Origin: an uncultured virus (IMG/VR IMGVR_UViG_3300031539_000016)
Taxonomy: Duplodnaviria; Heunggongvirae; Uroviricota; Caudoviricetes
Virus record (IMG/VR): IMGVR_UViG_3300031539_000016
Length of the DNA: 64,000 nucleotides
Strand: one strand, 5' to 3'
Shown here: piece after piece, positions 1 through 64,000 of the stretch
How the letters are laid out: the number at the start of each line of letters is the position of its first letter
How positions within the stretch are numbered: position 1 is the stretch's first letter
Notes under the pieces: generated by a model
Database searches by the model: none
Seen by the model: the letters and a program-made list of their open reading frames with translations, nothing else
What the model was told of the DNA's origin: nothing
Position numbers and translations under genes: made by a program

Positions 1-131
1 CACTTTTGGACTATGAGCCCACTTTTATATTGTAGTGAGCCCACACTTTTGGACTATGAGCCCACTTTTATATTGTAGTGAGCCCACACTTTTGGACTAT
101 GAGCCCACTTTTATACCATAGTGAGCCCACT
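1..131. repeat. 43-bp tandem repeat (3 copies visible, likely truncated by window start), iteron-like
   Basis: CACTTTTGGACTATGAGCCCACTTTTATA recurs at 1, 44 and 87; core TGAGCCCAC recurs at alternating 23/20-bp spacing. Confidence 0.9.
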
Positions 132-150
132 AATTATAAGGAGTGTTATT

Positions 151-372
151 ATGAAATGTATTACATACAGAATAGATGATGAAAAGTACGGACTACTAAG
201 AAATTATTGTACTAAGCATACTATGAGTATACAGAAATTATTAGATAGTCGTGTTGATAGTGTCTTGAAAAGCGAATATAAGTATTGTAGCTGTGGAATA
301 AACTTATTTACCCTACCAACACAAGATAGGATATTACACCTTCAAAACTGCAAAAATGGGCATAATAAGTGA
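151..372 (+). CDS. small ribbon-helix-helix-like DNA-binding protein with C-terminal Cys/His cluster
   Basis: AGGAG SD before ATG at 151; MKCITYRIDDEKY..L beta-helix-helix pattern; CSCG...HLQNC. Confidence 0.45.
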   Translation: MKCITYRIDDEKYGLLRNYCTKHTMSIQKLLDSRVDSVLKSEYKYCSCGINLFTLPTQDRILHLQNCKNGHNK

Positions 373-499
373 TTAAGCTCTTCATATACTACCTATATAG
401 TAAAAGAATACGGTTTTGTTCTGTACATCCTTTATTATCAGCTTAATGGGGGGTTTTGTTCCCGGCGAGAAAAGAATTCGGTATGATATAGTGGTTTCG

Positions 500-850
500 T
501 TAAATGATCCTATCAGTAAGCTCCTCTAAACGTAATGCATGTTCTTCCTTATCTTGTGCTTTATTTACCTGTTTTTGTAGTTTTTTGCTCAACCGTTGCC
601 ATTCAGGATCAGCCTTGTAGTTCGGCTTCATTTTCATCTCTGCCTGCTTGTCAGCCTTCTCTTCCAGGTCGGTGTAGAATTCTCGCCGGGATAAATCAGG
701 TTTACGGTCCTTAGAAACGGCCGGCTTCGGATCATACTGCCTTAATAGATAACCCACAGCCACAATTCCGCCAGCTAAGAGAATCCAGCCAGGATGATAC
801 AGTAGTAAATACAAACAAACAGTGCCTACCAAGAGGATAATTACATTCAT
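500..850 (-). CDS. hypothetical membrane protein
   Basis: GGAGG SD before MNVIILL; two hydrophobic segments followed by a charged tail. Confidence 0.55.
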   Translation of the reverse strand: MNVIILLVGTVCLYLLLYHPGWILLAGGIVAVGYLLRQYDPKPAVSKDRKPDLSRREFYTDLEEKADKQAEMKMKPNYKADPEWQRLSKKLQKQVNKAQDKEEHALRLEELTDRII

Positions 851-922
851 GTATCCTACCTCCAGTAAATTGCGAACAGCCAAAACAAAAAGGGTGCTAG
901 AGAAAAGAATTCGGTCTTAAGT

Positions 923-966
923 AAAAAAATAAGGGCTAGCCTCATTACTGAGGCTAGCCCTATTTT
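923..966 (-). terminator. intrinsic terminator (possibly bidirectional)
   Basis: AGGGCTAGCCTC-attact-GAGGCTAGCCCT stem with an A-run on the left, just past the SSB-like stop. Confidence 0.85.
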
Positions 967-993
967 CGGACGGATTATCACCGGTACTACATG

Positions 994-1677
994 TTACCCA
1001 AACGGATTGACTTCCAACGCGACTGCGGCTGCATTAGCCTTGGCCTGTTTCAGCCTTGCTACTTCGGCTTCCATTCGTGCAAGTTCAGCATCCGCTACTG
1101 CTACCGGGGGACCTGCGACGGCGCCATTACCAAGGAATCCCTGACCCTTGATATAAACTCTGGCACAACCGTAACGCCCAGTTTGTGCGGCCAACTGCGG
1201 ATTGTAATCATACGCCGGGGTTTTGGTTATTGCGATCAAGTAATCAGGCGTAATCGTGCAGTTCGGAGGAAGCAACCCTTCCTGGATGGCCCGAGCGATG
1301 TTCTGGCCTACCCTCTTGACGAGTTCTTTCTTCGAGTCGGCAGAGAATTCAAAGGATTTCACATGAAAGTTCGTATTCCTCTGTAATTCCTGTTTCCCAT
1401 TGGGCTTGATCACTCCGGTGGGTTTCGTGTGGGACCTGAGTACACCGTGGATATTGATCGCACGCCCCTTGTCAATATACAGGGCAGCCTTCTGTGCATA
1501 TCCAGCCCAGAACACCAGGCTGATCTCGTCCGTCATTTCCTGCCCAGTGGTTTTGTTCTTCCCACGATTTTTGATAACCGTCAGAAGACACCGGTGTTTC
1601 TTGGGATCGTCTGAAGGGAAGAAAGTGGGTTCTCCTGCCGCTCTTACGTTACTAAGTGTTAGGATATTGTCTATCAT
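994..1677 (-). CDS. ssb: single-stranded DNA-binding protein-like (OB fold)
   Basis: ISLVFWAGYAQKAALYIDKGRAINIHGVLRS matches the SSB core pattern; GGAGG SD before ATG at 1677; C-terminal NPFG. Confidence 0.7.
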   Translation of the reverse strand: MIDNILTLSNVRAAGEPTFFPSDDPKKHRCLLTVIKNRGKNKTTGQEMTDEISLVFWAGYAQKAALYIDKGRAINIHGVLRSHTKPTGVIKPNGKQELQRNTNFHVKSFEFSADSKKELVKRVGQNIARAIQEGLLPPNCTITPDYLIAITKTPAYDYNPQLAAQTGRYGCARVYIKGQGFLGNGAVAGPPVAVADAELARMEAEVARLKQAKANAAAVALEVNPFG

Positions 1678-1795
1678 GGTATTACCTCCAAATGTTTTGA
1701 ATGTTAATAAAGTGCTACTAATAACTAAAATGTTGGTGCATCCGTCCAAACTTAATAAAAATCAATCAATTAAATGGTTTGAGCCGCTATGGCTG

Positions 1796-2359
1796 TTAAT
1801 CTTCCCAGGGCGGATCGTCTTCGTCAATTATACCCACTTGACTAAATGGGCGTCTATGTGGTTCCGCCCCTGCTTTTAGAGTTTGCATAACAGGTTCAGC
1901 ATCCTCGATTAATACTTCCCATTCTTGTCCCGCGAAAAGATCCCTGTGGACAACGAATTTGACTTCTTCGTGAAGTAGATTGAGATGCATCTTGTCACCA
2001 TCTTCGTTTTCGATAGTAAAGGCACTTTTGTCCCATTTCTTGGCACCGCCCGCGATCATTACTTGGATGCCTCTGGCTGTGAATGCAAGCGGCCCTTCGC
2101 ACAAATACTCCATGGAATCAAGCCACTCCTTGAACTTCAGGGTGTTTAACATATAGTTATATGTATAGATAAGTGGCTTGTCTGCCTTTATTTCTTGGAT
2201 GGTGACGTCTATCCGTAACCCATATGGAGTTTCATTCTTGATTACCTGGCCAATCGTCAAGCTCGCATCCTTCAATTTCTTCTCCAGGAACTTCGCCGAC
2301 GAAATCAAGATACTCCTCAATGCTACATCCTTCACCTGTGACACCATAGGTAATTTCAT
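1796..2359 (-). CDS. hypothetical protein with acidic tail
   Basis: 187-aa ORF in tightly packed - strand operon, ends DEDDPPWED. Confidence 0.6.
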   Translation of the reverse strand: MKLPMVSQVKDVALRSILISSAKFLEKKLKDASLTIGQVIKNETPYGLRIDVTIQEIKADKPLIYTYNYMLNTLKFKEWLDSMEYLCEGPLAFTARGIQVMIAGGAKKWDKSAFTIENEDGDKMHLNLLHEEVKFVVHRDLFAGQEWEVLIEDAEPVMQTLKAGAEPHRRPFSQVGIIDEDDPPWED

Positions 2360-2666
2360 TGATATCCTCCATTAGTTCGGGGTCATCGTTTATGATAACC
2401 GTTTCTTGTTCAGGTTCTTCCATCAATGCCTCTTGTAATTCCGGGCTCAGTCCTAACAGTACTTGTATATCCGCCACTTCCTTGGGCAGTACTTTCTTTA
2501 CTTGCCTACTGAGGGCATCGAGAATGAAACAGACTGCCTGCCCAATCTCGAAACCCTCATTTCGGCACCAGAAAACGCCCCCTCTAGGCGAACTTATACT
2601 AATCTTTGCCCTGTCTGCTGAGACTGACCGGACTATGCCGTAATTGGCGTTTATGAATCTACTCAT
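2232..2666 (-). CDS. hypothetical protein
   Basis: ORF overlapping both neighbours in the operon; acidic C-terminus. Confidence 0.5.
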   Translation of the reverse strand: MSRFINANYGIVRSVSADRAKISISSPRGGVFWCRNEGFEIGQAVCFILDALSRQVKKVLPKEVADIQVLLGLSPELQEALMEEPEQETVIINDDPELMEDINEITYGVTGEGCSIEEYLDFVGEVPGEEIEGCELDDWPGNQE

Positions 2667-3303
2667 TGTACTCATCCCATTCCGGTGGTTCATCCAGGTC
2701 GGCTATCTGGTCATACACATAGTCAGGCACGGCTACACCATCTGGTATTTCCGGCAAATCGTCTATGTGCAAACCCTCGATCATAGACGCTGCCATTGAT
2801 GTGCCCGCTGTACCAGGAATGTCCTTGGAATTGGGATTGTTGACATCCTGCTCAATGTGGGCATAGGCGGCATCCTCTCGTGCCCTGTGCTCTGGCGTGT
2901 TATAGTTATTAGGCGCCGGTGTTGTGGCAGGAACAAAACTCGCTATCCACTCACCATTCTGGATACGCCCAAGAAACTTGTTAGCGGTGCTGTTAATAAC
3001 CCACATGATTTGGCTGCCCTGCCTTGCAAGAACAGCATACTGCCCCAAATTACCAAAGTTGTCCACCTTGTTTGGATTTTGTTCAATGCATCGCAGACTA
3101 AGTATTCGATCGCCCAGATTACAGCTGAAATCAAATCCCCTTAGAGTGTGCTGCCCGGTTGAAGAGTCTTTGAACCATCTGCCTGTGAATTTACCAGTAT
3201 TGGTTGTTAACACTGTCGTTGTTATGTCTGTGTTCTGAATCTTGGATTGAAAGATTGCCCTAAAAACCAGCTTCAAAAGTTCCATTCTTTGTTCGTTGGT
3301 CAT
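2659..3303 (-). CDS. hypothetical protein
   Basis: 214-aa ORF, AGGAG SD, ATGA overlap with the upstream gene. Confidence 0.65.
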   Translation of the reverse strand: MTNEQRMELLKLVFRAIFQSKIQNTDITTTVLTTNTGKFTGRWFKDSSTGQHTLRGFDFSCNLGDRILSLRCIEQNPNKVDNFGNLGQYAVLARQGSQIMWVINSTANKFLGRIQNGEWIASFVPATTPAPNNYNTPEHRAREDAAYAHIEQDVNNPNSKDIPGTAGTSMAASMIEGLHIDDLPEIPDGVAVPDYVYDQIADLDEPPEWDEYNE

Positions 3304-4010
3304 GATTTTCTCCTTATAATTGTTGGGTGTTTATGTTCAGTATGGTCCAAATCCAATGCATCGTAGGCGGTGAGATATCTTATATTGTTCATCTTTCCAC
3401 CAGGATGTCCCTCATCAATCGATTTGAGCAGCATGGCTGTTTCTTCCTTAGTGCCATATCCCTTACTATTAGCCGCTGCTTCCTCCGCGCGTGCTACTAA
3501 ATTGGTACCTTGCAGATCAATTTCCTCGTTAACTACCTCTGGCATTTGGCCGTACATTATGTTGAGTAAGGACTTTAGCTTGCCCCCTACCCAGCCCATT
3601 TCGTTCAGTGTGGGCATGTCACTATAAAGTGCCCAGCGGCATGTTGACTCCATCCCGATAGAGCACGCCTCATCTTCGTAGATTTGGGGCAGTGAATTTA
3701 ATGCCACCAGATCTGGTTCTTGTTCTAATTGCTCAACATGAACCAGTTCGTGGAAGAAAGTATATACGAGATTGAACCATACATTGGCAGTGTACATTAT
3801 ACCTTTCTTCATCCACTTTTTGTGTATTAGACAGGCGCCCATATCTATGTATATAGTGCCTGTTTCGGGCTCGAATGCCCCGGTATCCCCATCAAGTTCT
3901 TCTATGAACGCGTCAAAGATTACTCGCTTTACAGATTTATGTTCTTCACACGCCTCGTGTACTATACGTACTAACTCCGGCGGTGCACCCTTATTATCTA
4001 TTATTTCCAT
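3300..4010 (-). CDS. hypothetical protein with HExxH motif (possible zinc metallopeptidase fold)
   Basis: FFHELVHVEQ; strong GGAGGTGAT SD. Confidence 0.55.
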   Translation of the reverse strand: MEIIDNKGAPPELVRIVHEACEEHKSVKRVIFDAFIEELDGDTGAFEPETGTIYIDMGACLIHKKWMKKGIMYTANVWFNLVYTFFHELVHVEQLEQEPDLVALNSLPQIYEDEACSIGMESTCRWALYSDMPTLNEMGWVGGKLKSLLNIMYGQMPEVVNEEIDLQGTNLVARAEEAAANSKGYGTKEETAMLLKSIDEGHPGGKMNNIRYLTAYDALDLDHTEHKHPTIIRRKS

Positions 4011-4016
4011 TTCATA

Positions 4017-4253
4017 TCACCTCCTCGTTATAGGTTCATTGCACGGTTTGAGCCGAAATGGCTGTTTGTTAGTTGTGGCTATTGCCTGTTTTAAGTCCTC
4101 GATTAGGTCTTTGAACTTCCATGATTGCGTGCCGTCAGTATAACCGTCGCCGTCATCGTTCATCGTGTCGAATACGAGCTCCTCGTCTATATAAGTGACT
4201 AATGCTTTTGCTGCTTTTACTATATCTTCCATTGCTTTCTCCTTTCTGTTCAA
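4017..4253 (-). CDS. hypothetical protein
   Basis: 78-aa ORF in operon. Confidence 0.5.
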   Translation of the reverse strand: MNRKEKAMEDIVKAAKALVTYIDEELVFDTMNDDGDGYTDGTQSWKFKDLIEDLKQAIATTNKQPFRLKPCNEPITRR

Positions 4254-4444
4254 AGATTTATGTTCATAGGCGGTTAGAGCTGCTTTGGCTGTATTGCTGT
4301 TATGGCTGTGGGCTGTTGGTATTATCTGGCTGTTCTACACAGGCCGTGCAGGTGCCACTGTTCCGTAGTTGAAGGGTTGGCTGTACATAACCGACTGTTC
4401 CGAATAACCTGGCTGAGCCGTCGCCGACCCAGCTACTCCTATGA

Positions 4445-5257
4445 TTATGCATACTTAAAAGGATCCACGTCGTTGCCAACACTCATAGCTTTCTGCTCTT
4501 CCCATGGAACACTCTCGTCACCGAACGGATTAGGCTGTAATACTGATGCTTGTGGTGCTTGTGGTGCTGGGGTCTGTGACGATTGTGCAGCCTTTATAGA
4601 TGCAATCCTCTTCTCAATAGCAGCAATTTCATTATCGATATTAGCAATATCGATACTATCAATTGGTGCCGGTGAACCATCATGATTGACCTTATGCGAT
4701 ACAGTCTTACTCGCATATTCCTGGGCAGTGAGTACTTTGGCATAGTCAGCAGGATCGGTCATCTCTACCAAGAGTTCTACCCATGGTACCTTAGTTCCAT
4801 TGTTAGGGTTGTTAGGATCCTTTCCCATGAAGTAGGAAGGCACAAATTGATGATGCATGGTTTGTATTTCTACCTTAGCACCACTGCGGCATCGGTCATG
4901 TTCTGGTGGGGGAGAAAGAATGCCGTGATCATCGATTTGACTGTACATCTTGAATCTATATTTGATTGGCATACCATTCTTACGTTTGGATATCCTAATA
5001 GCATCCTTCTTCTTCTGGTCGGAGCTGAGTGCAGGATCAATAGAACCCTCAGAGATTGCGACAGTTTGCCCAGACTCACTGGTAAGATAAACCAGTGTAG
5101 CACCACACTTAGGGCATCTGGTGTACTCACGAGAAGAATACATACCCTTACGACATGCAGGACAGGTTCTATCGAACAGTAGATTGTCATGCATTAAAGT
5201 ACCAACAAGCTTAAACGCATAATTCGCACTTCTTTTGACACTTACTTGATTTTCCAT
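4445..5257 (-). CDS. zinc-ribbon protein with SSB-like coiled/acidic tail
   Basis: CPAC...CPKC; tail with NPFG and DPF. Confidence 0.55.
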   Translation of the reverse strand: MENQVSVKRSANYAFKLVGTLMHDNLLFDRTCPACRKGMYSSREYTRCPKCGATLVYLTSESGQTVAISEGSIDPALSSDQKKKDAIRISKRKNGMPIKYRFKMYSQIDDHGILSPPPEHDRCRSGAKVEIQTMHHQFVPSYFMGKDPNNPNNGTKVPWVELLVEMTDPADYAKVLTAQEYASKTVSHKVNHDGSPAPIDSIDIANIDNEIAAIEKRIASIKAAQSSQTPAPQAPQASVLQPNPFGDESVPWEEQKAMSVGNDVDPFKYA

Positions 5258-5316
5258 AACACCTCCATAGTAGTTTATTTGAGGACAGTGTAGCTCCTGA
5301 CGTCTTTCGACCGGCC

Positions 5317-5778
5317 TTATCCTTTTAATTTGTTTGTATTCAAGAAGACATTCCTTACTGCCATCAATAATCTTCCTAGATAGTTTTCACCACACCAAGC
5401 TCCTTGGGCATCCTTTACCATCCCCCAAAAATAGTCTTTCCACCAGTTACCCTCTATTAGTATGGCGTCATCAGTTGCACAGAGTTTGTCTTGAAGCCAT
5501 TTGTTTTGGGAAAACTTACAATAGAGTATCATACCCATTTCGGTTATTTTAACCTCATCCCAGTCAGGCCGACAAGTTATTTCACGCCCTCTATGTTTAG
5601 CTTCGGTTGGGGTGTTAGCATCTGATATATACGCCCTGTCCTTTTCGTTTGTTGCTTTACATGCTGCAAAGGCATGTTCGGAACTTTTATAGGTATGGTT
5701 ATTATAAATAACCGATGTACCATAAAAGTTGGATAAAAAGGAATACTCACCTCTGAAATTGTCTATTATTTTTGTCAT
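5317..5778 (-). CDS. NADAR (YbiA-like) hydrolase
   Basis: FLSNFY, SSEHAF, AKHRGR, DWDEVK, KFSQN, LIEGN.W.DYFWG, GENYLGRLLMAVR motifs. Confidence 0.9.
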   Translation of the reverse strand: MTKIIDNFRGEYSFLSNFYGTSVIYNNHTYKSSEHAFAACKATNEKDRAYISDANTPTEAKHRGREITCRPDWDEVKITEMGMILYCKFSQNKWLQDKLCATDDAILIEGNWWKDYFWGMVKDAQGAWCGENYLGRLLMAVRNVFLNTNKLKG

Positions 5779-6206
5779 AATACACCTCCCATCATTTTGA
5801 CGCATTCAGGACCGATGCCTGATTTAATGGATTTGGGGTTAGTAAGGTTACGTCCGCATCTGCAACAGGTGTTGTGATGGTATATTGCCATAGTTTTGGG
5901 CATAGAGTTATTAACAACATGACGCCATGCCCACACAAACGATTTACACACAACATAATAACGAGGCATGCTCTTTTTAGTGTAAAAGAACTTGTGCCCT
6001 TTACTGATACACCCCACATAACGATATCCGGAATCAGTTTTAGCCCATACAAAATGGACTTGTGCGTTTCTTTTGGAAACCGTTATTCTATAAGTTAGAT
6101 GTTTATTGGTTGTGTTACTACATACAGTGAATAGAGCTTTACCACCAACCATGTATGCCTTAGCCTTTTCCGCCGTCTCTAGACGTGTAGGAACCATTAT
6201 AGTCAT
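5775..6206 (-). CDS. DUF6011-like zinc-binding protein
   Basis: C-terminal CCRCGRNLTNPKSIKSGIGPEC. Confidence 0.75.
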   Translation of the reverse strand: MTIMVPTRLETAEKAKAYMVGGKALFTVCSNTTNKHLTYRITVSKRNAQVHFVWAKTDSGYRYVGCISKGHKFFYTKKSMPRYYVVCKSFVWAWRHVVNNSMPKTMAIYHHNTCCRCGRNLTNPKSIKSGIGPECVKMMGGVL

Positions 6207-6334
6207 TTTCTTTTCCTTTCTCGTACCATTTGTATTTAATAAATTTACTTATCATTCGGTGCCCACGAGTGGTACGATGTCTCTGATGAGCACCTTTATT
6301 CCTTTTACTATTGAATTGTTTGTTTCCGTTTCGC

Positions 6335-6604
6335 CTAGGCATTGTCACCTGCTTCCATCTCATCACAGTCTTTGGCTATACGATCAAGTTCTTTGGCACT
6401 ATTAGCAGCTTGTGTGAGCTCGAATGCAAGTGTTAATGCCTCGTCTGCGGTTAAGTCACATGACCCCTTGGTTACATACCCATGTAGATAATCACCACGT
6501 GGTGGTGCTTGATGTTTGGGGTCCTCATAGAGAACAAACCAATCATCTTCAAAGGCCAACAAAACATCTGGACCATCTCCCCATGTACAAGTTGCTCTTT
6601 TCAT
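6335..6604 (-). CDS. hypothetical protein
   Basis: AGGAGG SD, 89 aa. Confidence 0.55.
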   Translation of the reverse strand: MKRATCTWGDGPDVLLAFEDDWFVLYEDPKHQAPPRGDYLHGYVTKGSCDLTADEALTLAFELTQAANSAKELDRIAKDCDEMEAGDNA

Positions 6605-6620
6605 TATATTACCTCCTTTA

Positions 6621-7034
6621 TTAGTTATATATCAAATATAGCTTTTGTTGATTGTTAGATACCAGTTCTTTTTTACCCTCCAAAATAAGAATACCTGTTT
6701 TAACACCGAATTTTAAGGCATCCTTTGTTTTTACCATAAAGATATCGACCTGGAGCTTTTTACGTTTATGCATTCTGTCCTCGAATGTTAGTGTTTTGTG
6801 GCCCTCCAGGATGACATTGTCACCAAACTTGAAGTCAAAAAGAGCTTCCAAGTCTCTGGAGAGTGCAACAATTCCAGGACGTACTTTCTTTCCAGAAGCA
6901 GTAATGGTTGGAGTTGAGTCAGTTTCACATTTTCGTGCGGAATAAGCAGTTAGTGTAACATGGACTTTAATAGGTTCTGCAAAAGCCAAAGATCCGATGG
7001 ACATAAAGACAAGAACAAGGACTAGTGTTTTCAT
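6621..7034 (-). CDS. 3D-domain secreted peptidoglycan-acting protein
   Basis: signal peptide; VTLTAYS..ETD.TP.ITASG, IVALSRDL, EDRM, VDIFM. Confidence 0.8.
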   Translation of the reverse strand: MKTLVLVLVFMSIGSLAFAEPIKVHVTLTAYSARKCETDSTPTITASGKKVRPGIVALSRDLEALFDFKFGDNVILEGHKTLTFEDRMHKRKKLQVDIFMVKTKDALKFGVKTGILILEGKKELVSNNQQKLYLIYN

Positions 7035-7368
7035 TATATCATCCTCCGTATTCGTTTCCATAATGTTCGTTCATAGAGCCAGCATATTTCCCTAGCAAGT
7101 CGCCTGGGAAATACTTTCCGAAGTCTACAATAGACATGTAGAGGGTTAAGTTTATGCTGCAATATCTTACTACACATGTCGATCACCTCCCTTCTTAATT
7201 ACATATTAGTTTCTAACTGTTCCATCTTGTCCACCATAGAACTCTTCGTTCTCGTGGAATTTGAGTTTATCCCAATTACGTATCTCAATGATATTGTCCT
7301 TTGCCAATCCTAGTCCATTATATGGAAATAACTTGGAAAGAATCCATTGAATAAATCTACTTATCATA

Positions 7369-7683
7369 TTACTTACCTCCTCTCTGATTGTTTACTACAA
7401 GTTTTAACTTTCTTTCTACCACAATAGGGACTTTTTTGGCGGCGAGAATTTCCATACACAACAGGCGCCCATGTTCAAGATCCTCAATTGAATCAGTTAT
7501 CCCTACCAGAGTAGTTGTGGCAACTATAGCTCTTTTGTGACAGTCCGTTTCAATCGCACGTTTTTTGATTTTCTTCATCACTTCAAGAGATCTACGTAAT
7601 ACCTGAAGATACTCATCTATCGTTATCAGGTTTCTTTTGGCTATTTTCTTTTCTTCATCAGTCATAGTATCACCTTCTTTCAT
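7369..7683 (-). CDS. hypothetical protein
   Basis: 104-aa ORF in - strand block. Confidence 0.5.
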   Translation of the reverse strand: MKEGDTMTDEEKKIAKRNLITIDEYLQVLRRSLEVMKKIKKRAIETDCHKRAIVATTTLVGITDSIEDLEHGRLLCMEILAAKKVPIVVERKLKLVVNNQRGGK

Positions 7684-9217
7684 GAGAGTTTAATGGCAGG
7701 GGTATTCAAACCCCTCCAAATTTGCAGATTACACATTACTAGTTCTTCATTCTACCTACGCATAGATATCTATGCCTTCTGTAGTAAGTTGTTTGGGTTT
7801 AGGATCTTTTATTTGTGTTACTGGTTTAGGTTCTTCTTCTATCCGCTCATATACAAGAACGAATCCACCGCACTTAACAGCAACACGTATGATTTTATGC
7901 ACCATACTTGCCTCCTGTGCGTAAGTGTTTGATGGATTTATTGTTGAACTGTTTACGTTTGGCTCGAGCTCTGAATTTATAAGATAGATGGGTTGGTTGT
8001 TGATTAATTACATCCATGTTTAGATTGAGTTCATCATCAACCAGTTTGGGCTCTTCTTGAGCTTCAACCTCAGCTATCATTGTATCGAGCTTCTTCTGCC
8101 AGTTGCGATTACATAACGCAACAATCCAAGGTATCAGTTTCATCTACCACCTCCTTTATTGTTTTTTAACCACTCTGCGAATTCTTTGTCAAAATCACCT
8201 CCTCTTGCCTTGATGATGTCTCTTGCTATCATCTCTACCTTGGTGAATGCCATACCACCTTCAAGGTCTTTACGCATAAAGTCCACCATTTCCTCATACT
8301 CTCTACTTCCTGGTTCTGGTATACCCATACAATCACCTCCATTTGTGTTTTGTACGGGGGCCATGCAGCCCCCGCATGGACTATTACACTTCCATTATAT
8401 GGAAGGGGAAGTCCAGACCGAGATCCGTCAGCCGACGAATTTCTTCGTCTTCTACATCAGGATCAAAGTCAAACCTATCCTCACAGGTATCCATACTATC
8501 ACCTCCCTTCTATTGATATAGTCTTTCCGGCCATTGATAGTTTGCGGCCCAACGAGTTTCTGAATTGATATCGCTGGATTCGTATATTTGCCACCAGAGC
8601 CATTCATGAAACATACTATCACCTCCTTTCTAATAAGCTATTCCATTTTTCCACTTTTCTGTCTTGGGAACTATAGGCTTGTAATAGACCCAATTCACGA
8701 GTCTGTCAACACAACCCAACAGAATGACAAACTCACCTCTACCAGTGCGACCGAAGTCAAGTTCCCACAACGCATATGCGCCGGAGTAATAGACACGGAA
8801 ATACTTCCATTCTATCAGTCGCAAGTGTTTCTGATTCTTTCTCATAATTCACCTCCTAGAATAGTAATAGAATCCATACGCATACCATACAGAAACAAGA
8901 CATACATAATTCTACTGTACTAAGACTATTCCAAATAGCTATCTGTTTACGGATTATTGCGGTCAAGAACATACCAATCACCTTCTTTCTTATCGAACAG
9001 TTGTAGGTTGTTGGTTGAATACACGCCTTTATCAGTACAAAGGTACGTATAAGCTATTCCCTGAAATGTTTTGGTTACAGGTTCTTTGATGTAGTAGGGC
9101 TCTCCTATACTGACGAATCCCACTGCTTTGGCACCGTGTAGAAATACGATGTCAAACCGTTTATTTACCACTTTTACCACCCCCTTTCTTTATTTAGATT
9201 TAAGTCCTTAAAGACTT

Positions 9218-9285
9218 GTGTCCCCACGGGAGGGAATCGAACCCTCCCCGAAACCCAGCCTCTCGGCCTTCCTGGGTAGGGGCAC
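9218..9285 (-). ncRNA. tRNA-like three-way-junction RNA with T-loop
   Basis: GUGCCCCUAC/GUGGGGACAC closing stem, GCC-GAGA-GGC hairpin, GGGAGGG-UUCGAUU-CCCUCCC T-arm; no anticodon arm. Confidence 0.55.
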
Positions 9286-9291
9286 TAGCCT

Positions 9292-9320
9292 TCAAAGAAA
9301 GGGGGACCGAAGTCCCCCCA
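9292..9320 (-). terminator. intrinsic terminator with UUCG tetraloop
   Basis: - strand GGGGGAC-TTCG-GTCCCCC followed by TTTCTTT, after the stop at 9327. Confidence 0.8.
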
Positions 9321-9326
9321 TAAAGA

Positions 9327-9611
9327 TTACGCCTTAGCGACCATGGCCTTCAACTCTTGTTCTTTTGCTGCCTGTGTACGAGCAAGTTTCTTTGTTTGCT
9401 CATAGTCTTTCCTCTGTTTGCGATTTCTTCCAGTCTTTGCGAAGATTCCACAATCATAACAAACAAGAGGTTTGCCTTCAGGCTTTCTGGCAACAATGTT
9501 CTTTTTGAGTGCTGTATGAGACACCCCTTCTGCACCACGAACTTTGCAACATCTGGGATTGGCACAGAACACATCCACACTTCTCTCTGCGAAACTAAAA
9601 GGTTTTTTCAT
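9327..9611 (-). CDS. Cys-rich hypothetical protein
   Basis: CANPRC...CYDC; SD present. Confidence 0.55.
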   Translation of the reverse strand: MKKPFSFAERSVDVFCANPRCCKVRGAEGVSHTALKKNIVARKPEGKPLVCYDCGIFAKTGRNRKQRKDYEQTKKLARTQAAKEQELKAMVAKA

Positions 9612-9663
9612 AATAACACACTCCTCTCTATCTAAAGGTTTATACCAAACATCTCATACTCTA

Positions 9664-9757
9664 ATCCACTAAGAGATACAACCACTTATGTCTACATCGT
9701 GTGAGCCCCCTTTTAGAGCTCTGGGGTACTCAGTGACGATGTGTGTAGGTAATATCC
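9664..9757 (-). ncRNA. structured hairpin element, copy 1
   Basis: 60-nt core 48/60 identical to copy 2, with three compensatory pairs; strand inferred from gene context. Confidence 0.65.
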
Positions 9758-10300
9758 TTTAGTGGGTGGGGGAGACCCTATGCCTCCCCCGGCCCTGGTT
9801 GGAAGTTATGCAATCACCATCTTGCGAAGGACGAGGTTACCCTTCCTAACCTCTTTAAACAGTTTATCTGTGCGTGTAGTAGACGCAACCAATCTGACGA
9901 GGTTTCGTTCCATGTTACTAAATGTAATAAAACCCCTCTTTTTACTGTCATTAGTGCGCTTACCCTCGATTGCTGGTTTAATCAGGTCTCTATAGATATT
10001 ACCTCTCATCTTGTATCTCCTCTAATTCTTTGATGAGTGCATCTGTGGGATGTTCCTCATCTATGTTATTGTCAATCCTATTCTCCTCGTCGAGGTAATA
10101 GGCCCCTTCACCGATGTCGTCTAAGAAATCAAATTCCATAATACCTCCTATAGACGGGCTAGTAATGTTGCATGTTGTTGTTTGTGACCGCAGTGTGGAC
10201 ATACTACAGTTGCGATCGTGTCATCCTCTTTAAGAGGAAACCCTTTACCACAGTGTTCACATGATAACATTTATATCACCTCCTTCCGTATTTGGTTTTC

Positions 10301-10399
10301 ATCCACTTATATGAATACAGCATGGTTTTCTACACCGTGTGAAACCTCTTATGTTGCTCTGAGGTATTCAGTGACGGTGTTTGTAGGTTAAATGTATCC
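10301..10399 (-). ncRNA. structured hairpin element, copy 2
   Basis: homologous to 9664-9757 with covariation; strand inferred from gene context. Confidence 0.65.
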
Positions 10400-10554
10400 A
10401 TAATAGGGGGATGAATCCCCTTTCTTCTGTTAAAGGTTATTTGATAGAGACGGGGCTATAACCTTTATATATAAGTTTATTTACATACACTGTATAATAT
10501 GGGGTCCCTATTACGATAAATTTGAGCCAATCTGTCTTTTCGACTACGATATAT

Positions 10555-10583
10555 CTAGCAAAAAAGCAAAAATATTCTATAAT
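10555..10583 (+). promoter_or_regulatory. phage promoter CTAGCA-N17-TATAAT (copy 1)
   Basis: same motif and exact 17-nt spacer at six sites upstream of genes. Confidence 0.8.
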
Positions 10584-10637
10584 ACTATTAAGTGGTAATA
10601 TTTAATGAATTACACTATCTATTAGAGGAGGAATACT

Positions 10638-11186
10638 ATGAAAGCTCTAAAAAACACACTTCTATTGGTATTATGCTCCCTATTTCTATTATCGGCTTGC
10701 GCAGGGTTACAACCTAATAAGCCTGTTGTAACTAACTCTACACCGGAGGAAGTAAAATCACCGGAGCACCCACCCTTAGATTTCTATGTTAAACACGATT
10801 GTTGGAGGAGCTCGTTCAACCCACATGAGGTTCTGCAATATTGGGCAAAGCTAGATGATCGACAGATTAGTGAAACGATGCTTTTGGTTATTGTAGGAAA
10901 CCCAAAAATAAATTGGGAACGAGACTACCAAATAGGAACAAACTATTCAGACATGCCAGTACCAGCAGGGGAAATAACATCAGCTGTTATATTTGCCTTT
11001 ATACGAGTAGATATATCAACAATAGAATTAGCGGTTTTTGGTTATAAAGATAAAGACGATATTTCTTATACATACAGATGGTCAAAAACAGATAATTGCT
11101 ATCTATTACACCCGGCAGCTGATCAAGCTGCTTGCTTTAATAATAACTATTTTGTTGCTAAATTAATTGATCCTACCGATAGATAA
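10638..11186 (+). CDS. putative lipoprotein
   Basis: signal peptide with LSAC lipobox. Confidence 0.65.
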   Translation: MKALKNTLLLVLCSLFLLSACAGLQPNKPVVTNSTPEEVKSPEHPPLDFYVKHDCWRSSFNPHEVLQYWAKLDDRQISETMLLVIVGNPKINWERDYQIGTNYSDMPVPAGEITSAVIFAFIRVDISTIELAVFGYKDKDDISYTYRWSKTDNCYLLHPAADQAACFNNNYFVAKLIDPTDR

Positions 11187-11226
11187 TATTGTGGGGGAGT
11201 AATCTCCCCCAACTATTATATTTTAT

Positions 11227-11255
11227 CTAGCAAAATTTCTAAAATATTCTATAAT
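11227..11255 (+). promoter_or_regulatory. phage promoter CTAGCA-N17-TATAAT (copy 2)
   Basis: CTAGCA aaatttctaaaatattc TATAAT, just after a GGGGGAG-taat-CTCCCCC hairpin. Confidence 0.8.
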
Positions 11256-13401
11256 ACCTATAAAGTAGATAATATATAAAGGGGGGGGATGCATGAATTA
11301 CTCAATATTACACACAGTTCGGGATAAGGGATATGAACGCAGTCCACGCACCTCAACCATTGAGGTCAGCGGTAATACTCTTAGAGTAGATGACCAAGGG
11401 CATTTATTTGTAGAATATATAAGAGAAGATGAAAAAGGAAATCAGCGCAAAACTGTGAGTGCGGTTTTCAAGGATTGGGAAAGAGCAGTGCCAGTGCCTG
11501 TGTATCCTTCTAGTGCTACTTCATCTATTTCAAGCGCTTCAAAGAAAGGACCAGGAAAATTGGTATTAAATAAGGAGAAATAATATGAAACCAAGGGGTG
11601 GAGACAAAAAACCCACTATAGAAGAAGGACCAATAAAATTACCTATTTAAAAACCAGATACCGGAGGAGAATTTAAAATGGATTACGCAAAAGTATATGA
11701 ATATGAAGTAGTTTATGGAGATCCAGGAGAAGATAATACCATAGTGCTAGAAGCAGACGAGGTTTCAGTAACTAATTCCGGATATTTATTTCTAAATTTA
11801 AATAGAAAGACTGTAATGGGATTTAGGAGATGGCAAAAATTGACAAAATTGGATGCCAGAGGAGAATAATCAAATGAGAATTAAACTAGATAGTAATGTT
11901 TTACCTGTAATAGTTGTAATACTTATAGTATTATTTCTATTTATTAATACTAATTGTGCAGGAACTCAGATTAAGCCCGTAGAAAAAATACCCGTGACTT
12001 TCATAAATGAAAATCCGGGGGTAACACAACTAGGTTTGGTTAAGTTTATAATAGATAAGAACGGAGAAAAAGTAGATTATAAATTGATGAACTTACGCTG
12101 GGATTACAAATTGTATGTAGTAGACTTGGAACCAGGGGTATACGGGGTAACCCAGTGGGCACCAGAAATAGATAAAGTAGTAGCATACCAAACGATTACT
12201 GTGGGTAAATTCCCTATGATAGTAAAATTTCAAAGGATATTCTAATGAAAATATTAAGTATGGATGAACATGAAGATGGATCAGCCACTCTAAGTATAGA
12301 TTGTACAGATGAAGAAGTAGAATTTCTAATAGGCTACGCAATAAGGGATATATTGAGAAAGTCTATAAACAATGAGAATTAAAAGGATAAAAGGAGAATA
12401 AAATGGAGTGGTTACCCGGTATAATAATACTAGTATTTATACTATTAATTATATATGTATCATGGGCAGAACGATATCATAATAAAAAAATGAAAAAATT
12501 GGCAGAAGCAAATCCTGAGCTTGTGTCACCTGTAGTTATGCCAAACGGTAGCGCACCAGTACTAAAGTGCAAATGCGGAAGGAAGATTATTATATAAATG
12601 TTTGAAGATATTTTAGGAAAAGACAAAAGATATGTAAAGACAGAAATGTGGCTATTAGGTATAAACACAGAAGATTACGAAGTAGAAGTGTTTAATGTAG
12701 GAAAAAATAATGATGGAGGCCTGGAAGGGTATATTAAGGATAGTACATATGTAATAGATAGATATACTAATTATACTATACAAATGCCTAAAACGCCACA
12801 CCATGTAATTAGAATAATAGTACTAAGAGTAAACGAACATACATTGAAATTTTACGTACCAAAGATTAAATAGATGGAGTTAATAGCTTATTTATGTGTA
12901 ATTGCATTATACTGTAATATCTTTGGATCAGGTGTTTTGTTTTTAGAATTTATCAGATTAGAAATAGCGGAGGCATGGAAAAATGTTCGAGGATCTGGTA
13001 AGACAGAAAAAAGTACCAATAGAGAAACAAATTGAAAGCTGCCCGTATTGTGGTTCTTATATCATACAAAGAAGTGAAAAAAGATGTACAATGGACGACA
13101 AATGGACTCAAAAAACAACATGTAGGTTATGTAATAAAAACTGGACTTTAGTATACAACGAAGACCAGACGCCGTCTCATATAATATTAGACAAACATAG
13201 GAAAAATAAAAAATGAGTATAGCACTAATATTGAGTATAATAGTATTTATAGGAATATGGATACTAAGTTTGGTAATATTTGGATTCACTTTTGAAATCT
13301 TCGTAATAGGAGGAGTAGTATCAGCTATACTTAGTGTACTATATTATAGATTACTAATGTATATAGTATATAAAGATAAAAAAAATGTGGAGGAATGTTA
13401 A

Positions 13402-14016
13402 ATGGGATTAAATGGTGTATATTATGACGAAGTAAAATACTGGAATGCACGTAAAAATCCAGTATCACCAGATGGACGAAAAGAAGTTGTTACATGGATC
13501 ACACACCACTTAAAGGGAGCTGAGTCTATATTAGACTTTGGGCCAGGTATAGGTGGAACATTTTCTGCTTATCACAATGCAAAACAAGTAAATACTGTTG
13601 ATATTTCTACATTATATTATGATCAGTTATGTAAAGAAGCAAAAAAGTACCCATTTAAGTTATCCACACTACTTTTATCTCAACCAGAAGATGCTACACA
13701 TTTACCATTTGAGACAAATTCACATGATTTTGCGGTTACTAGTCAAGTAATTCTTCATATGAAACCTCATTATGTCAATGAAGTTCTGATTGAATTAGGC
13801 CGTATTGCAAAAGAAGTTGCAGTTATCACATATATGGATCCAAAATTTGAATATGACACTAGTAATACAAGTTATCCAAAAGATAGATATTGTTTTAACT
13901 ATAATATACCCAAAATGTGTAAAGATCTCAAACTAATAACTAGGAATGTAAAATTTGAACGTAGAAATGTGTGGTTAATTTATTCAAAAATAGAAAGAAC
14001 TGGGGAGATATATTAA
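13402..14016 (+). CDS. class I SAM-dependent methyltransferase
   Basis: ILDFGPGIG motif I, VDIS, LPFETNSHD, VILHM. Confidence 0.8.
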   Translation: MGLNGVYYDEVKYWNARKNPVSPDGRKEVVTWITHHLKGAESILDFGPGIGGTFSAYHNAKQVNTVDISTLYYDQLCKEAKKYPFKLSTLLLSQPEDATHLPFETNSHDFAVTSQVILHMKPHYVNEVLIELGRIAKEVAVITYMDPKFEYDTSNTSYPKDRYCFNYNIPKMCKDLKLITRNVKFERRNVWLIYSKIERTGEIY

Positions 14017-14950
14017 ATGGGAAAGCTTAAATGTAAATGTGGATTACCTGCGCATGTTATGATAAAAGCAAAAGCATATTGTTTAAAATGTGCTCCTAAA
14101 CCAGAACCTAAACCAGAAAAGGCAGTAAAACCGAAGGAACGTCCAAAACCACCAGCTAACAGGGTAATAAAAAAGAATAAACAATCTATAGAATCATGTA
14201 TAGATAAAATTGGCCCAAAAATAAAACCCACGCCGCCCACACCACCAAAAAAGAAGCCGTGGTGGAAAAGATTGTTTGGTATTTAATAATTATTTGAAGC
14301 AGAGGCGTACTTAAAATGAAAAAGCCAGAACCAGTAAAAGAACCAGATTTAACAAAACTAAAAGAAATAACGAGTGAGTTTATCAATAGTATTATAGATG
14401 AAACGTGTTCAAAAGAAAATTATGCTGGGGTAGCTCAATATTGTATATTTGTAGTTGCTATGAAAACAATTTATGGGGATGACGTATTTACATGGATACG
14501 TGATAACGAATAGTATAATTATTTGAAACAGGAGTATTTAAAATGAGTGTATTACAAATAGCAATACTAATTCATGTAGTAGGGTTTATAATACATATAG
14601 GATTCTTTAGATTCTTTGAGAATTTCTATAAATACATAAAGGACCGTGTAGGCGTAATACCTACAGCTTGGTGCTTTCTATGGCCTATATGTTGGTTTGG
14701 ACTTATTATTTACTATATAGTTGAAGGCATAATAAAAGGAACACAGCTTATTTACTATTCAGTAGAATATATCGTTAGCGGACAATGGAACTATGAATAA
14801 CCATTTTTACCCGCGCTAATTTCTGTATGTGACTACTGAGTAGTGTGTGTTATCGTGGTGTTAAGTGCTTTACCATATATTTAAAAACAGAAATAAACAA
14901 GGAAAAATTCAAGGCACCGTGGTCGGCGAGCTTAAAAACTAAAACAAAAC

Positions 14951-14979
14951 CTAGCAAAACCCCAAAAATATTCTATAAT
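14951..14979 (+). promoter_or_regulatory. phage promoter CTAGCA-N17-TATAAT (copy 3)
   Basis: CTAGCA aaaccccaaaaatattc TATAAT. Confidence 0.8.
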
Positions 14980-15853
14980 AACTATGAAAAAAATTTGGAG
15001 GATATAGAATGACAGACAACCAGGACAAGGACAAGGATGCTAAGGATAAAGAACTTTTAGAAAAAATATTTTGTTTGGAATCAGAAGAAGAACCACAATC
15101 TTGGCAAGCCTGGAAGGCAGGTGAATCGGATTATAAGCCTTTTAGTTTGCAGTTCAGTGGGTGTAATAAAGATGGCAGTCTATTCTTGGAAAAATGCCAC
15201 GTTTGTGGGCATGAACTGTTAATGTGTAAGAAATATGGAGGGCAGTGTATCAGCAGTAAATGCCGTGAGGCACGAATTGAGGAAAAGGAGAAATAGAAAT
15301 GAATATATTTGGATGGAGAAGTGATGCGGTAATGGCGCTTAAAGTATGTAATGATGAATTAAGAAGATTACATAAGTTATTAGGTAGTAATCATTTAGAT
15401 TTTGATATGACTAAAACAGAATTAATGGATCGAATTGTAAAACTGCAAGATACTGTAAACGAGGGTGTAAGAAAACTCTGTGGTTTAGAATATTAATGGT
15501 TCGCCAATTGAGGTTAGATAAAGTTAAATAGGGAGAATAAAAATGGAACCAAGCAGTACATATTTAGTGTTGTCTTATGTTGGGCCACTTTGTGGAATCG
15601 TGGGGTTTATAATTACACCCGGGTTAACCCATATTAGGCCATGGTTAATGGAAAAGCTTAATCCATCCAAGAAAGCACTAACTGAATCAATGTTATCTAA
15701 GAATTATAACACCATGTCACCAACAGAATTGTTACAAGAAAAAGTGGTTTTTGATAATAATTATAGGTTTGATTTACGAGCAAAAATTCGTGCTTGTAAA
15801 AAAGAATTGAATATAGCTAGCCTACAATATCTAAAAAACATGGTGGTTAATTA

Positions 15854-16405
15854 ATGATTTATTTTATTGATGGTGCTTTAATAGCTGAGCAAGGAGAAGT
15901 TAGAGTCTATGATATGGAAGGCCTTAAGTATCTTGAAATAGGTCCTGGGCATAATCTTTGGATGGTTGAAAGTGAAATAGAGGAATTATCTCAACAAATA
16001 GGGAATTCCCCGCATGGAAAATGTTTAGAGGTAGGACTAGGTCTTGGAATAGCTTCGAAATATATTCTATCATTTTCTGAAGTAGAATCTCTTACTACTG
16101 TTGAAATAAACCCAGATGTTATTACTGTACAAGCATGGGTCAATGAAATAAATGATCCTAGACATAAAGTAATAAATATGAATGGATTAGATTTTATATT
16201 ACAATCAGAAGAAAAATATGACTTTATATTTTTCGATCACTATTCTATAATAGATGAAGAAACTTTGAATATATTAGATATTTATATAAAAGCAGCGAAA
16301 AAAATACTGGCTAATGGGGGTACAATGTTAGGATGGTTTGACCCCTTTACGCCGGAAGAAAGTGCAAATATATTTTTTGGTATTTTTAAAAACCCTGTAT
16401 ACTAA
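15854..16405 (+). CDS. spermidine-synthase-like SAM-dependent methyltransferase
   Basis: CLEVGLGLG, LTTVEINPDVI, KYDFIFFD. Confidence 0.75.
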   Translation: MIYFIDGALIAEQGEVRVYDMEGLKYLEIGPGHNLWMVESEIEELSQQIGNSPHGKCLEVGLGLGIASKYILSFSEVESLTTVEINPDVITVQAWVNEINDPRHKVINMNGLDFILQSEEKYDFIFFDHYSIIDEETLNILDIYIKAAKKILANGGTMLGWFDPFTPEESANIFFGIFKNPVY

Positions 16406-16435
16406 CAGGCTAATAAACAAAAGGAGAAATAAGAA

Positions 16436-16744
16436 ATGGCAAAAATTAAAGATGTAAAATTAAGTTTTCCGCCTTCACCATCGACAGACGTTGTGAGTTA
16501 TAAGATTTATATTGAAGCAGTGCCAACTGAGGTAACCCACGATTCTCAAAGTTATGATCTTGGAGACAACACCACTGACATCCTATTAAATACAATTCTT
16601 GGGACTATAGATGGGGTATTTAACTTAGGTGTAGTTGCCGTAGATGATGTGGGCAATGAGTCTGATTTTAGTTTGTTAAGCGACGTCCCTTTAGATTTCG
16701 TCCCTCCGGAACCACCTGGGGCACTTACCATTACATTATCATAA
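16436..16744 (+). CDS. fibronectin type III-like small protein
   Basis: SPSTDVVSYKIY ... VVAVDDVGNES; paralog at 21648. Confidence 0.65.
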   Translation: MAKIKDVKLSFPPSPSTDVVSYKIYIEAVPTEVTHDSQSYDLGDNTTDILLNTILGTIDGVFNLGVVAVDDVGNESDFSLLSDVPLDFVPPEPPGALTITLS

Positions 16745-16747
16745 CAG

Positions 16748-16790
16748 GTATAGTTGCCGCAATAATAGCGGCAGCTATACTTTTATTTTA
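16748..16790 (+). terminator. intrinsic terminator
   Basis: GTATAGTTGCCGC-aataata-GCGGCAGCTATAC followed by TTTTATTTT. Confidence 0.8.
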
Positions 16791-16810
16791 GTATCTGGGA
16801 GGGACTATTT

Positions 16811-17422
16811 ATGAAAAAACTGATAAAAATATCTCTCATAATAAGTCTTATTGTATTTTTTATAGCAACCCCTGTATTGTCAGCAGTTAAATACGATTAT
16901 GTAACTTATTATATGCTAACAAGTGACAACATTACTGTAGCATGGGATAATGATAATGCGGGAACAATACTATTTGATCTAAATATTAAACGGGTTGAAT
17001 GGGATGAGGTAGTTAATACATATATAAATATAGAAGCTACTGAATACACTATTACTCTACCAAGAGCTGGGCTATATACTATTATGGTTAGAGCTAAAAG
17101 ATCCCTTACAACAGCAGAAACTACTTTTGTAAATGGAATGGACAGAGCGGCGTTGTTACAATTTATTCAAGATAATAATATAGCAGCCGATGTGGGAGAT
17201 ACTACTAATTTAACAGACCAAGAAATAAAAGACGCAATTATAGCAGCTGGAAAAGCGAGCACTTGGGCTGAGTCAATAACACACGGTCAAGTAGACGGGG
17301 TTGCTCGAGGTTGGTGGTTATATGGATATATTGCAAAACCAGGCCCAATTATTATTGGAAGTACTAGGGAATTAGTACAGGTTGATACTGTGTGGATAAA
17401 AGGTAATTGGACAAGCCTGTAG
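16811..17422 (+). CDS. secreted FN3-like protein
   Basis: signal peptide; ITVAWD ... GLYTIMVRA. Confidence 0.55.
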   Translation: MKKLIKISLIISLIVFFIATPVLSAVKYDYVTYYMLTSDNITVAWDNDNAGTILFDLNIKRVEWDEVVNTYINIEATEYTITLPRAGLYTIMVRAKRSLTTAETTFVNGMDRAALLQFIQDNNIAADVGDTTNLTDQEIKDAIIAAGKASTWAESITHGQVDGVARGWWLYGYIAKPGPIIIGSTRELVQVDTVWIKGNWTSL

Positions 17423-17650
17423 GGGATTTTTAATTTTGAAGCTAAAAGCAAGTAGATATTATCAGAACATGATCCAATTAATAGGATCTAGTGCGGAAAT
17501 CATTCTTTTTCTCGGCGGATTTTTCATGGGTAAAGAAATGTTTGTAATTGCTTTTGCTTTATTGGGATTGCGGGTTATAAGTAAAGTTGCTATTTCAGAG
17601 TTTATGTATAAAAGAATGGCAGCACAAATAAAAGAAGGAAAACCAGATCA

Positions 17651-18316
17651 GTGAAAATATGTTGGGATAATTTGGAAAAACTTATATATAGGCCTGTTAG
17701 GGGTGAATGGCAGAATAGGAAGCAAAAAAATACTTTCTATATTTATAAAGATGTTTGTAAAACTTGCGAGGATCCATTTTTAACACATAAAGGTAAAAGA
17801 GGAATTTTTTGCAGTAAATCTTGTGCACAAATCGGAGAAAATAATCCACAGTATAATAAAAAACGATCTGAAAAACATAGAAAAGGATTGAGCGAATCAA
17901 ATAAAGATAAAATTATATCAGAAAAAACTAAGAAAAAAATTAGTAAAGCATTAATTGGCAAAACCCCTTCTGAAAAAACAAGAAAAAAACTAAGTGAAGC
18001 GAAGATTGGTGAAAACCATTGGAATTGGCAAGGTGGAATCTCCTGTGAACCATATTGTGGTAGTTGGTTAGATAAAGAATTCAAAATGGATATAAAGGAC
18101 ATAGATAATAATGTATGCCAAAGTTGTGGTATTACAAGGATGATTAGTTTGAAAGTTTTTTCTGAAAATTTATCTATTCACCATATAAATTATGACAAGA
18201 AGGATTGTAAACCATTCAATTTAGTAACATTGTGCCGTTCTTGTAATTCAAAAGCAAATTATAATAGAGATTATTGGCAAACTTATTATATTAAAATTAA
18301 ACAGAAGGAAATTTAA
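17651..18316 (+). CDS. NUMOD3 + HNH homing endonuclease
   Basis: SEKTKKKIS / SEKTRKKLS repeats; CQSCG...IHHINY...NLVTLCRSCN. Confidence 0.85.
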   Translation: MKICWDNLEKLIYRPVRGEWQNRKQKNTFYIYKDVCKTCEDPFLTHKGKRGIFCSKSCAQIGENNPQYNKKRSEKHRKGLSESNKDKIISEKTKKKISKALIGKTPSEKTRKKLSEAKIGENHWNWQGGISCEPYCGSWLDKEFKMDIKDIDNNVCQSCGITRMISLKVFSENLSIHHINYDKKDCKPFNLVTLCRSCNSKANYNRDYWQTYYIKIKQKEI

Positions 18317-18318
18317 AA

Positions 18319-18828
18319 ATGGATAAAATTATATTATTAAATAGTGATTACTCGTTTTTAAATATTGTTGACTGGAAGAAATCTTTCGCTTTATTAATAA
18401 AGAATAAAGTCGAGGTGTTGAAATATAGCACCGGTGTGATTAAAACTGCAGCGGGTAAATTTTTGAAAGTACCATTAATTATAAGGTTAATAAAATTAAT
18501 CAGAACTATATACCGAACAAAGGTACCTTTTTCCAAGAAAAATGTACTTATTCGAGACGGGTTTAAATGTTCATATTGTGGTATGACAAAAGGTAGACTT
18601 ACGATTGACCATGTGTTTCCAAAATCAAGAGGAGGAAAATCCACATTTGAAAATTGTACCGCGGCTTGCAAAAAGTGTAATAATAAAAAAGAAAATTTGA
18701 CGTGTTTAGAATCAAAAATGTTTCCTAATACAAAATTAGTTGCTCCTACTATATCAGAATTTTTAAGAATGAAAATGCAAACACTTGGTATTGATAATGT
18801 TCTTAAAGAGTTATGGGGCGAAATATAA
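18319..18828 (+). CDS. HNH endonuclease (McrA-like)
   Basis: RDGFKCSYCG, TIDHVFPKSRGG, NCTAACKKCNNKK. Confidence 0.9.
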   Translation: MDKIILLNSDYSFLNIVDWKKSFALLIKNKVEVLKYSTGVIKTAAGKFLKVPLIIRLIKLIRTIYRTKVPFSKKNVLIRDGFKCSYCGMTKGRLTIDHVFPKSRGGKSTFENCTAACKKCNNKKENLTCLESKMFPNTKLVAPTISEFLRMKMQTLGIDNVLKELWGEI

Positions 18829-18839
18829 GGAGAATCTAA

Positions 18840-19373
18840 ATGAAAAAACTATTAATGTTAGGATTAGTATTAGTATTCGCATTTGGAATTACTTTTATTA
18901 GCGGCGCATCAGATCAAAATAAGGTTGAAAAACTGATGTCAACTATAAAGTCAGGAGAAGTTAATCTCTGGAATGATGTTGGTAATAAAGTAATACGCAT
19001 TCATGAGAATACGGGTAATCATGACCACTTTAAAACCACGTACAAAAGACATTATGCTATTATAGACAGGGGCCCAAGCGGTGATGAATGTTTAACTATT
19101 GTAGTAAGGGATTACCAAGAATATTATACATCGCATGATGCTAGAGGATTTATATTAATAGCCTTAGTTGATTACGACAAGGATGGGAAAGTAGACGATT
19201 GGCGTAAAGATTACGTAATATTACTGGATGAGTCTACTATTTTGATACCTCGTTATCCAGAAGGATATTTAAATCAAGATTGGTTTAAACTTACACAAGA
19301 AGAAGTGCAGAAAATATTTGATGCGGAATTAGATTACATTTTGGATAATATTGACAAAGCTAAAAAAGGATAA
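18840..19373 (+). CDS. secreted hypothetical protein
   Basis: signal peptide; DYDKDGKVD Ca-binding-like loop. Confidence 0.55.
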   Translation: MKKLLMLGLVLVFAFGITFISGASDQNKVEKLMSTIKSGEVNLWNDVGNKVIRIHENTGNHDHFKTTYKRHYAIIDRGPSGDECLTIVVRDYQEYYTSHDARGFILIALVDYDKDGKVDDWRKDYVILLDESTILIPRYPEGYLNQDWFKLTQEEVQKIFDAELDYILDNIDKAKKG

Positions 19374-19386
19374 TAGGGGGTAAAAA

Positions 19387-20334
19387 ATGCTAATACCTGG
19401 GATAATAGTTGGAGCTATAGTTATTGTAGCGGCAATAGTAATATTTATAGTTAAAAAGAAAAATAATGGTGGGGATGATTATGAGTATGATGGTGATTAT
19501 GATGTTAAGATAACCCCAGATACTTCAGACAGGCCCCCTAGAAAAAAAGCATTATTAGTGGGGATTAATAACTATATGGAGCCAGGCAATGATTTACTGG
19601 GGTGTGTAAATGATACAGAAACAATGTATAGTTTGTTGATTAATCAATTTAAATTTGATCCAGCAAATATACGTATTCTAGTAGATGAAAGAGCTACTAA
19701 AAAAGGAATTCTAGAAAGATTGGAGTGGTTGCTTGATAAATATAAGATAGGAGACGAATTGGTGTTTCATTATTCAGGCCACGGTAGTCAAGTTAGAGAT
19801 AGAAACGGTGATGAGTTGGATGATCAGTTAGATGAAATTCTATGTCCACATGATTTGAATTGGGATGATCCTTTAACCGATGATTATCTTGGTATTTTAT
19901 TCAAACAAATACCAGAAGGTGTTTATCTAACCATGCTGTGTGATTCTTGCCATAGTGGTACTATAACTAAAAACATATCTGATATTCATAGGGCTAAATC
20001 AAAAAGTATTTTACCACCATTTGATATAAGAGCAAGATCTTTATATAGAATACTACCTAAAAATAAAATGGGTAGAAAAAATAAGGATATAGCGACACAA
20101 AGACACGTATTAATGTCTGGATGTAAAGATTCCCAAACCTCTTCTGATAACTATATTAATGGCAAGTATCAAGGCGCATTTACATGGGCATTGGGTACAG
20201 TTATTAAAAATAATCCTGATACTACATGGGTAAAAGCCCATGAAGATACAGTGAACTTACTGAGTGATTATAGTCAGGATCCTCAACTTAGCGGTGACGC
20301 TAATGTGATTTTACGTAAAGTATTTGGAGGATAA
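19387..20334 (+). CDS. metacaspase / peptidase C14 with N-terminal transmembrane anchor
   Basis: ALLVGINNY, L.GCVND, FHYSGHG (His), CDSCHSG (Cys), GAFT. Confidence 0.9.
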   Translation: MLIPGIIVGAIVIVAAIVIFIVKKKNNGGDDYEYDGDYDVKITPDTSDRPPRKKALLVGINNYMEPGNDLLGCVNDTETMYSLLINQFKFDPANIRILVDERATKKGILERLEWLLDKYKIGDELVFHYSGHGSQVRDRNGDELDDQLDEILCPHDLNWDDPLTDDYLGILFKQIPEGVYLTMLCDSCHSGTITKNISDIHRAKSKSILPPFDIRARSLYRILPKNKMGRKNKDIATQRHVLMSGCKDSQTSSDNYINGKYQGAFTWALGTVIKNNPDTTWVKAHEDTVNLLSDYSQDPQLSGDANVILRKVFGG

Positions 20335-20406
20335 ACAACTGATTTTATAGAGATTGTCAGGTCGGCGGTCTCTATGCCTGGTATTCCATAAAAGAACTTC
20401 GCTACC

Positions 20407-20442
20407 GGGGGAGCAGTTGTGCAGCTGCTCCCCTACTTTTTT
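20407..20442 (+). terminator. intrinsic terminator
   Basis: GGGGAGCAG...CTGCTCCCC stem followed by a T run. Confidence 0.8.
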
Positions 20443-20444
20443 AT

Positions 20445-20473
20445 CTAGCAAAATCTTAATTTTATTCTATAAT
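20445..20473 (+). promoter_or_regulatory. phage promoter CTAGCA-N17-TATAAT (copy 4)
   Basis: CTAGCA aaatcttaattttattc TATAAT. Confidence 0.8.
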
Positions 20474-21399
20474 ATACATAACGACCACGATATAGGAGAA
20501 TAAAATATGCCAAAGACAAATTCAGCGAAGTGTGTTAACTGTGATTTTGTATTACGTACTGCAACTAGCGGTGAAATAGGTGAAGAATACGCTTCTTGCC
20601 CGGAATGTGGTGATAAGTTATTCTATTCAGTAGATATTTCAGACCGAAAAAAAATTATGGCGCAATGGAAAGCGCAGAAAATGTTAATTAAAGACAGTTA
20701 TAAACTTCTTGAAGAAGTAAAAGATCCAGTAGAAATAAGTTTAGTAGAAGAAGATGTCGAAAAATTAGAAAAACTTATGAAGAACACACAAAAAGCATAT
20801 CTAAAGGAGCTAAAAAGAGTATAAATGTTTTATACTAAAGGATGCGAAGGATGCAGAAGGAAAAGTGTAGGCCCAATAGGTATTTGTGTTGTATGCAGAT
20901 ATTGTACAAATGATTGGCGCTTGCTAGATCTCAATACTAGTCATAAAGAATATGAGGAAACAAATGTTAGAAAAAATACAAGAAAAATTTTACAAAAAAA
21001 TAAGAGAGGGTCTATTAGACCAAACTAGTGTAGAAATCCCATTCAAACATTTTTTGATGGAGTGGTTCCCCAACCAGAGAGTAGATGATCAAGTTTTTAC
21101 CAAAGCCTTGTTAAATTTTGACAAAAAATATAACTTAGACCATATAGTTATTCTAAGCGGTAAAGGGGCTATGGCAGTTAGGTTTTGGTGGCAAAAAGAT
21201 AGAATAGTAGAGGGCGAAAATGCCTGATATAGTTATACTACCTTCCAAAAGAGAAATGGAACAACTAAGAAGATTGTTAATAAAATATCGTAATCACGAT
21301 ACTGATGATTATGAAATAGAAGAATTAATAACTACTATGATGGCTGAAACATTTAGGTTAGCTAAAATAGTGGTAAAATTTGCGGAGGATTAAAAAATA

Positions 21400-21648
21400 A
21401 TGCCATATGTGAAACAAGAAGAAAGGCCAAGATTGGATAAAGTGGTACAAGCCATGGTAGACGCAAAAATAAAAGCAAACGGAGATCTTAATTATGTTTT
21501 GTTTAAATTCTGTAGAGGAAATGTAAAACCAGGGTACGGTAATTACAAAAATTATTGCGCCGAATTAAGACAATGCGCTACAGAAATAGAGAGGCGGATA
21601 TTAGGGCCTTACGAGAACATTAAAATGATTGAAAATGGAGATGTATAA
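21400..21648 (+). CDS. conserved phage protein (MPY..Q..R / GDLNY family)
   Basis: MPYVKQEER, GDLNY, PYENIK...NGDV pattern typical of a small phage family. Confidence 0.6.
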   Translation: MPYVKQEERPRLDKVVQAMVDAKIKANGDLNYVLFKFCRGNVKPGYGNYKNYCAELRQCATEIERRILGPYENIKMIENGDV

Positions 21649-21986
21649 TGCCTAAAAGAAAAGACGCTAAACTTTCATTTCCACCATCGCCTTCAAAAGA
21701 TGTCATAGGATATAAGCTCTACATTGAAACATCGCCAACTGAAGTAACATACGACTCTCCAAGCCACTATCTTAGACGTAATACCAGTGTTAGGTTATAT
21801 AAGATACTTGGAGTAGTAGATGGAGTATTTAATATAGGTGTAGTTGCGGTAGATGATGCTGGTAATGAATCTAATTTTAGTTTACTATACAATGTACATT
21901 TAGATTTTATATCACCGTTTATGAAAAAAATAGCTATAATTATAACACGGGTACTTAATTGGTTTAAAGGAGATGATAATGACTAA
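21648..21986 (+). CDS. fibronectin type III-like small protein (paralog of 16436)
   Basis: KLSFPPSPS.DV..YK.YIE..PTEVT.DS ... GVFN.GVVAVDD.GNES. Confidence 0.65.
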   Translation: MPKRKDAKLSFPPSPSKDVIGYKLYIETSPTEVTYDSPSHYLRRNTSVRLYKILGVVDGVFNIGVVAVDDAGNESNFSLLYNVHLDFISPFMKKIAIIITRVLNWFKGDDND

Positions 21987-22897
21987 AAAAGAATCTAATC
22001 CGGTACCGCTTAATACTAAGAAACCCCCAGTGCCGCCTGCTCCTCCAGAGAAGAGAATTATTAACGAGGATAAGTATTGGGGGAATAATAAAAAGAAGAA
22101 AACAGTTATAAAACTAGAAAACGATGAAGCAGCGTTTATTATGAATTCAAAACAAGATATCAAATTTGTTTTTCCGGACATGGGTGATGAGGATAATGTA
22201 CCAGAGTATATACAGTTTATGTCAGCCCTTATGGTTGTATGTACAACGGATAAAGAGGTAATAGAGCTGATATGGGAAAAGTTCCATAAACTTATAGAAG
22301 AGGAGAATTAAATGAAAAAATTATTATTAGTTTTAGTGCTTTTTGTATTTGGATGTGCGGTATTACAATATAAATCTTATAAACTTGAAGATAACATAGT
22401 ACCTAACGAACGTATAGATAAAGTACTTGCATCAGAAAATAGGGTTCTAGCTAAAAGATATGGGGTCAGGTTTATTTTTGAAAACGGCAATACTACAAAA
22501 ATAGGTTTATATAAAATAGTAATAGGGGAGAATGAAACCTTAGACATGTTTGGCCTTAATGGATTACAAAGAATACACCAGAAAAACAGGGCTCGAGGAT
22601 TTGCTGGTACTTTACTAGTCCCAATTGAATCTTCAAACGCTTGGAAAATTGTTGAAGTTAGACGCCCTAAATATACAGGTGAACCCCACGAGGATAGAAA
22701 GTTGTCAGAGAGGGTAGTTCAAAAAAAGGGCTTACCAAACCCACTTAACATAATACCAATAGAGTTATTTGAACGCATTGAAAGTGTCGTTACATATGAG
22801 AACGGGGCTTACACGGTAATTTATATAATACCAGAAACAAGTCTGGACGATATCGGTAAATTGTTTGGGTTTATAGTAAAATATAAGGAGAATTAAA

Positions 22898-23335
22898 ATG
22901 TCGTTGATAGATTTAATAGAATCAACATTGATAATACCCTTAAGAGAGGTGGTTAAAGACAGTGAAATTGAATATTTAGGATTACCGTATACTGACAATG
23001 ATCCGGCTGTAGAAGATTGGAGAGCTGAAATATCCAATATGATAGCCGTTGATTTAACTAAGCGGGGTAGAATTATCTTTGCTCCTATAAGTGCTTGGCA
23101 CCACCTCGCTAGAAAGTATAAATTACCAGGAACGTTTGAATACTGGTTGAAACTCGACGAGGAGTTTATCAAAGCCAGTAAAAAACTTCTTATCATTACC
23201 CTTCCAGGTTGGAGAGAGTCCAAAGGGGTAACTGGAGAAATAAAATTAGCTGAAAAGTATAATGTTCCTATAGGATATATAAATCCAAAACCTTATATAA
23301 AACGAATGGAGGAACAAAATGCCGACACTGTGTGA
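22898..23335 (+). CDS. DUF1937-like protein (nucleoside deoxyribosyltransferase-like fold)
   Basis: YLGLPYT, IFAPIS..H, LPGWRESKGVTGEI. Confidence 0.75.
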   Translation: MSLIDLIESTLIIPLREVVKDSEIEYLGLPYTDNDPAVEDWRAEISNMIAVDLTKRGRIIFAPISAWHHLARKYKLPGTFEYWLKLDEEFIKASKKLLIITLPGWRESKGVTGEIKLAEKYNVPIGYINPKPYIKRMEEQNADTV

Positions 23336-24073
23336 GCCAGGATGTACACCGTTATGTGATTTTTGTAAACACTATAATTTTAATGGCGACAAATTAGGCC
23401 GATACACTGGAAATGGCCGATGTATTTTACATGACGAGCCGTCAGAACCATATGACTATTGTGAAGAAGATTTTTATTGCTTTCTTGCAGATAAAGAAAA
23501 GGAGAATTAATATGCCAAGACCGGGAAAGATTACTTTAGAATCAGGAGCAACTCATTTCTACTGCGATGGGTGTGGTAATACTAAACCCGTCAAACAAGG
23601 AGTTTACAAAGGTTTAATAGCACATAGTAATGGGGATGATACTACATCTGAACATTATGTTGTATGGAAATTACTTTGTAAAGCGTGTTATACAGGAATA
23701 AAAGAGGAAGTAAAAGATAAAAAGAGTGAAAGGAAAACCAAAACAAGATAATTAAAGGAGAATTAAATGAGATGTACGATATGTGGAGCCAAGCTTATAG
23801 CTTGTGAGGACGGAACAGTATCAACCCTGGTTGGATACTACTCTCCCCCCGACCATGATCATGATGACAATTGTTTAAAAAGAGTATATTTTTGTGAAAA
23901 CAACCACGCACAAATAATAGCCAAACGACGTAGATGTCCAAACCCAGATTGTAATTGGGTAGGCAAAGAGGATTGTTTTTGTCATGATGGTAAAAAAGTG
24001 GACGAATGGCCAGAAGTAGATGAAGTACGACCGGCATGGTGGAAAAATAAAGCAGATAATAAGGAGAAGGAAA

Positions 24074-24562
24074 ATGGATAATCCTAAGAAAAGACATTAT
24101 ATTTATTTAGCTGGTAACATCAGCGAGGACAACCGTACTTATGAATGGCGAGAAGATTTTACAAACTTAATGGAAGACATACCAAATGCGGTTATTGTAA
24201 ATCCATGTGCTAATAAGTTCAATCAAGCTATGAAAGACGCCGCAGATAGTGGGCTTGCTTTTACAAAAGAAGCTAAGAAAAGATCTCAGAAAATTCTGCG
24301 AGCTAAAGATTATCAGTTAGTTAAAATGTGTAGTGTAGTAGTAGTTAATTTAGAACTGGTTGGTGTAGAAAAGCCGTTAATAGGCACAATACAAGAATTA
24401 TGTTGGGCTAGAGATATTTTTTACATACCGGTTCTGGCCATCTGTGGTAAAGAACCTAACATTTATACTGAACATCCTTGGATAGATGAGTGTGTCTCAG
24501 CCAAGACTGAAACAGCGAAAGAAGCTGTTGAAATGATTAAAACTTTTTTCTTGGAGTATTAA
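24074..24562 (+). CDS. nucleoside 2-deoxyribosyltransferase-like protein
   Basis: IYLAGNI, WRE, D...VKMC, IGTIQEL. Confidence 0.7.
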   Translation: MDNPKKRHYIYLAGNISEDNRTYEWREDFTNLMEDIPNAVIVNPCANKFNQAMKDAADSGLAFTKEAKKRSQKILRAKDYQLVKMCSVVVVNLELVGVEKPLIGTIQELCWARDIFYIPVLAICGKEPNIYTEHPWIDECVSAKTETAKEAVEMIKTFFLEY

Positions 24563-25123
24563 AATGAATAATATAGAGAAAATGGAAAAAATAAGATTTA
24601 TAAATAGGTATTTGCGAGATTTTACAGAAGACCAGTCTAACACAATAGATAAGTTAAGCGCTAAAATAGCTGATGAATCATTTAAAGATTTATGTGAGGA
24701 GTACGATCAGTGTAATGTGTGTGGAAAACCTTTGGATCCTAATGCGCGTATGACCATTAAGGAGCGCTATCCAAGCACGTTATTTAGAGAAATACGTATA
24801 AAGGCTTGCCCTGATAAACTATGTAAATATAATAAACGTTTGGCAGATAGGTATGAAAACTAAAAAAGACATATTATATAGCTATAATCATACAAGAGAA
24901 CGTATGGAAGAACGATATGGCATCCACATAGATGTTAAGGACTACGCTGAGATGTGTGAGCGCGTAGATAAGAAGAAGGATGTTAAATTTATCTCGGAAG
25001 AAAGACTCCAACAGGTATATGATATGTCCTTTAAATGTTTGACATGCCCTACAAAAATTGTAAGGGTGGTGTGGAGTAGGGCTAATAGGTGTATCAAAAC
25101 TGTTTTACCTATGGAGGATTAAA

Positions 25124-25849
25124 ATGGGAATTAAAAAAGATAGGTTATTGAGACTAGGGCATAAACTACTACCGTTGAAAATCAAGAGATTATTAGTCAA
25201 GCATAAAGTAGTGAGGGGTATAGACAACACTAGAGCATTAGTATATGATGATAATGATGTTATAGAGTTCTACCTACCAGGATTTAACGATGGCGGGCTT
25301 GTGGAACCATTTAAACACATAATGTGCCTTTATGATGCATATCTCAAGGACGATCCTTGGTGGCATTTTATTTATGAAGGTGATTATGCATTGATTAGAT
25401 GTTCTTATAAGTATGCTAAGGACTTAGAAAAATATTTCGCTAAACATGATATAGAACACAAACCCATAACTTGGTGGAGAGAAGGTACTCATGTAACCGC
25501 GCTTTATAAGGACGTGTTTAAAGAAATTTTTCATTGGACTTCTGTATTAACAATAGAAATGGCTAAAAATGAAGAGAGAAATTTTTATATTGCTCAATCT
25601 GCTGATCGAATTGTTCATATATTTTTACTACAAGCTATTTATTTAGCTGATATAAATGGAGATTTAGAAGTATTAAGAAAAATGGGTTACGGAATCCAGT
25701 ACTGGGAAGCAGAACAGATGTCTCATCTTGCCAAATTCAGGGCTTATAATATAGGAAAAGTAGATGGACATAACCAGCTCCAAGATCATTGGAAGAAAAT
25801 AGATGAACAAAAAAGGAAGGAAAGAAGTCAGAATAAAAAAGATGTCTAG
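25124..25849 (+). CDS. hypothetical protein
   Basis: 241-aa ORF with GGAGG SD. Confidence 0.6.
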   Translation: MGIKKDRLLRLGHKLLPLKIKRLLVKHKVVRGIDNTRALVYDDNDVIEFYLPGFNDGGLVEPFKHIMCLYDAYLKDDPWWHFIYEGDYALIRCSYKYAKDLEKYFAKHDIEHKPITWWREGTHVTALYKDVFKEIFHWTSVLTIEMAKNEERNFYIAQSADRIVHIFLLQAIYLADINGDLEVLRKMGYGIQYWEAEQMSHLAKFRAYNIGKVDGHNQLQDHWKKIDEQKRKERSQNKKDV

Positions 25850-25874
25850 CAAATTTGAAAAAGTATTCTATAAT
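25846..25874 (+). promoter_or_regulatory. phage promoter CTAGCA-N17-TATAAT (copy 5)
   Basis: CTAGCA aatttgaaaaagtattc TATAAT. Confidence 0.8.
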
Positions 25875-25983
25875 ATTTATGCGTGTAAACGCTCCATAGT
25901 TAAGACTCAACATTTTACCGTGTAGGTTATCAATATAAAGGAGATTCCGACTACGGAGCTATAATACAAGTCAGGAGGCATAT

Positions 25984-26511
25984 ATGGATATTCAAACAGG
26001 TGATATCCTATTAACATCTAAGAAATCCTTAATAGTATGGTTTATGAATTTATTTCAAAAGGATCCATGTTGGTGGGGGCATGTTTTGGTAGCTAAAGAT
26101 AATGTGGATGCGTGGGAATCTAATTATGTGTTGAAAGAATCAAATATAGCAAAAGTTCTTAAGAAACATAAATATTATAAAATAATAAGAAAAAAGGACT
26201 TAACTGAAGATCAAAAAGAAGAAATGCGTGAAACAGCGCCAGATCTATTGGGGTACCCATACGGTGTAGGGCGTATATTTTTGCAAATATTAGACCACAT
26301 TTTCCACACAGATTGGTTTACTAGGTTGGATGATAGAGAGTATATTCAGGTATGTTCGAGTTATGCCGCTTGGATATATAAAACAGCTTGTGAGTACGAA
26401 TTTAACGGGGTTTATTGGACATCGTGTGACCCAGATGATATAGAGGATGATCAACTACGTTATCCAGAAAGATGGGAAATTATAGGAGAACGTAGTATTA
26501 GGAGGAAATAA
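25984..26511 (+). CDS. permuted papain-like NlpC/P60 (YiiX/YebB-like) amidase
   Basis: QTGDILL, WGHV (His first), GYPY, VCSSY (Cys later). Confidence 0.75.
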   Translation: MDIQTGDILLTSKKSLIVWFMNLFQKDPCWWGHVLVAKDNVDAWESNYVLKESNIAKVLKKHKYYKIIRKKDLTEDQKEEMRETAPDLLGYPYGVGRIFLQILDHIFHTDWFTRLDDREYIQVCSSYAAWIYKTACEYEFNGVYWTSCDPDDIEDDQLRYPERWEIIGERSIRRK

Positions 26512-27092
26512 TGGCGAATTTTGAACAGGCTTATACTATTACATTGGGGCACGAGGGCGGATATGGTAATGACCCTGATGATGTTGGTGCCGAGACTTAT
26601 AAAGGGGTTGCAAGAGCTTACTACCCAGATTGGCCTGGATGGGTTATAATTGAAGCTGCTAAACGGGGACCTAATTTTCCTAATAATTTGACAAATAATA
26701 TTAATCTAAACACAATGATAAAGAGCTTTTACAAGGAAAATTACTGGAACTTGTTCTGGGGAAACCGAATCTCGAATCAATCAGTCGCAAACGAGCTATT
26801 TGATACTGGTGTTAATATGGGTGTGGGGCGTGCTGTAAAATATTTACAAAGATCTCTGAATGTGTTAAACAGAAATCAAAAAAATTATCCAGATATAGTA
26901 GAAGACGGTGTTTTTGGTTTAAACACAATGAATACTTTGAATAAATATTTAGCCACAGATGATGAATCGTTTTTACTGAAAATTATGAACATTTTACAAG
27001 GAATGCATTATATTGATTACATGACTAAAAGTTCAATACAAGAGAAATATGCACGTGGCTGGCTGAAGCGCGTGAATATAACTAAAAACTAA
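26511..27092 (+). CDS. endolysin, glycoside hydrolase family 108 with peptidoglycan-binding domain
   Basis: HEGGYGNDPDD.G.ETYKGV, LFDTGVNMG, DGVFG..T, KYARGWLKRV. Confidence 0.92.
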   Translation: MANFEQAYTITLGHEGGYGNDPDDVGAETYKGVARAYYPDWPGWVIIEAAKRGPNFPNNLTNNINLNTMIKSFYKENYWNLFWGNRISNQSVANELFDTGVNMGVGRAVKYLQRSLNVLNRNQKNYPDIVEDGVFGLNTMNTLNKYLATDDESFLLKIMNILQGMHYIDYMTKSSIQEKYARGWLKRVNITKN

Positions 27093-27104
27093 TAGGAGAA
27101 TATA

Positions 27105-27143
27105 ATGACATTTAACTATGGGGGAATATACGATGCCTTTTAA
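27105..27143 (+). CDS. 12-aa mini-ORF MTFNYGGIYDAF (possible leader peptide)
   Basis: AGGAG SD upstream; lies directly before the 27169 gene. Confidence 0.35.
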   Translation: MTFNYGGIYDAF

Positions 27144-27168
27144 GTGAATCTAACTTAGGGGGTGTTAT

Positions 27169-27711
27169 ATGTATACTGTAACGCAGTATAAGGTCGAAAT
27201 CAGGTTAATAAACCGTGATGGAGTAGTTGGGGTTTATCCTGATTACGATGCATTTTTGGATAGTGTTTCTTACTGGTTTGTAAAAGAACACATAGTAACC
27301 ACTTTAAAAGAGTGGCCAGTTGATTGGTATCTTAGATGGGTATTTGGGAAAAAACCAGATTTTTATATTGTAAGAGATGAGTTCGGAAGTGTTTTCACTT
27401 CCACCGAAATTCTCGAAGACAAGTTCGATAAGAATAAAAAGAAATCTTCTTTGGAACAGTGGTTTCTTAAAAAACATGATTTTACTTACAGAAAAACTCC
27501 AGTGCCTTTTACTGGAAAAAGAAAATGGAGATTTAGCAACTCTTACAAAACTCCTCGCCATGCTCAAGAAAGAAAATGGAACATGGCCCACAAGGGGTAT
27601 GTCAGAGGAAAACGAAATTCAAAATACCTTCCTGATCCTTGGGATGATTATCCAAGAAGCGATATTTATGACAAAAACTGGAAAAGACAGAGGAAAACAC
27701 AATGGAAATAA
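27169..27711 (+). CDS. basic phage hypothetical protein
   Basis: C-terminal RGKR..YLPDPWDD...KNWKRQRKTQWK; stop abuts the tRNA. Confidence 0.65.
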   Translation: MYTVTQYKVEIRLINRDGVVGVYPDYDAFLDSVSYWFVKEHIVTTLKEWPVDWYLRWVFGKKPDFYIVRDEFGSVFTSTEILEDKFDKNKKKSSLEQWFLKKHDFTYRKTPVPFTGKRKWRFSNSYKTPRHAQERKWNMAHKGYVRGKRNSKYLPDPWDDYPRSDIYDKNWKRQRKTQWK

Positions 27712-27786
27712 GCTGGGATAGTTTAGTTGGTAGAACACTAGCTTGCCAAGCTGGAAACGTGGGTTCGAGTCCCGCTCCTCGCTCCA
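27712..27786 (+). tRNA. tRNA-Gly(GCC)
   Basis: cloverleaf, anticodon loop TT-GCC-AA, GTTCGAGTC T loop, encoded CCA; one acceptor mismatch at 3:70. Confidence 0.9.
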
Positions 27787-27806
27787 TATTATAAAAGGAG
27801 TTTTAA

Positions 27807-27860
27807 ATGACATAGGTAAAACGATTAGATGGGTTGTAGATTATTAGAGGGCCTCCGTAA
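27807..27860 (+). other. amber-interrupted mini-ORF MT*VKRLDGL*IIRGPP
   Basis: AAAGGAG SD 6 nt before ATG; in-frame TAG at 27813 and 27837; ends AGA GGG CCT CCG TAA. Confidence 0.6.
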
Positions 27861-27903
27861 TTTATTTTCTTTGTAATGTTAAACATACTAAAGGAGATAA
27901 ATT

Positions 27904-28203
27904 ATGAAAACTAAAAGATTAGAACTAAAACAATGGTTAAAATATGAGAGCCTCCGAATAAAGGAAACAAGAATTAAACATAAAAATAGTCAAAGGCTGA
28001 ACAATAATAATGATTTAATGTGGCCTTTGTGTGAAATGTCCAGAGATTACAGACATCACCACATTGCTTATTCGGAACTAAGAGGCCACACAAGATCGGA
28101 AATAGAAAACCCCCGTGAAGATAATTTACCCAACGAAGATTGGATTTTATCAATAAAAAAGAAGTATTTTGATGAGCAAGAGACTTTACGTAATAGTGCG
28201 TAA
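27904..28203 (+). CDS. hypothetical protein (RHHHIAY...RG...IE motif)
   Basis: AAGGAG SD; overlaps the PTH2-like gene. Confidence 0.7.
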   Translation: MKTKRLELKQWLKYESLRIKETRIKHKNSQRLNNNNDLMWPLCEMSRDYRHHHIAYSELRGHTRSEIENPREDNLPNEDWILSIKKKYFDEQETLRNSA

Positions 28204-28462
28204 GGACTTATCAGAATCATACAGAGCTGTACAGGCTGGTCATGCGGTAGCAGAATGGCTACTACATGACCAGACCTGGAAAAATGAAACGCTAATTTAT
28301 TTAGGCGTTAGAGATGAAAAAGAACTTTCACGTTGGGCCGACAAATTAAATTTTAGAGACATTAGATGGGTTGGTTTTAAAGAACCGGATATTAATAATG
28401 AATTAACAGCTATTGCAGCTGTATGCAATGATGGAATATTTAATAAACTCAAATTATTATAA
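28172..28462 (+). CDS. peptidyl-tRNA hydrolase PTH2-like protein
   Basis: LYVIVRKDLS, AVQAGHAVAEW, F.EPD....LTAIA, C-terminal LKLL. Confidence 0.8.
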   Translation: MSKRLYVIVRKDLSESYRAVQAGHAVAEWLLHDQTWKNETLIYLGVRDEKELSRWADKLNFRDIRWVGFKEPDINNELTAIAAVCNDGIFNKLKLL

Positions 28463-28535
28463 GCGCATGTCGCCAAATGGTTTAAGGCAGCGGGCCCTAA
28501 CCCCGTAATTGGGGGTTCGAGTCCCCCCGTGCGCT
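28463..28535 (+). tRNA. atypical tRNA with CUA anticodon (putative amber suppressor)
   Basis: acceptor GCGCATG/CGTGCGC, D arm GCC..GGC, anticodon stem GCGGG/CCCGT with loop CC-CTA-AC, T arm GGGGG-TTCGAGT-CCCCC; C33 and C38 atypical, no encoded CCA. Confidence 0.75.
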
Positions 28536-28561
28536 CAATTAGCGGCTAACTAGGTATTTAT

Positions 28562-29017
28562 ATGGACAATAGTTACAAGAGAAAAAACATTTTTTTAGGT
28601 ATGAATTGCAGTACTACTGCTAGTAAATTGAGAAAGATGTTATTATTTAAATATGTCAAACTTGCTGGCCATGATATATGTTATAGATGTGGCGAGAAAA
28701 TTGAAAGTATTGATGATTTTAGTGTAGAGCATAAAAAACCATGGTTTTATGAAGATCCAAATTTGTTTTGGGACTTGAATAATGTAGCTTTCTCTCATAT
28801 GAGGTGTAATAGGCCCCACAAACAACGTGGCGGTAATAAAGGTAGTACAGACCAAAGAAAAACTTACAAAAATAAATTGTGGTGTAATAGATGTAAAAAA
28901 TTTTTAAGTAAAAATAAATTTAGCGATAACAAATATACATGGAGTGGTAAACAAAAGTGGTGTAAAAATTGTAGAAGTATTTATTACAAAAAGAAGCCTT
29001 CACTAAAGGCTCCATAA
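28562..29017 (+). CDS. HNH endonuclease-like protein
   Basis: CYRCG, SVEHKKPW, NVAFSHMRCN, C-terminal CNRC..CKNC. Confidence 0.75.
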   Translation: MDNSYKRKNIFLGMNCSTTASKLRKMLLFKYVKLAGHDICYRCGEKIESIDDFSVEHKKPWFYEDPNLFWDLNNVAFSHMRCNRPHKQRGGNKGSTDQRKTYKNKLWCNRCKKFLSKNKFSDNKYTWSGKQKWCKNCRSIYYKKKPSLKAP

Positions 29018-29324
29018 AATTAATTAAAGGAGAATTTTAATTATGGCAAGAAAAAAGAAAGCGGAAAAGGTAGAAGAAGTGGTACAAGAAGTAGCAGAAA
29101 GTACAGCTACAGCAGAAACTACTGAAGCAGAACAACAAGCAATAAGAGAACAGATACAACAAAAGCGTGTTGCTGATTGTACATTAGCAGTTCAAAAAGT
29201 ATTACGAGAACATAATTGCGATTTCGATATAAATGTACTTTTGAGAGCTGGTCAAGTAATTCCTAGAATTGCTATTATGCCTGTAGAGATACTACAAGCT
29301 CAGCGAAATAGCCTGTATAAATAA

Positions 29325-29401
29325 GCGGGAATAGCTCAGTTGGCTAGAGCGTCAGCCTTCCAAGCTGAGGGTCGCGGGTTCGAGTCCCGTTTCCCGCTCC
29401 A
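29325..29401 (+). tRNA. tRNA-Gly(TCC)
   Basis: canonical GCGGGAATAGCTCAG...CT-TCC-AA...TTCCCGCTCCA. Confidence 0.97.
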
Positions 29402-29404
29402 TAA

Positions 29405-29479
29405 TGGGAGGTAGTTCAGTGGTAGAACGCCTGACTCTGAATCAGGAAGTCGGAGGTTCGACACCTCCTCTCCCAGCCA
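29405..29479 (+). tRNA. tRNA-Gln(CTG)
   Basis: U1-A72 acceptor, CCTGA-CT-CTG-AA-TCAGG, ends GCCA. Confidence 0.93.
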
Positions 29480-30080
29480 ATACACATAAGGAGAAAACTT
29501 ATGATCAAGTGGATTGCAATTGGAATAACATCTTTGGGTATGATAGTAGGAGGAATTTTCTATGTGGAAGATAGGTATTTTCACACAGATGAAGCTGAGG
29601 CTATGAATGCTACCATCGTGGAAAAAATAGTAAAAGTAAAAGAAGAAGTGTCTAAAGATACTTTGGAAACTTTCAAAGATGTACAACAATCATTTCAAGC
29701 TATGCAAAGAGATAATGATAATAATCGTTTAGAAGCTTTACGTGATCGTAAATATCTACTAGACAAGCAGCTTTTAGCAGCCCCAGACAATGAATTATTA
29801 AAAGAAAGAATAGAAATGTTGTGTAGACAAATAGAAAAATTAGAAAATAAGTTATACAACTAATAAACATGTTAGATATAGATCAATACATAACATTGTT
29901 TATACAGGTAAAAACAGAAGAACTAGAAGAATTCAAAAAGTATATTAAAACTTCTAAACTTCCTAAAAGAAAAACTTCTTATGCCGAGTGGGAAACAGTT
30001 TACCTAAATTGGGCAATGAAGCAAGAAGATAATATAGAAAAAAATAATAAAATGCACGAAATATATTTAAATGTGGATTA

Positions 30081-30099
30081 ACTAACTATATAATAATAG
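30081..30099 (+). promoter_or_regulatory. candidate second-class promoter CTAAC.AT.T..TAATAG
   Basis: matches motifs at 42919 and 45425. Confidence 0.4.
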
Positions 30100-30777
30100 A
30101 AGGTTTATTTACTGATTAAAGGAGATCATTATGAAACGGAGAGAATGGCATATGCAGGAAGAAAAATTTTTAATAGATAACTATGCTATTCTAACTATAA
30201 AAGAACTTAAAAACGGTTTGGAAGAACTTGCAAATAAAGACAGAAATGAAAGGTTCCCAAAAATAGTTAGAACACCTGATTCTATTAATGCCAAAATCAA
30301 AAGACTTAAAGCTAATAGCAAAATTGAAGGTCAAAAGGATGAAACAGCCGTGCAAAGGTCTTTAACACAGCGTAGAAAAGATGTATAGTTAATATGAATC
30401 ATAAACTAATATTTATGCGGGATAATGAAAATTTAATTAAAAGAAATAGATGGGAATCACCTAGAACAGTCATGGTATTAAAATAATCTTATTAAACTAG
30501 GAGATTAACATGAGCGAAAATCAAGGGAATCTATGTAAAACGTGTCGCTGGAGATTTAGAAGAGTTTTCATACCTATACATCCAGAAGAATACGAGGATG
30601 CTGATGGTAATACTATGGTCGCTGGAGAAAATAATATAATTATTTCAAATCAATGTTTAGTAACAGAAATGGATATAGATGGGGAGGCGACTATAGAATG
30701 TTCTCATTTTATTGAAAGGGAAGAAAAAACAAGCGCCCTTTCTTTTTTCAAGCATATATAAATAAAAGGAATAGGAA

Positions 30778-31290
30778 TTGAATGTGGTAGAATTTAATAA
30801 GAATCAAAAATTATTACCTGCTACAGATATAGACAAACAAAAATCTTACACGGGTGACAATTATGAGCAACGCACTCCTAAGTGGATTATGAAAAGTAGC
30901 GTATACATAGAAGCCTTCAAGGGCCCTAAAATTGTTTACGATTATTTGTGGCGAAGTATAATTAGAGCTCCAACAACTAATGATAGGTATAATGTATATG
31001 AAAATTATTATTGCCGCAATCAACTTGCTTGTGCGCCTAGTATTAAAACTATCGCAAAAAATTGTAATATCTCAGAGGGCAGTACTAAAAGATACTTAAA
31101 TCATTTAAAAAAGTGTGGGCTTGTACAAAAGTTTACTACACCTTCTCAATACATACCTAAAGCACCTAAAGATAAGAAATATAACGATATTAAGAATATA
31201 TATGTATTAGGATTTATTACATACGACAAAATAGAAGACAAAGATAAAGAAATAACTTTTTTAGAAGATTTATGTCGTAAAAGTCAATAG
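30778..31290 (+). CDS. HTH replication-initiator-like protein
   Basis: PSIKTIAKNCNISEGSTKRYLNHLKKCGLV winged-HTH pattern; directly followed by direct repeats. Confidence 0.65.
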   Translation: MNVVEFNKNQKLLPATDIDKQKSYTGDNYEQRTPKWIMKSSVYIEAFKGPKIVYDYLWRSIIRAPTTNDRYNVYENYYCRNQLACAPSIKTIAKNCNISEGSTKRYLNHLKKCGLVQKFTTPSQYIPKAPKDKKYNDIKNIYVLGFITYDKIEDKDKEITFLEDLCRKSQ

Positions 31291-31354
31291 CCGGGCCAAA
31301 TATGGCCTCGTGGCCGGGCCAAATATGGCCTGGGGCCCGGGCCAAATATGGCCT
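31291..31354. repeat. three 18-bp iteron-like repeats CCGGGCCAAATATGGCCT, 23-bp period
   Basis: copies at 31291, 31314 and 31337, followed by an AT-rich tract. Confidence 0.9.
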
Positions 31355-31507
31355 TAAAATAACTATAAGCTTTAATAAGTATAAATAATAATTATGTGCT
31401 GCGCACAAAAAACTCCTGCTTCAAAAGATTTTCTTTGTAGTAGAAAAGAAACAGTTATTGTTTAAAATTTTAATTTATAAATTTTTAGAATTACGGAGGA
31501 ATTATTT

Positions 31508-32089
31508 ATGAGCGTGCCTTATGTGATTGAAGGATCTGGAAATAAGGAAAAAGTATATGATTTGTATTCAAGGCTTTTAAAAGATAGGGTGGTATTTATA
31601 GGTAAAAGTTTTACTGAAGATTTGGCTAATTCGGTAGTAGCTCAGTTATTGTTTTTGGAGGCGGATAATTCTAGTGAAGATATTATAATTTATATTAATA
31701 GTCCTGGCGGATATGTATCTGCATCAACAGCTATTTTCGATACGATGAATTACATAAAACCAGATATAAGTACTATTTGTATAGGACATGCGGCAAGTGC
31801 AGCCGCATTTATTTTAGCATCTGGAACTAAAGGTAAGAGGTATGCTTTAAAGAACTCTAGAATTATGTTACACCAAGTTTCTGGTGGGGCTGGTGGTCAC
31901 ATAGAGGATATGAAGATAGCAGTTAAAGAAACAGAATTTCTGAATGATAAAATGATAGAAGAACTGGCTAAAATTACTAAGAAATCGGTTAAAAGAATTA
32001 AACAAGATTTAGATAGAGACTATTTTATGAGCGCCGAAGAAGCTAAAAAATATGGGATTATTGATGGTGTTTTAACTACAAGGGATTAG
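31508..32089 (+). CDS. clpP: Clp protease proteolytic subunit
   Basis: DLYSRLLKDR, YINSPGG, GHAASAA, IMLHQ, DRDYFMSAEEAKKYGIID. Confidence 0.97.
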   Translation: MSVPYVIEGSGNKEKVYDLYSRLLKDRVVFIGKSFTEDLANSVVAQLLFLEADNSSEDIIIYINSPGGYVSASTAIFDTMNYIKPDISTICIGHAASAAAFILASGTKGKRYALKNSRIMLHQVSGGAGGHIEDMKIAVKETEFLNDKMIEELAKITKKSVKRIKQDLDRDYFMSAEEAKKYGIIDGVLTTRD

Positions 32090-32091
32090 TT

Positions 32092-32691
32092 ATGACTAAG
32101 ATTAAGTATAATAAAGATAAATCTGGTAGAATTCTTATTGGGGGTGGTCCACGAGATATCCAATTGCGACAGCGTTTGTTACAGGCAGAAATGATTAAAC
32201 GCGCAATAAACGACTCTGAAAGTAGTAAAATAAATACCGATGCTGTTAAATCCAAAGAACCAGTGATTGACTTATCCCAATATTTACCTTTGAGTGAGGT
32301 TAAAGAAAAGATATCTTTAGCAGTTGAGTTTACTAAAAAGAATGAAAAAGCGATGTACGAAATAGGTAATCAGAAGCTTATAGAAAAAGATTTAGAAATT
32401 GATAAACTTAAATCAGAACTGTCTATAAAAGAAGAGATATATATGAATTTACAAGTAAAAATGGATAGGATATATGAATCTATATCTAATGGGTCTATCA
32501 AGCCTTTGGTAGGTAGTAAGATGGGTAGGCCAGCATTAGAGGATGAGATATTTATAGATCCGCTTGAAAAGGATGCTGATACATATCTTGATTCACATAT
32601 AAATATAGAAGAATACAAAGCTTCAGAAAAAACATCGGAGCGTGATATAAACACCGACTTGGATAAGCTAAGGAATCTATTAAAGTTATAA
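32092..32691 (+). CDS. coiled-coil hypothetical protein
   Basis: heptad-rich central region; sits upstream of the actin-like gene. Confidence 0.6.
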   Translation: MTKIKYNKDKSGRILIGGGPRDIQLRQRLLQAEMIKRAINDSESSKINTDAVKSKEPVIDLSQYLPLSEVKEKISLAVEFTKKNEKAMYEIGNQKLIEKDLEIDKLKSELSIKEEIYMNLQVKMDRIYESISNGSIKPLVGSKMGRPALEDEIFIDPLEKDADTYLDSHINIEEYKASEKTSERDINTDLDKLRNLLKL

Positions 32692-32703
32692 GGAGAAATT
32701 ATT

Positions 32704-33699
32704 ATGAGTATTAAAGGAGTAGGATTAGATATTGGTACTAGTACTATTATAGCTGCTACTATGAATGAAGAAGGATCCCCTGTTTATAAAAAACAGAGAG
32801 ATGCTTTTTTCAAAATAACCCCTAAGTCAGAAGTTAACCGTAAAAGTATCCAGATGTCTTTAGAAGGACGTAAAGCTAATTTTATTATAGATGGTAACGA
32901 TTTTTTTGTGGTAGGGCAGGACGCGTTATATATGGCTAATGAAAGGAATGTAGAAGCCAGACGCCCTATGAGTAGAGGTGTTTTATCTCCCCGAGAAAAA
33001 TCTTCATTACCAATGCTTAAGCTTATAATTAAAAGCTTAATAGGGAAGAGTTCTGGAAGCGATAAACTTATTTTTTCTGTTCCAGCTGATCCTATAGATA
33101 TTGGGTTTGATATTTTTTACCATGAAGCTATGATCAAAACATATTTAAAAGAAATGGGGTTTAATTCAGAGTCTTTAAACGAGGGATTTGCTATTGCTTT
33201 TTCAGAGCTGTTGGATGATAACTTATCTGGAATGTGTTTATCTTTTGGCGCAGGGATGGTTAATGCAATGGTTTGTTATGAAGGCGATCCTATAGTTCAG
33301 TTCTCTCTCACCAAAGCTGGCGATTGGATAGACACTAGTGTTGGTAAAGCTTTAGATTTAAATGCCTCTATGATTCAGATTGAAAAAGAAGAATCTAAAA
33401 TGGATTTATTAAATCCAAAGGGTAAAATTCAGGAGGCACTTGTAGTTTATTATAATGTTCTTATGAATTATACTCTTGATAATATTGTTTATGAGTTAGA
33501 AAGGGCTAAGCTTCCATCTTTTAGAGAGCCGATTTCTATTGTGGTTTCAGGGGGACTAGTTTTAGCTGATAATTTTGTAGAGAAGTTTAAAGCAGAAGCA
33601 GAGACTAAGAAGTTTCCTTTTAAAATAAAAGAAATTCGTAAAGCAAAGGATCCGTTATATTGTGTAGCTCATGGATGCTTAATGGCATCTATTTTATAA
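32704..33699 (+). CDS. actin-like ATPase (MreB/FtsA/ParM superfamily)
   Basis: VGLDIGTST phosphate-1, NEG.A connect-1, SFGAGM phosphate-2, VVSGG adenosine motif, DPLY.VA.G. Confidence 0.85.
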   Translation: MSIKGVGLDIGTSTIIAATMNEEGSPVYKKQRDAFFKITPKSEVNRKSIQMSLEGRKANFIIDGNDFFVVGQDALYMANERNVEARRPMSRGVLSPREKSSLPMLKLIIKSLIGKSSGSDKLIFSVPADPIDIGFDIFYHEAMIKTYLKEMGFNSESLNEGFAIAFSELLDDNLSGMCLSFGAGMVNAMVCYEGDPIVQFSLTKAGDWIDTSVGKALDLNASMIQIEKEESKMDLLNPKGKIQEALVVYYNVLMNYTLDNIVYELERAKLPSFREPISIVVSGGLVLADNFVEKFKAEAETKKFPFKIKEIRKAKDPLYCVAHGCLMASIL

Positions 33700-33706
33700 T
33701 AACTAT

Positions 33707-33735
33707 CTAGCAAATTTAGTAAAATATTCTATAAT
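33707..33735 (+). promoter_or_regulatory. phage promoter CTAGCA-N17-TATAAT (copy 6), predicted leaderless transcript
   Basis: ATG at 33742 starts 7 nt after the end of TATAAT; no SD. Confidence 0.75.
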
Positions 33736-33741
33736 ATAAGT

Positions 33742-34647
33742 ATGGGAAAGAAGAAATTAGAAATAGAATTTATTAGGTCTGAATTTAAGAAAGAGGGTTA
33801 TAAACTTTTGACTACTGAATATATAAACAGTAAACAAAAGCTTGAATATATTTGTCCAAAAGGGCATAGACATTTTACCGTTTGGTCTAATTGGAAAGCC
33901 GGCCATAGATGCCCTTATTGTGATGGTCAAGGAAAACCAAGTATTAAAACTATTGGGAAGTTTTTTGAATCTGAGGATTATGAATTGCTTTCTGATAAGT
34001 ATGTAAATGATTCTGGTAAACTTTTATATAAGTGTCCTGTAGGGCATATTCATAGTATGCGTTGGGGTAATTTTAGACATGGTAAAAGATGCCCAGAATG
34101 TGATAGAATAAAAAATTCCTTGAATAAGTCTGGAAATAAGCACTATAACTGGAAAGGTGGTATAACAAAGTTTAATAAAGAACTAAGAAATTTTGTCAAA
34201 AAGATAGGTTGGACTAGTGATGTATTTAAGCGTGATAATTACACATGTTGCAGGTGTGGTATCAGGGGGAGTTATTTAATAGCTCATCACATTATACCAT
34301 TGAGTACTATAAGAAAAAAATTTAATATAAGTAGTTTAAAAGATGCTGAAAAATGTGAACTTATTTATGACGTATCTAACGGCGTTACGTTGTGTAGAGA
34401 TTGTCATAAATTGATTCATGATAAATTTTATATTAGGAGGAATTTAGGATTATGTCTGAAGAAAGAGTTGCAGGAATCGTCAAGTGGTTTGTATGAGCCC
34501 TTCGTAAGAGAAATCTTACGTCGAAATCCCTCTAATTCAGGGAAAGCCCTAACGTTTAAAGCCGAGGGTAATCCTGAGCGAAGCCCTACTAAAGGGAACG
34601 TGCAACGATCAGTGGAGACACGTAGATTACAAGCGATTGGTAATTGA
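33742..34647 (+). CDS. HNH homing endonuclease with zinc-ribbon repeats, overlapping csp exon 1 and the intron
   Basis: two Y.CP.GH...G.RCP.C repeats; RDNYTCCRCG, AHHIIP, NGVTLCRDCH. Confidence 0.85.
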   Translation: MGKKKLEIEFIRSEFKKEGYKLLTTEYINSKQKLEYICPKGHRHFTVWSNWKAGHRCPYCDGQGKPSIKTIGKFFESEDYELLSDKYVNDSGKLLYKCPVGHIHSMRWGNFRHGKRCPECDRIKNSLNKSGNKHYNWKGGITKFNKELRNFVKKIGWTSDVFKRDNYTCCRCGIRGSYLIAHHIIPLSTIRKKFNISSLKDAEKCELIYDVSNGVTLCRDCHKLIHDKFYIRRNLGLCLKKELQESSSGLYEPFVREILRRNPSNSGKALTFKAEGNPERSPTKGNVQRSVETRRLQAIGN

Positions 34648-34937
34648 AACGGGGGAGACCTTAAAAGGTTTTGATATGATCTATTCTTATAGGAAACTAT
34701 AAGCAGTTCTTAAAGAACGGCATAAAGAGTAGCGTCTTTATGTGAATGCCAAAAGTCAACGCAGAGAGGGGCTATGGATTTGTATTAAAAGAAGGGGATG
34801 AATCCACTGAATATTTTGTTCATTATAGCTATATTGATATGCAGGGCTATAAGACCCTACGAGCTGGACAGAAGGTTACCTTTGTATTGGTAGAAACCGA
34901 CAAGGGTACCCAGGCTCAAGAAATAATCCCCGAGTAA
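34452..34937 (+). CDS. csp: cold-shock protein, spliced (exons 34452-34488 and 34756-34937, 72 aa)
   Basis: joined exons give MSEERVAGIVKWFNAERGYGFV...YFVHYSYI...GQKVTF...KGTQAQ, restoring the KWFN..RGYGF motif. Confidence 0.9.
34489..34755 (+). mobile_element. group I intron, 267 nt, no internal ORF
   Basis: 5' exon ends in U, intron ends in G; IGS GCCCTT; P AATTCAGGGAAA, Q AATCCTGAGC, R GCAACGATCAG, S GATATGATC (P7 GATCA/TGATC); P3 TCCCTC/GGGGGA. Confidence 0.9.
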
Positions 34938-34948
34938 AGGAGAGATTA

Positions 34949-35401
34949 ATGCTTTTAGCAGAAGCAATAAGGGAAAAGGATTACATAAAAGAGTCTATAG
35001 ACAGTCTTGAGTGGTATATACAAACTCTCATGGTTGTTCAAGATAAAACGGAATTTAAAATAAATAAAGCCTTAATTGAAGGCCGTTTGGAAGAATTAAA
35101 AGAATTGTATAAAAAATTTCAACAGTTTTCCGTTACTATAGCGAGGGCAAAGGCTAAAGCCTCGATTAAGGTAAACGACACTAAACTAAGTTTATTAGAT
35201 GCGGTTTCTATCAAAGAGGTTATGAATTTAAAATTATCTAGTTTTGAACTGGTACTATCTTCTACAAATATTAAAGTTGGCAACGGTGTTTTATGTATTG
35301 ATGTGGATGAGTTATTTAAAGAGATAGAAAACATAAAAATAGATATTAAAACCCTTGATTCAGAAATAGAATATGCATACTGGAATACAGAGGTTTCTTA
35401 A
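34949..35401 (+). CDS. DIP1984-like coiled-coil protein
   Basis: MLLAEAI start, SLLDAV..K, W.TEV end. Confidence 0.55.
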   Translation: MLLAEAIREKDYIKESIDSLEWYIQTLMVVQDKTEFKINKALIEGRLEELKELYKKFQQFSVTIARAKAKASIKVNDTKLSLLDAVSIKEVMNLKLSSFELVLSSTNIKVGNGVLCIDVDELFKEIENIKIDIKTLDSEIEYAYWNTEVS

Positions 35402-35648
35402 TGCTTTTTAAGTATTGGATAGAGTTTGATGAGGACGGGGAAATAAAGGAGTTGTATAAATCTAAATATGAATGTAAGGTTCCGTGTAAAGAATATATAG
35501 TAAAACTAATTCCAATAGACAGGAAGAACGAAGAGCTAACAAAAGGTGCGGATGAAGCCGCTGAGTCGGCTAAACGAATTGTCAAGGGAATTAAAAAACT
35601 GGACACAGAAGTCCACAAAGCTATTAAAGATTTAAGGAGACTTAAGAT

Positions 35649-36305
35649 ATGATTATAGGAATAGTTGGTAAGGCTCGTAGTGGGAAGGATACTTTTGGAG
35701 AATATTTGATTGAATGTTTAAAGGAAAGACATAATAGATTTTTCAGACTTGTGGCGTTTGCCGCACAATTGAAAACTATGTGCAAACTTCATTTTGGGTT
35801 GTCTAACGATCAATTGTGGGGTGATAAAAAAGAGATAGAGGATAAAAGATTTCCTAGATACCCGAATATAAATTGGAGTGGAGCTACATTTAAATGTGGA
35901 ACAGTTATGGAACCCCTTTGTTGCTGGACTCCTCGTGAAATTATGCAAGAATTAGGTAGTTTTTATAGAAGGGTAGACCATGATTTTTGGGTAAGGTCTC
36001 TTGATCAATATTTAAAAAGAATGATTCCGCAAGACGCTATAATTACAGATGTTAGACATATAAATGAATGTCAGTATGTCAAAAATAACGAGGGTATATT
36101 GATTAAAGTTATCAGGGAAGATGCTGATGAAATTCATGGAATGCAGCACGAGTCTGAAACAGCCCTTGATGATAGACCAGAGGGTTATTTTGATTTAACA
36201 GTGGTTAATAATTGGGGACTTAAAGAGCTCCAAGTAGCGGCTGAAGAGTCTTCGGACGCAATAATTATGATTGAGAATCTAATAAATAAAGGGAGGATTG
36301 TATAG
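35649..36305 (+). CDS. deoxynucleoside monophosphate kinase
   Basis: IIGIVGKARSGKDT P-loop, TPREIMQELG, ITDVRH.NE, HESE. Confidence 0.92.
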   Translation: MIIGIVGKARSGKDTFGEYLIECLKERHNRFFRLVAFAAQLKTMCKLHFGLSNDQLWGDKKEIEDKRFPRYPNINWSGATFKCGTVMEPLCCWTPREIMQELGSFYRRVDHDFWVRSLDQYLKRMIPQDAIITDVRHINECQYVKNNEGILIKVIREDADEIHGMQHESETALDDRPEGYFDLTVVNNWGLKELQVAAEESSDAIIMIENLINKGRIV

Positions 36306-36593
36306 AATGGCAAATAGTAAAGGGTGGTCTATTAGTATTTTACCAGAAGAAATTTCTGGTGCAGAAATTGTAAAAAGCGGTGATTATCGTTATGCAAGTG
36401 TAGGGGTTAAAAAAGGGGATAATGAATATATGCGGATTTCATATGAATGGAAGGGCAGCGATATACCTGAGTTTGTTTTAGGACTGATGAAATTTATGTC
36501 GTCAAGTGAGGATAAAGAAGAAATAGACAGGTTGAAAGAAGAACGGGCGGAAGAATACAAGGCATTAAAGGAAAGAATGTCAAAAAGTTAATC

Positions 36594-37361
36594 ATGGCTG
36601 CTAAAATTATACCAATGACAAACAGAATATTTAGCAGGACATTAGTTTTGGGGCCTGCTGGTAAAAATAAACGTGGTCAATTGTTATGGGAATGTAAATG
36701 TGTTTGTGGTAATAAATTTATTACCCTTGGTGTGGAATTACGTAGGAAAAGAGTCAAAAGTTGTGGATGCTATAATAGAGAACAAAGTAGTAAATCGAAT
36801 AGGGGCAAAGGTAATCCAAATTATAGGGGCGGGGTAAAGAAGAGAAACGTTCCTCTCTATGATACATATGCTTTACAAATTTTGTGTGCGGAGAAAGTTA
36901 GGCACAATAAAAAAGATTATAGCATTCTAGAAGTTAAATGTGCTTATTGTGGTAGATGGTTTGTACCTACTATATTAAATGTGCAAAATAGGATAAAGGC
37001 ATTAAATAGTTCTGATGGACGAGAAAATAGATTTTATTGTTCTGATGGTTGTAAACTTATATGCCCTATTTATCGCAAAATTAAATATTCTGGAGATTTC
37101 ATTAAATCTATTTCAAGAGAAGTTCAACCAGAATTAAGACAAATGGTTTTTGAAAGAGATGAATATTTGTGTCAACGATGTGGTGTTGGCGAAGAGTTGC
37201 ATTGTCATCACATTACTGGGATTATGCAAAATCCTATAGAATCAGCCGATGTTGATAATTGCGTAACTTTATGTAAAAATTGTCATGAGTATATACATTC
37301 TCAACGTGGATGTACAAAATATGATTATAGATGTCATAACAGTGTTAAAGGAGAGATATAA
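36594..37361 (+). CDS. HNH homing endonuclease
   Basis: WECKCVCG..SCGC N-terminus; RDEYLCQRCG, HCHHI, NCVTLCKNCH. Confidence 0.85.
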   Translation: MAAKIIPMTNRIFSRTLVLGPAGKNKRGQLLWECKCVCGNKFITLGVELRRKRVKSCGCYNREQSSKSNRGKGNPNYRGGVKKRNVPLYDTYALQILCAEKVRHNKKDYSILEVKCAYCGRWFVPTILNVQNRIKALNSSDGRENRFYCSDGCKLICPIYRKIKYSGDFIKSISREVQPELRQMVFERDEYLCQRCGVGEELHCHHITGIMQNPIESADVDNCVTLCKNCHEYIHSQRGCTKYDYRCHNSVKGEI

Positions 37362-37627
37362 TGGCGCTGCCCGAATCTGCATTTCAAACACCTTACTGGA
37401 TTAGATATAAAGAAGGGGCTACGTTATCAAGGGACAATAAGCTGAGATTTGCCGATATGGATTTGCAATACGATAGCCAGCCTAATCGTAGTTGGAGAAA
37501 CAAGCCTCAACCGGGATATAATGCCCAGAGTCCAAGTATAACTGTAGATAGGGTTATTTTAAGTACAGATACCCCATACATTCGTGCTCGTTAGTATTGG
37601 GGTTTTTTTATTGAAAGGAGAATTAAT

Positions 37628-38200
37628 ATGGAATTAAAGGAAAGGTTAGAATTATTCAAGGAAGAACTAAATCTTATATCCAACACAGCTATTAGGGAAT
37701 TTGTGGAAGCTTGCATAGAAGCTTCTCCTGATTATGTGTTTGAGGATTGCCCTTCAAGTTCAAGTGGAAAATATCATCCACTGGACGAGCTCGGCTCGGA
37801 CGGGACGGTTCTACACACTAAACGTGTTTTTGCGTTGGCGTATGAACTAAGTAGAGGGCTTGATTGTGAGCATCATAGGGATGAGATATGCGCTGCTGCA
37901 CTTTTGCATGATATGGCAAAACGGGGGTTAACAAATCCTGTGCATACAGTAAAAGATCATCCTCAAATAATGGCTAATTTGGTTGCTGAGGTTTATAAGG
38001 AAAGATTTAAAGATAAATTGAATAGAGAACCGGCTTTGATGATTTACTATGGTATTTTATACCATTATGGGCCGTGGAGTGGGAGAGATATAAAAAAACC
38101 TCTTTCTGAATATACACCAGAAGAATTGTGTGTATATGTGGCTGATTATGTGAGCAGTAAGAAGTTTGTGCATATAGACCATAAAAGGATAGGTAATTAA
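37628..38200 (+). CDS. HD-domain phosphohydrolase
   Basis: SSSGKYHP, G..LHT, AALLHDMAK, HYGPW, ADY. Confidence 0.85.
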   Translation: MELKERLELFKEELNLISNTAIREFVEACIEASPDYVFEDCPSSSSGKYHPLDELGSDGTVLHTKRVFALAYELSRGLDCEHHRDEICAAALLHDMAKRGLTNPVHTVKDHPQIMANLVAEVYKERFKDKLNREPALMIYYGILYHYGPWSGRDIKKPLSEYTPEELCVYVADYVSSKKFVHIDHKRIGN

Positions 38201-38454
38201 ATGTGATGGATCGTAGATATATTCCAGAAGGTGGTATAAGAAAACACAATGAAAAGATACACAGAGAAAGTAAGATAGCTGATGATTACAAGAAGCTGCC
38301 TTTTGAATTTTCTAAACCGCCTAAAAATAAAAGACATGAATGGTTTGAATGTATTGAATGTGGGAGAATAATAGCATTGCCAGTAAATACGGTTATGTAT
38401 GCTTGTACTGATTGTAAAAAAGCGACTAAGGTAGAAAAAATAAAGGGGTGAATT

Positions 38455-38937
38455 ATGGAATGGCATGTATGGACTATAGCACAACAAAGGTATAAAAGGG
38501 TAAAGGAGTTTTTGGAAAGTTTGTCGGGGATTAGTGAGTATTTTTATCCTACAGTAATTAAAGAATACCAAACTAAATCTGGTAGAAAAACTAAGAACAT
38601 CCCTCTATTTAGTAATTATATATTTATTAGATATGAATACAATGATTTCATACACGCTAAGATATCCAGTAACAATTGGATTAAAGATTATGTGGGTAAA
38701 TGCTCACAGAAAGAGATGGAGGATGTTTTAATATTATCTAAAAAGAAATATGAGGATTTAGTGCCCACCAGTGAAATACAAAAAGGATACAGCTATAAGT
38801 TGATAGGAACACCGTTTAAAGATATGACTTGTACTGTAGTAGATATAGATGGGGACAAACTGGTTGTATCTGTAGAACTGTTTGGGTCAGGCAGGCTTAT
38901 AAAGTGCTTAATTACTGATATTGACTTAGAAAGGTGA
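38455..38937 (+). CDS. NusG-family transcription factor
   Basis: WHVWT start, PLFSNYIFI NGN motif, GTPFKD KOW, VSVELFG. Confidence 0.85.
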   Translation: MEWHVWTIAQQRYKRVKEFLESLSGISEYFYPTVIKEYQTKSGRKTKNIPLFSNYIFIRYEYNDFIHAKISSNNWIKDYVGKCSQKEMEDVLILSKKKYEDLVPTSEIQKGYSYKLIGTPFKDMTCTVVDIDGDKLVVSVELFGSGRLIKCLITDIDLER

Positions 38938-38941
38938 TACA

Positions 38942-39382
38942 ATGGAAGATATGGTTGTAGTTATTAAAAAGAGGGGCAGGCCGTTTGGCTACAAAGTAAG
39001 TGAGAGTACTAAAGATAAAATAGGTAATTGTAGATTAGGTACTCATCATTCTAAAGAAACTAAAGATAAGATCTCTAAATCTTTAATAGAATATTTTAGA
39101 AAAAGAAATTCGTTATCAACAAATATTGAACAGGAATATGGTTATATATCCAAAGAAATATTCGATTGGATTTATGATAACAAAGACGATATTGATGATA
39201 TTGATTGTGTGATGACCGAAAGAAAACTTTCTTATTTAAGTCAATTGGAGTTGTGTTTGGGCAACGATATAGAAAATTTTTTTGGGCACAACGTTACTCC
39301 GGAATTTTTATTAATATTAAAGGAAGAAATAGAATCAATTTTTGGTAAAGACCGGGTCATAGAATTATGTTCTTTGTTGTAG
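38942..39382 (+). CDS. NUMOD3-motif DNA-binding protein
   Basis: RGRP, SESTKDKIG, HSKETKDKISKSL. Confidence 0.65.
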   Translation: MEDMVVVIKKRGRPFGYKVSESTKDKIGNCRLGTHHSKETKDKISKSLIEYFRKRNSLSTNIEQEYGYISKEIFDWIYDNKDDIDDIDCVMTERKLSYLSQLELCLGNDIENFFGHNVTPEFLLILKEEIESIFGKDRVIELCSLL

Positions 39383-39392
39383 AGGAGATGGT

Positions 39393-39917
39393 ATGTTAAA
39401 GGGTAAGATCGGCCGACCGAAGAAAATACCCAAATTTAAAGATTTGTTAAGAAAAACTATCCCTGCTTCGGATATATTTGACGAGGGCGAGTTAGCTACT
39501 TATGAGGCGTTAGTAGGAATATATCTAAAGGATTTTGATGAGTCGCAATTAACTGCAAATGATATGGATGATATTATGTCTATAGCAATGAATAGGGTTT
39601 TAGAGATAAGATTACTTAAGGCTAGTAAAGGCGATGCTACAATGCTGGTGGATGCTTCACAGACTATAGAGCGCCTTAGAAAACAAACAGAAAAATTGAA
39701 AGAGAACTTAGCCGCTAGACGAAAGGATCGTATAGATCCTAAGAAGTACAGTGGGTTTTCTATCGTTGATATGGCTGTATCTTTTGATATGGATAAAAAG
39801 AGAGAGATAATGGAAAGAACATCTAAAATGTTGGTGGGAGAAGAAGAGGTTAAGGAATCGAAGCTTCTTATAGGTAACCGCAACGATGAGGGTGTTGATG
39901 TGGTAGAAGAGGAGTAG
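39393..39917 (+). CDS. putative terminase small subunit
   Basis: GRPKK N-terminus, helical, directly upstream of TerL; call is positional. Confidence 0.5.
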   Translation: MLKGKIGRPKKIPKFKDLLRKTIPASDIFDEGELATYEALVGIYLKDFDESQLTANDMDDIMSIAMNRVLEIRLLKASKGDATMLVDASQTIERLRKQTEKLKENLAARRKDRIDPKKYSGFSIVDMAVSFDMDKKREIMERTSKMLVGEEEVKESKLLIGNRNDEGVDVVEEE

Positions 39918-39918
39918 A

Positions 39919-42918
39919 TTGGGTAATATAGATGTTTATGATAACATAGATCTTATTATGGATCAGGGTGCTTCTATGATCCAATATTATAGGACTGATC
40001 CTGTAGCTGCAGCTTATGATCTTTTGAATATAGACTTAGCCGCTATCCAAAGAGTTATATTACGTGATATGTGGTTTAAAAGTTTTGATATAACTGTTAT
40101 GGGGCGCGGAGGAGGAAAAAGCCAAAGTGTAAATAACATGTCTTTTATTGATGGAGAAGGTTTATTTTATTTATATGAAAAATTTGATCCTATCCCCGAA
40201 TTTTTGCGTGCAGAAGAAACTTTAGAAATAAGCTCTGATAAAACTATATATACGTCAGAGGGATTTAAGCCTGTAAAAAAAGTATCTTTAGAAAAAAAGA
40301 TTGATGGGCTAAAGCTAACTACTCAATTAGGATTAGAAAATAAAGGCAGTGAGCACCACCCATTGCTCACTATTGATGAGAATGGTAATTTTTATTATAA
40401 GCAGTTACAAGATTTTAAAGTTGGTGATTATGTATGTATTCAACGCGGCCAAAGATCCTTTGGCGAAGATATTATATCAGACGATGATGCGTATTTGATA
40501 GGGTTGTTTATTGGTGATGGTATGATTAGTGATGAATATAGTCACCAAGATATAACTACTTCTGATGATTATATTAAAAGTTTTTGTACGGACTATTGTG
40601 AAAGAAATAATATACCATATAGAATAGATGAAGATAAAAGAACTGAGAGTACTATAAAAATAATATTTAAACAATTTGATTGGTTCTTTGATAAGTATCA
40701 AACTAAACGATGTCTGTCTTATTATAAAGAAGTTCCTAAGATTGTAAGGTGTGCAAATGAAAAAACACAAGTTCAATTTCTGCGAGGTCTTTTTGACACT
40801 GATGGCGGATTTGAAAAAAGAGGATCAGTCACGTTTTGTTCGGTGTCAGAAAAACTTGTAAAAGAAGTTCAAATGATGTTATTGAATTTTGGTATAATTA
40901 GTAGAAAGCGTAGAAAGAAAACAGATTCAGAATTTGGTAAAGCATTTATATTGACTATATCTGGTGAAGATATAGTAATGTTTTATGAATTAATTGAGTT
41001 TAATTTATGGCGCAAGCAAAGATTGTTAAAGGAGTATATTGAATCTAAAGAGTTTAACACTAACAAAAATATTATTCCATTTATTAAAAACACCGTTGTA
41101 AAAGAATTAGCTAATAAATATGGTAGTCAAACATCTTTCAGTAAATTATTTTCTGACAAGCGTTATAGATTTGATGACGGTAATAGAAAAAATTTGTCTT
41201 ATGCTGTTTTAAATAAAATAGTGAATATCACAGAATTGTATAATGTAGATCCTGATATATACAATAAACTGCTCAGAATACGCAATAGAAATTATTATTT
41301 TGATGAAGTAGTCTCCGTAGAGAAATGGTCTGGGGACTGTTATGATTTTGAAATGGATATGGATGTTGAGCCAAATTATTTTTCTAATGGCTTCATATGT
41401 CATAATACGTTCTTATTAGGAGTTAATGCTGTACTGCATGCACTTTTATACCCAGGATATAGAGTAGGTTTAATTGGGCCTTCTTTCCGCCAAAGTAAAA
41501 TGATCTTTTCAGAAGTTGAAAAGATTTATAATAGATCTCCTATACTAAGAGAAGCCTGTGCGAAAAAGCCTACTAGGGGATCAGACACTTGTTATTTACA
41601 ATTTAGAGGCACAGATTACTCTAATGGTAGTTTTATTGAGGCATTACCTGTAGGCGTTGATGGGGCCAAGATTCGTGGTTCTCGTTTTTATTTGGTCCAA
41701 ATAGATGAGATGGCACAGATGCCGACAGATATTATTGATTTGGTAATACGCCCTATGGGATCTGTATCACTTGAGCCTATGCAGCGTGTTAGGGAGCGCC
41801 AGCGCCAGGAAGAAATGATCAGAAAAGGTCTAGCAACCGAGGATGATTTTGTAGATGAAGGAGCTAATAAAATGATAATGACTTCATCGGGTTACTTTAA
41901 ATTTAATCATATGTGGCGTAGAATGAAATCGTATTGGAAAGCTATTAAAGAAGAAGGAGAAAAGACTAAATACGCTGTACACCAAGTGCCATACCAATTA
42001 TTGCCGCCAGGATTTCTTGATGAGGAGAATATTAAGGAAGCTCGCCGTACAATGTCTAGTATTGAATTTATGATGGAGTATGAAGCTGCTATGGTATCAG
42101 ACAGCGATGGATTTTTTAAAGCATCAATGCTTGAAGACTGTACTATTGGCAGCACTTTTAGTATACGTCTTGTAGGTGAAAAGGGTAAAGAATATGTCTT
42201 AGGCATTGATCCTAATCAGGGAGGCAAAGCTTCTTGCGGTGTGATTATAATAGAGATAGGGACCCCACATAAGATTGTTTATGTTAAAGAATTGAAGAAA
42301 AAAACTACTCAAGATATGGTTATGGAATTTCAGAATCTTGTAGATGTATTTAATATTGTACGTATATTTATGGATTCTCAGGGCGGTGGAAAACCTATAC
42401 GTGATTTGTTACAGGAAGGCTATAATAATCATATACCTATTTTAGACATGGATGATGAAACTACTAAAAGTACACAAGGCAAGCGTATTTTACAACTTAT
42501 TAATCCCACACCTGCGTGGATAAATGATGCTAATTTTGATACCTTGGCTATGTTTGAACATAAAGATATTAGATTTCCAGCACTACCGTTATCATCAGAT
42601 CCTATAGCTGAAAAACTTTATGAGGAAGTTAGGGTATTGAAATCACAATTATTAAATATAATTGTTACTCAAACCGCAAGAGGTGTAAGGCATTTTGATA
42701 CACCTAAGAAAGGCCAGAACAAAGATTTATATTCAGCATTAGTACTTGCTGCTTGGGGTGTGCGTGAAATGACTAGAGAAGTTACTGAAATTGATATAAT
42801 TTTAGAAGCTCAGGGTTTGATAAGACCGCATAAACAAGGAGCTAGGTTTAGTAAATCTGTACAAGGTTCTTCTATAAATAATTATCTAAAAGATGCTGTT
42901 TTAACTAAAATAAAATAA
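39919..42918 (+). CDS. terL: terminase large subunit with intein (about 570 aa after splicing)
   Basis: Walker A GRGGGK|T, PSFRQS, IRGSR, Walker B VQIDE, nuclease LGIDP and KDLYSAL. Confidence 0.92.
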   Translation: MGNIDVYDNIDLIMDQGASMIQYYRTDPVAAAYDLLNIDLAAIQRVILRDMWFKSFDITVMGRGGGKSQSVNNMSFIDGEGLFYLYEKFDPIPEFLRAEETLEISSDKTIYTSEGFKPVKKVSLEKKIDGLKLTTQLGLENKGSEHHPLLTIDENGNFYYKQLQDFKVGDYVCIQRGQRSFGEDIISDDDAYLIGLFIGDGMISDEYSHQDITTSDDYIKSFCTDYCERNNIPYRIDEDKRTESTIKIIFKQFDWFFDKYQTKRCLSYYKEVPKIVRCANEKTQVQFLRGLFDTDGGFEKRGSVTFCSVSEKLVKEVQMMLLNFGIISRKRRKKTDSEFGKAFILTISGEDIVMFYELIEFNLWRKQRLLKEYIESKEFNTNKNIIPFIKNTVVKELANKYGSQTSFSKLFSDKRYRFDDGNRKNLSYAVLNKIVNITELYNVDPDIYNKLLRIRNRNYYFDEVVSVEKWSGDCYDFEMDMDVEPNYFSNGFICHNTFLLGVNAVLHALLYPGYRVGLIGPSFRQSKMIFSEVEKIYNRSPILREACAKKPTRGSDTCYLQFRGTDYSNGSFIEALPVGVDGAKIRGSRFYLVQIDEMAQMPTDIIDLVIRPMGSVSLEPMQRVRERQRQEEMIRKGLATEDDFVDEGANKMIMTSSGYFKFNHMWRRMKSYWKAIKEEGEKTKYAVHQVPYQLLPPGFLDEENIKEARRTMSSIEFMMEYEAAMVSDSDGFFKASMLEDCTIGSTFSIRLVGEKGKEYVLGIDPNQGGKASCGVIIIEIGTPHKIVYVKELKKKTTQDMVMEFQNLVDVFNIVRIFMDSQGGGKPIRDLLQEGYNNHIPILDMDDETTKSTQGKRILQLINPTPAWINDANFDTLAMFEHKDIRFPALPLSSDPIAEKLYEEVRVLKSQLLNIIVTQTARGVRHFDTPKKGQNKDLYSALVLAAWGVREMTREVTEIDIILEAQGLIRPHKQGARFSKSVQGSSINNYLKDAVLTKIK
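40120..41406 (+). mobile_element. LAGLIDADG intein (429 aa) in the TerL Walker A motif
   Basis: Ser1 after GK; block B GSEHHPLL; LIGLFIGDG and FLRGLFDTDG; CYDFEM...NGFICHN followed by Thr+1. Confidence 0.93.
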
Positions 42919-42937
42919 TCTAACCATGTTTTAATAG
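42919..42937 (+). promoter_or_regulatory. candidate late promoter TCTAACCATGTTTTAATAG
   Basis: 17/19 identical to 45425; intergenic before the portal region. Confidence 0.5.
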
Positions 42938-42973
42938 AGGCGTATCCTCTATATTATATTAAGGAGATTTGTT

Positions 42974-43429
42974 ATGGTAGATAATACTGTAGAGAAAGTA
43001 AAAGGACCGAAGTGGCCAGAAGGCCCGGAGATCATTTCTGAAACTGATGTAAGTACTAAAAACATTATTACTGTAAAAGATATGGTGGAACGTATACATA
43101 CAAAAATAGATGATTTTGCTGATGGAGTTGATGAGGAATTTTTAAAAGAATCGGATGCCCAATTAAAAGCTAAAAAGCGTGGCAAAGGGTATTTTATAAC
43201 CAATAACTACTATTGGGATATTTGGCTGCAAAAATTGTTTGCTCAAATGATTAGTGTTAAGATTTGGATTATAGCATTGATATCTATTTTACTTAAGCTG
43301 GCACTAATAACTAGTGTAGAGTTCGCTTCAATACTAGGAATTATCATGGCTTTGAAGGGGTCGTTCGCCGTTGCCGAAGTATGGAAAAAGAATGGTAATG
43401 GTAATGAGGATATAATAGATAAGGTTTAA
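42974..43429 (+). CDS. membrane protein (holin-like topology)
   Basis: two C-terminal hydrophobic segments. Confidence 0.5.
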   Translation: MVDNTVEKVKGPKWPEGPEIISETDVSTKNIITVKDMVERIHTKIDDFADGVDEEFLKESDAQLKAKKRGKGYFITNNYYWDIWLQKLFAQMISVKIWIIALISILLKLALITSVEFASILGIIMALKGSFAVAEVWKKNGNGNEDIIDKV

Positions 43430-43461
43430 TATGTAATGAAATATAAATAGGGAGTACCTAC

Positions 43462-45411
43462 ATGGATTCTATGAAACTACAGAAAGTTACAGCTGATTTG
43501 AAGGAACAATACCCAGAGGTGGGCATTCAACAGATTGAAGTTGATGAAGCTACTGGAAAATCTACATTTTTCTTATTGCCTACGAAAAAGGTTTTAGCTA
43601 CATTGCCCCCAGAAAAAGCTATTAATCTGCATGGAGCAGCTGAATTTGCCTCTACTTTGAGGAGAGATGTAATTGACCGATCTGTGTTAGATTTAATTAA
43701 AAAATCAGTTTCTGAAGAAGATCCTCACGCAATATTTAAGAGGGCTATAAAATATTATTATGAATCTGATTATTATGGTTCTCATATTGATATTTTAACA
43801 AATTTTGCATCCAAAGGGTTTGAGAATGACTTAGATGATGATAAAATTAAAGCATTTTATGATACTTGGAATTTTGATGTGAATTTTAAACAGATTATTG
43901 ACTGGATATTTTTTGATTTATTTAGAGTTGGGATGGTAAGAACTTATAAGATTATAGGTAAATATGAGCCAGGTATTAGTTATTTATCCGCTATTCCAGG
44001 GGCTAAGAAAGCTAACGGCGATCTTAAAGAGATGTCAGAAAGAGCTGCTCGTATACATCAGAAAAGATTACAGAATCTTGAAGATAAGTTGAAGACCCTT
44101 GACGGGCGTAAAAAAGATGAAAGAGAGCTTAAAGAAGAGCTGGCGGCTAAAAAAAGAGTCTGGTCTAAAGGATTTATGCCGATAGCTTACACTATTTTAA
44201 ATCCGCTTTTAGTTGAAATTGAAGGTAGTTTGTTATTTGATAAAACTAAAGTGACCTTAAAACCGTCAGACGAGCTTAAAAAATTACTTAAAAAACCTAC
44301 TTCTGACCTCACAGAAGATGAAAAAACAGTTCTTAAGTTGTTGCCTTCAGATTTTAAGGCAGCTATTGAAAAGGGAGGCGGCGTTGTACTTGATCCGTTA
44401 TTTGTGGGGGCTGTGGATTATAGAAAACAACCTTATGAGCGATATCCTAAACCTCGTGGTGTTAAAGTGTTTGATTCATTGGAATACAAAAATTCATTAC
44501 GAGAAGCTGATTTGAGTACGCTAGATGGTATCACTAATTATATTTTGAAAATAACAGTTGGAAACGATGAATATCCTGTAACTGAGCAGACCCAGTTGGA
44601 AGCGGTAGCTCAATTATTTAACACCACTTCAAAATCTTTTGATGTGGTTTGGAACCATACTTTAGAGGTTGAAAAAATAGTATCACCTGAAATTGAAGCC
44701 GTTTTAGGACAGGATAAATATATGCAAGTCAATGAGGATATTAGCGGCGGTTTAGCTATGTCTAGGGCGCTAGTTGATGGTACTACAAATGTTAATCAAG
44801 GGGAAGCTGGGTTAATAGTTAAAACTGTTATAGAAGAAGTAAATTATGCAAGAAGCCAAGTAGAGATTTGGATATACAATGAATACAGGCAGATAGCAGA
44901 AGCTATGGGGTTTGACAGATTTCCTAAAGTTAGATGGGACAATACAGTATTACGTGATATTATATTGTACATGAGCACCATTTCTCAACTGGTTGATAGA
45001 CGTATGTTATCTTATGAGACCGCTCTTGAGCAACTTGGATTTGATTATAGTAATGAATTTAATAACATGCAAAATGAGTTGCCATCAGTTTTGAAAGGTG
45101 TTTTGGGCATTTTGGGCAGCCCATTCCAACAATCAAAGACACAACCAGGACAGAAAGCTCCTACAGGCACACCATCAGATGGTAGACCAAAAGGACAGGT
45201 GCCGAAGAAAAAACAACCAAGCACTAATCCAAAAACTAAAACTAAGGTACCTAATCAATCGCCAAGTAATCAACCAAGCCCAAGTTCGCAGGCTGCGAGT
45301 TTGGATATAAAAACTTTGATTGTTGCTGCTGCGGAAATTATGGATGAAGAACAATTTAGGTCATTTTTAAAAGGATTTTCTACTGAATTAAGAAATGCCA
45401 ATACTGAATAG
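43462..45411 (+). CDS. putative portal protein
   Basis: 649 aa, located after TerL; LSYETALEQLG motif and low-complexity GRP tail typical of portals. Confidence 0.7.
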   Translation: MDSMKLQKVTADLKEQYPEVGIQQIEVDEATGKSTFFLLPTKKVLATLPPEKAINLHGAAEFASTLRRDVIDRSVLDLIKKSVSEEDPHAIFKRAIKYYYESDYYGSHIDILTNFASKGFENDLDDDKIKAFYDTWNFDVNFKQIIDWIFFDLFRVGMVRTYKIIGKYEPGISYLSAIPGAKKANGDLKEMSERAARIHQKRLQNLEDKLKTLDGRKKDERELKEELAAKKRVWSKGFMPIAYTILNPLLVEIEGSLLFDKTKVTLKPSDELKKLLKKPTSDLTEDEKTVLKLLPSDFKAAIEKGGGVVLDPLFVGAVDYRKQPYERYPKPRGVKVFDSLEYKNSLREADLSTLDGITNYILKITVGNDEYPVTEQTQLEAVAQLFNTTSKSFDVVWNHTLEVEKIVSPEIEAVLGQDKYMQVNEDISGGLAMSRALVDGTTNVNQGEAGLIVKTVIEEVNYARSQVEIWIYNEYRQIAEAMGFDRFPKVRWDNTVLRDIILYMSTISQLVDRRMLSYETALEQLGFDYSNEFNNMQNELPSVLKGVLGILGSPFQQSKTQPGQKAPTGTPSDGRPKGQVPKKKQPSTNPKTKTKVPNQSPSNQPSPSSQAASLDIKTLIVAAAEIMDEEQFRSFLKGFSTELRNANTE

Positions 45412-45424
45412 TGGCAGATATTTA

Positions 45425-45443
45425 TCTAACCATATTATAATAG
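45425..45443 (+). promoter_or_regulatory. candidate late promoter TCTAACCATATTATAATAG
   Basis: matches 42919; precedes the head genes. Confidence 0.5.
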
Positions 45444-45482
45444 GAACACTATCATTTTATTTTATTAGGGGGAGGACTTGAT

Positions 45483-46547
45483 GTGGAACATAAATATAGC
45501 CCGGTAACACTAGAGGCTGAAATTAAACTTTTTGAGGGTACGGAGGAGCTCAGGCAGGAAGTTGCCTCAGTTGTAGCGTTTCCAGAGAATAAAACCCCAG
45601 ACATGTTGTTCTTTTCTGGCATTTTCGTGTCGTCTGGAGAAAATCTAAATAAAGCGTTTTTTATGCCCTCCGAACTTGTAAAATCCCACCACACTATTAA
45701 TAATAAGGCACTGGATGTTGAACATGATGAGACCCAAGTTGTTGGTCATATATATTCAAGTGCTTTTATAGATCGTAGCGGAAATAAACTTGAGGTTACC
45801 ACTCTACAAGGTATGAATCAAGATGAACTTGAAAAGATGGATATAGATGTTATGATTGCAGGGATTGTATATAAAAGCAGGTTTCCAGAATTGTCTAAAG
45901 AAATTAAAGAAAGTAAATGGAAATTATCTATGGAAACCTATTTTCAAGATTATGATATAAAAATAGGAGACCTTATATTATCTAAAAAGGAAGCTGAGGC
46001 TTTGGGCTTGACCTCAGATAGTGTATTAGGGCGTGTAGCAAGAATTTTAAAAAAGGGAAAGGAAATAGCAAAGGGAGAAATTGCTCGAGTTTTAAGGGGT
46101 TTAATGTTTTCAGGATGTGGGTTGGTTAAAAATCCTGCCAATCCTAGATCTGTTATTTTAGAAACAGCTAAGAAAAAAGAACTGGAGGAGGGAGAGATAG
46201 TGATTGAGTTAGACCCTAAAACTGATATTAAGAATACGGAAGAGGCTGGTATTGATGCTAATGATATACGCACGCAAACAAGTATTGGCGTTTGTGTAAG
46301 TTATAAAAAACGCGTAATAGATGCTACTTTTAATGGCCCAGATGCTAAGGTTTTACATGAAGATTGGTGTGCGCTTTATGACACTGGATGTACATCACCT
46401 TCCAGAGGTGCTGACCATCCAGAGTGTGTTAGACACCAAGTAATAGAGGTTACAAAGAATTATACCAAACACAAGTTAGACGATATGAATGCTAAAGACA
46501 AACGAGGCAGTCTTCTGGCACAATTGAAAGGCTTGTTAGGGATTTAA
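45483..46547 (+). CDS. putative prohead protease
   Basis: LDVEH, VVGHI, LSMET, FSGCGLVKNPANP; position between portal and scaffold. Confidence 0.7.
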   Translation: MEHKYSPVTLEAEIKLFEGTEELRQEVASVVAFPENKTPDMLFFSGIFVSSGENLNKAFFMPSELVKSHHTINNKALDVEHDETQVVGHIYSSAFIDRSGNKLEVTTLQGMNQDELEKMDIDVMIAGIVYKSRFPELSKEIKESKWKLSMETYFQDYDIKIGDLILSKKEAEALGLTSDSVLGRVARILKKGKEIAKGEIARVLRGLMFSGCGLVKNPANPRSVILETAKKKELEEGEIVIELDPKTDIKNTEEAGIDANDIRTQTSIGVCVSYKKRVIDATFNGPDAKVLHEDWCALYDTGCTSPSRGADHPECVRHQVIEVTKNYTKHKLDDMNAKDKRGSLLAQLKGLLGI

Positions 46548-46573
46548 AAATTTAATATAGGAGGAAATCGCTC

Positions 46574-46975
46574 ATGCCACAAGCACAAACAGGTTCAAGA
46601 AAAAGCATACCTAAAGTTGTTAGGGTTAATGCTGCTGACGGCGAAGCCGTGTTGTATAGAAATTTGGGTAATGGTCGTAGGCTCCCTTTCATGTGGGGTA
46701 CAACAGTCACATTGGCATCTGGTGCCACTACAGTAGTGGTGTCTAGCGGTGTTTCGTTTAACGCTCATGAAGTTTCTGCTGGAATTATTGTAGTAACCCC
46801 GCTATCAGCTACTGGTGCTGCTTTGAGTTATTACATAAACAAAGCCACTGGTACTAATGTTGTTTCGTTGGTATCCACCAGCGGCCCTGGAGCAGATTGT
46901 GATTTTGATGTTATGATTATGTTGGGTACTGGTTATGACTTTTTAAGTACTCATACCAATCAGATTTGGAGTTAA
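46574..46975 (+). CDS. putative virion structural protein
   Basis: Ser/Thr/Gly/Val-rich beta-type protein in the head module. Confidence 0.5.
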   Translation: MPQAQTGSRKSIPKVVRVNAADGEAVLYRNLGNGRRLPFMWGTTVTLASGATTVVVSSGVSFNAHEVSAGIIVVTPLSATGAALSYYINKATGTNVVSLVSTSGPGADCDFDVMIMLGTGYDFLSTHTNQIWS

Positions 46976-47094
46976 TATTATATAGTTACTTTGTATATGT
47001 GCATTAGGTTAAGGAAATGGGAAATTATAATTATTGATACGAGGTTGGTAGTTAATTTTTAAGTGAAGAAAAATTATTGTAGGAGGTTTAGTTT

Positions 47095-47868
47095 ATGTCT
47101 GATAAACTTACTCAAGATATTCAAAGTATTGTTGACGAGATCTTTAAGCAAAAGGAAGAAGTTGCTATGAGGAGCCAGACTGAAGCCGCTCTTAATAACT
47201 CTGCCACGAAAATAAACGAGCTGGTTGCATCTTTGGAGGCAAAAGATGTTGAACTTAGTGAGTTTACATCGAGGCAGGAAGAGCTTGAACAAACTGTTTC
47301 TGAACTTTCTGATGCTAAGAAAGAACTTGAGAAGAATCTTGAGAAAGCAACCTCTGATTTTGAAGCTGAAAAGGGAGAATTGATCAAAAGGGCGGAAACG
47401 GCTGAAAAAGATCTTGAGGATATGAAAAAGAATCAGCTTTCACAAGCTAGATTTGACGAACTCAAGAATGAAGGCGTGTCTGCTATTGGTGATAAAGCTG
47501 TAGAAGATCAGGTTGCCAAGATTCGTGAAATGGAAGATGAAGATTTTGAAGCTTATAAGGCAGAGCGTGTTGAATTACGCAAAGCTGTTGTTGCTGAGCT
47601 GGAAGCATCTTCCCAAGAAAAAACAGCTGAGGAATTGGCTGCGGAAGAAGCTGAAGCTGCAAGAGTTGCAGAAGAAGAAGCTGCAGAAGTAGTTGAAGCT
47701 GCGAGAGTAAAAGCTGAAGAAGAGGCTGCTGCCGCTTCTGATAGTCCGATAAATTCGATGAAAGCTACAGCTGCTCTACTCAATATGGAAATTGCTCCTA
47801 GTGATGATGTACTTAATAAGTACAAAGAACTAGGCAAAGCTATGGCCATTAAATTTGAGAAGGAGTAA
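47095..47868 (+). CDS. putative capsid scaffolding protein
   Basis: acidic Glu/Ala coiled coil upstream of the capsid genes. Confidence 0.7.
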   Translation: MSDKLTQDIQSIVDEIFKQKEEVAMRSQTEAALNNSATKINELVASLEAKDVELSEFTSRQEELEQTVSELSDAKKELEKNLEKATSDFEAEKGELIKRAETAEKDLEDMKKNQLSQARFDELKNEGVSAIGDKAVEDQVAKIREMEDEDFEAYKAERVELRKAVVAELEASSQEKTAEELAAEEAEAARVAEEEAAEVVEAARVKAEEEAAAASDSPINSMKATAALLNMEIAPSDDVLNKYKELGKAMAIKFEKE

Positions 47869-47915
47869 AAAAGTTAGTAATCGTTGTAAAATATAGTTAA
47901 GGAGGGAAGGTAATT

Positions 47916-48509
47916 ATGTTTATTCCTAGACATCCTGTTATACAAAATCAATTTTGTCAGTTTGCTGCGGTAACTTCTGGTACAACAGTGACAGCCGGAG
48001 TCGGTGGTGTTTTAGCTTATGCAGGTTCAGCTTGTTATCTTGATACCGCCCAGAATGATGCTACTGTAAAAATTTATGCTGCTAATGAAAATATGCAGTG
48101 TTTTGGTTTTTTGATGCAGAAAGTTAAAGTAGGTTACCATGGTATTCATCCAGCTGGTATGATGCTTCCTGGAGATCTTGGATCTTCTGATGTTATTGCA
48201 CAGCCTAGCTATAATGCTAATGGTGTGATTGCTGGTTCGAAAGCAGCTCCTGTAGGTGTTGCCCATTTAGGTATATGGGATACCATTCATTACTATGGTA
48301 GTGGAGCTTTAGCTGCTGGTACTGCTATGTTTGTGCGTCAAAGTAGCATATCGGAACTTTGTGATTCTGGTGCAACTCAAAATATCCAGACTAACACCGC
48401 ACTTACGGGTGTTCTTGCGTATGTTCTTAAGGGAGCAAGCGCTGCACAGGTTACTGCTAATAATAATAACACTACGCTTTACCCTATTAGGGTTAAACTT
48501 ATGGTTTAA
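47916..48509 (+). CDS. putative head decoration protein
   Basis: Gly/Ala/Thr-rich, directly before the major capsid gene. Confidence 0.55.
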   Translation: MFIPRHPVIQNQFCQFAAVTSGTTVTAGVGGVLAYAGSACYLDTAQNDATVKIYAANENMQCFGFLMQKVKVGYHGIHPAGMMLPGDLGSSDVIAQPSYNANGVIAGSKAAPVGVAHLGIWDTIHYYGSGALAAGTAMFVRQSSISELCDSGATQNIQTNTALTGVLAYVLKGASAAQVTANNNNTTLYPIRVKLMV

Positions 48510-48589
48510 AATCAAAAATCAAGGAAATGAATTATGGATCAAAGCACGTATAGTGCATCCAAAACTACTTGAGGGAGGAATGTTAGGTT

Positions 48590-49663
48590 ATGGATAGAAA
48601 AGAAATGCAAGATCTGTTTAAAGCAACCGCTGCTATCAATACCCCGGAAGGGCTGATGGCATATAAAGCTTTTGCTGCTGCTCTAACAACTCCAATCCTT
48701 CAGGCTATAGAAAGAGATTCCATTATGAGACGGTTATTTGCCGTTGAAAGGTTAGGACCTGGAGCACAGGCTAGTTACCCTGTTGCAGAAGATTTTGAAA
48801 TTCCTGTATGGGTATTACCGGGTCTTGGTTATGTTGCTCAGAACTTTATAGAGGGTATTGGCGAGGAAGTATATGTTCCTACATTTACCATCGACGCTTC
48901 TGGTGATTGGAAACTCACCTATGCTAGGGATTCGAGAATTGATATTGCGGCGCGAGCTGCAGAAAAAGCTGCTAAAGGTATGTCAGATTATGAGGAAGAA
49001 TGTGGTTGGAGAGTTATTCTTCCAGCAGCTACTTCGAGATTTTTTGGAAAGGGGTTGCTTGGCTCACGCCCTGCTCCTATTTATGAAATTAATCCTGCAT
49101 CTACTGGTGCCGGATATCTTTCAAAAGAGCTTATTAACAAAATGATTGTAGGTTTTAAAAGGATTGGTAGAACTCTTACTGATCTGTATGTTTCACCTGA
49201 AGATGCAGCTGATATTCGTGAATGGACTGACACCGATATCGATCCAGTAACTAGGAGAGAAATCTTCCAGGCTGGTGGTATGGGAAGCATTTGGAACGTT
49301 GCTCTGAATGAAGTACAGCATCTAGGCGCTACTGGTCTGTATAACATTAATGGAAGTACTTCGGCTTATGGTAAATTTCTTGCCACTACTGTGACAGAAG
49401 CTTATAATTCTTATACGCTGGATAATCCTAATGTTACTGCGGCTGATGGTACTATAACTACTTTGGGCGAAACCCAGATTATTGGATTTGACCTTAGTGT
49501 TAATGATTCATTGGTAATGCCTATTCGTAAAGAGTATGAAGCGTATGACGATCCTACCCTTCTTAGAGTCCAGAAAGCTGGATTCTTTGGTTGGGAAGAA
49601 ATTGGATTTGCATGTCTTGATCCTCGTATGTTAGGCATGGGAATTATTGATAGATCATTATAA
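48590..49663 (+). CDS. major capsid protein (HK97-like fold inferred)
   Basis: 357 aa, strong GGAGG SD, terminator after; YDDPTL...GFFGWEEIGF end. Confidence 0.75.
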   Translation: MDRKEMQDLFKATAAINTPEGLMAYKAFAAALTTPILQAIERDSIMRRLFAVERLGPGAQASYPVAEDFEIPVWVLPGLGYVAQNFIEGIGEEVYVPTFTIDASGDWKLTYARDSRIDIAARAAEKAAKGMSDYEEECGWRVILPAATSRFFGKGLLGSRPAPIYEINPASTGAGYLSKELINKMIVGFKRIGRTLTDLYVSPEDAADIREWTDTDIDPVTRREIFQAGGMGSIWNVALNEVQHLGATGLYNINGSTSAYGKFLATTVTEAYNSYTLDNPNVTAADGTITTLGETQIIGFDLSVNDSLVMPIRKEYEAYDDPTLLRVQKAGFFGWEEIGFACLDPRMLGMGIIDRSL

Positions 49664-49687
49664 TATTAATTTTATAAGGATATGTCG

Positions 49688-49723
49688 GCGTGTCTCGCCG
49701 ACTTTGACGAGACACGCTTTTTT
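49688..49723 (+). terminator. intrinsic terminator after the major capsid gene
   Basis: GCGTGTCTCG...CGAGACACGC followed by TTTTTT. Confidence 0.85.
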
Positions 49724-49738
49724 ACAGGAGAAGGGTAT

Positions 49739-50089
49739 ATGTTAGCTTTGGAGATTATTTGTATTATAATTTTAATTGAAGCTATAACTAATATTGTGAG
49801 TAAATCTGATTTGTTTAAACCGATGAGAGAGTTTTTATTTAATAAGGGAGAAAATAAATTATTTAGATTTATACACACACTGGTTGATTGCCCTTACTGT
49901 TTGTCTGTATGGGTTAGCTTGTTGTGTGTAGTCATGTTATATTTATATATAAATAATTTGCTCCCTTTTGTTTTAATATGGGTTTGTATAGCTGTAATAT
50001 TTCATAGATTATCAAATATTTTACATTTTATTGTTGATAGAATAGATTCAAACCATATAGGTTTGGACAAGGAAAACGAATATAAATAG
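49739..50089 (+). CDS. DUF1360-like membrane protein
   Basis: LFKPMRE...CPYCLSVWVS with hydrophobic helices. Confidence 0.6.
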   Translation: MLALEIICIIILIEAITNIVSKSDLFKPMREFLFNKGENKLFRFIHTLVDCPYCLSVWVSLLCVVMLYLYINNLLPFVLIWVCIAVIFHRLSNILHFIVDRIDSNHIGLDKENEYK

Positions 50090-50108
50090 AGAGTGGAGGA
50101 CAAGGTAA

Positions 50109-50576
50109 ATGAACGGATACGTAAAAAATAAAAGCATGGCGTGGTGTCATGCAATGAAAAGATCGATTGGACCAGGACATCAAATTGCTTTAGATGAATT
50201 ATTCGAGCAGTACGGTAATAAACATGATTTAAAAGAGGGCGAACCTTTTGTTAAATGGCTTCGTGATATTAAATTAAGGGATAAAGATATTTGGGAAATT
50301 GTATTTGTAGATGGTGTTGAAAAAGATGAACAAGTAGAAGTAGATACAAAAAAAAGACAAGCTGCGGAAATGGTAGTGCCTCTAGTTAAAAAAGAGAAGG
50401 AAGTATCTGATGTAGTTCAGATGTCTGTTAGAACAGCTAGAGCTGACTTGAAAAAAATAACTGATATTAATCTTCTTAAATATGCTTTGAAAGAAGCCAA
50501 CCAACTAGCGAATAAAGATACTTTAGTAAGAATGTTAAGAAGGCGGATTAGTGAGTTAGAGATTACTAGGAGGTAA
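50109..50576 (+). CDS. hypothetical protein in the structural module
   Basis: 155-aa ORF with SD. Confidence 0.6.
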   Translation: MNGYVKNKSMAWCHAMKRSIGPGHQIALDELFEQYGNKHDLKEGEPFVKWLRDIKLRDKDIWEIVFVDGVEKDEQVEVDTKKRQAAEMVVPLVKKEKEVSDVVQMSVRTARADLKKITDINLLKYALKEANQLANKDTLVRMLRRRISELEITRR

Positions 50577-50870
50577 AATAAATGCCTTTTGTACCTAAGA
50601 CTTATGATAGAAATTTAAGATCCCCTAAATTTTATAGCACCGCGTCATCAGGAAAAGAAGCATATAATCCCACAATTACTATTTATTATGGATCTGATGA
50701 TAGCGTAGTTAGAATAGTGGAAGAATGGCGGGGTGAAATATGGGCTCAAACTATTTCTGGATCAGCTTATGTTCAGCAGTGGCCTAATTATACTTATACT
50801 GAAACATATAATCCATGGGCTACTGTTTCTGGTTAAAATGCGTATAATTTTAAATAGGTGGTAGTAACTG

Positions 50871-52283
50871 ATGCCGTTTAGATATAACCCGTTTGGTAAA
50901 AAATTGGATTATTACGGTAGTATTGCTACGCATACTCATTTATCTAGCAGTATAACTGATTTTACTGAAGCTTCAGAGGATGCTGTTGGAAATACTGTTA
51001 TTGGTACAGGTGCAGTAACTGTATATTATGACGATGTTAATAATATACTAACTATTTCTGGTACTACTGTTAGTGGATATGGCCCACCCACAGACCATGC
51101 TGCTTTAGGTAATTTAGATTATGCTCATGCTAATCATACAGGATTTCAACCAGCCGGTAATTATGCTACTAATACTCAACTAGTTACTACAAGTGGAATA
51201 TTAAGCTTAGAAATTGATAGTGATATTTCTACTCATGAGTCTGGATCTTCACATGATTCAAGATACTACACAGAAGCAGAAGTAGACGCTTTAACCTGGA
51301 CTGAGTCTGATATCACTGATTTAGATAAATATACTCAAGCTGAAGTTACTACTATTTCTGGAGATTTAAGCTCAGAAATTGATAGTGATATTTTGGCTCA
51401 TGCGGCTGACCACACTCAATATTTACTAATAGATGGTTCTCGAGCTCTTACCTCAGCTTGGGATTATGGATCTCAAACTATTAGTGGTACTGGCGATATG
51501 TATACGACCGTACTTCATATTGCTGAAACAACTACGCCTACAGCAATACCAAACCATGGGGCAGTCTATACTAAATCAGATAATACTTTATATTTTCAAG
51601 ACGGCGCGGGGGTTGAAAGAGCGCTTATTGAATCTGAATCTAATACTGGAGAAATGTATAAGCTTGAAAATTCTACAGCAGTTGTTGTGGAAACAGCTAA
51701 TAAGCCTATTATGTCCTTTGGTTATACTCCGGGAATACTTAATAATATAACCTATACAGCAGGAAAAACTAGTGGAAACTCAAATGCTATAACTGCATTT
51801 GCCAATTATGGTGGTACTGTACCAGGGACAGTGTTAGTTACGGACGCTACTCATGGATTATCCACTGGAGATATTATTTCAATACGAGGAGCAACGACTG
51901 CGGCTCATAATGGCGTATTTCAGATTACTGTTGTTAGCCCCAATACTTTTTATATTACGACTACTTGGGGAGTTACTTCTACTGGTGATTGGGAGGTAGG
52001 CGGTCATTTCACTGTTCCGCTGACAGCTCTTTATAAAGCAATGTTTAATATTACATTATATATTAACACTGCTCAGACTATACATGCTTATTTATATGTT
52101 AATACTACTAAAGTAAGTAAAACTACTATTGCAAACACATATGCAAATAATACTCTTAGGCCCATGACGGGAGGTGGAATTCTATCACTAACAGCGGGTG
52201 ATAGAGTGTATCTTGCGTTAGAATCTACTGGTGTAAGCGGGTATCAAATGAGAAACGCTAATTTTATTTTATATAGAATATAA
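50871..52283 (+). CDS. putative fibre/appendage structural protein
   Basis: Thr/Gly-rich; HDSRYYTEAEVD and EIDSDI repeats; THGLSTGD module; C1q/TNF-like C-terminal pattern. Confidence 0.6.
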   Translation: MPFRYNPFGKKLDYYGSIATHTHLSSSITDFTEASEDAVGNTVIGTGAVTVYYDDVNNILTISGTTVSGYGPPTDHAALGNLDYAHANHTGFQPAGNYATNTQLVTTSGILSLEIDSDISTHESGSSHDSRYYTEAEVDALTWTESDITDLDKYTQAEVTTISGDLSSEIDSDILAHAADHTQYLLIDGSRALTSAWDYGSQTISGTGDMYTTVLHIAETTTPTAIPNHGAVYTKSDNTLYFQDGAGVERALIESESNTGEMYKLENSTAVVVETANKPIMSFGYTPGILNNITYTAGKTSGNSNAITAFANYGGTVPGTVLVTDATHGLSTGDIISIRGATTAAHNGVFQITVVSPNTFYITTTWGVTSTGDWEVGGHFTVPLTALYKAMFNITLYINTAQTIHAYLYVNTTKVSKTTIANTYANNTLRPMTGGGILSLTAGDRVYLALESTGVSGYQMRNANFILYRI

Positions 52284-52366
52284 ACATATATAATGAGAAT
52301 AGTAAATTTTTAGGGAATAAAATATAATACATCTGATTATACAGGTATGAAACAAGGGAATATTAT

Positions 52367-53461
52367 ATGAAAAGACTTACATATGAATTTATAAAAGGCC
52401 GGTTTGAAAAAGAGGGTTACGAATTGTTGAGTGGAGAGTATGTAAACGCCCATAAAAAGTTGAAATGTAGGTGTAATAAAGGACATGTAAGATGTATTGC
52501 TTATAATGATTTTAAAAGAGGCAATAAGTGTGCTGTTTGTTCGTATGAAGATATGGCATCCAAACGAAGATTAGATTCGAATTATATAATTAATTCATTC
52601 AAAAAAGAGGGGTATGTATTACTACCATTTAATTATAAAAACTGTTCCCAAAAATTATATTATATTTGCCCGCAAAGACACAGACATTGTATATCATGGG
52701 CTAGTTGGCAGCAAGGTAGTAGATGTCCATATTGTAATGGTAGACCAGTTATTACCATAGATATAGTTAGGAAATCGTTTGAAAAAGAAGGGTATCAATT
52801 ATTAACTAAAGAATATATAAATAACAAGCAGAAGTTGGAATATATTTGTACTAATGGTCATAAGCATAGTATATATTGGAGTAGTTGGCGACAAGGCCAA
52901 AGATGTCCTTATTGTGCGGGGCTAATTAAGCCGGTAATAGAATTTATTAGGTCAGAATTTGAGAAAGAGGGTTATGTGCTTTTAACTAAAAAATATATAA
53001 ATGCTCATCATACGTTGTTTTATATTTGTTCAGAAGGGCATGAGCATGTTATTAGCTGGAGCGATTGGCAACAAGGTAGAAGATGTCCAACGTGCGCCAT
53101 TATAAATAACTCTGGCAAAAACCATTATAACTGGAAAGGCGGTATTTCTTGTGAGCCTTATTGTGATGTTTGGTTAGACAAAGAATTCAAAAAATCTATT
53201 TTAGAACGAGATAATTATCAGTGCCAGAACCCAGATTGCTGGCAAACTAGTAAAAGATTAACTATACACCACATTGATTATAATAAGAAAAATTGTAGAC
53301 CAAAAAATTTAATTACATTGTGCGTTTCTTGTAATGTTAGAGCAAATAAAAACAGAAATTATTGGCGGGGATTTTATAATACTATTTTATATAAAAAAGC
53401 TATGCTATTTGTACATTCAAAAGAACTGAAGCCCAAAATGAAAGCCAGTAGTGAGGAATAA
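52367..53461 (+). CDS. HNH homing endonuclease with four zinc-ribbon repeats
   Basis: four F.KEGY.LL...C..GH/RH...G.RC repeats; IHHIDY...NLITLCVSCN. Confidence 0.85.
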   Translation: MKRLTYEFIKGRFEKEGYELLSGEYVNAHKKLKCRCNKGHVRCIAYNDFKRGNKCAVCSYEDMASKRRLDSNYIINSFKKEGYVLLPFNYKNCSQKLYYICPQRHRHCISWASWQQGSRCPYCNGRPVITIDIVRKSFEKEGYQLLTKEYINNKQKLEYICTNGHKHSIYWSSWRQGQRCPYCAGLIKPVIEFIRSEFEKEGYVLLTKKYINAHHTLFYICSEGHEHVISWSDWQQGRRCPTCAIINNSGKNHYNWKGGISCEPYCDVWLDKEFKKSILERDNYQCQNPDCWQTSKRLTIHHIDYNKKNCRPKNLITLCVSCNVRANKNRNYWRGFYNTILYKKAMLFVHSKELKPKMKASSEE

Positions 53462-53464
53462 ATT

Positions 53465-54349
53465 ATGATACAACTAACTATTTATGTGTCCGATATTGCT
53501 GATGTAATGTCGGTATTTAGTCATATTAGGCTTTATACGTCTAGTTCTGAAACTGGTACTTACGCACATCTAGCTTATGTACCTTTAGTTGCCGGACAGT
53601 CGACCTATACATATATACATGCTACTGGTACATCTGATACATGGTATAAATCTTCATATTGGTCAGTATCCACAGAAAGTAGCTTATCCAGTGCTGTGCA
53701 AGGATCATGTCCTGAACTTTATCATTATCCCACATACCCCACTGAAGTTGAATTTACTAGTTCTGAAAAAGTTATAATAAGAAAAATCAGGCGGTATATA
53801 GGCGATTTTAAAGGGGTGGGTAGATTATATATAAGCGATGCTGATGACGGATGTTCTACAGTTCAAGATGATAACCAGACCGTAGATCTTGAAAAAACAG
53901 GCTGGCCAGTTTATATAGTTTTAAATGATACAGAAAAAACTTCTTTATTTGATCCAATAGTACAAGGATATCAATATTTAACCTTTAGTGGTACAATTGG
54001 AGATGCAGATTATCCAATTGATATATGGTATTATACTTTCAAATTTTCTGATAGACAAATATATGAGGCATATAGCGACGCTATACTCCCCGCATTCGTT
54101 TCTTCTGATTGTGTAACTACAGCTCATTTGACATTACAAGCTGCTATAGATTTATTAGAAAGTATGACAGCAGAAGATATGGTAGATAATGGTGCTATGG
54201 TTAGAGATGGCTTAACCATGTATGATCCAGAACCAGGATTGAGAGAAAGGGGTAATTTTATAGGGCGTCTTCAAAAGCAACTGGATAGTTTAATAAAAGA
54301 ATGTATAAAAAGTGGTATGCTGGGATTAGGAGGAGTATTAATCGATTAA
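53465..54349 (+). CDS. putative virion structural / head-completion protein
   Basis: IRRYIGD and FSD..I motifs reminiscent of head-tail adaptors; position. Confidence 0.45.
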   Translation: MIQLTIYVSDIADVMSVFSHIRLYTSSSETGTYAHLAYVPLVAGQSTYTYIHATGTSDTWYKSSYWSVSTESSLSSAVQGSCPELYHYPTYPTEVEFTSSEKVIIRKIRRYIGDFKGVGRLYISDADDGCSTVQDDNQTVDLEKTGWPVYIVLNDTEKTSLFDPIVQGYQYLTFSGTIGDADYPIDIWYYTFKFSDRQIYEAYSDAILPAFVSSDCVTTAHLTLQAAIDLLESMTAEDMVDNGAMVRDGLTMYDPEPGLRERGNFIGRLQKQLDSLIKECIKSGMLGLGGVLID

Positions 54350-54649
54350 TATATTTAAGGATAAGTAAATGGAAAAGGAAGGGAATGAATATGAAAGAAG
54401 CCAAAAAGAAAGATCGGCAAAAAAGAATTTTAAAGGAAAGAAATGTAGGACGGGATAAAAAAATGGTAAAGTGTCCATTTTGTTATGATAATGATAAAAC
54501 CTATTTAAATAGAAATAAAATAGTGGAGCACTTAATTGTGACAAAAGACTCAACACAACATTTTCATGTACACGGGCCTATCAGTAATACGGAATTAATG
54601 AAAGATTTTATTTTGATGATAGCTAAGGAGGCCAACATTGAAATTGAAA

Positions 54650-57055
54650 ATGAAGGATAAAACTGAACTTAATAATTGTGTGCCCACCGAGGGTGCTGTT
54701 GAGTCTACTGTAGATGTCAATGTAGATAGTATTAATCAACGTAAAATAGTTTTTAAACACGGTAGAGCCATAGGCGATGCTCTCATGTTCACAGCGGGAA
54801 TAAGGGATTTTAAGTTGTTGTTTCCGTATATTCAGGTGAATGTGGAGAGCAATTTTTTGGCCTTGTGGGACGATAACCCTTTTCTCAGTAGAGATATAAA
54901 AAAAGGTGATCCTGGTGTAGAATTTTATAAAGTAGGCTATCCTATTATTAATAACTGTAATAATTCATACATGCATTTTACAGAAGGATTTTTATATAAC
55001 ATGATAGCTGTTGCGGACGCTCATGAGAGATTACCTATGAGTATTGGCGAATTTGCCTCAGTTTTTTCTGGCGGCGAAGTTGGTGACTACGATTTGGGTA
55101 AAGCCGATGGGGATATTGAAGGACCTACAACTTTAAAAGCTTTGCAAAAAAAATATGGTACAAGAAGGCACCAGGGAGGACTTACCCATCTACCTAAACA
55201 TTTACAAGATGTATTTGGTAAACAAGACAAACTTTCATCTATTTTTGGTAGACAGAGAGCTGACATTTATTTAACTGAGAAAGAGAAGTCTTACAGTTTA
55301 GTAAAGGATTTACATGGAGAATATGTTAAGTATTGGGTGGTAGCTCCTGGCGGAAAATCTGATTGTACATGCAAGATTTGGGATTGGCGAAAGTTTCAAG
55401 ATGTTATAGATTATTTTGATGGTATGATTAAATTTGTAATAGTTGGTAAAAGTGATCATATAGTAGAGAAATTGAAAGGCGTTATAGATTTAACTGACAA
55501 ATTTAATGATGATATTCGTGGATTGGTAAGTTTAGTTTACCATTCAGAAGGATGTGTAAGTAGTGTGTCTTTTCTTATGCATTTAGCTGCTGCTGTGCCT
55601 CCTAGATTTAAACAAGAAAGAAAACCTTGTGTAGCTATTTATGGCGGTCGTGAACCAACATCTTTTACTGCTTATTGTAATCATCAAGTGTTACATACCA
55701 ACGGAGCTTTCAGCTGTTGTGATAATGGCGGCTGTTGGCATTCAAGGGTTATTCCTTTACCAACAAATACTAAAAGAAATATGAGATTTTGTAATAAGCC
55801 TATAGAGGTAGAAGGTAGAACTGTACCTGAATGTATGAATTCAATTACCGCGCAAGATGTTATACGGGGTATAGAAAAATATTATGATGGTGATGTTTAT
55901 AAATATATGCACCCCGTTACTACTAAGAAGAAAGCGGTGAGTATTATAGAAATGCCTACTCCAAAAACATCAGATAAAGAGATAAATGTTTTGGCTTCTT
56001 TAAGCTCTAAAGGTGGGGGCGAACAATCTGCTTGTAAGATAGTAGAGTTACTTAGAAAGAATGGCTGGAAAGTTAATTTTCATCCGTGGGATAAAGTTCA
56101 TAAAAATTATTTAGAAGAGAAGTTTGATATAAGTGAATATTCTTTTAAGGGCGAAATGGAAAGCCGCATGGTTACTGGCATTCCTTTATTATTTTACGCT
56201 AATGATCAAATAGGAGCTTTTTGTAAAGAAGCTGAATCTATAGTTGAAAAGAGCTCAGCTCTTATAGTGGGAATCAACTATATTAACAATGAACTTCCTA
56301 AATGCCGGTGGCTAGATAAGACTAATAAATTAAAAGCTGTGATATTTCAAAACACAGAAAAGAAAGACGAGTTTGAGAGAGATAGAATAGGATTTGAAAA
56401 CACTAAGCAGATAGTACTTTTTGGTGCTATAGATTTGAATAAGTTTATTGAAGTGTGCCCTAATAAGAGGGAAAAGAAGGATGAGCCTTTAGTTATTTTG
56501 AAACACTGTGTTGGAGATTATAGAAAATATGTTACAGAGGAATCTGTTAGCAAAGGATCTAAGATACATCTTTGGCAGAAGAAATTTTTTAAGGAAACCG
56601 ATGTTAAGTTTTATGGCAGAATGCTAAAAGATGTTAAGAACGCACAATTTGAATTTATGGAAGCTCATAAAGAATTAGTAGAAGCTTTTAAAGATGAACC
56701 TCGTATGGTATTTCATAAATGGAATTCTATGGATGTAGGAGAGTTTTTAGCTAGAGGTCATATTTATCTTTATAGAACATCTAATCTTTGGAGGGATCAG
56801 TATCCAAGAGTAGTGGCTGAAGCTTTAACTGCTGGTTTACCTGTACTAAGTGAGCCTAGAGACGGTACTAGAGATAGAATAGTGCATGGTATTACTGGAT
56901 TTTATTGTTGTCATTATGACGAGTTTTTATTGAATGTAAAAACTCTAAATAGAAAAACAGATTTGTGCTATGAAATGGGAAACGCTGCTAAGCAATGGGC
57001 TAAAAAGAATTTAGACCCGGAAAAGTGGATAGGGGTGATTGAAGAAGTTTTATAA
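54650..57055 (+). CDS. two-domain glycosyltransferase (GT9 heptosyltransferase-like plus GT-B/GT4-like)
   Basis: AIGDALMFT, PGGKSD..CKIW, SFLMHLAAA; then GGGEQS and YPRVVAEALTAGLPVL...HGITGF. Confidence 0.85.
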   Translation: MKDKTELNNCVPTEGAVESTVDVNVDSINQRKIVFKHGRAIGDALMFTAGIRDFKLLFPYIQVNVESNFLALWDDNPFLSRDIKKGDPGVEFYKVGYPIINNCNNSYMHFTEGFLYNMIAVADAHERLPMSIGEFASVFSGGEVGDYDLGKADGDIEGPTTLKALQKKYGTRRHQGGLTHLPKHLQDVFGKQDKLSSIFGRQRADIYLTEKEKSYSLVKDLHGEYVKYWVVAPGGKSDCTCKIWDWRKFQDVIDYFDGMIKFVIVGKSDHIVEKLKGVIDLTDKFNDDIRGLVSLVYHSEGCVSSVSFLMHLAAAVPPRFKQERKPCVAIYGGREPTSFTAYCNHQVLHTNGAFSCCDNGGCWHSRVIPLPTNTKRNMRFCNKPIEVEGRTVPECMNSITAQDVIRGIEKYYDGDVYKYMHPVTTKKKAVSIIEMPTPKTSDKEINVLASLSSKGGGEQSACKIVELLRKNGWKVNFHPWDKVHKNYLEEKFDISEYSFKGEMESRMVTGIPLLFYANDQIGAFCKEAESIVEKSSALIVGINYINNELPKCRWLDKTNKLKAVIFQNTEKKDEFERDRIGFENTKQIVLFGAIDLNKFIEVCPNKREKKDEPLVILKHCVGDYRKYVTEESVSKGSKIHLWQKKFFKETDVKFYGRMLKDVKNAQFEFMEAHKELVEAFKDEPRMVFHKWNSMDVGEFLARGHIYLYRTSNLWRDQYPRVVAEALTAGLPVLSEPRDGTRDRIVHGITGFYCCHYDEFLLNVKTLNRKTDLCYEMGNAAKQWAKKNLDPEKWIGVIEEVL

Positions 57056-57087
57056 TAATTAAGAGTCTAAGTAATGGAGATAGAACA

Positions 57088-57648
57088 GTGGGTTTCAGAG
57101 ATGGTATATTAGTAGAATTAATTAAAGAAGCGCAAGCTGAGTATATAGCTGAGATCGGTGTAGGCAAGGGAAGAACTACTAGATCAATTTTAAGATCTGA
57201 ATGTAGTGCTATAGTTAAAGAGTACTGGGCTGTGGATCCTTGGAGCACAGTGTATTCAAGAGATTTTAGGATTAGAGGTACGCAACAGGATGTTTTTGAT
57301 AAACGAGCGTGGAATGTGTATAAGTACATGTGTTTTTTTCCACAACTTAAAATAGTTAGAATGCCTTCTGTCGAGGCCGCAAAACTTTTTTTGAACTATG
57401 AAAGACATGTTGAAGGAAAGTATTTTGATATTGTTTTTATAGATGCAGAGCATGATTATGATAATGTGAAAAAAGACATATTGGCATGGCACCCTTTAAT
57501 AAAAGAAGGCGGAATTATATGCGGCCATGATTATGCTTCTAGAGAGAAAGGCGTAATAAAAGCCGTCAATGAGATATACGGTGTGGACAATATAGAAGTT
57601 ATACGCCCGGGGTCTGTTTGGGTTAAAAAGGTGGAAAACAATAGATGA
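57088..57648 (+). CDS. class I SAM methyltransferase (Methyltransf_24-like)
   Basis: AEIGV..G, WAVDPW, FDIVFIDAEH, GGIICGHDY. Confidence 0.88.
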   Translation: MGFRDGILVELIKEAQAEYIAEIGVGKGRTTRSILRSECSAIVKEYWAVDPWSTVYSRDFRIRGTQQDVFDKRAWNVYKYMCFFPQLKIVRMPSVEAAKLFLNYERHVEGKYFDIVFIDAEHDYDNVKKDILAWHPLIKEGGIICGHDYASREKGVIKAVNEIYGVDNIEVIRPGSVWVKKVENNR

Positions 57649-58562
57649 GAATACTTTTGTTAGGCCCCTCATTAATAAAAAAAAGAAATATATGCTGGGA
57701 GCTTTTTAGAAGGGATCTTGGTAGATTGCATGATGTTATATATTATGGGGACGGGTATGTTGTAGGATATGATTACACGATATCTATACCTGAAGTGCTT
57801 AATAGATACCAAACACCGGACATAATACTATTACATTTACCTTGTGGTTATAAATTTTTATCAGGGTTAGAGAATGTAAAAAACATTCCTAAAGTTTTGA
57901 TACTAGGTGATTATTTCCCAGGCTCAGAATATAAATCTGATGAATTTATGAAAAAGTATAAATTTGATATGGTGTTTGGAGATCAAGGTCAAATATGTGA
58001 TAGAGTTAGAAGTAAAAACCTTTGTGCTTCTACAGAATTTTTTCATTATAGTATTGCTATGGATTTTTTCTATGATATGGAATTTCCCAGAGAATTTGAT
58101 GTGATGGCAACTTTTGCATCTAGTGGGTATATATATCCAGTAAGGCGTGCAATACGGGAAGCTCTTTATACTGAAAACAGAATAAAATCATTTATGGGCA
58201 AAGTAATTCATAAAGACTATGTTGAGTATATTAATAGATCTAAAATGTTTATTAGTGCTAAGAGAAATGAGTCTAGCAATGTATTATGGAAATTTCAAGA
58301 AGCCATGTCATGTGGGACTATGTTACTTACTACTATGCCAGATAATTTAGATGAGTACGGGTATGAACCTGATAAACATCTAGTTGTATATGATGATGTG
58401 TCTGACATGATAGATAAAATATTGTATTATAAAGAAAATGAAGATAAACGAATTAGTATAGCGAATAATGGAATGAAATTTGTTAAGCAGAGTTATAATA
58501 ATGAAGTTGTTATTGCCAAAATTACTAAAAAGATTAGTAACTTTTTAAATATAAAGGATTAG
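57645..58562 (+). CDS. glycosyltransferase (CgeB / Glyco_trans_1_2-like)
   Basis: YINRSKM, KFQEAMSCGTMLLT, YYKENED.R..IA.NG. Confidence 0.85.
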   Translation: MRILLLGPSLIKKRNICWELFRRDLGRLHDVIYYGDGYVVGYDYTISIPEVLNRYQTPDIILLHLPCGYKFLSGLENVKNIPKVLILGDYFPGSEYKSDEFMKKYKFDMVFGDQGQICDRVRSKNLCASTEFFHYSIAMDFFYDMEFPREFDVMATFASSGYIYPVRRAIREALYTENRIKSFMGKVIHKDYVEYINRSKMFISAKRNESSNVLWKFQEAMSCGTMLLTTMPDNLDEYGYEPDKHLVVYDDVSDMIDKILYYKENEDKRISIANNGMKFVKQSYNNEVVIAKITKKISNFLNIKD

Positions 58563-58565
58563 ACT

Positions 58566-59126
58566 ATGCGTGATCATGGAAGATGGTTGAAGAAAGTAAT
58601 AGAGGATTCGAATGGATCTATAAGTAAAATAGCTGAAATAGGTGTGTTTAAAGGAGATCTTTGTAAGAGTATACTGAGAACATGCCATGATCTTATATCT
58701 GAGTATTGGGCTATAGATCATTGGGATCATATAGAAGATGGGCATAGGCATATGATGGGCGGAAAATGGGTAGAGACAGATTGGGATAGGACGTATATGT
58801 ATGTTTGTAGATTGATGAGGTTTTTTCCAAAATTACACGTTGTTCGTGCTACATCAATAGAAGGATCTAAAGTATTTCCAGATGGGTATTTTGATCTGGT
58901 TTTTATAGATGCTGATCATTGGTATTATAATGCTATAGCTGACATCAAAGCCTGGTATCCATTAGTAAGATCTGGTGGTATAATGAGCGGACATGACTAT
59001 TTAGATGATGAACCTAGAGGATATGGGGTACAAACAGCTGTTAATGAATTTTTTGCAGGAAAAGAGGTAGAAATAGTAGGCGGCGAATCTAAAGTTGAAG
59101 CTGTGTGGGCACATAATAAAAAATAA
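58566..59126 (+). CDS. class I SAM methyltransferase (Methyltransf_24-like)
   Basis: AEIGVFKG, YWAIDHW, FDLVFIDADH, GGIMSGHDY. Confidence 0.88.
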   Translation: MRDHGRWLKKVIEDSNGSISKIAEIGVFKGDLCKSILRTCHDLISEYWAIDHWDHIEDGHRHMMGGKWVETDWDRTYMYVCRLMRFFPKLHVVRATSIEGSKVFPDGYFDLVFIDADHWYYNAIADIKAWYPLVRSGGIMSGHDYLDDEPRGYGVQTAVNEFFAGKEVEIVGGESKVEAVWAHNKK

Positions 59127-59150
59127 CTTTTAAAAATTAGGAGTTTTTAA

Positions 59151-59708
59151 ATGGCTAGGCGGCAAGATTGGATAATAATTGAACGATTGGGGGATATTAT
59201 TTTAAGAAATGTTGATGGGCATATATTTGAGATAGGGGTTGGGTTTTCAACTCCTATCCTTAGTAACCTAGCATCTGATTTTGATAGAAATCTTTATTGC
59301 TTTGAGACTAGTGAAAAAATGTGTAATTTGGCAAAGGCGTTTGGTGCTACGGTGTTTCAAGGAAAGTCCTTGGCTAATATTGAAAAACTTTCAGAAACTA
59401 CTATAGCTATGGGTTTAATTGATGGAAGGCATAGAGCTGGTACGGTGAGAGCTGAGATTTCTTTTTTTCTGAAGAGATTATCGACTGGTGGAGTAATTTT
59501 TTTGCATGATACTTATAGTTGTAAATCACCGATTTTAAAATCAGCTAAAAATTTTACAGAAAAAATGATAGGTGATGTTTATAAAATTAGAAAGGAATTA
59601 GAGTCTTTGGATACTATACAAATTTTTACATGGCCATATACAGCTATGAATTGTGGTCTAAGTATGGTAATGAAAATGGATCCAGACAGACCCTATTATG
59701 AAATGTAA
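59151..59708 (+). CDS. class I SAM methyltransferase
   Basis: FEIGVGFST, LIDGRH, GGVIFLHD. Confidence 0.8.
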   Translation: MARRQDWIIIERLGDIILRNVDGHIFEIGVGFSTPILSNLASDFDRNLYCFETSEKMCNLAKAFGATVFQGKSLANIEKLSETTIAMGLIDGRHRAGTVRAEISFFLKRLSTGGVIFLHDTYSCKSPILKSAKNFTEKMIGDVYKIRKELESLDTIQIFTWPYTAMNCGLSMVMKMDPDRPYYEM

Positions 59709-60214
59709 TGAAACTTTGGGTACCTTTAATAAATCTTATAAAAGAAGAGAATTTTAAGAAGGTTGCAGAAATAGGTGTTCATAAAGGTGTAACAACTGCA
59801 CATATATTTGATTCATGTGGCGATGTAATTGAAGAATATTGGGCTATTGATCCTTTTGTTCCTTATGAACAGATGAGAGCCGATTGGGACGAGTTGTATA
59901 AAAATATTTGTTCTGGTATGATTAAGTATCCCAAACTAAAAGCTTTAAGACTCAAATCAGCTGAAGCTGCTGAATTATTTCCAGAACAATATTTTGATCT
60001 AGTTTTTATAGACGCTGATCATTCTTATGATGCTATTAAAGAAGATATACGTTTGTGGAAGCCTTTAGTTAGAAAAGGCGGTATACTTTCTGGCCATGAC
60101 TATAAAGCTGGCGGGAAATTTCCATTTTGGGGGGTTAAAACAGCAGTAGATGAAATATTTGAGCCCGAAGAAATAGAAACTCTTCCTTGTAGAATTTTTG
60201 TAGTGAGGGTATAA
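59708..60214 (+). CDS. class I SAM methyltransferase (Methyltransf_24-like)
   Basis: AEIGVHKG, YWAIDPF, FDLVFIDADHSY, GGILSGHDY. Confidence 0.88.
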   Translation: MKLWVPLINLIKEENFKKVAEIGVHKGVTTAHIFDSCGDVIEEYWAIDPFVPYEQMRADWDELYKNICSGMIKYPKLKALRLKSAEAAELFPEQYFDLVFIDADHSYDAIKEDIRLWKPLVRKGGILSGHDYKAGGKFPFWGVKTAVDEIFEPEEIETLPCRIFVVRV

Positions 60215-60215
60215 G

Positions 60216-60743
60216 ATGAAAGCTGTACGCAAAAATCAGGGTCAAGTATTAATAGATCTTTTGAGGAGCTTAGATAGAAACGATTTAAAAATTGCAGAGT
60301 TGGGAGTTTGGAAATCTCACACTGTTAAACGGGTTTTGAGATCGTGCGGCGACATTATTTCTCAGTATTGGGCAATTGATTTTTGGCAATTTACTAATCA
60401 TTGGACCTATAGACATATCCCCACCGAAAGATGGCAGCAACTTTATTTTCATGCGTGTAGATTAATGCGTTGGTTTCCGCAGTTAAATGTTGTGAGAATG
60501 TTATCCACTGAAGCGTCTAAACTATTTCCAGAGCAATATTTTGATCTAGTTTTTATAGACGCCAATCATGTTTATGAGTTTGTTTTGAATGATATAAAGG
60601 ATTGGCTTCCATTAATTAAAGATGGTGGATTGTTAACAGGGCATGATTATGGAGGAAAAAAGGTTGGTGTTAAACAAGCAGTTGATGAATGTTTTGATGA
60701 TGTTGAGATATATGATGCTGGGGTATGGGTAAAAAAGAAATAG
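60216..60743 (+). CDS. class I SAM methyltransferase (Methyltransf_24-like)
   Basis: AELGVWK, YWAIDFW, FDLVFIDANH, GGLLTGHDY. Confidence 0.88.
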   Translation: MKAVRKNQGQVLIDLLRSLDRNDLKIAELGVWKSHTVKRVLRSCGDIISQYWAIDFWQFTNHWTYRHIPTERWQQLYFHACRLMRWFPQLNVVRMLSTEASKLFPEQYFDLVFIDANHVYEFVLNDIKDWLPLIKDGGLLTGHDYGGKKVGVKQAVDECFDDVEIYDAGVWVKKK

Positions 60744-60757
60744 GGGGATATTTATAG

Positions 60758-61393
60758 ATGGGGTGGACCAAAGAAAGATGGGATGCAGAAATTGGTGATG
60801 TAAGAAAGTTATATTCAAAAGATCCCTTAGAAATCTATGGCCGTAAATATTATGGCCGTCGAAGAAAGATGAGAGAGTGGGAGATGGCATCCGGTAAAGC
60901 TTTATCTCAAGCCCTTAAACCAGAATCTATAATTGATTTCGGCTGTGGTTTAGGGGCTTATCTTGAAGGGGCACTCCAAGCAAATACAAAAAGAGTGCTT
61001 GGTATAGATATAGGCTACGACATTTCAAAAGAATTTATTCCAGAATATATGCAGGGGTACATAAAGAAGGGGCATGTTGGAAGAAAGATTGATTATGGTA
61101 AATGGGATTGTGCTCTTTCTATTGAAGTTGCGGAACATTTATTACCAGAGGAGGAAGATATATTTATTGAAAATTTAGTAAATGCTTCTTCTAGATTAAT
61201 AGTACTTACAGCAGCATATAGTTTTAGTTATATGCATATTAACGCTGGAAAAACGCCAGAATATTGGGCTAACAAACTTGTTGAAGCTGGTTGCAGATTA
61301 TTACCTGAAGAAAAAAAGAAATTACAAGAGGCTTGGATTGGTAAGTGTAGGAAACACATCATTAAAAAAGTTATAGTTGCTGAGGTGCTGTAG
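60758..61393 (+). CDS. class I SAM methyltransferase
   Basis: IIDFGCGLG, VLGID, SIEVAEHL. Confidence 0.85.
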   Translation: MGWTKERWDAEIGDVRKLYSKDPLEIYGRKYYGRRRKMREWEMASGKALSQALKPESIIDFGCGLGAYLEGALQANTKRVLGIDIGYDISKEFIPEYMQGYIKKGHVGRKIDYGKWDCALSIEVAEHLLPEEEDIFIENLVNASSRLIVLTAAYSFSYMHINAGKTPEYWANKLVEAGCRLLPEEKKKLQEAWIGKCRKHIIKKVIVAEVL

Positions 61394-62073
61394 TGGGATT
61401 ACATTTTAAAGATATAAAATATTTTGAAGAGATGTCAGATTATTTAAAACATAAAAAATACATTGGAAGTTTTAACGGTTTAAGATTGTGTGAGTTTGGC
61501 GATTTATGGATTAGATCAGATTTGCATGAGTATATGCGCCATCGATTAGCTAGACAGTATTTTGAAAGCAAAGGTTTTGAAGTTAGTGTTATAGATTTGG
61601 GGGTAGGTACAGAAGATATTAAAGCATCTGAAAAAAGAACAGGTACCCCTATTTTACGATATGATCTATCTAAGCCTATTACAGATAAACTAAACGAGTT
61701 TGATTTTATAGTTGATTTTGGTACAGCTGAACATATAGAGAATCAATATGAGTTGAATAAAAATATACATAATTTATGTAAAGTAGGCGGTATTATTATA
61801 CGTTCTAATCCTTCAGACAAGTATAGCGGGGGGTATTTTCCTAAACATCACGGGCTATTTCACTATACTCATGCTTTTTATACAAAGCTTTCCCAGCTTT
61901 GTAAATATAAGATAGTTGATATTAGAGAAACGGCTCAAAAATATTGGCCTAGTGATATACCGGGTAGAAAGAATTTTACATATGTAACTATAATAAAAAC
62001 TGAAAATTGTGGTTTTCCATCAATAGATGATTTTAATAAAATAGCTGTTGAGTTGGGGCGGTATAAGAAATGA
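61393..62073 (+). CDS. class I SAM methyltransferase
   Basis: LCEFGD, FDFIVDFGTAEHI, KVGGIII. Confidence 0.75.
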   Translation: MGLHFKDIKYFEEMSDYLKHKKYIGSFNGLRLCEFGDLWIRSDLHEYMRHRLARQYFESKGFEVSVIDLGVGTEDIKASEKRTGTPILRYDLSKPITDKLNEFDFIVDFGTAEHIENQYELNKNIHNLCKVGGIIIRSNPSDKYSGGYFPKHHGLFHYTHAFYTKLSQLCKYKIVDIRETAQKYWPSDIPGRKNFTYVTIIKTENCGFPSIDDFNKIAVELGRYKK

Positions 62074-62981
62074 AAATCTTACTTGTCGGCTGGAACAGAC
62101 TTGGGAAACGTAAGAAAGGTAACTGGAATCACGAATTATTTAGAAGAGAAATGGCTAGACAGCACGAGGTTGTATTTTTTGGTATAGGATATGAAGGATA
62201 TAATAGTAAGCTAACAGTACCAGATGTTTTAAAAATTTATCCTGGTGTAGATGCTGTGTTAACTCATTTTGAACACCGCGATAGAGCTTTAGCTCCAGGG
62301 CTTGAAGATGTAAAAAATGTTTTAAAGGTTCATATAATGGGAGGAGATTACGATGAGTCATCTTTTAGAAGTTATGACGCTCATTTTCATAAAGTTAAGT
62401 ATGATATAATTTTTCCTAGGTATAGTTTACAGACAAGAACTTTAAAAGAACGTAATATTGGTGGCAACCATTATCTTTTGCCATGGTCTGTTGATATAAA
62501 CAAGTATTATAAGTACGGGGTTGAAAAAACTGTAGATGTTATGATGTCATCCCAAATAAATCGGTCGCACCCTAATAGATATAAATTAAAAAGAATGATA
62601 GCTAAAATGGATGTGAATTCTTTTTTACAAAAAATTCTTTTCGAAAAATATATTCAGAAGATTAATGAGTCGAAAATATTTGCTACATGTAATATAAAAG
62701 AAGGTGAGTTAACTGGTAAATATAGTGAAGTAATGGCTTGTGGAACTTTTTTATTAACAACTCGACCAGACGATTTACATATACTTGGTTATAAAAATAA
62801 AAAACATTTAGTTCTTTATAAAAAAGATTTCAGTGATCTAGAAGCTAAAATAAAATATTTTCTTAAACATGAAGATGTAAGAGAATATATTGCAAAAAAT
62901 GGGATGAAGTTTGTTAGGAAACACCATAACCACGAAGTTAGAGTTAAAGAGTTTGCAGAGATAGTGGAGAAGGAATTGTAA
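62070..62981 (+). CDS. glycosyltransferase (CgeB / Glyco_trans_1_2-like), paralog of 57645
   Basis: ELFRR....H.V, INESKIF, KYSEVMACGTFLLT, IAKNGMKFV. Confidence 0.85.
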   Translation: MKILLVGWNRLGKRKKGNWNHELFRREMARQHEVVFFGIGYEGYNSKLTVPDVLKIYPGVDAVLTHFEHRDRALAPGLEDVKNVLKVHIMGGDYDESSFRSYDAHFHKVKYDIIFPRYSLQTRTLKERNIGGNHYLLPWSVDINKYYKYGVEKTVDVMMSSQINRSHPNRYKLKRMIAKMDVNSFLQKILFEKYIQKINESKIFATCNIKEGELTGKYSEVMACGTFLLTTRPDDLHILGYKNKKHLVLYKKDFSDLEAKIKYFLKHEDVREYIAKNGMKFVRKHHNHEVRVKEFAEIVEKEL

Positions 62982-62997
62982 GAGGAGTAGATTAAGA

Positions 62998-63537
62998 ATG
63001 ACTACAAAGTATAAAAAACATCAATATATTATTGAAGATGTTATTAAAGAAAACAATTTTAAAATTATAGCTGAGATTGGAATATATAATGGGACTATGA
63101 CAGATCATATATTGACTACATGTGAATCTGTAAACGAATATTGGGCTATTGATCAATGGATCGCATTATCTGAAAAGCACGATAAGCTGGCTAATATGAC
63201 AGAACAGGATTGGTATGCTAAATACTGTATGGTGTGTAAATTACTATTGACACACAAAGCATTGAGAATTTTAAAGATGACATCTGTTGACGCTGCTAAG
63301 TTATTTCCTGATAATTATTTTGACTTTGTGTTTATAGATGCCAGCCATTTTTATGAGGATACAAAAACAGACATACTTGCATGGCATCCTAAAGTAAAAA
63401 TTGGTAAGATGTTGGCCGGGCATGATTATGGCAGAGGCGGTCAGAGAGGGTTTGGTGTTGAAAAAGCAGTCGATGAAATTTTTGGTAGTGGTAGTGTAGA
63501 AATACTGGGAAAGTCTACGTGGGTTAAAAGAATTTAA
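62998..63537 (+). CDS. class I SAM methyltransferase (Methyltransf_24-like)
   Basis: AEIGIYNG, YWAIDQW, FDFVFIDASH, AGHDY. Confidence 0.88.
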   Translation: MTTKYKKHQYIIEDVIKENNFKIIAEIGIYNGTMTDHILTTCESVNEYWAIDQWIALSEKHDKLANMTEQDWYAKYCMVCKLLLTHKALRILKMTSVDAAKLFPDNYFDFVFIDASHFYEDTKTDILAWHPKVKIGKMLAGHDYGRGGQRGFGVEKAVDEIFGSGSVEILGKSTWVKRI

Positions 63538-63552
63538 ATTAAAGGAGTTAAT

Positions 63553-64000
63553 ATGTATTATATTGATATGGATTCAGGGGTTTGGAGCTTAGACACTGCA
63601 AAAAAGCGGCATAGATATGATTCTAAATTAGCAGATTATATAGCAATGTCGTATAAGAATATAGCTTCAGTTGCAGATGTTGGTTGTGGTACAGGCAATT
63701 ATTGTAAATGTTTAAAGGATAGTGGTATTCCCATTGTTCATGGATATGAAGGCACTGTTGGTATAAAAGAAATAGCGGTATATGATGATATTATGACAGT
63801 TGATTTAACTAAACGTAGGTGGGTTGGGATTAATTACGATTTAGTTATATGTTTAGAAGTAGGCGAGCACGTTCCTAAAAATTATGAGCAAGTGTTTATT
63901 GATAATGTTTGTAGGTATGTTAGTAAAGACTTAATTCTTAGCTGGGCAGTGCCTGGACAAGGAGGAGCTGGTCATTTTAATGAATTATCTAACGAATATG
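63553..64000 (+). CDS. class I SAM methyltransferase, truncated by window end (not in ORF track)
   Basis: my translation: MYYIDM...VADVGCGTG...CLEVGEHVP...SWAVPGQGGAGHFNE. Confidence 0.85.
   Translation, partial: MYYIDMDSGVWSLDTAKKRHRYDSKLADYIAMSYKNIASVADVGCGTGNYCKCLKDSGIPIVHGYEGTVGIKEIAVYDDIMTVDLTKRRWVGINYDLVICLEVGEHVPKNYEQVFIDNVCRYVSKDLILSWAVPGQGGAGHFNELSNEY

Follow-up and report, generated by a model that had tools for sequence, protein, structure and literature searches.

A duplicated, strand-specific RNA hairpin with an optional apical domain in intergenic cassettes of an uncultivated phage

Introduction

Genes in the early operon of phage T7 are separated by RNase III processing hairpins that are long, imperfect and related to one another in sequence. 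An idealised substrate of RNase III is a helix of 22 bp, i.e., two turns, and internal loops are known to direct single-strand cuts (PMC3867540). The PeSL (promoter-early stem-loop) cassettes of T4-type phages flank different genes and mediate modular shuffling, and their stem-loop can sit with the -35 box on one side and the -10 box on the other, the latter following it directly (Arbiol et al., 2010; PMC2839356). [quoted passage not shown] The LoaP leader hairpin of the dfn and mln operons is small and carries a UNCG tetraloop (PMC12691694).

The locus described here lies in a window of 64,000 nucleotides (the whole stretch of DNA that was analysed), which is part of a phage genome of perhaps 280 kb. 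To our knowledge, sediment jumbo phages are almost unstudied, and we know of no account of how the timing and balance of their long runs of tiny early genes are set.

Results

Two copies of one folded element

A sequence-only reading of the window had proposed that a 60-nt core occurs twice, with 48 identical positions, no gaps and three covarying pair changes. Our own count of 9691-9750 against 10329-10388 gave the same 48/60 ungapped identities, and a repeat search returned a single repeat family (9691-9755 / 10329-10393, 78% identity across 65 nt). The three compensatory pairs (9697/9739, 9705/9729 and 9709/9724) account for six of the 12 differences between copies, and no pair is broken. 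A further difference, 9706 C>A, creates an additional A-T pair; of the remaining five, the apical loop holds four and an unpaired flank the fifth. The loop and bulge that had been called invariant are indeed constant, as the AGAGC loop start (minus strand) and the CAC internal loop. A degenerate pattern of the shared core matched twice in the 64 kb, both times at the known copies, where shuffles expect 0.

The flanking ATCCACT (9664-9670 and 10301-10307) and TATCC (9753-9757 and 10394-10398) are present in both copies, as previously described. They are the arms of a basal stem rather than separate motifs, a point overlooked in that reading, and the element is larger than was thought: a three-helix core of 64-70 nt stands atop the basal stem, in a hairpin of about 105 nt. 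The two look-alike stretches are copies of one folded RNA element, and the fold is real. The parts are as follows.

9664..9767, minus strand: copy 1, whole hairpin, basal stem plus apical core (about 104 nt; MFE -37.9 kcal/mol, z -3.5)
9681..9750, minus strand: copy 1, core (covariance model R1, 97.3 bits)
9768..9790, minus strand: 9-bp stem-loop, rich in G/C, abutting copy 1 on its upstream side and lacking a following U-tract
10301..10405, minus strand: copy 2, whole hairpin, basal stem plus apical core (about 105 nt; MFE -28.9 kcal/mol, z -3.4)
10319..10388, minus strand: copy 2, core (covariance model R1, 91.5 bits)
10406..10420, minus strand: G/C-rich stem-loop that precedes copy 2 and has UAUUAUG after it

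In copy 1, the core is composed of a closing helix of 3 bp and a helix of 7 bp, then an internal loop (CAC/C) and a helix of 4+5 bp that contains a bulged U and is capped by an apical loop of 12 nt beginning with AGAGC. The long hairpin as a whole has 33 consensus pairs, with interruptions, of which copy 1 forms 31 and copy 2 forms 26. In line with the sequence-only reading, each copy is preceded on the minus strand by a G/C-rich hairpin (9768-9790 and 10406-10420), and the copy 1 hairpin begins at the base directly after it. From 5' to 3', the cassette thus consists of a G/C-rich stem-loop, an abutting long A/U- and G·U-rich hairpin, a leader of 15-45 nt, a Shine-Dalgarno site and a start codon. 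UUCAUCC, in the loop and 3' arm of the 10406-10420 stem-loop, is complementary to GGAUGAA just past the long hairpin, and this alternative pairing is the MFE structure in W2, L006a and L006b. Inspection by eye revealed no conserved complement that would pair the 12-nt loop with the joining strands in a pseudoknot. A leader reading frame starting at the AUG of UAUUAUG was considered and set aside; it has 23 codons in copy 2 and 11, in another frame, in the relative L003, and is not conserved.

Selection on the RNA fold

Scanning of metagenomes yielded four divergent relatives, with orthologues of copy 1 (L004, L005 and L006) or of copy 2 (L003). Records of the same phage were left out of all alignments, namely G001/L001, which covers window positions 37392-51784 at 99.9% identity, and L002 and L007, both 99.98% identical to the window. 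The resulting core alignment comprises six sequences from five phage genomes, a number too small for significance of the R-scape type. Covariation in more homologs had been proposed as a check, and the four relatives keep the fold and add a fourth compensatory pair. Across the six sequences, the 16 core pairs include four compensatory ones, two of which separate the copy types, one being private to window copy 2 and one to L004; the sole non-pair is an A·G found in 2/6 sequences. Over the 33 consensus pairs, 92.4% of cells are paired, versus 33-54% when partners are slid, and none of 500 shuffles reached the observed pairing or covariation score.

The strand was indicated as well. Nine basal stems contain 137 pairs, 111 Watson-Crick and 26 G·U in the minus-strand sense, and the same 26 are mismatches on the opposite strand. 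Since these G·U pairs exist on the window minus strand only, the RNA belongs to the leftward transcript. The sense MFE was better than the antisense one in 8/9 modules (e.g., -40.0 versus -15.0 kcal/mol in L008). The core is identical to its orthologues at 56-57 of 59 positions (95-97%), while the surrounding DNA shows 73-78% identity (blastn). Taken together, compensatory changes and one-strand G·U pairs indicate that selection acts on the RNA fold.

These results bear on three further explanations: chance similarity, a small peptide gene, or a palindrome of double-stranded DNA acting as a cruciform or protein-binding site. A plus-strand frame of 57 codons (10218-10391) does cross copy 2. However, no frame crosses copy 1, and stops occur in each of the six frames in all six copies, which rules out the peptide ORF that the sequence-only reading had named as its refuter. 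Twelve random substitutions placed on copy 1 gave at least three compensatory pairs with none broken in just 12 of 200,000 trials, which argues against chance, and the G·U mismatches on the other strand argue against a DNA palindrome. We regard this group of explanations as close to refuted. The element is a strand-specific, non-coding RNA whose structure is under selection. The CAC/C loop and the AGAGC loop start are unpaired yet invariant, and such bases point to sequence-specific recognition.

Novelty and distribution

The sequence-only reading had placed the motif in no recognised family, and the Rfam 15 search agrees with it. With gathering thresholds, the whole window gave only four tRNAs, all away from the element. 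At E<=10, four sub-threshold matches were obtained for 9300-10800, and the sole one lying on a copy, mir-7552, scored 18.5 bits (E 8.4), where the family's gathering score is 59. No description of the motif was found in full-text literature, though archived supplementary lists outside that coverage may include it. Neither blastn of 8500-11500 against 50,697 phage records nor a search for the core pattern in the genomes of 185,579 species gave a match. The covariance model, run with filters off on 1-14000, detected no extra copy (next best 9.2 bits). Among five DNA-pattern scans of viral contigs, four gave no match; the fifth, with the 23-nt G/C hairpin, returned two loci, L010 and L011, the latter being the contig of L008. 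In L010, an unrelated viral contig, a hairpin that differs from 9768-9790 only in having T for A at one loop base is followed by a U-tract, and it looks like a canonical terminator. The element is a new RNA family of narrow distribution.

An optional domain and its varying gene neighbours

At both positions, core-less forms of the cassette also exist among the relatives, which had been overlooked. L008 lacks the core in its orthologous cassette, as does L006 in two cassettes of the copy-2 type; core-less stems of that type have 11-12 pairs only. The core is therefore an optional apical domain. The downstream genes cannot strictly require it for their expression, and its role must be dispensable or replaceable. 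Copy-2-type cassettes precede the 40-aa zinc-ribbon gene in the window, a 156-aa gene in L003, and genes for a 102-aa membrane protein and a 152-aa protein in L006.

Such a distribution would also suit a mainly DNA-level or selfish feature, either a core insert spreading between hairpin loops or cassettes that are PeSL-like recombination linkers, the RNA fold being secondary. In both cassette types, hairpins that are otherwise homologous may or may not carry the core at their apex; the genes next to the cassettes differ between the window, L003 and L006, as those next to PeSL cassettes do; and the high identity of the core in diverged genomes could mean recent transfer. However, there are just two copies in the 64 kb and none in 47 kb of the relative G002 (a record about 17% complete), no target-site duplication or clear terminal repeat is evident beyond a 5-nt CUACA/UGUAG complement, and the compensatory changes and one-strand G·U pairs reflect selection on the RNA. 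This explanation appears improbable.

Neighbouring genes and a possible protein ligand

The genes and the hairpin surrounding the two copies are the following.

9300..9319, minus strand: terminator-like UUCG-tetraloop hairpin with U-tract, directly after the 94-aa gene
9327..9611, minus strand: 94-aa gene downstream of copy 1 (Shine-Dalgarno GGAG, 9621-9624)
9806..10009, minus strand: 67-aa gene upstream of copy 1, its stop codon 15 nt before the G/C hairpin
10148..10270, minus strand: 40-aa zinc-ribbon gene downstream of copy 2 (Shine-Dalgarno GGAGG, 10279-10283)

Each copy had been said to precede a gene near the start of the leftward transcript. The first part holds, with Shine-Dalgarno sites and start codons at 9611 and 10270. 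The second is plausible for copy 2 only, as judged from a conserved divergent region. The 9300-9319 hairpin recurs after the orthologous genes of L004, L005, L006 and L008, where the U-tract is mostly missing. UUCG tetraloops occur in neighbouring G/C hairpins as well.

The 94-aa protein is basic, with four conserved cysteines (CxxxxC...CxxC), and has 16 homologues of 52-97% identity, none of them named. It matched no Pfam or PHROG family, nor any detectable RNA-binding family, and its AF2 model (pLDDT 73.6) gave no Foldseek match, with no PDB sequence match at E<0.35. Scans of viral contigs with single proteins (the 94-aa protein and the DUF6011 protein) returned none, and the 94-aa family was not found in genome contigs. 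L009, carrying a distant relative of the 94-aa gene (39% identical) with no upstream hairpin, was dropped. The 40-aa protein matches Pfam Zn_ribbon_3 at 24.2 bits, below the curated cutoff of 27, and homologous ORFs exist in L003 and L006; the 67-aa gene has orthologues in L005 and L006.

In this context, the apical domain could be a translational or autoregulatory operator that sets translation or decay of the message through a phage protein bound to it; the small zinc-ribbon proteins whose genes lie just downstream are possible ligands. Both window copies precede small basic, cysteine-rich proteins (40 and 94 aa), the entire 5' leader of the 94-aa gene is far more conserved than coding DNA, and the unpaired bases are invariant. 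By contrast, a copy-2-type core precedes the different, 156-aa gene in L003, the 94-aa gene of L008 has a core-less cassette, 15-45 nt separate the end of the hairpin from the Shine-Dalgarno site, which is left uncovered, and neither an RNA-binding family nor a fold match is detectable for the 94-aa protein. We consider an operator unlikely.

Terminator-like hairpins and a NusG-like protein

Another explanation is processive antitermination, in which the nascent core would modify RNA polymerase on its own, as put does, or recruit the phage's NusG-like protein, as in the LoaP system, allowing read-through of the many intergenic G/C hairpins of the leftward operon. Two copies of about 70 nt, related in sequence, are present, the first near the conserved divergent region, and each lies upstream of a terminator-like hairpin (9300-9319, with its U-tract, and 9768-9790). 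The window encodes a protein with a NusG N-terminal domain (38455-38937; 37.2 bits, cutoff 22.2), specialised NusG paralogues can require a small leader RNA hairpin (PMC12691694), and invariant loops suit specific recognition. Against this stand the single extended hairpin, where put has two stem-loops, the apical loop of 12 nt instead of a UNCG tetraloop, and the location of both copies in a single operon, immediately after a G/C hairpin in each case. Moreover, G002 shares the G/C hairpins and the 94-aa gene and keeps the NusG-like gene (81% identical), yet has no core in 47 kb, about 17% of that genome. Antitermination thus has a rather low probability. A bolder proposal would see in the core a novel type of cis-acting RNA that makes the transcribing polymerase resistant to termination, alone or via the NusG-like factor, and a portable apical module swapped between hairpins of PeSL-like cassettes in jumbo phages; this is a long shot.

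RNA contigs

On 7000-12500, contigs of one metatranscriptome, from marine sediment, are confined to 9321-9570 and 9621-9803, at depth 2-4.6. This coverage corresponds exactly to the gene together with its G/C and long hairpins, stopping at the downstream hairpin, and gives a weak hint in the direction of a processing and stability module. As a point against such a module, the 9621-9803 contig spans the whole long hairpin uncut; contigs cannot reveal RNA ends, strand or level. In this run, X1, 7000-9320 and 9804-12500 were uncovered, copy 2 included, which is uninformative when contigs are used.

A discrete small RNA of about 180 nt, made of the G/C and long hairpins and either cut from the operon or transcribed within it, might account for this pattern and would act in trans or as a stable decoy. 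The 9621-9803 contig has a depth of 4.6 versus 2 for the coding contig, it is bounded by the upstream gene's stop codon and the Shine-Dalgarno site, and an inverted piece (9640-9661) is joined to it at either end, as is possible at the ends of a molecule. However, the inverted joins may be assembly cycles, such depths correspond to a few reads in contigs that show neither ends, strand nor level, neither a promoter nor a terminator belonging to it was detected, and copy 2 had no RNA cover in the same run. A small RNA of this kind seems doubtful.

Discussion

A possible intercistronic processing and stability module

The reading that we tentatively prefer, while giving it less than an even chance, is that both copies are a structured cis-acting element of a leftward (minus-strand) polycistronic mRNA of an uncultivated jumbo phage, serving intercistronic mRNA processing and stability with an apex recognised by a protein. 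We infer each step of this mechanism. The G/C stem-loop would end the upstream message or protect its 3' end. On RNA that is read through, the long, interrupted helix of 33 pairs would fold and offer a double-stranded target to processing of the RNase III type, give the downstream message a 5' structural cap, or do both. The conserved apical domain would be the docking site of a specific protein that tunes the processing step.

The intercistronic position is consistent with such a module, as are the G/C hairpins flanking the 94-aa gene on both sides. With 33 consensus pairs, the helix exceeds the length expected of an RNase III substrate, about two turns with internal loops allowed. On the other hand, near-invariant loops are present, which RNase III sites do not need, and the core-less stems of 11-12 pairs are short for this enzyme unless the UUCAUCC/GGAUGAA extension forms. 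No RNase III domain was found among 108 window ORFs scanned against Pfam, the window being a partial genome.

Whatever the mechanism, the element offers a concrete handle, with a strand-specific fold, invariant loops, a place at cassette boundaries next to terminator-like hairpins, and a NusG-like factor encoded in the genome. If the apex binds a protein or the polymerase, it would represent a new class of phage cis-regulatory RNA and tie RNA structure to the way in which early-gene cassettes are shuffled as modules. As a mere stability hairpin, it would be another orphan phage RNA motif, helpful for annotation and unsurprising.

Comparison with known systems

The sequence-only reading had suggested a functional minus-strand RNA without a known family, acting as an RNase III site, a put-like antiterminator or a protein-binding leader. 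Fold, strand and Rfam results support the functional RNA, with the three functions as candidates; the two-stem-loop architecture of put was not found. As in HK022, two related elements of about 70 nt lie in a phage early region, the first near a presumed early promoter, and they would act, if at all, in cis on the nascent transcript. The put RNAs, one after each of two divergent early promoters, bring about terminator read-through in cis without protein factors. The present elements differ from put in forming a single extended hairpin of three stacked helices, in that both copies belong to the leftward operon, after G/C hairpins, with none in the rightward operon, and in showing no sequence similarity by eye.

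The LoaP system likewise combines a conserved leader hairpin, an operon rich in terminator hairpins and a genome with a specialised NusG-like protein. Here, by contrast, the core has a 12-nt loop and three helices in place of a UNCG hairpin, and the relative G002 has the NusG-like gene without a core in 47 kb (about 17% of the genome). The stem-loops of SRPS (selective RNA processing and stabilisation) operons are also intergenic and set the relative stability of the segments of a polycistronic mRNA; they are defined by free energy at 3' ends, and do not form a conserved sequence family with an apical domain (PMC4423207, PMC8219983).

A further likeness is to PeSLs. These are likewise conserved intergenic cassettes of about 100 bp among small orphan early genes, with a polyG...polyC stem-loop and, at the 3' end, a Shine-Dalgarno site and an ATG (PMC2839356). 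The present cassettes share this organisation and, as PeSLs do (PMC2839356), flank variable orphan genes and go together with gene gain or loss between relatives. PeSLs also have a strong sigma-70-like promoter (-35, -10 and an AT-rich upstream region) that overlaps or adjoins the stem-loop (PMC2839356). In the present cassettes, TATTAT comes right after the 15-nt G/C stem-loop in 4/4 copy-2-type cassettes, with A-rich DNA upstream. However, TATTAT is absent from all five copy-1-type cassettes, there is no convincing -35 box, and a consensus scan found no minus-strand promoter. The second, long RNA-conserved hairpin and its 64-70-nt apical domain are features not described for PeSLs (PMC2839356).

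Compared with the RNase III sites of T7, the element differs by its invariant unpaired bases, its optional apical domain and the separate G/C hairpin that it abuts. It resembles them in consisting of long, imperfect intercistronic hairpins of an early polycistronic mRNA, with related copies in one operon and a helix of more than two turns whose internal loops could direct single-strand cuts.

A duplicated leader hairpin in the leftward block

The duplicated intergenic element of this phage is a real, strand-specific and non-coding RNA fold under selection, which is modular and sits at cassette boundaries. Each cassette reads, 5' to 3' on the minus strand, as a G/C stem-loop, a long hairpin with the core as its apical domain, a short leader, a Shine-Dalgarno site and a start codon:

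9768-9790 (-), G/C hairpin before copy 1
9664-9767 (-), long hairpin, copy 1; basal stem 9664-9683 with 9748-9767
9327-9611 (-), 94-aa gene, start at 9611, with Shine-Dalgarno site
10406-10420 (-), G/C hairpin before copy 2
10301-10405 (-), long hairpin, copy 2; basal stem 10301-10319 with 10392-10405
10148-10270 (-), 40-aa zinc-ribbon gene, start at 10270, with Shine-Dalgarno site

The sequence-only reading had reported gapless 60-nt cores (9691-9750 and 10329-10388), each preceded by a G/C hairpin and followed by a gene, as listed here. A recount again gave 48/60 identical positions, in line with a repeat search of the window, which returned one repeat family (9691-9755 / 10329-10393, 78% identity over 65 nt). 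The three compensatory pairs that the sequence-only reading named indeed account for 6 of the 12 differences, with no pair broken; four others lie in the apical loop and one in an unpaired flank, while 9706 C>A creates one additional pair. When 12 random substitutions were put on copy 1, at least three compensatory and no broken pairs arose in 12 of 200,000 trials. A degenerate search pattern for the shared core matched the window twice, at the two known copies (0 expected). The flanking ATCCACT and TATCC are present as described, and the larger hairpin found around each core identifies them as arms of its basal stem; the whole hairpin, at ~105 nt, is thus larger than had been described.

Relatives and conservation

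No copy of the core was found in public phage records or IMG/VR, and none of 185,579 prokaryote species had its pattern in the genome. Six loci came from one search of JGI metagenome contigs by a strict core pattern; two of them (L002 and L007) were left out as the same phage (99.98% identity). The others hold orthologues of copy 1 (L004, L005 and L006) or copy 2 (L003). Core identity was 56-57/59 for copy 1 and 57/59 for copy 2, while the flanks were 73-89% identical to the window (blastn), so that the core is far better conserved than the adjoining coding DNA. Conservation extends over the entire leader of the 94-aa gene.

The element had not been recognised as a known family, and a search of Rfam 15 matched none; the motif was likewise not described in a full-text literature search. 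It was not found in the searched part of a catalogue of 10,006 viral candidate RNAs (PMC10690425), where an earlier listing is possible. We rate it as a new sequence and structure family among the structured intergenic RNAs of phage early cassettes, with a narrow distribution.

Fold, strand and coding

In the minus-strand sense, RNAalifold predicted 33 pairs in three helices. The core comprises a 7-bp helix, a CAC/C internal loop, a 4-bp helix, a bulged U, a 5-bp helix and a 12-nt loop beginning AGAGC, and is closed by a 3-bp helix with joining strands of 5 and 10 nt. Compensatory double changes affect 4 of the 16 pairs of the two core helices; with five genomes contributing six sequences, the set is too small for a formal covariation test. 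U-A/C-G and G-C/A-U changes distinguish the copy-1 from the copy-2 type, whereas C-G to U-A occurs once in window copy 2 only and once, at the adjacent pair, in L004 only; the sole non-pair in these helices is an A·G (2/6 sequences). Over the 33 pairs, 92.4% of cells were paired, against 33-54% when the 3' partners were slid by 1-3 columns. In 500 column shuffles, neither the pairing nor the covariation score of the alignment was reached, and the number of doubly changed pairs was reached in six.

The basal stems of nine cassettes hold 137 pairs in this sense (111 Watson-Crick and 26 G·U), from a pair list derived from sense-strand folds and hence biased toward that strand; on the opposite strand the 26 G·U pairs become A·C mismatches. 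Single-side changes between orthologues include C-G to U-G, A-U to G-U and G-C to G-U. When both strands were folded independently, the sense strand was more stable in 8/9 cassettes (for instance -40.0 vs -15.0 kcal/mol in L008 and -62.9 vs -50.5 in L004), the exception being window copy 2 (-37.1 vs -38.6 kcal/mol). This asymmetry in G·U pairs and fold energies agrees with an RNA, or at minimum with a single strand in the sense of the leftward transcript, and bears out the functional non-coding RNA proposed from sequence. That the pattern arose by chance, from a peptide or from a DNA palindrome is very improbable. A duplex palindrome does not fit the G·U asymmetry and the sense-strand preference, and all six frames of all six copies contain stops, against conservation through a peptide ORF.

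The core as an optional domain

A covariance model of the core gave 91.5-99.8 bits for the six known copies. Its best other match in the window and six loci reached 13.4 bits (E 0.22) and, with filters off over window 1-14000, 9.2 bits; it had no match in the L008 and L009 records. L006 carries two more copy-2-type cassettes with the same G/C stem-loop, UAUUAUG, an 11-12-bp stem and GUGGAUGAA, where a 3-nt hairpin loop takes the place of the core. L008, an IMG/VR contig reached through the alignment of the 94-aa protein family, has a copy-1-type cassette ahead of its 94-aa gene (56% identical to that of the window), with a coreless stem of 19 pairs, including five G·U, and an AUA closing loop. 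These results thus mark the core as a separable apical domain, carried by a hairpin more widespread than itself; we rate this modular apex as unusual. A mobile insert or DNA-level recombination linker appears quite unlikely.

Genome setting and transcription

Pfam matches in the window (Volactin, a caspase-like protease, ClpP, inteins, HNH endonucleases, many methyltransferases and a NusG-like protein) belong to part of a large uncultivated phage; a 47-kb contig of a relative, estimated to be 17% complete, suggests a genome of ~280 kb. Eight methyltransferase-domain paralogues (Methyltransf_24 / Methyltransf_23) with two interleaved glycosyltransferases occupy 57088-63537 (+). Both copies lie within a leftward block of small genes, most without a known family. 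Leftward genes left of ~10400 have ~43% G+C and rightward genes right of 10638 ~33%; the split is sharp (39-46% over 1-10400 vs 31-39% over 10600-64000), and the two blocks have opposite GC skew. A 34-nt repeat (88% identical; 10552-10585, 11224-11257 and ~33704-33736, plus strand), A-rich upstream and ending in TATAAT, precedes rightward genes and is probably the rightward early promoter type of the phage. In the minus-strand sense, GG(T/A)TATAGCCCC is kept in the divergent region (window 10452-10463, L006 ~2328-2339, L008 ~3012-3023), 25-35 nt ahead of the first leftward feature; it is a candidate leftward promoter or start region, though one that departs from the sigma-70 consensus.

Part of the region is present in one marine-sediment metatranscriptome, available as contigs. 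Two RNA contigs fall within 7000-12500, namely 9321-9570 (depth 2) and 9621-9803 (depth 4.6), and jointly span the G/C stem-loop, the full hairpin and the 94-aa gene as far as the terminator-like 9300-9319 hairpin. Contigs are blind to ends, strand and level, and thus hint only weakly at transcription and relatively high abundance of the unit. The 9621-9803 contig crosses the hairpin uncut. Its first 30 letters equal its last 30, and an inverted 9640-9661 piece is joined at either end; these joins may reflect an assembly (graph) cycle or snap-back at molecule ends. That the element is a discrete small RNA of ~180 nt is rather improbable.

A UUCG-tetraloop G/C hairpin follows the 94-aa gene in the window and all relatives, with a second occurrence in L005:

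window 9300-9319 (-)
L004 505-522
L005 1204-1225 and 1544-1562
L006 2261-2278 (sense)
L008 4287-4304

A U-tract comes next in the window, while the relatives mostly have none; these hairpins may stabilise 3' ends or stop a polymerase that does not require a U-tract. Beyond this terminator-like hairpin, the spacer 9181-9326 (-) folds strongly (-68.7 kcal/mol over 146 nt). At ~9225-9290 (-) it holds a tRNA-like T-arm, whose GGUUCGAUUCC loop caps a 7-bp G/C stem within a longer stem. ARAGORN found no tRNA in this spacer, and the Rfam tmRNA model gave a weak 17-nt match (E 0.015, far under gathering); a tRNA-like processing signal may be present.

Possible functions

We tentatively favour an intercistronic processing and stability module, a reading that we hold with less than even confidence. 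The G/C stem-loop would terminate the upstream message or protect its 3' end, the long helix would be processed and/or cap the downstream message, and the invariant apical domain could dock a specific protein. Against this stand the uncut RNA contig, the invariance of loops, which RNase III does not require, the lack of an RNase III domain in any of 108 scanned ORFs of the window, and the existence of coreless cassettes.

A processive antitermination signal is unlikely, in spite of two related ~70-nt elements, terminator-like hairpins downstream and a NusG-like gene:

38455-38937 (+), NusG N-terminal-domain protein, 160 aa (Pfam PF02357, 37.2 bits)

The architecture differs from that of put, with its two stem-loops (PMC9378689), and from the LoaP hairpin, with its UNCG tetraloop (PMC12691694). 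Moreover, a related 47-kb jumbo-phage record (G002) retains the NusG-like gene (C1:36932-37411, L012, 81% identical) yet lacks the core. An operator for downstream zinc-ribbon proteins has a similarly low probability, and is weakened by L003 and by L008. Genes directly after copy-2-type cassettes are:

window, 40-aa zinc ribbon
L003, 156-aa gene
L006, 102-aa membrane protein and 152-aa gene

The zinc-ribbon gene of L003 and L006 lies farther downstream.

Comparison with known systems

The idealised RNase III substrate has two turns, and internal loops can steer single cuts (PMC3867540); the long helix here exceeds two turns. In the copy-1 type it begins at the base immediately 3' of the G/C stem-loop. 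In the copy-2 type, UUCAUCC, which forms the G/C hairpin's loop and 3' arm, complements GGAUGAA directly 3' of the long hairpin; this extended pairing is the minimum-energy fold in 3/4 such cassettes and, its bases being invariant, lies beyond a covariation test. A 23-nt G/C hairpin with T for A at one loop base relative to copy 1 also occurs in L010 (578-630, minus strand), an unrelated viral contig of higher G+C; its sequence equals that in L004-L006 and L008. After it come a U-tract, which the copy-1 stem-loop lacks, and then a ribosome-binding site, and in this setting it resembles a canonical terminator.

In T4-type phages, each PeSL cassette has a Shine-Dalgarno site and ATG at its end and lies alongside shuffled orphan genes (PMC2839356). 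Here, the copy-1 type lacks TATTAT and the copy-2 type has no visible -35 box, a promoter scan reporting none on the minus strand there. The copy-2 type does carry TATTAT right after its 15-nt G/C stem-loop, at the position expected of a -10 box, but a start 7 nt downstream would remove the 5' arm of the RNA-selected basal stem. Copy-2-type cassettes, which stand before a different gene from one phage to the next, resemble PeSL cassettes in this respect (PMC2839356).

Follow-up and report, generated by a model that had tools for sequence, protein, structure and literature searches.

Phages that carry suppressor tRNAs or reassigned stop codons must alter the stop-codon reading of the cell within minutes. 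Among the described systems closest to the locus reported here, the trpL and hisL leaders and the T-box elements sense charged tRNA, prfB senses RF2 through a +1 frameshift at an in-frame UGA located inside the regulated gene, and the lambda bar minigenes cause peptidyl-tRNA drop-off and deplete the host's supply of a tRNA. RAPP-type arrest peptides (ApdA, ApdP, ApcA, and SecM with its RAGP sequence) regulate sec/yidC and other genes; RGPP and RAPP are described as the strongest, context-tolerant and EF-P-refractory arrest cores, RSPP and RDPP being partly permissive (PMC12992588). In synthetic Uaa switches, a leader UAG together with charged tRNA-CUA turns on the downstream genes, and multiplexed UAGs raise the gain (PMC6412442). 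For recoded phages, a code-change module has been described that consists of a suppressor tRNA, an aminoacyl-tRNA synthetase as well as a release factor, and the same account states that the expected code-change factors are often not found (Borges et al., 10.1101/2021.08.26.457843). Our search of the literature returned no published description of a cassette like the one presented below.

The window, by which we mean the whole 64-kb stretch of viral DNA that was analysed, contains an endolysin gene followed by a small cassette that probably functions as a phage-borne sensor of stop-codon suppression gating a small operon. The features of the cassette are as follows:

27712..27786, + strand: tRNA-Gly (GCC), the upstream boundary of the cassette (ARAGORN; Rfam tRNA 61.6 bits)
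27794..27800, + strand: Shine-Dalgarno (SD) sequence of the leader, AAAGGAG, 6 nt 5' of the ATG (from the sequence)
27807..27860, + strand: leader mini-ORF, 17 codons plus stop if TAG is read through (ATG at 27807, TAA at 27858-27860)
27813..27815, + strand: first in-frame TAG, codon 3, next base G
27837..27839, + strand: second in-frame TAG, codon 11, next base A
27846..27857, + strand: R-G-P-P codons, a RAPP-like candidate arrest motif, immediately 5' of the TAA
27856..27906, + strand: predicted hairpin, 5' arm 27856-27875 and 3' arm 27887-27906 (MFE and centroid structures)
27890..27897, + strand: SD sequence of HIAY, AAAGGAGA, all bases paired within the hairpin in the predicted structure
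27904..28203, + strand: HIAY protein, 99 aa
28172..28462, + strand: PTH2-like protein (PTH2L), 96 aa from the ATG; alternative TTG at 28169
28463..28536, + strand: suppressor-type tRNA, anticodon CUA (ARAGORN; Rfam tRNA 57.8 bits, gathering score 29)

The start of PTH2L overlaps the 3' end of HIAY by 32-35 nt, and the tRNA-CUA begins 0 nt past the PTH2L stop. An earlier note on this DNA had reported the SD, the TAG-bearing mini-ORF, HIAY, the overlapping PTH2-like gene and the abutting tRNA-CUA, and all of them were found at the positions that it gave; its statement that the genome is not recoded held as well, as a greedy table-11 map of the window contains 121 ORFs with 93% coverage, which end in TAA (84), TAG (21) or TGA (16). 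The many TAG-interrupted genes and the low table-11 coding density of genetic code 15 are not seen in the window. Three pairs of same-frame ORFs are split by a TAG (12598/12874, 37361/37628 and 57645/58566) and are possible read-through clients; the second ORF of each pair has its own start, and 58566-59126 is a member of a family of stand-alone paralogues. A 999-aa ORF at 39919 was considered as a TAG-gated gene and ruled out, as it starts at a TTG preceded by its own SD.

About 190 related loci were collected from viral, metagenome and genome collections, two matches of the genome scan (L052 and L053) being spurious. HIAY, PTH2L and tRNA-CUA co-occur in IMG/VR loci at protein identities of 31-84%, and the overlap between PTH2L and the HIAY end is present in 13 of 13 sources. 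A linked CUA tRNA was present in 25 of 30 related loci and, among the loci listed, in 50 of 80 and 66 of 80. In 9 of 13 sources this tRNA lies 0-9 nt from the last stop codon of the operon and is therefore probably co-transcribed with it; in L045 and L121 it is located upstream of the leader. The same tRNA-Gly sits 5' of the leader in close relatives. In GenBank phages we found no relative of the region beyond tRNA matches, and no match to HIAY. Cassette DNA is present in soil and sediment metagenome runs from several studies, and the matches in two RNA-labelled runs were confined to contigs from relatives at 90-95%, covering 27672-27971 and 27878-28224, which do not demonstrate transcription.

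The earlier note had proposed translating the DNA upstream of the homologues with TAG read through, and this check recovered the conserved TAGs, the terminal R-A/G-P-P and the linked CUA tRNA. A strict pattern (SD, start codon, up to 8 codons, TAG, up to 16 residues, PP, SP or GP, stop) has one match on both strands of the 64-kb window, the leader at 27807, and, across 263,832 nt from related loci, 0 matches beyond the 400 nt 5' of HIAY homologues. Upstream of HIAY, the strict pattern found the leader in 19 of 30 distinct loci and a relaxed pattern in 27 of 30, the detectors that gave the latter count requiring an SD-like motif. Algorithmic detection yielded a leader in 31 of 32 sources, in 62 of the 80 metagenome loci listed and in 39 of the 63 HIAY-bearing IMG/VR loci listed; many other leaders were beyond the reach of the algorithm and were assessed by eye. 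A leader is present at nearly all loci with sufficient upstream DNA. When the detector was reset to TAA or TGA, it found none in the 63 HIAY-bearing loci of the CUA type. By eye, a Pro-Pro leader was absent from four loci (L177, L178, L200 and L206), and a good SD is missing in some, such as L041 and L168. No Rfam family matches the leader region.

Several conserved features of the leaders are visible at the level of codons. In 56 of 76 unique leaders, codon 3 is the first TAG, the first stop falling at codons 4-13 in many loci, and 48 of the 76 contain two TAGs. The base next to the in-frame TAG on its 3' side is a purine 122 times out of 124, against a purine content of 55% for the window. 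The ATG, the TAGs and the PP-stop share one frame despite leader lengths that range from 8 to more than 20 codons, the indels being multiples of three. The Pro codons differ at the third position, the second codon of the leader takes 18 different forms, and a basic residue is kept 2-3 positions upstream of PP. The leaders end in RGPP (28/76), RSPP (6/76) or x-K-P-P (about 29/76); this last ending is a candidate arrest motif whose frequency seems to count against the sensor reading. In 23 of the 76, the PP motif has no stop directly after it, and in these leaders the ribosomes may simply translate on through the hairpin. Other wirings of the same elements occur: in L007, the TAG is codon 3 of HIAY itself; in L049, L103, L157 and L166, the leader continues an upstream ORF past its stop, as a read-through extension; and in L193, L211, L192 and L154, a partner gene and PTH2L lie in one frame with only a TAG between them.

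The stop codon in the leader corresponds to the anticodon of the linked suppressor tRNA. TAG leaders accompany tRNA-CUA in dozens of loci, a TAA leader accompanies tRNA-UUA in one (L121) and TGA leaders accompany tRNA-UCA in three (L168, L187 and L194), which are mutually related and whose tRNA-CUA relatives have TAG leaders. The leader of L121 reads Met-Thr-TAA-Ile-Phe-Lys-Pro-Pro-TAG, and its PTH2L has an in-frame TAA at codon 4; the locus is not recoded, yet keeps a stop-bearing leader, and a search of IMG/VR gave no relatives of this ochre type. The covariation appears to hold for TAA/UUA and TGA/UCA as well as for TAG/CUA, the non-amber cases being few. The tRNA-CUA of the window folds as a cloverleaf with an anticodon complementary to the stop codon, and its anticodon loop has C33 in place of U33, a feature that would count against the sensor reading. 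The 1:72 pair and the discriminator base proved an unreliable guide to tRNA identity, given the varying 3' ends called by ARAGORN, and we make no claim on the amino acid inserted. Among relatives, 32 of 144 unique PTH2L genes contain one in-frame TAG each, against 0 with TGA and 1 with TAA, which may be an indirect sign that such tRNAs are charged and decode UAG; the columns that hold these TAGs are variable and so do not reveal the inserted amino acid either. Some related phages are probably TAG-recoded, judging from the in-frame TAG in the PTH2L of L005 and L018, and the leader TAG is less special there.

The distal end of the leader runs into a predicted hairpin whose 5' arm begins within the final Pro codon and the stop of the leader and whose 3' arm contains the SD and AUG of HIAY. 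Taken alone, the hairpin segment of the window has an MFE of -17.9 kcal/mol (z -6.2), and 0 of 200 shuffled sequences were equally stable. Across 31 loci, the stretch that runs from the PP codons through the AUG has a median z of -3.9, with values below -2 in 30 of them (from MFE predictions), and the geometry of the hairpin is predicted to be the same in relatives. The SD core is predicted to be completely paired in 20 of 31 loci compared with 2 of 55 control genes of the window; when an MFE of -11 kcal/mol or lower is also required, the counts are 20 of 31 and 0 of 55. Relative to the end of the motif, the stretch pairing with the SD is found at -6 to +11 nt (+22 in one locus), and the putative arrest site is 46-87 nt upstream of the AUG. 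We found no terminator-like site on the + strand at 27787-27925, and no stem with a T-run follows the hairpin. The idea of the earlier note that the peptide is a switch or sensor controlling the downstream genes gains support from the homologues, and three results go further than it had predicted: the conserved hairpin expected to sequester the SD and AUG, the covariation of leader stop and suppressor anticodon, and natural HIAY-PTH2L fusions.

The two proteins of the operon differ in how far they can be related to known families. HIAY has no Pfam or PHROG match and belongs to no known family; its family comprises 1513 clusters at E<=1e-3. The protein is all-helical in an AlphaFold2 model with pLDDT 90.6. 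Against the PDB, Foldseek found nothing for this model at E<=0.001; the matches from VIA-align wide were all to generic helical hairpins (Z <= 6.9), and the ESM Atlas gave no usable match. We asked whether the HIAY family is the same as a second partner family, 'AYY'; this was rejected, as the hhalign probability was 0.2%, and the two are treated as unrelated or undetectably related. PTH2L, on the other hand, is a member of the PTH2 superfamily with an alpha/beta fold, as sequence profiles and the structural model agree. It scores 15.7 bits (E 0.018) against Pfam PTH2 (PF01981), below the gathering cut-off of 23, and matches phrog_3668 at 9e-12; the family profile matches the PDB Pth2 chains 24bt_A (1.9e-6), 2zv3_A (2.5e-4) and 1rzw_A (6.6e-4). 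Foldseek aligned the PTH2L model (pLDDT 92.5) with 2zv3 at 4e-6 and with 3erj, 1wn2, 1xty and 1q7s, archaeal Pth2 being among the matches, at TM 0.75-0.81 and probability 1.00. The invariant residues R10, Q21, H24, D73 and T79 of PTH2L align with conserved PTH2 stretches in the sequence alignment. The modelled fold is compatible with the recycling of peptidyl-tRNA by the PTH2-like enzyme that the earlier note had suggested. Natural HIAY-PTH2L fusion proteins were found, and a complex prediction for the two proteins scored 0.02, which speaks neither for nor against binding.

These elements suggest the following mechanism. The leader would be well initiated at 27807 and is interrupted by one or two stops that the cassette's own suppressor tRNA is expected to read. 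Where the release factor wins, translation would terminate at codon 3 or 11, well short of the hairpin; HIAY's SD and AUG would remain paired, and the operon would be off. In the presence of a charged suppressor tRNA that can compete, ribosomes would read through to the terminal R-G-P-P-stop, a site of putative RAPP-like arrest or slow termination at the foot of the hairpin; the paused ribosome would keep the 5' arm unwound, freeing the SD and AUG such that HIAY is translated and the overlapping PTH2-like gene follows through translational coupling. Two stops in series would make the response steeper and reduce leak. HIAY and PTH2L may then form one two-part enzyme of the PTH2 peptidyl-tRNA hydrolase superfamily, whose most likely job would be peptidyl-tRNA hydrolysis or ribosome rescue, in response to the difficulties caused by global read-through; a possible substrate is the arrested complex on the leader. 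A general peptidyl-tRNA hydrolase has no obvious need for strict gating, and the function assigned to the products is therefore a weak part of the proposal.

Other readings of the cassette have to be weighed against the sensor. The earlier note had drawn an analogy with lambda bar, under which the Met-Thr-stop ORF would act by peptidyl-tRNA drop-off and host tRNA starvation, the PTH2-like enzyme providing control or immunity. A first stop at codon 3 in 56 of the 76 leaders, the strong SD and a downstream gene of peptidyl-tRNA-hydrolase fold agree with such a minigene; the analogy is nevertheless a poor account of the conserved downstream part of the leader, since the second TAG, the R/K-x-P-P, the stop and the foot of the hairpin are conserved in frame and would serve no purpose were codon 3 always the end of translation. 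We consider it very unlikely, as the first stop also lies at codons 4-13 in many loci, the second codon varies among 18 codons and the leader stop covaries with the linked suppressor tRNA. The leader might instead be translated as proposed with a reversed or different output, read-through and pausing repressing HIAY and PTH2L or acting on transcription or tRNA processing (for example, through Rho or RNase access), in which case it would set the level of the tRNA and not of the proteins. Transcription-acting leader peptides are well known, as in trp and tna (PMC6412442), and the tRNA adjoins the last stop of the operon (0-9 nt in 9 of 13 sources). This reading is improbable in our judgement: the conserved hairpin is not a terminator but takes in the SD and AUG of the following gene, the + strand has no stem with a T-run, the putative arrest site, at 46-87 nt upstream of the AUG, is too distant for steric blocking, and in L045 and L121 the tRNA is upstream of the leader.

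Two further readings dispense with sensing or with translation altogether. In the former, the leader would be a coupling ORF or a small protein of phages that use TAG as sense, its TAGs a by-product of general recoding and the PP codons serving at the RNA level as an anti-SD (CCUCC). Some relatives are probably recoded, given the in-frame TAG in their PTH2L, and several loci have the SD paired with the very CCUCC that the Pro codons supply; on the other side, the window and L121 are not recoded and have kept a stop-bearing leader, the TAG stands at codon 3 and its next base is a purine in 122 of 124 cases, Pro-Pro is retained with poor anti-SD codons (CCA CCA or CCG CCA) and where the SD pairs with a separate stretch 3' of the stop, and the basic residue 2-3 positions before PP is conserved. 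Such a role of the leader has, to our mind, a very small chance of being correct. That the element is an untranslated RNA structure or a protein-binding site, with a coincidental ORF, is extremely unlikely: the strong conserved hairpin would fit, but the frame is kept across the start, the internal stops, the PP and the terminal stop in leaders of 8 to more than 20 codons, the indels are multiples of three, the third positions of the Pro codons vary, and no Rfam family matches.

The suppression sensor can be extended into a more speculative proposal, which we put forward tentatively and consider rather doubtful, namely that the cassette is a portable homeostat of the genetic-code state, in which the leader gauges suppressor tRNA against release factor and the enzyme feeds back. 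Such a device would work for all three stop codons, each version with its matched leader; HIAY or the AYY-type partner would direct the PTH2-like hydrolase to the acylated or peptidyl form of the suppressor or to the arrested leader, and the enzyme would feed back on suppression and on its own synthesis, as SecM monitors SecA. If this were true, phages with the standard code could carry an otherwise dangerous suppressor, and the missing control element for the switch from standard to alternative code during infection would have been found.

Compared with the known systems, the cassette shares most of its parts with one or another of them. As in the RAPP-type peptides, a short upstream ORF with R-A/G-P-P near its stop lies in the same orientation as the regulated gene (PMC12992588, PMC10951233), and a paused ribosome is thought to open an mRNA structure hiding the ribosome-binding site of the next gene. 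The leader has the terminal core of that class and a predicted masked ribosome-binding site downstream; unlike the known members, which are secretory or membrane proteins whose arrest is released when the localisation machinery pulls on them, it has no signal or transmembrane segment, for which 17 codons, two of them stops, leave no room. It also differs in that about 29 of 76 leaders end in x-K-P-P, and in its in-frame stops, by which access to the arrest site would be the regulated step. If true, arrest-peptide regulation gains a new input, the competition of release factor and suppressor tRNA. The likeness to trpL, hisL and the T-box lies in a short leader with tandem diagnostic codons, where the availability of charged tRNA sets the expression of linked genes (PMC6412442). 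Here, unlike in those systems, the diagnostic codons are stops, at which a suppressor tRNA would compete with release factor, and, unlike trpL and hisL, the output would be SD unmasking without a choice between terminator and antiterminator; the alternative hairpins with a U-run of trp/his attenuation are not seen, and the hairpin ends at the HIAY AUG. An early in-frame stop gauges termination against alternative decoding in prfB (RF2) as it would here, the cassette differing in its separate leader, its decoding by a suppressor tRNA and its arrest motif. The lambda bar minigenes share two codons plus a stop after a strong SD, the cassette adding a linked peptidyl-tRNA hydrolase homologue to the likeness; bar is not known to have an in-frame sequence conserved beyond the two-codon stop or a match to a suppressor tRNA. 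E. coli PepNL is likewise a natural mini-ORF with an interplay of stop-codon read-through and ribosome arrest (PMC11890864), whereas in the cassette the internal stops must be read through before the arrest site can be reached.

With the code-change module, the cassette has in common that it is compact, built around a suppressor tRNA and near lysis genes. It lacks a synthetase and a release factor and has instead a PTH2-like gene, a partner protein and a putative sensing leader, in a phage that, unlike those with the module, uses the standard code; the accessible parts of the Borges et al. preprint (10.1101/2021.08.26.457843) mention neither a hydrolase nor a leader. Descriptions of jumbo-phage PTH2 genes, in the portions available, draw no link to suppressor tRNAs, and PTH2L differs from those proteins in being shorter, on a divergent branch and below the Pfam cut-off. 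The cassette is a concrete candidate for a control element, a natural leader that would report suppression efficiency and is tied to a dedicated enzyme pair; if the proposal is correct, it gives a role to a large protein family of 1513 clusters that lacks annotation and offers a sequence signature for phages that tamper with stop codons even where no genome recoding is visible. Its design principle would be that of the synthetic Uaa transcriptional and translational switches, in which reading past a leader UAG turns the downstream genes on, and the matched amber, ochre and opal versions are possible orthogonal parts for synthetic biology; unlike those switches, the cassette is natural, widespread in phages and equipped with its own tRNA, and it would act through arrest and SD unmasking.

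The window appears to be a portion of a phage genome: its GC content is 36%, the + strand carries nearly all genes, and matches include a head maturation protease, a major head protein, a terminase-like ORF, a dNMP kinase and many HNH endonucleases. Using table 11, we found 121 ORFs covering 93% of the window, 21 of them ending in TAG, which upholds the claim of the earlier note that the genome is not TAG-recoded. The layout described there proved exact: a tRNA-Gly, a Shine-Dalgarno (SD) sequence, a mini-ORF with two TAGs and an RGPP end (the leader), a protein with a HIAY motif (HIAY), a PTH2-like protein (PTH2L) and a tRNA-CUA. The elements of this cassette and its flanks are the following:

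25984-27092: amidase-like gene and GH108 endolysin, then a 180-aa ORF, directly upstream of the cassette region
27712-27786: tRNA-Gly(GCC), first element after the 180-aa ORF
27794-27800: SD of the leader, AAAGGAG
27807-27860: leader mini-ORF, in-frame TAGs at 27813 and 27837, R-G-P-P codons just before TAA
27904-28203: HIAY ORF, 99 aa
28169/28172-28462: PTH2L ORF, 96/97 aa, overlapping the HIAY ORF
28463-28536: tRNA with anticodon CUA, beginning at the base after the PTH2L stop
3' of tRNA-CUA: HNH gene, tRNA-Gly(UCC), tRNA-Gln(CUG)

At least six HNH or homing-endonuclease-like genes lie in the 64 kb (among them 17651-18828, 28562-29017, 33742-34647, 36594-37361 and 52367-53461), and one HNH-type gene is directly 3' of tRNA-CUA, so that the cassette may sit within a mobile, mosaic region. 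Elsewhere, a 999-aa ORF with a TTG start and a good SD (39919-42918) has helicase-like and large-terminase-like matches, and its length well exceeds what is usual for a terminase. A tandem gene family is formed by five paralogous ORFs, each about 170-186 aa long (57088-63537; starts at 57088, 58566, 59708, 60216 and 62998), which all align to one segment (about 305-470 of 599) of phrog_2675, labelled 'DNA methyltransferase'. Three same-frame ORF pairs are split only by TAG plus 0-33 nt (12598-13035, 37361-38200 and 57645-59126), and the suppressor tRNA might read through them; their number is no higher than expected by chance among 21 TAG-ended ORFs. All results are computational, and in RNA-labelled public runs the sole matches were relatives' contigs covering parts of the cassette region, which are not proof of transcription.

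With either protein as query, IMG/VR yielded loci of 31-84% identity in which the order HIAY, PTH2L, CUA tRNA recurs; in 9 of 13 sources (table 11), the tRNA starts 0-9 nt past the end of PTH2L. A CUA tRNA was present within the fetched DNA of 25 of 30 distinct HIAY-anchored IMG/VR loci, 66 of the 80 PTH2L-anchored IMG/VR loci listed and 50 of the 80 metagenome loci listed, many of these being short contigs; the related loci, and hence counts over them, are not phylogenetically independent. For most, the DNA is too short for a standard versus recoded call. The suppressor-type tRNAs are very diverse in sequence (112 unique). The anticodon loop of the window's tRNA-CUA (28495-28501) reads C-C-CUA-A-C, so position 33 is C and not the near-universal U, as in 9 of the 112. 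ARAGORN also reported a tRNA with a four-base anticodon (cttg; L034 459-532) and two-base 'cc' anticodon tRNAs beside tRNA-Gly genes (L061, L065, L069, L070, L071 and L082); these could be frameshift-suppressor-like or odd tRNAs.

When the DNA upstream of homologues was translated with TAG read through, as the earlier note had proposed, the same type of mini-ORF appeared nearly everywhere. In 19 of 30 distinct loci, the 400 nt upstream of HIAY contain a match to a strict pattern (SD, start codon, up to 8 codons, TAG, up to 16 residues, PP/SP/GP, stop), and in 27 of 30 a match to a relaxed one, which requires a basic residue then PP and leaves an immediate stop optional. Elsewhere in 263,832 nt of related loci the leader pattern had no matches, and its single match in the whole window is the leader itself. 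A slightly broader SD definition recovered leaders in 31 of 32 sources, 62 of the 80 metagenome loci listed and 39 of 63 HIAY-bearing PTH2L-anchored loci. Two of the 18 metagenome misses have no upstream DNA; in the remaining 16 a stop-bearing Pro-Pro-stop leader is visible by eye, which the detector missed because its SD is weak, it is longer or it has no start codon itself. Most of the 24 IMG/VR misses have leaders by eye, with TAG at codons 10-13, and in four (L177, L178, L200 and L206) a Pro-Pro leader was not found by eye. Many leaders outside the detector's reach are by-eye calls, and the statistics below come from 76 unique algorithmic leaders.

Two TAGs are present in 48 of these leaders and one in 28, the first being codon 3 in 56. 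Of 124 in-frame TAGs, 122 are followed by a purine, compared with a purine content of 55% for the window. Terminal motifs of the leaders are RGPP (28/76), x-K-P-P (29/76, a putative arrest class), RSPP (6/76) or related ones, with a stop directly 3' of the motif in 53, and the Pro codons vary freely at the third position. Such codon-level features (TAG position, purine, end motif, Pro-codon wobble) are what a translated frame, rather than an RNA motif, would leave. In closer relatives of the window (e.g., L055, L064, L072, L076 and L084), a conserved stretch precedes the second TAG (basic, hydrophobic, Asp, any residue, Gly, then often Leu), and may tune termination versus read-through there.

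Downstream of the leader, both the MFE and centroid structures of the window pair 27856-27875, which spans the last Pro codon, the stop of the leader and the 15 nt after it, with 27887-27906, which contains the HIAY SD and AUG. Relatives keep the same geometry despite differing sequences; in 30 of 31 loci the segment from the Pro codons to the AUG folds more stably than its shuffled versions, with z below -2 and a median of -3.9. In 20 of 31 loci every base of the SD core pairs with the upstream arm, and in 27 of 31 at least 75% of the core does so, whereas full SD pairing was found in only 2 of 55 other window genes taken as controls; full pairing with an MFE of -11 kcal/mol or lower separates 20/31 loci from 0/55 controls. 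Relative to the motif end, the bases that pair with the SD are at -6 to +11 nt (+22 in one locus), within or beside the stretch that a ribosome paused on the Pro codons would cover. Between the motif end and the AUG lie 46-87 nt, a distance too great for steric blocking. The arrangement is that of secM-secA and ermCL-ermC, where a paused ribosome unmasks the next ribosome-binding site.

The match between the leader stop codon and the tRNA anticodon is our strongest result, though the non-amber cases are few. At the ochre-type locus L121, with anticodon UUA, the leader (L121:1363-1389, strong SD) reads Met-Thr-TAA-Ile-Phe-Lys-Pro-Pro-TAG, the hairpin is present (z -4.06), and PTH2L begins Met-Gly-His-TAA, its conserved part following the stop without a start of its own; 5 of the 8 other ORFs end in TAA, so this phage is not recoded. 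The opal-type loci L168, L187 and L194 carry tRNA-UCA and leaders with an in-frame TGA at codon 5 or 7, then Thr-Arg-Asn-Lys/Arg-Gly-Pro-Asp, and a hairpin that begins at the leader end and stops just short of the AUG of the next gene (z -2.75); in these and their relatives, no SD was found before the leader or partner gene. L195, L198, L199, L209, L211 and L193 have the gene set of the UCA loci, but with tRNA-CUA and TAG leaders. Detectors set to TAA or TGA found no leaders in 63 HIAY-bearing, CUA-type loci, and no mismatched pair was seen among the compared loci.

Other loci wire the gating differently. TAG is codon 3 of HIAY itself in L007; the leader is a read-through extension of the preceding ORF in L049, L103, L157 and L166, and continues into or up to the HIAY start in L012 and L029. 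In loci lacking HIAY, its place is taken by a small Y-[CV]-A-Y-Y protein with no detectable relationship to it (hhalign 0.2%), which in L193, L211, L192 and L154 shares one frame with PTH2L, TAG alone between them. Exactly one in-frame TAG occurs in 32 of 144 unique PTH2L genes (TGA 0, TAA 1), and of the 31 TAGs mapped, 22 cluster in three neighbouring columns of a variable loop, a count that shared descent may inflate. In all these wirings, the PTH2-like protein is predicted to be made only on stop suppression.

As for the proteins, HIAY matched no Pfam or PHROG family, and its 34 close homologues are all named hypothetical; a profile search gave 1513 cluster representatives at E<=1e-3 and 761 at <=1e-10. 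Its AlphaFold2 model (pLDDT 90.6) is a long helical hairpin plus short helices, with only generic helical matches in Foldseek and VIA-align. PTH2L scores 15.7 bits against Pfam PTH2, under the cut-off of 23. The profile of its family (22 members) matches solved Pth2 enzymes (best E 1.9e-6), and its model (pLDDT 92.5) superposes on archaeal and human Pth2 structures (TM 0.75-0.81); profile and predicted fold therefore place it as a divergent PTH2-superfamily member, as the earlier note had supposed. The PTH2L start overlaps the HIAY end in 13 of 13 sources, and natural fusions exist, such as P0070 (residues 1-96 like HIAY, 1e-15; 103-197 like PTH2L, 8e-28), which by sequence argues that the two belong together. 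A complex prediction scored 0.02, counting neither for nor against binding.

We consider it probable that the leader senses suppression and that read-through with pausing opens the hairpin. The sensed quantity would be suppression efficiency, charged suppressor tRNA versus release factor; ribosomes past the stop codons would pause at the RAPP-like end, allowing HIAY to be translated and then PTH2L by coupling to it. Fujiwara et al. (2025, PMC12992588) give RGPP as the strongest, EF-P-refractory, context-tolerant arrest core, and RSPP and RDPP as partly permissive ones. A review (Kato, 2019, PMC6412442) states that poly-Pro C-termini slow termination, that the base following UAG affects RF1 and that multiplexed UAGs raise the gain of synthetic switches. 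As candidate roles for the enzyme pair we considered peptidyl-tRNA clearance or ribosome rescue after global read-through, release of the arrested leader complex, which would give SecM-SecA-type feedback, and negative feedback on the suppressor itself. Phage-borne tmRNA genes lie less than 2 kb from the cassette in L051 (3739-4097) and L195 (287-637); they fit the rescue theme, or may just reflect a tRNA-cluster neighbourhood. L050 and L051 (genome_contigs), of which one is 427 kb long, are assigned to Thermoplasmatota archaeal MAGs; tmRNA is a bacterial feature, and the gene in L051 suggests that both contigs are mis-binned phage DNA.

In the literature full text, supplements aside, we did not find a description of a natural system of this kind. 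The code-change module of Borges et al. (preprint 10.1101/2021.08.26.457843) comprises a tRNA, a synthetase and a release factor; the preprint mentions neither a hydrolase nor a leader. PTH2 in jumbo phages was described by Iyer et al. (2021), who proposed ribosome rescue but drew no link to suppressors. PepNL (PMC11890864) is a natural interplay of read-through and arrest with a logic opposite to that of the cassette. The arrest core, the SD-masking hairpin and the diagnostic codons in the leader each belong to types already described; what is new is the quantity sensed, the tRNA matched to the leader and the pair of enzymes under its gating.

What the first reader, a model, noticed from the sequence alone, without database searches (positions are those of the whole stretch)
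28463..28535. Atypical amber tRNA: Gly-type acceptor, Gln/Cys-like D arm, C33 and C38
Seen: anticodon loop CC-CUA-AC, with C at the near-invariant U33 position. The acceptor has G1-C72, C2-G71, G3-C70 and discriminator U73, and CAA follows instead of CCA. Established: those acceptor elements are tRNA-Gly identity determinants, whereas suppressors in TAG-recoded phages usually insert Gln. Two tRNA-Gly genes lie on either side. Inference: a weak or context-specific suppressor, possibly charged with Gly or needing the adjacent unknown protein or C-to-U editing.
Basis: partly seen in the sequence, partly recalled or inferred. Interest (0 to 1): 0.7.

Follow-up and report, generated by a model that had tools for sequence, protein, structure and literature searches.

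The report
Phage stop-codon switch with own tRNA
This bacterial virus carries a tRNA that reads the UAG stop codon, apparently not to change its genetic code but to switch on one small neighbouring operon, a design that recurs in many large phages and may explain why such tRNAs exist.

Summary
The tRNA is real and described correctly, but C33 and the Gly-type acceptor are strain-level details (8 and 9 of 173 related suppressor tRNAs). The conserved feature is the context. The tRNA follows a two-gene operon (helical protein A, Pth2-fold protein B) led by a 17-codon leader: Met-Thr-amber...amber-Ile-Ile-Arg-Gly-Pro-Pro-stop. A hairpin hides A's ribosome site unless a ribosome reads through both ambers to the Pro-Pro. 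Of 205 B-protein clusters, 164 have a stop-anticodon tRNA in the locus and 168 a stop-codon gate in a leader, in B or in an HD-like partner. Opal and ochre versions switch gate and anticodon together. The genomes otherwise use TAG as a stop, and no other gated gene was found. Best reading: a read-through sensor, tRNA against release factor, that turns on a Pth2-like protein. Its purpose is inferred; nothing was measured. B lacks Pth2's catalytic Lys. It gives cultured phages such as XacN1 the suppressor target their authors could not find. Not found in print (10 searches). The scan noted the leader form before on other DNA (e1-5680253).

The parts
27795..27800 (+). Shine-Dalgarno site of the leader
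   Evidence: sequence; like sites before the leaders of 15 close relatives printed
27807..27860 (+). Amber-gated leader ORF, 17 codons: ambers at codon 3 (27813-27815) and codon 11 (27837-27839), ends Arg-Gly-Pro-Pro-TAA
   Evidence: motif amber-(1-8 aa)-PP in 88 of 96 A-type clusters against 22 of 1255 control starts; both ambers kept and length changes in whole codons in 15 of 15 leaders printed
27846..27857 (+). RGPP, a ribosome-arrest-type motif
   Evidence: RGPP 35, RDPP 9, RSPP 8, RAPP 3 of 88, with varied Pro codons; RGPP arrest described in PMC12992588
27856..27906 (+). Hairpin that pairs over the SD (27891-27896) and ATG of gene A
   Evidence: fold z -2.95; opening cost 17.0 kcal/mol with a ribosome at the last amber, 0.5 with it at Pro-Pro; 5 of 6 consensus pairs show two-sided changes in 13 close sequences
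27904..28203 (+). Gene A, 99 aa, basic helical hairpin, no family found
   Evidence: adjacent to B in 102 of 205 clusters; model pLDDT 92; no clear fold match; no Pfam family shared by the 75 members
28172..28462 (+). Gene B, 96 aa, Pth2-fold protein; overlaps A by 32 nt; its TAA abuts the tRNA
   Evidence: Foldseek E 4.1e-6, TM 0.78 to 2ZV3; VIA Z 13.6, rmsd 1.9 over 96 residues to 1WN2; profile E 1.1e-6
28463..28535 (+). Amber suppressor tRNA (CUA), C33 variant, CCA not encoded
28562..29017 (+). HNH endonuclease gene, probably a mobile insertion and not part of the module
   Evidence: Pfam HNH E 2e-4, phrog_23251 E 9e-17; a tRNA-Thr stands here in L012
27712..27786 (+). tRNA-Gly(GCC), context only
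29325..29479 (+). tRNA-Gly(UCC) and tRNA-Gln(CUG), context only

Best explanation
The tRNA is the input of a read-through-gated switch. Without suppression the ribosome stops at leader codon 3 or 11, the hairpin keeps gene A's start closed, and neither A nor the overlapping B is made. When charged tRNA(CUA) outcompetes release factor 1 at both ambers, the ribosome reaches RGPP, pauses on the hairpin's 5' arm, frees the SD, and A and then B are translated. Other phages reach the same logic with a stop at codon 3-5 of B, in a surface loop of B, or in an HD-like partner. Shown by sequence comparison: linkage, gates, gate-anticodon match, hairpin. Inferred: charging, stalling, coupling of B to A. 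I put the switch at about 0.8. The purpose I think most likely (about 0.4) is a termination-stress sensor: a deliberately weak suppressor wins only when release-factor activity falls during infection, and B then frees or handles tRNA left carrying a peptide. This copy's C33 would raise the threshold.
For: Stop-anticodon tRNA in 164 of 205 B clusters, 100 of 118 with at least 3 kb on both sides, 91 of those within 3 kb; 0 of 11 loci picked by another gene of this phage group; in three long records 3 of 44 20-kb pieces hold one, each the piece with B. Gate in 168 of 205 by a fixed rule; gate and nearest tRNA agree in 142 of 142 (137 TAG/CUA, 4 TGA/UCA, 1 TAA/UUA); L243 has an ochre leader and a UUA tRNA. 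Opal rows sit beside amber rows in separate parts of the tree (L171 with L187, support 96; L167 with L117 and L121, 93). Leader motif 88 of 96 against 22 of 1255. Median opening cost of A's start 10.1 falling to 2.5 kcal/mol; a drop of 2 or more in 77 of 88 against 13 of 100 controls. Gates are followed by a purine in 211 of 225 cases against 139 of 269 terminal TAGs and preceded by Thr, Pro or Gly in 134 of 225; +4U lowers read-through (PMC5289835, abstract). For a weak tRNA: G-C or C-G at 31:39 in 14 of 173 suppressors against 446 of 861 other tRNAs. Against strong global suppression: no back-up stops after TAG-ended genes (median 15 codons against 12).
Against: No expression, charging or read-through data. 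37 of 205 clusters had no gate by the rule; some are visible by eye or, but none was found for L022, L026, L029, L064, L071, L072, L096, L130, L216. 41 of 205 have no suppressor in the stretch held; the whole-record search confirmed a distant one by ARAGORN in 6 of 26 records. The leader rule looked for TAG only, so A-type agreement is partly built in; the non-amber cases number about seven. In the plain MFE folds the Pro codons themselves pair with A's SD zone in only 48 of 88, and not in the window. 36 of 88 leaders stop right after the motif, so plain passage or termination could open the hairpin without arrest. B lacks the catalytic Lys of Pth2 (Gln 80, Tyr 26 of 117), so hydrolase activity is uncertain. 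XacN1's gated gene has a second ATG five codons after the amber. The loci were collected with B-derived patterns and capped at 80 per scan.
Confidence: 0.75

Rival explanations
1. Negative-feedback governor: the tRNA is the effector (low read-through that rescues stalled ribosomes or disturbs host genes ending in TAG), and B, with A, deacylates or binds it so that read-through stays capped.
For: B is made in proportion to read-through, and the tRNA starts within 20 nt of B's stop in 53 of 159 clusters of the three main classes that have one. The Pth2 fold acts on tRNA 3' ends (recalled).
Against: The tRNA bodies share almost nothing but the anticodon, and a 96-residue domain at the acceptor end could hardly read it (inference). 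About half of the clusters lack A.
Confidence: 0.2
2. tRNA-damage sensor: the identity-poor tRNA is charged only when host nucleases or phage take-over remove competing tRNAs; B and the HD-like partner then recycle or repair tRNA.
For: No conserved identity set. HD-like partner in 19 of 103 non-A clusters, itself often gated. PMC7824862 places phage PTH2 among tRNA-repair functions (passage).
Against: The HD assignment is weak (Pfam HD E 0.05 in 1 of 3; poly(A) polymerase E 0.9). No repair gene is a regular neighbour: a nucleotidyltransferase in 4 loci.
Confidence: 0.2
3. Timer or self-reinforcing switch: the gate delays A and B until the phage tRNA has matured, or answers to tRNA from a co-infecting relative; B has a non-hydrolytic role such as binding tRNA or a release factor.
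For: Two ambers in 49 of 88 leaders give a steep response. The catalytic Lys is lost while R10, D12, Q21, H24, E71-P72-D73 and T79 are kept. Sensing of co-infection by suppressor tRNA was proposed for recoded phages (10.1101/2021.08.26.457843, passage).
Against: No downstream target was found, so the switch would have no output beyond A, B and HD.
Confidence: 0.2
4. This copy is decaying: C33 has inactivated the tRNA and the operon is silent.
For: U33 is near-invariant in elongator tRNAs (PMC5041475, passage); close relatives have U33.
Against: All stems pair; leader, hairpin, A and B are intact; C33 recurs in 8 of 173 suppressors, one of them in the cultured phage ME3 with a gated B.
Confidence: 0.12
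5. One reading: a Gly-inserting suppressor that recodes TAG in phage genes and needs C-to-U editing.
For: Gly-type acceptor in this copy and five others of its clade.
Against: TAG is a terminator here; no interrupted gene in the window; the acceptor is not conserved; U33 is DNA-encoded in relatives.
Confidence: 0.05

Closest known systems
Leader-peptide translational attenuation (ermC, cat, secM-secA; recalled) and RAPP/RGPP arrest peptides (PMC12992588)
   Same: Short upstream ORF ending in RGPP-like residues; a hairpin hides the next gene's SD; ribosome position opens it.
   Different: The input is read-through of stop codons by a dedicated tRNA, not a drug, metabolite or pulling force; about half of the loci use no leader and gate the gene directly. 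The word 'phage' does not occur in PMC12992588's main text.
prfB (RF2) autoregulation by an early in-frame stop (PMC12421855 listing; PMC5289835 opening)
   Same: An early stop makes expression depend on competition with a release factor.
   Different: Read-through by a tRNA, not a +1 frameshift; any of the three stops; the product is a Pth2-fold protein, not a release factor.
Stop-recoded phages with suppressor tRNAs (code 15 or 4; 10.1101/2021.08.26.457843)
   Same: A phage suppressor tRNA controls expression of genes with in-frame stops.
   Different: These genomes keep TAG as a terminator; only B, its leader or its partner is gated; no late-gene recoding.
Pth2 peptidyl-tRNA hydrolases, noted in jumbo phages (PMC7824862)
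   Same: Fold, R-x-D-L and Q-x-x-H motifs, acidic residue at the catalytic Asp position.
   Different: Catalytic Lys and Thr columns are not kept; shorter; expression gated. The review has no occurrence of 'suppressor'.
tRNA-Pyl
   Same: CUA anticodon; ARAGORN's label.
   Different: Ordinary cloverleaf: two bases between acceptor and D stems, G18G19, UUC in the T loop, 5-bp anticodon stem.

Membership tests
tRNA-Pyl | 6-bp anticodon stem, one base at 8-9, no G18G19, no T-psi-C, 3-nt variable loop (features recalled) | tested here: not met
   5-bp stem, U8 C9, GG in the D loop, UUCGAGU T loop, 4-nt variable loop
tRNA-Pyl | PylRS in the phage or host | not tested
   host unknown; no genome held
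tRNA-Gly identity | G1-C72, C2-G71, G3-C70, U73 (recalled) | tested here: met
   9 of 173 in the family
tRNA-Gly identity | C35 and C36 (recalled) | tested here: not met
   anticodon CUA
tRNA-Gly identity | Charged by GlyRS | not testable with these tools
   needs aminoacylation
TAG-recoded phage (code 15) | TAG avoided as terminator and frequent inside genes | tested here: not met
   TAG ends 12 of 51 long ORFs, among them ClpP; no interrupted gene found
Pth2 (PF01981) | Pth2 fold | tested here: met
Pth2 (PF01981) | Pfam gathering score 23 | tested here: not met
   15.7 bits for the window protein; XacN1's fusion reaches 25.3
Pth2 (PF01981) | Catalytic Lys, Asp, Thr (positions recalled) | tested here: not met
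   by the alignment to 2ZV3 the Lys column is Gln 80, Tyr 26 of 117; Asp is Glu in 117 of 117; the Thr column is Gly, Asn or Asp; the alignment has gaps near both sites
Pth2 (PF01981) | Hydrolyses peptidyl-tRNA | not testable with these tools
   needs an assay
Leader-peptide translational attenuator | Short SD-led ORF upstream of the target | tested here: met
   73 of 88 motif-bearing leaders have an SD-led start
Leader-peptide translational attenuator | Hairpin over the target's SD that a ribosome at the leader end would open | tested here: met
   computed only:
Leader-peptide translational attenuator | Ribosome stalls at the motif | not testable with these tools
   motif match only

The most novel reading that the evidence does not exclude
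Large phages carry a portable translation-surveillance module: a deliberately weak nonsense-suppressor tRNA measures release-factor activity in the infected cell and, through any of three independently built stop-codon gates, induces a Pth2-fold protein with a new active site that stands in for failed peptide release. It would point to an unknown host defence or phage strategy that disables release factors, and would be the standing stock from which whole-genome stop recoding in phages arises.
Probability: 0.35. Interest if true: 0.92.

Novelty: new variant of a known kind. Interest (0 to 1): 0.8.

Why it matters
Amber tRNAs in standard-code phages are a published puzzle: the XacN1 authors tested 18 terminal ambers and found no target (PMC5852040, passage). 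Here XacN1's ORF364 has SD-Met-Lys-amber 21 nt before its annotated start, and Serratia phage BF (gene unannotated), Acinetobacter phage ME3 and Tenacibaculum phage pT24 have a gated B. This names the target, corrects annotation and makes the question testable with simple reporters. It also offers a reason why phages acquire suppressor tRNAs before recoding, a step that 10.1101/2021.08.26.457843 proposes (passages), and supplies 173 natural suppressor tRNAs and a new set of arrest-type leaders.

Tried and rejected
An exact DNA pattern from the tRNA's 5' half found nothing in viral contigs; blastn to phage records gave two weak tRNA-Lys hits. Another anticodon register (CCU, CCC) does not fit the stem. 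Met-Trp-TAG before the large terminase (39904) is a shadow of the upstream gene: the homologue in L005 starts right after it. A -1 frameshift from A to B (A-AAA-AAG near 28155) was dropped, because nearly all B genes keep their own start. Genome-wide scans found no further gated gene; they missed B's internal TAG in G004 and cannot see short leaders, so sensitivity is limited. Complex prediction of A with B: no answer, score 0.02. A: no Atlas hit, no fold above common helical matches, no likeness to B or to two other neighbour families. No RNA holder listed. The nearest held virus record G001 does not cover the region. The 'fused' class was mixed (12 of 19 were A-overlaps), and 'fusions are ungated' (my note) was overturned. 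No promoter could be assigned: 12 sites against 8.3 expected. Literature searches showed no paper on the module; subscription journals are mostly not covered.

Full report
Observation. C33 lies at 28496. Contigs of two runs keep it and a contig of a close strain has T. The window is a large phage-like contig in the standard code: TAG ends 12 of 51 long ORFs. No genome is held for it; DNA runs that hold it are soil and sediment metagenomes.

The tRNA's oddities are not conserved. With relatives of the upstream gene B as bait I collected 264 loci (plus the window; each profile scan kept at most 80 of 139, 140 and 314 confirmed hits; the prokaryote genome scan gave 3). They collapse to 205 clusters at 90% identity. 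These hold 173 distinct stop-anticodon tRNAs: U33 in 165, C33 in 8; base 73 is A 81, U 48, G 35, C 9; CCA is encoded in 85. The window's acceptor set occurs 9 times, and there are 58 combinations of bases 1-3 and 73. The window groups with L192 and L194 (support 96), both U33. What the suppressors share is A37, mostly A38, G51-C63 in 130 of 173, and a weak or mismatched 31:39 pair (G-C or C-G in 14 of 173 against 446 of 861 other tRNAs). The window's copy has G31-C39 but C33. My parse is a script on ARAGORN output, and a few rows are misparsed by a base.

The linkage is conserved. A stop-anticodon tRNA lies in 164 of 205 clusters, and in 100 of the 118 with 3 kb on both sides. Eleven loci chosen by another gene of this phage group have none. 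In three long records only the piece with B holds one (3 of 44 pieces). For 26 records without one near B, a pattern search and ARAGORN confirmed a distant amber tRNA in 6, among them XacN1, Xoo-sp13 and pT24 (not every match was returned as a locus, and many records are fragments).

B is gated by the codon the tRNA reads. In unrelated phages B begins Met-x-stop and goes on in frame, mostly with the stop at codon 3 (39), 4 (12) or 5 (7). 31 internal stops were listed, 26 of them at domain positions 26-34, just after the first helix. An HD-like partner occurs in 19 clusters, never with gene A, and all five HD-B fusions start Met-x(1-6)-amber. Opal gates go with UCA tRNAs (L120, L131, L167, L171) and an ochre gate with a UUA tRNA (L237). 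On a quick tree of 204 rows (one short row left out, 98 of 201 branches open) opal rows are sisters to amber rows in separate places.

The window's gate is a leader. B and A have no TAG here, but 27807-27860 reads Met-Thr-amber-7 codons-amber-Ile-Ile-Arg-Gly-Pro-Pro-stop. Among the 96 A-type clusters with 200 nt upstream (6 more were too short), 88 have amber-(1-8 residues)-Pro-Pro or Ser-Pro-stop 43-130 nt before A; other starts in the same loci give 22 of 1255. Pro codons vary, length changes come in whole codons, and both ambers are kept in the 15 close leaders printed. L243, with a UUA tRNA, has TAA in its leader. Like leaders, three of them opal, precede other genes in ten loci without A. 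RGPP and RAPP give robust, EF-P-resistant arrest, and RDPP and RSPP are partly permissive (PMC12992588: abstract, outline and two passages). A hairpin at 27856-27906 covers A's SD and ATG and covaries. The computed cost of opening A's start falls from a median 10.1 to 2.5 kcal/mol when the ribosome moves from the last amber to Pro-Pro; in the window from 17.0 to 0.5 (I assumed a 13-nt footprint). By one fixed rule 168 of 205 clusters are gated, and gate and tRNA agree in 142 of 142 where both are seen (the leader part of the rule looked for TAG only).

It is not recoding. In G002 and G003, B was the only convincing gene with an early amber, plus the HD-like gene behind B in G003. A homology test over 3.8 Mb gave 51 early and 28 internal ambers in B and a few in HD; the other hits were mostly antisense or wrong-frame matches, judged by eye. 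TAG-ended genes have no back-up stops. Gates sit in weak-termination context: purine at +4 in 211 of 225, and Thr, Pro or Gly before the stop in 134 of 225. The +4 effect is from PMC5289835 (abstract and opening); the effect of the preceding residue is recalled.

What B and A are. B's model (pLDDT 95.5) matches Pth2 structures. It keeps Q21, H24 and E71 in 117 of 117 sequences, but the catalytic Lys column is mostly Gln or Tyr (the catalytic positions are recalled, and my searches did not return a source that I read for them). It may be a hydrolase with an altered site or a tRNA-binding protein like human PTRHD1 (recalled). A is a basic helical hairpin with no family. A and B are joined in frame through an amber in L245 and L222.

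Mechanism. Shown: linkage, gates, codon match, hairpin, standard code. Inferred: charging by some host synthetase, stalling, coupling of B to A through the 32-nt overlap, and the direction (more read-through, more B), which follows from all three designs. For purpose I favour a sensor of failing termination (0.4), since any stop codon serves, the tRNA looks weak and identity-free, two ambers give a threshold, and the output has the fold of a peptide-releasing enzyme, in the manner of prfB. Negative feedback, tRNA-damage sensing and a timer take about 0.2 each.

Known context. PMC5852040 (two passages) reports amber tRNAs in XacN1 without targets; its ORF364 has SD-Met-Lys-amber upstream of the annotated start. 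PMC6102473 (two passages) lists an opal suppressor and putative peptidyl-tRNA hydrolases in Atu_ph07 without linking them; I did not check that genome. PMC7824862 (three passages) notes PTH2 in jumbo phages. 10.1101/2021.08.26.457843 (12 passages) covers recoded phages. PMC5041475 and PMC11122139 (passages) state that U33 is near-invariant. PMC12421855 was seen as a listing only. I read no supplements; XacN1's Table S3 and the closed bioRxiv supplements may bear on suppressor counts. Ten searches showed no description of the module. It is an unchecked AI note and not independent support. Two other look-ups gave nothing relevant.

Verdict. The tRNA marks a widespread, apparently undescribed read-through-gated module. 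Interest 0.8; new variant of regulatory recoding; function untested.

Noticed in passing
L025:1940-1961 (AP018399.1, before ORF364): SD-Met-Lys-amber in frame with the annotated HD-like/Pth2-like fusion: a candidate target for XacN1's amber tRNAs.
   Followed up: yes
L023:2486-2812 (Serratia phage BF): B gene with an amber at codon 4 carries no annotated feature.
   Followed up: yes
L029:1847-1919: An ochre (UUA) tRNA 588 nt upstream of B in a Lak phage; no gate found.
   Followed up: partly
window 28562-29017: HNH endonuclease right behind the amber tRNA; L012 has a tRNA-Thr there.
   Followed up: partly
window 27712-27786: tRNA-Gly(GCC) has a U3-C70 mismatch in the acceptor stem.
   Followed up: no
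window 32704-33699: Actin-like Volactin gene (Pfam E 4e-63) in a phage, near ClpP; 11 viral relatives.
   Followed up: no
window 57645-59126: Two ORFs in frame, separated by TAG and one codon, in a run of probable modification-enzyme genes; read-through would fuse them. Not listed by the homology scan.
   Followed up: partly
window 39904: Met-Trp-TAG in frame before the large terminase; a shadow of the upstream gene.
   Followed up: yes
L014:5459-5530: tRNA with an even-sized anticodon loop that ARAGORN could not assign (Gly or Trp).
   Followed up: no
tRNAs across L033-L274: 13 phage tRNA-Ile(GAU) parsed with C33, the largest group among 50 non-suppressor C33 cases; parse not checked.
   Followed up: no
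L095, upstream of 5776: An A-like stretch appears fused in frame to B, with an amber leader upstream; seen by eye.
   Followed up: partly
L127:9711-10136: A 142-aa family of unknown function lies near B in 11 clusters without A; no PHROG match.
   Followed up: partly
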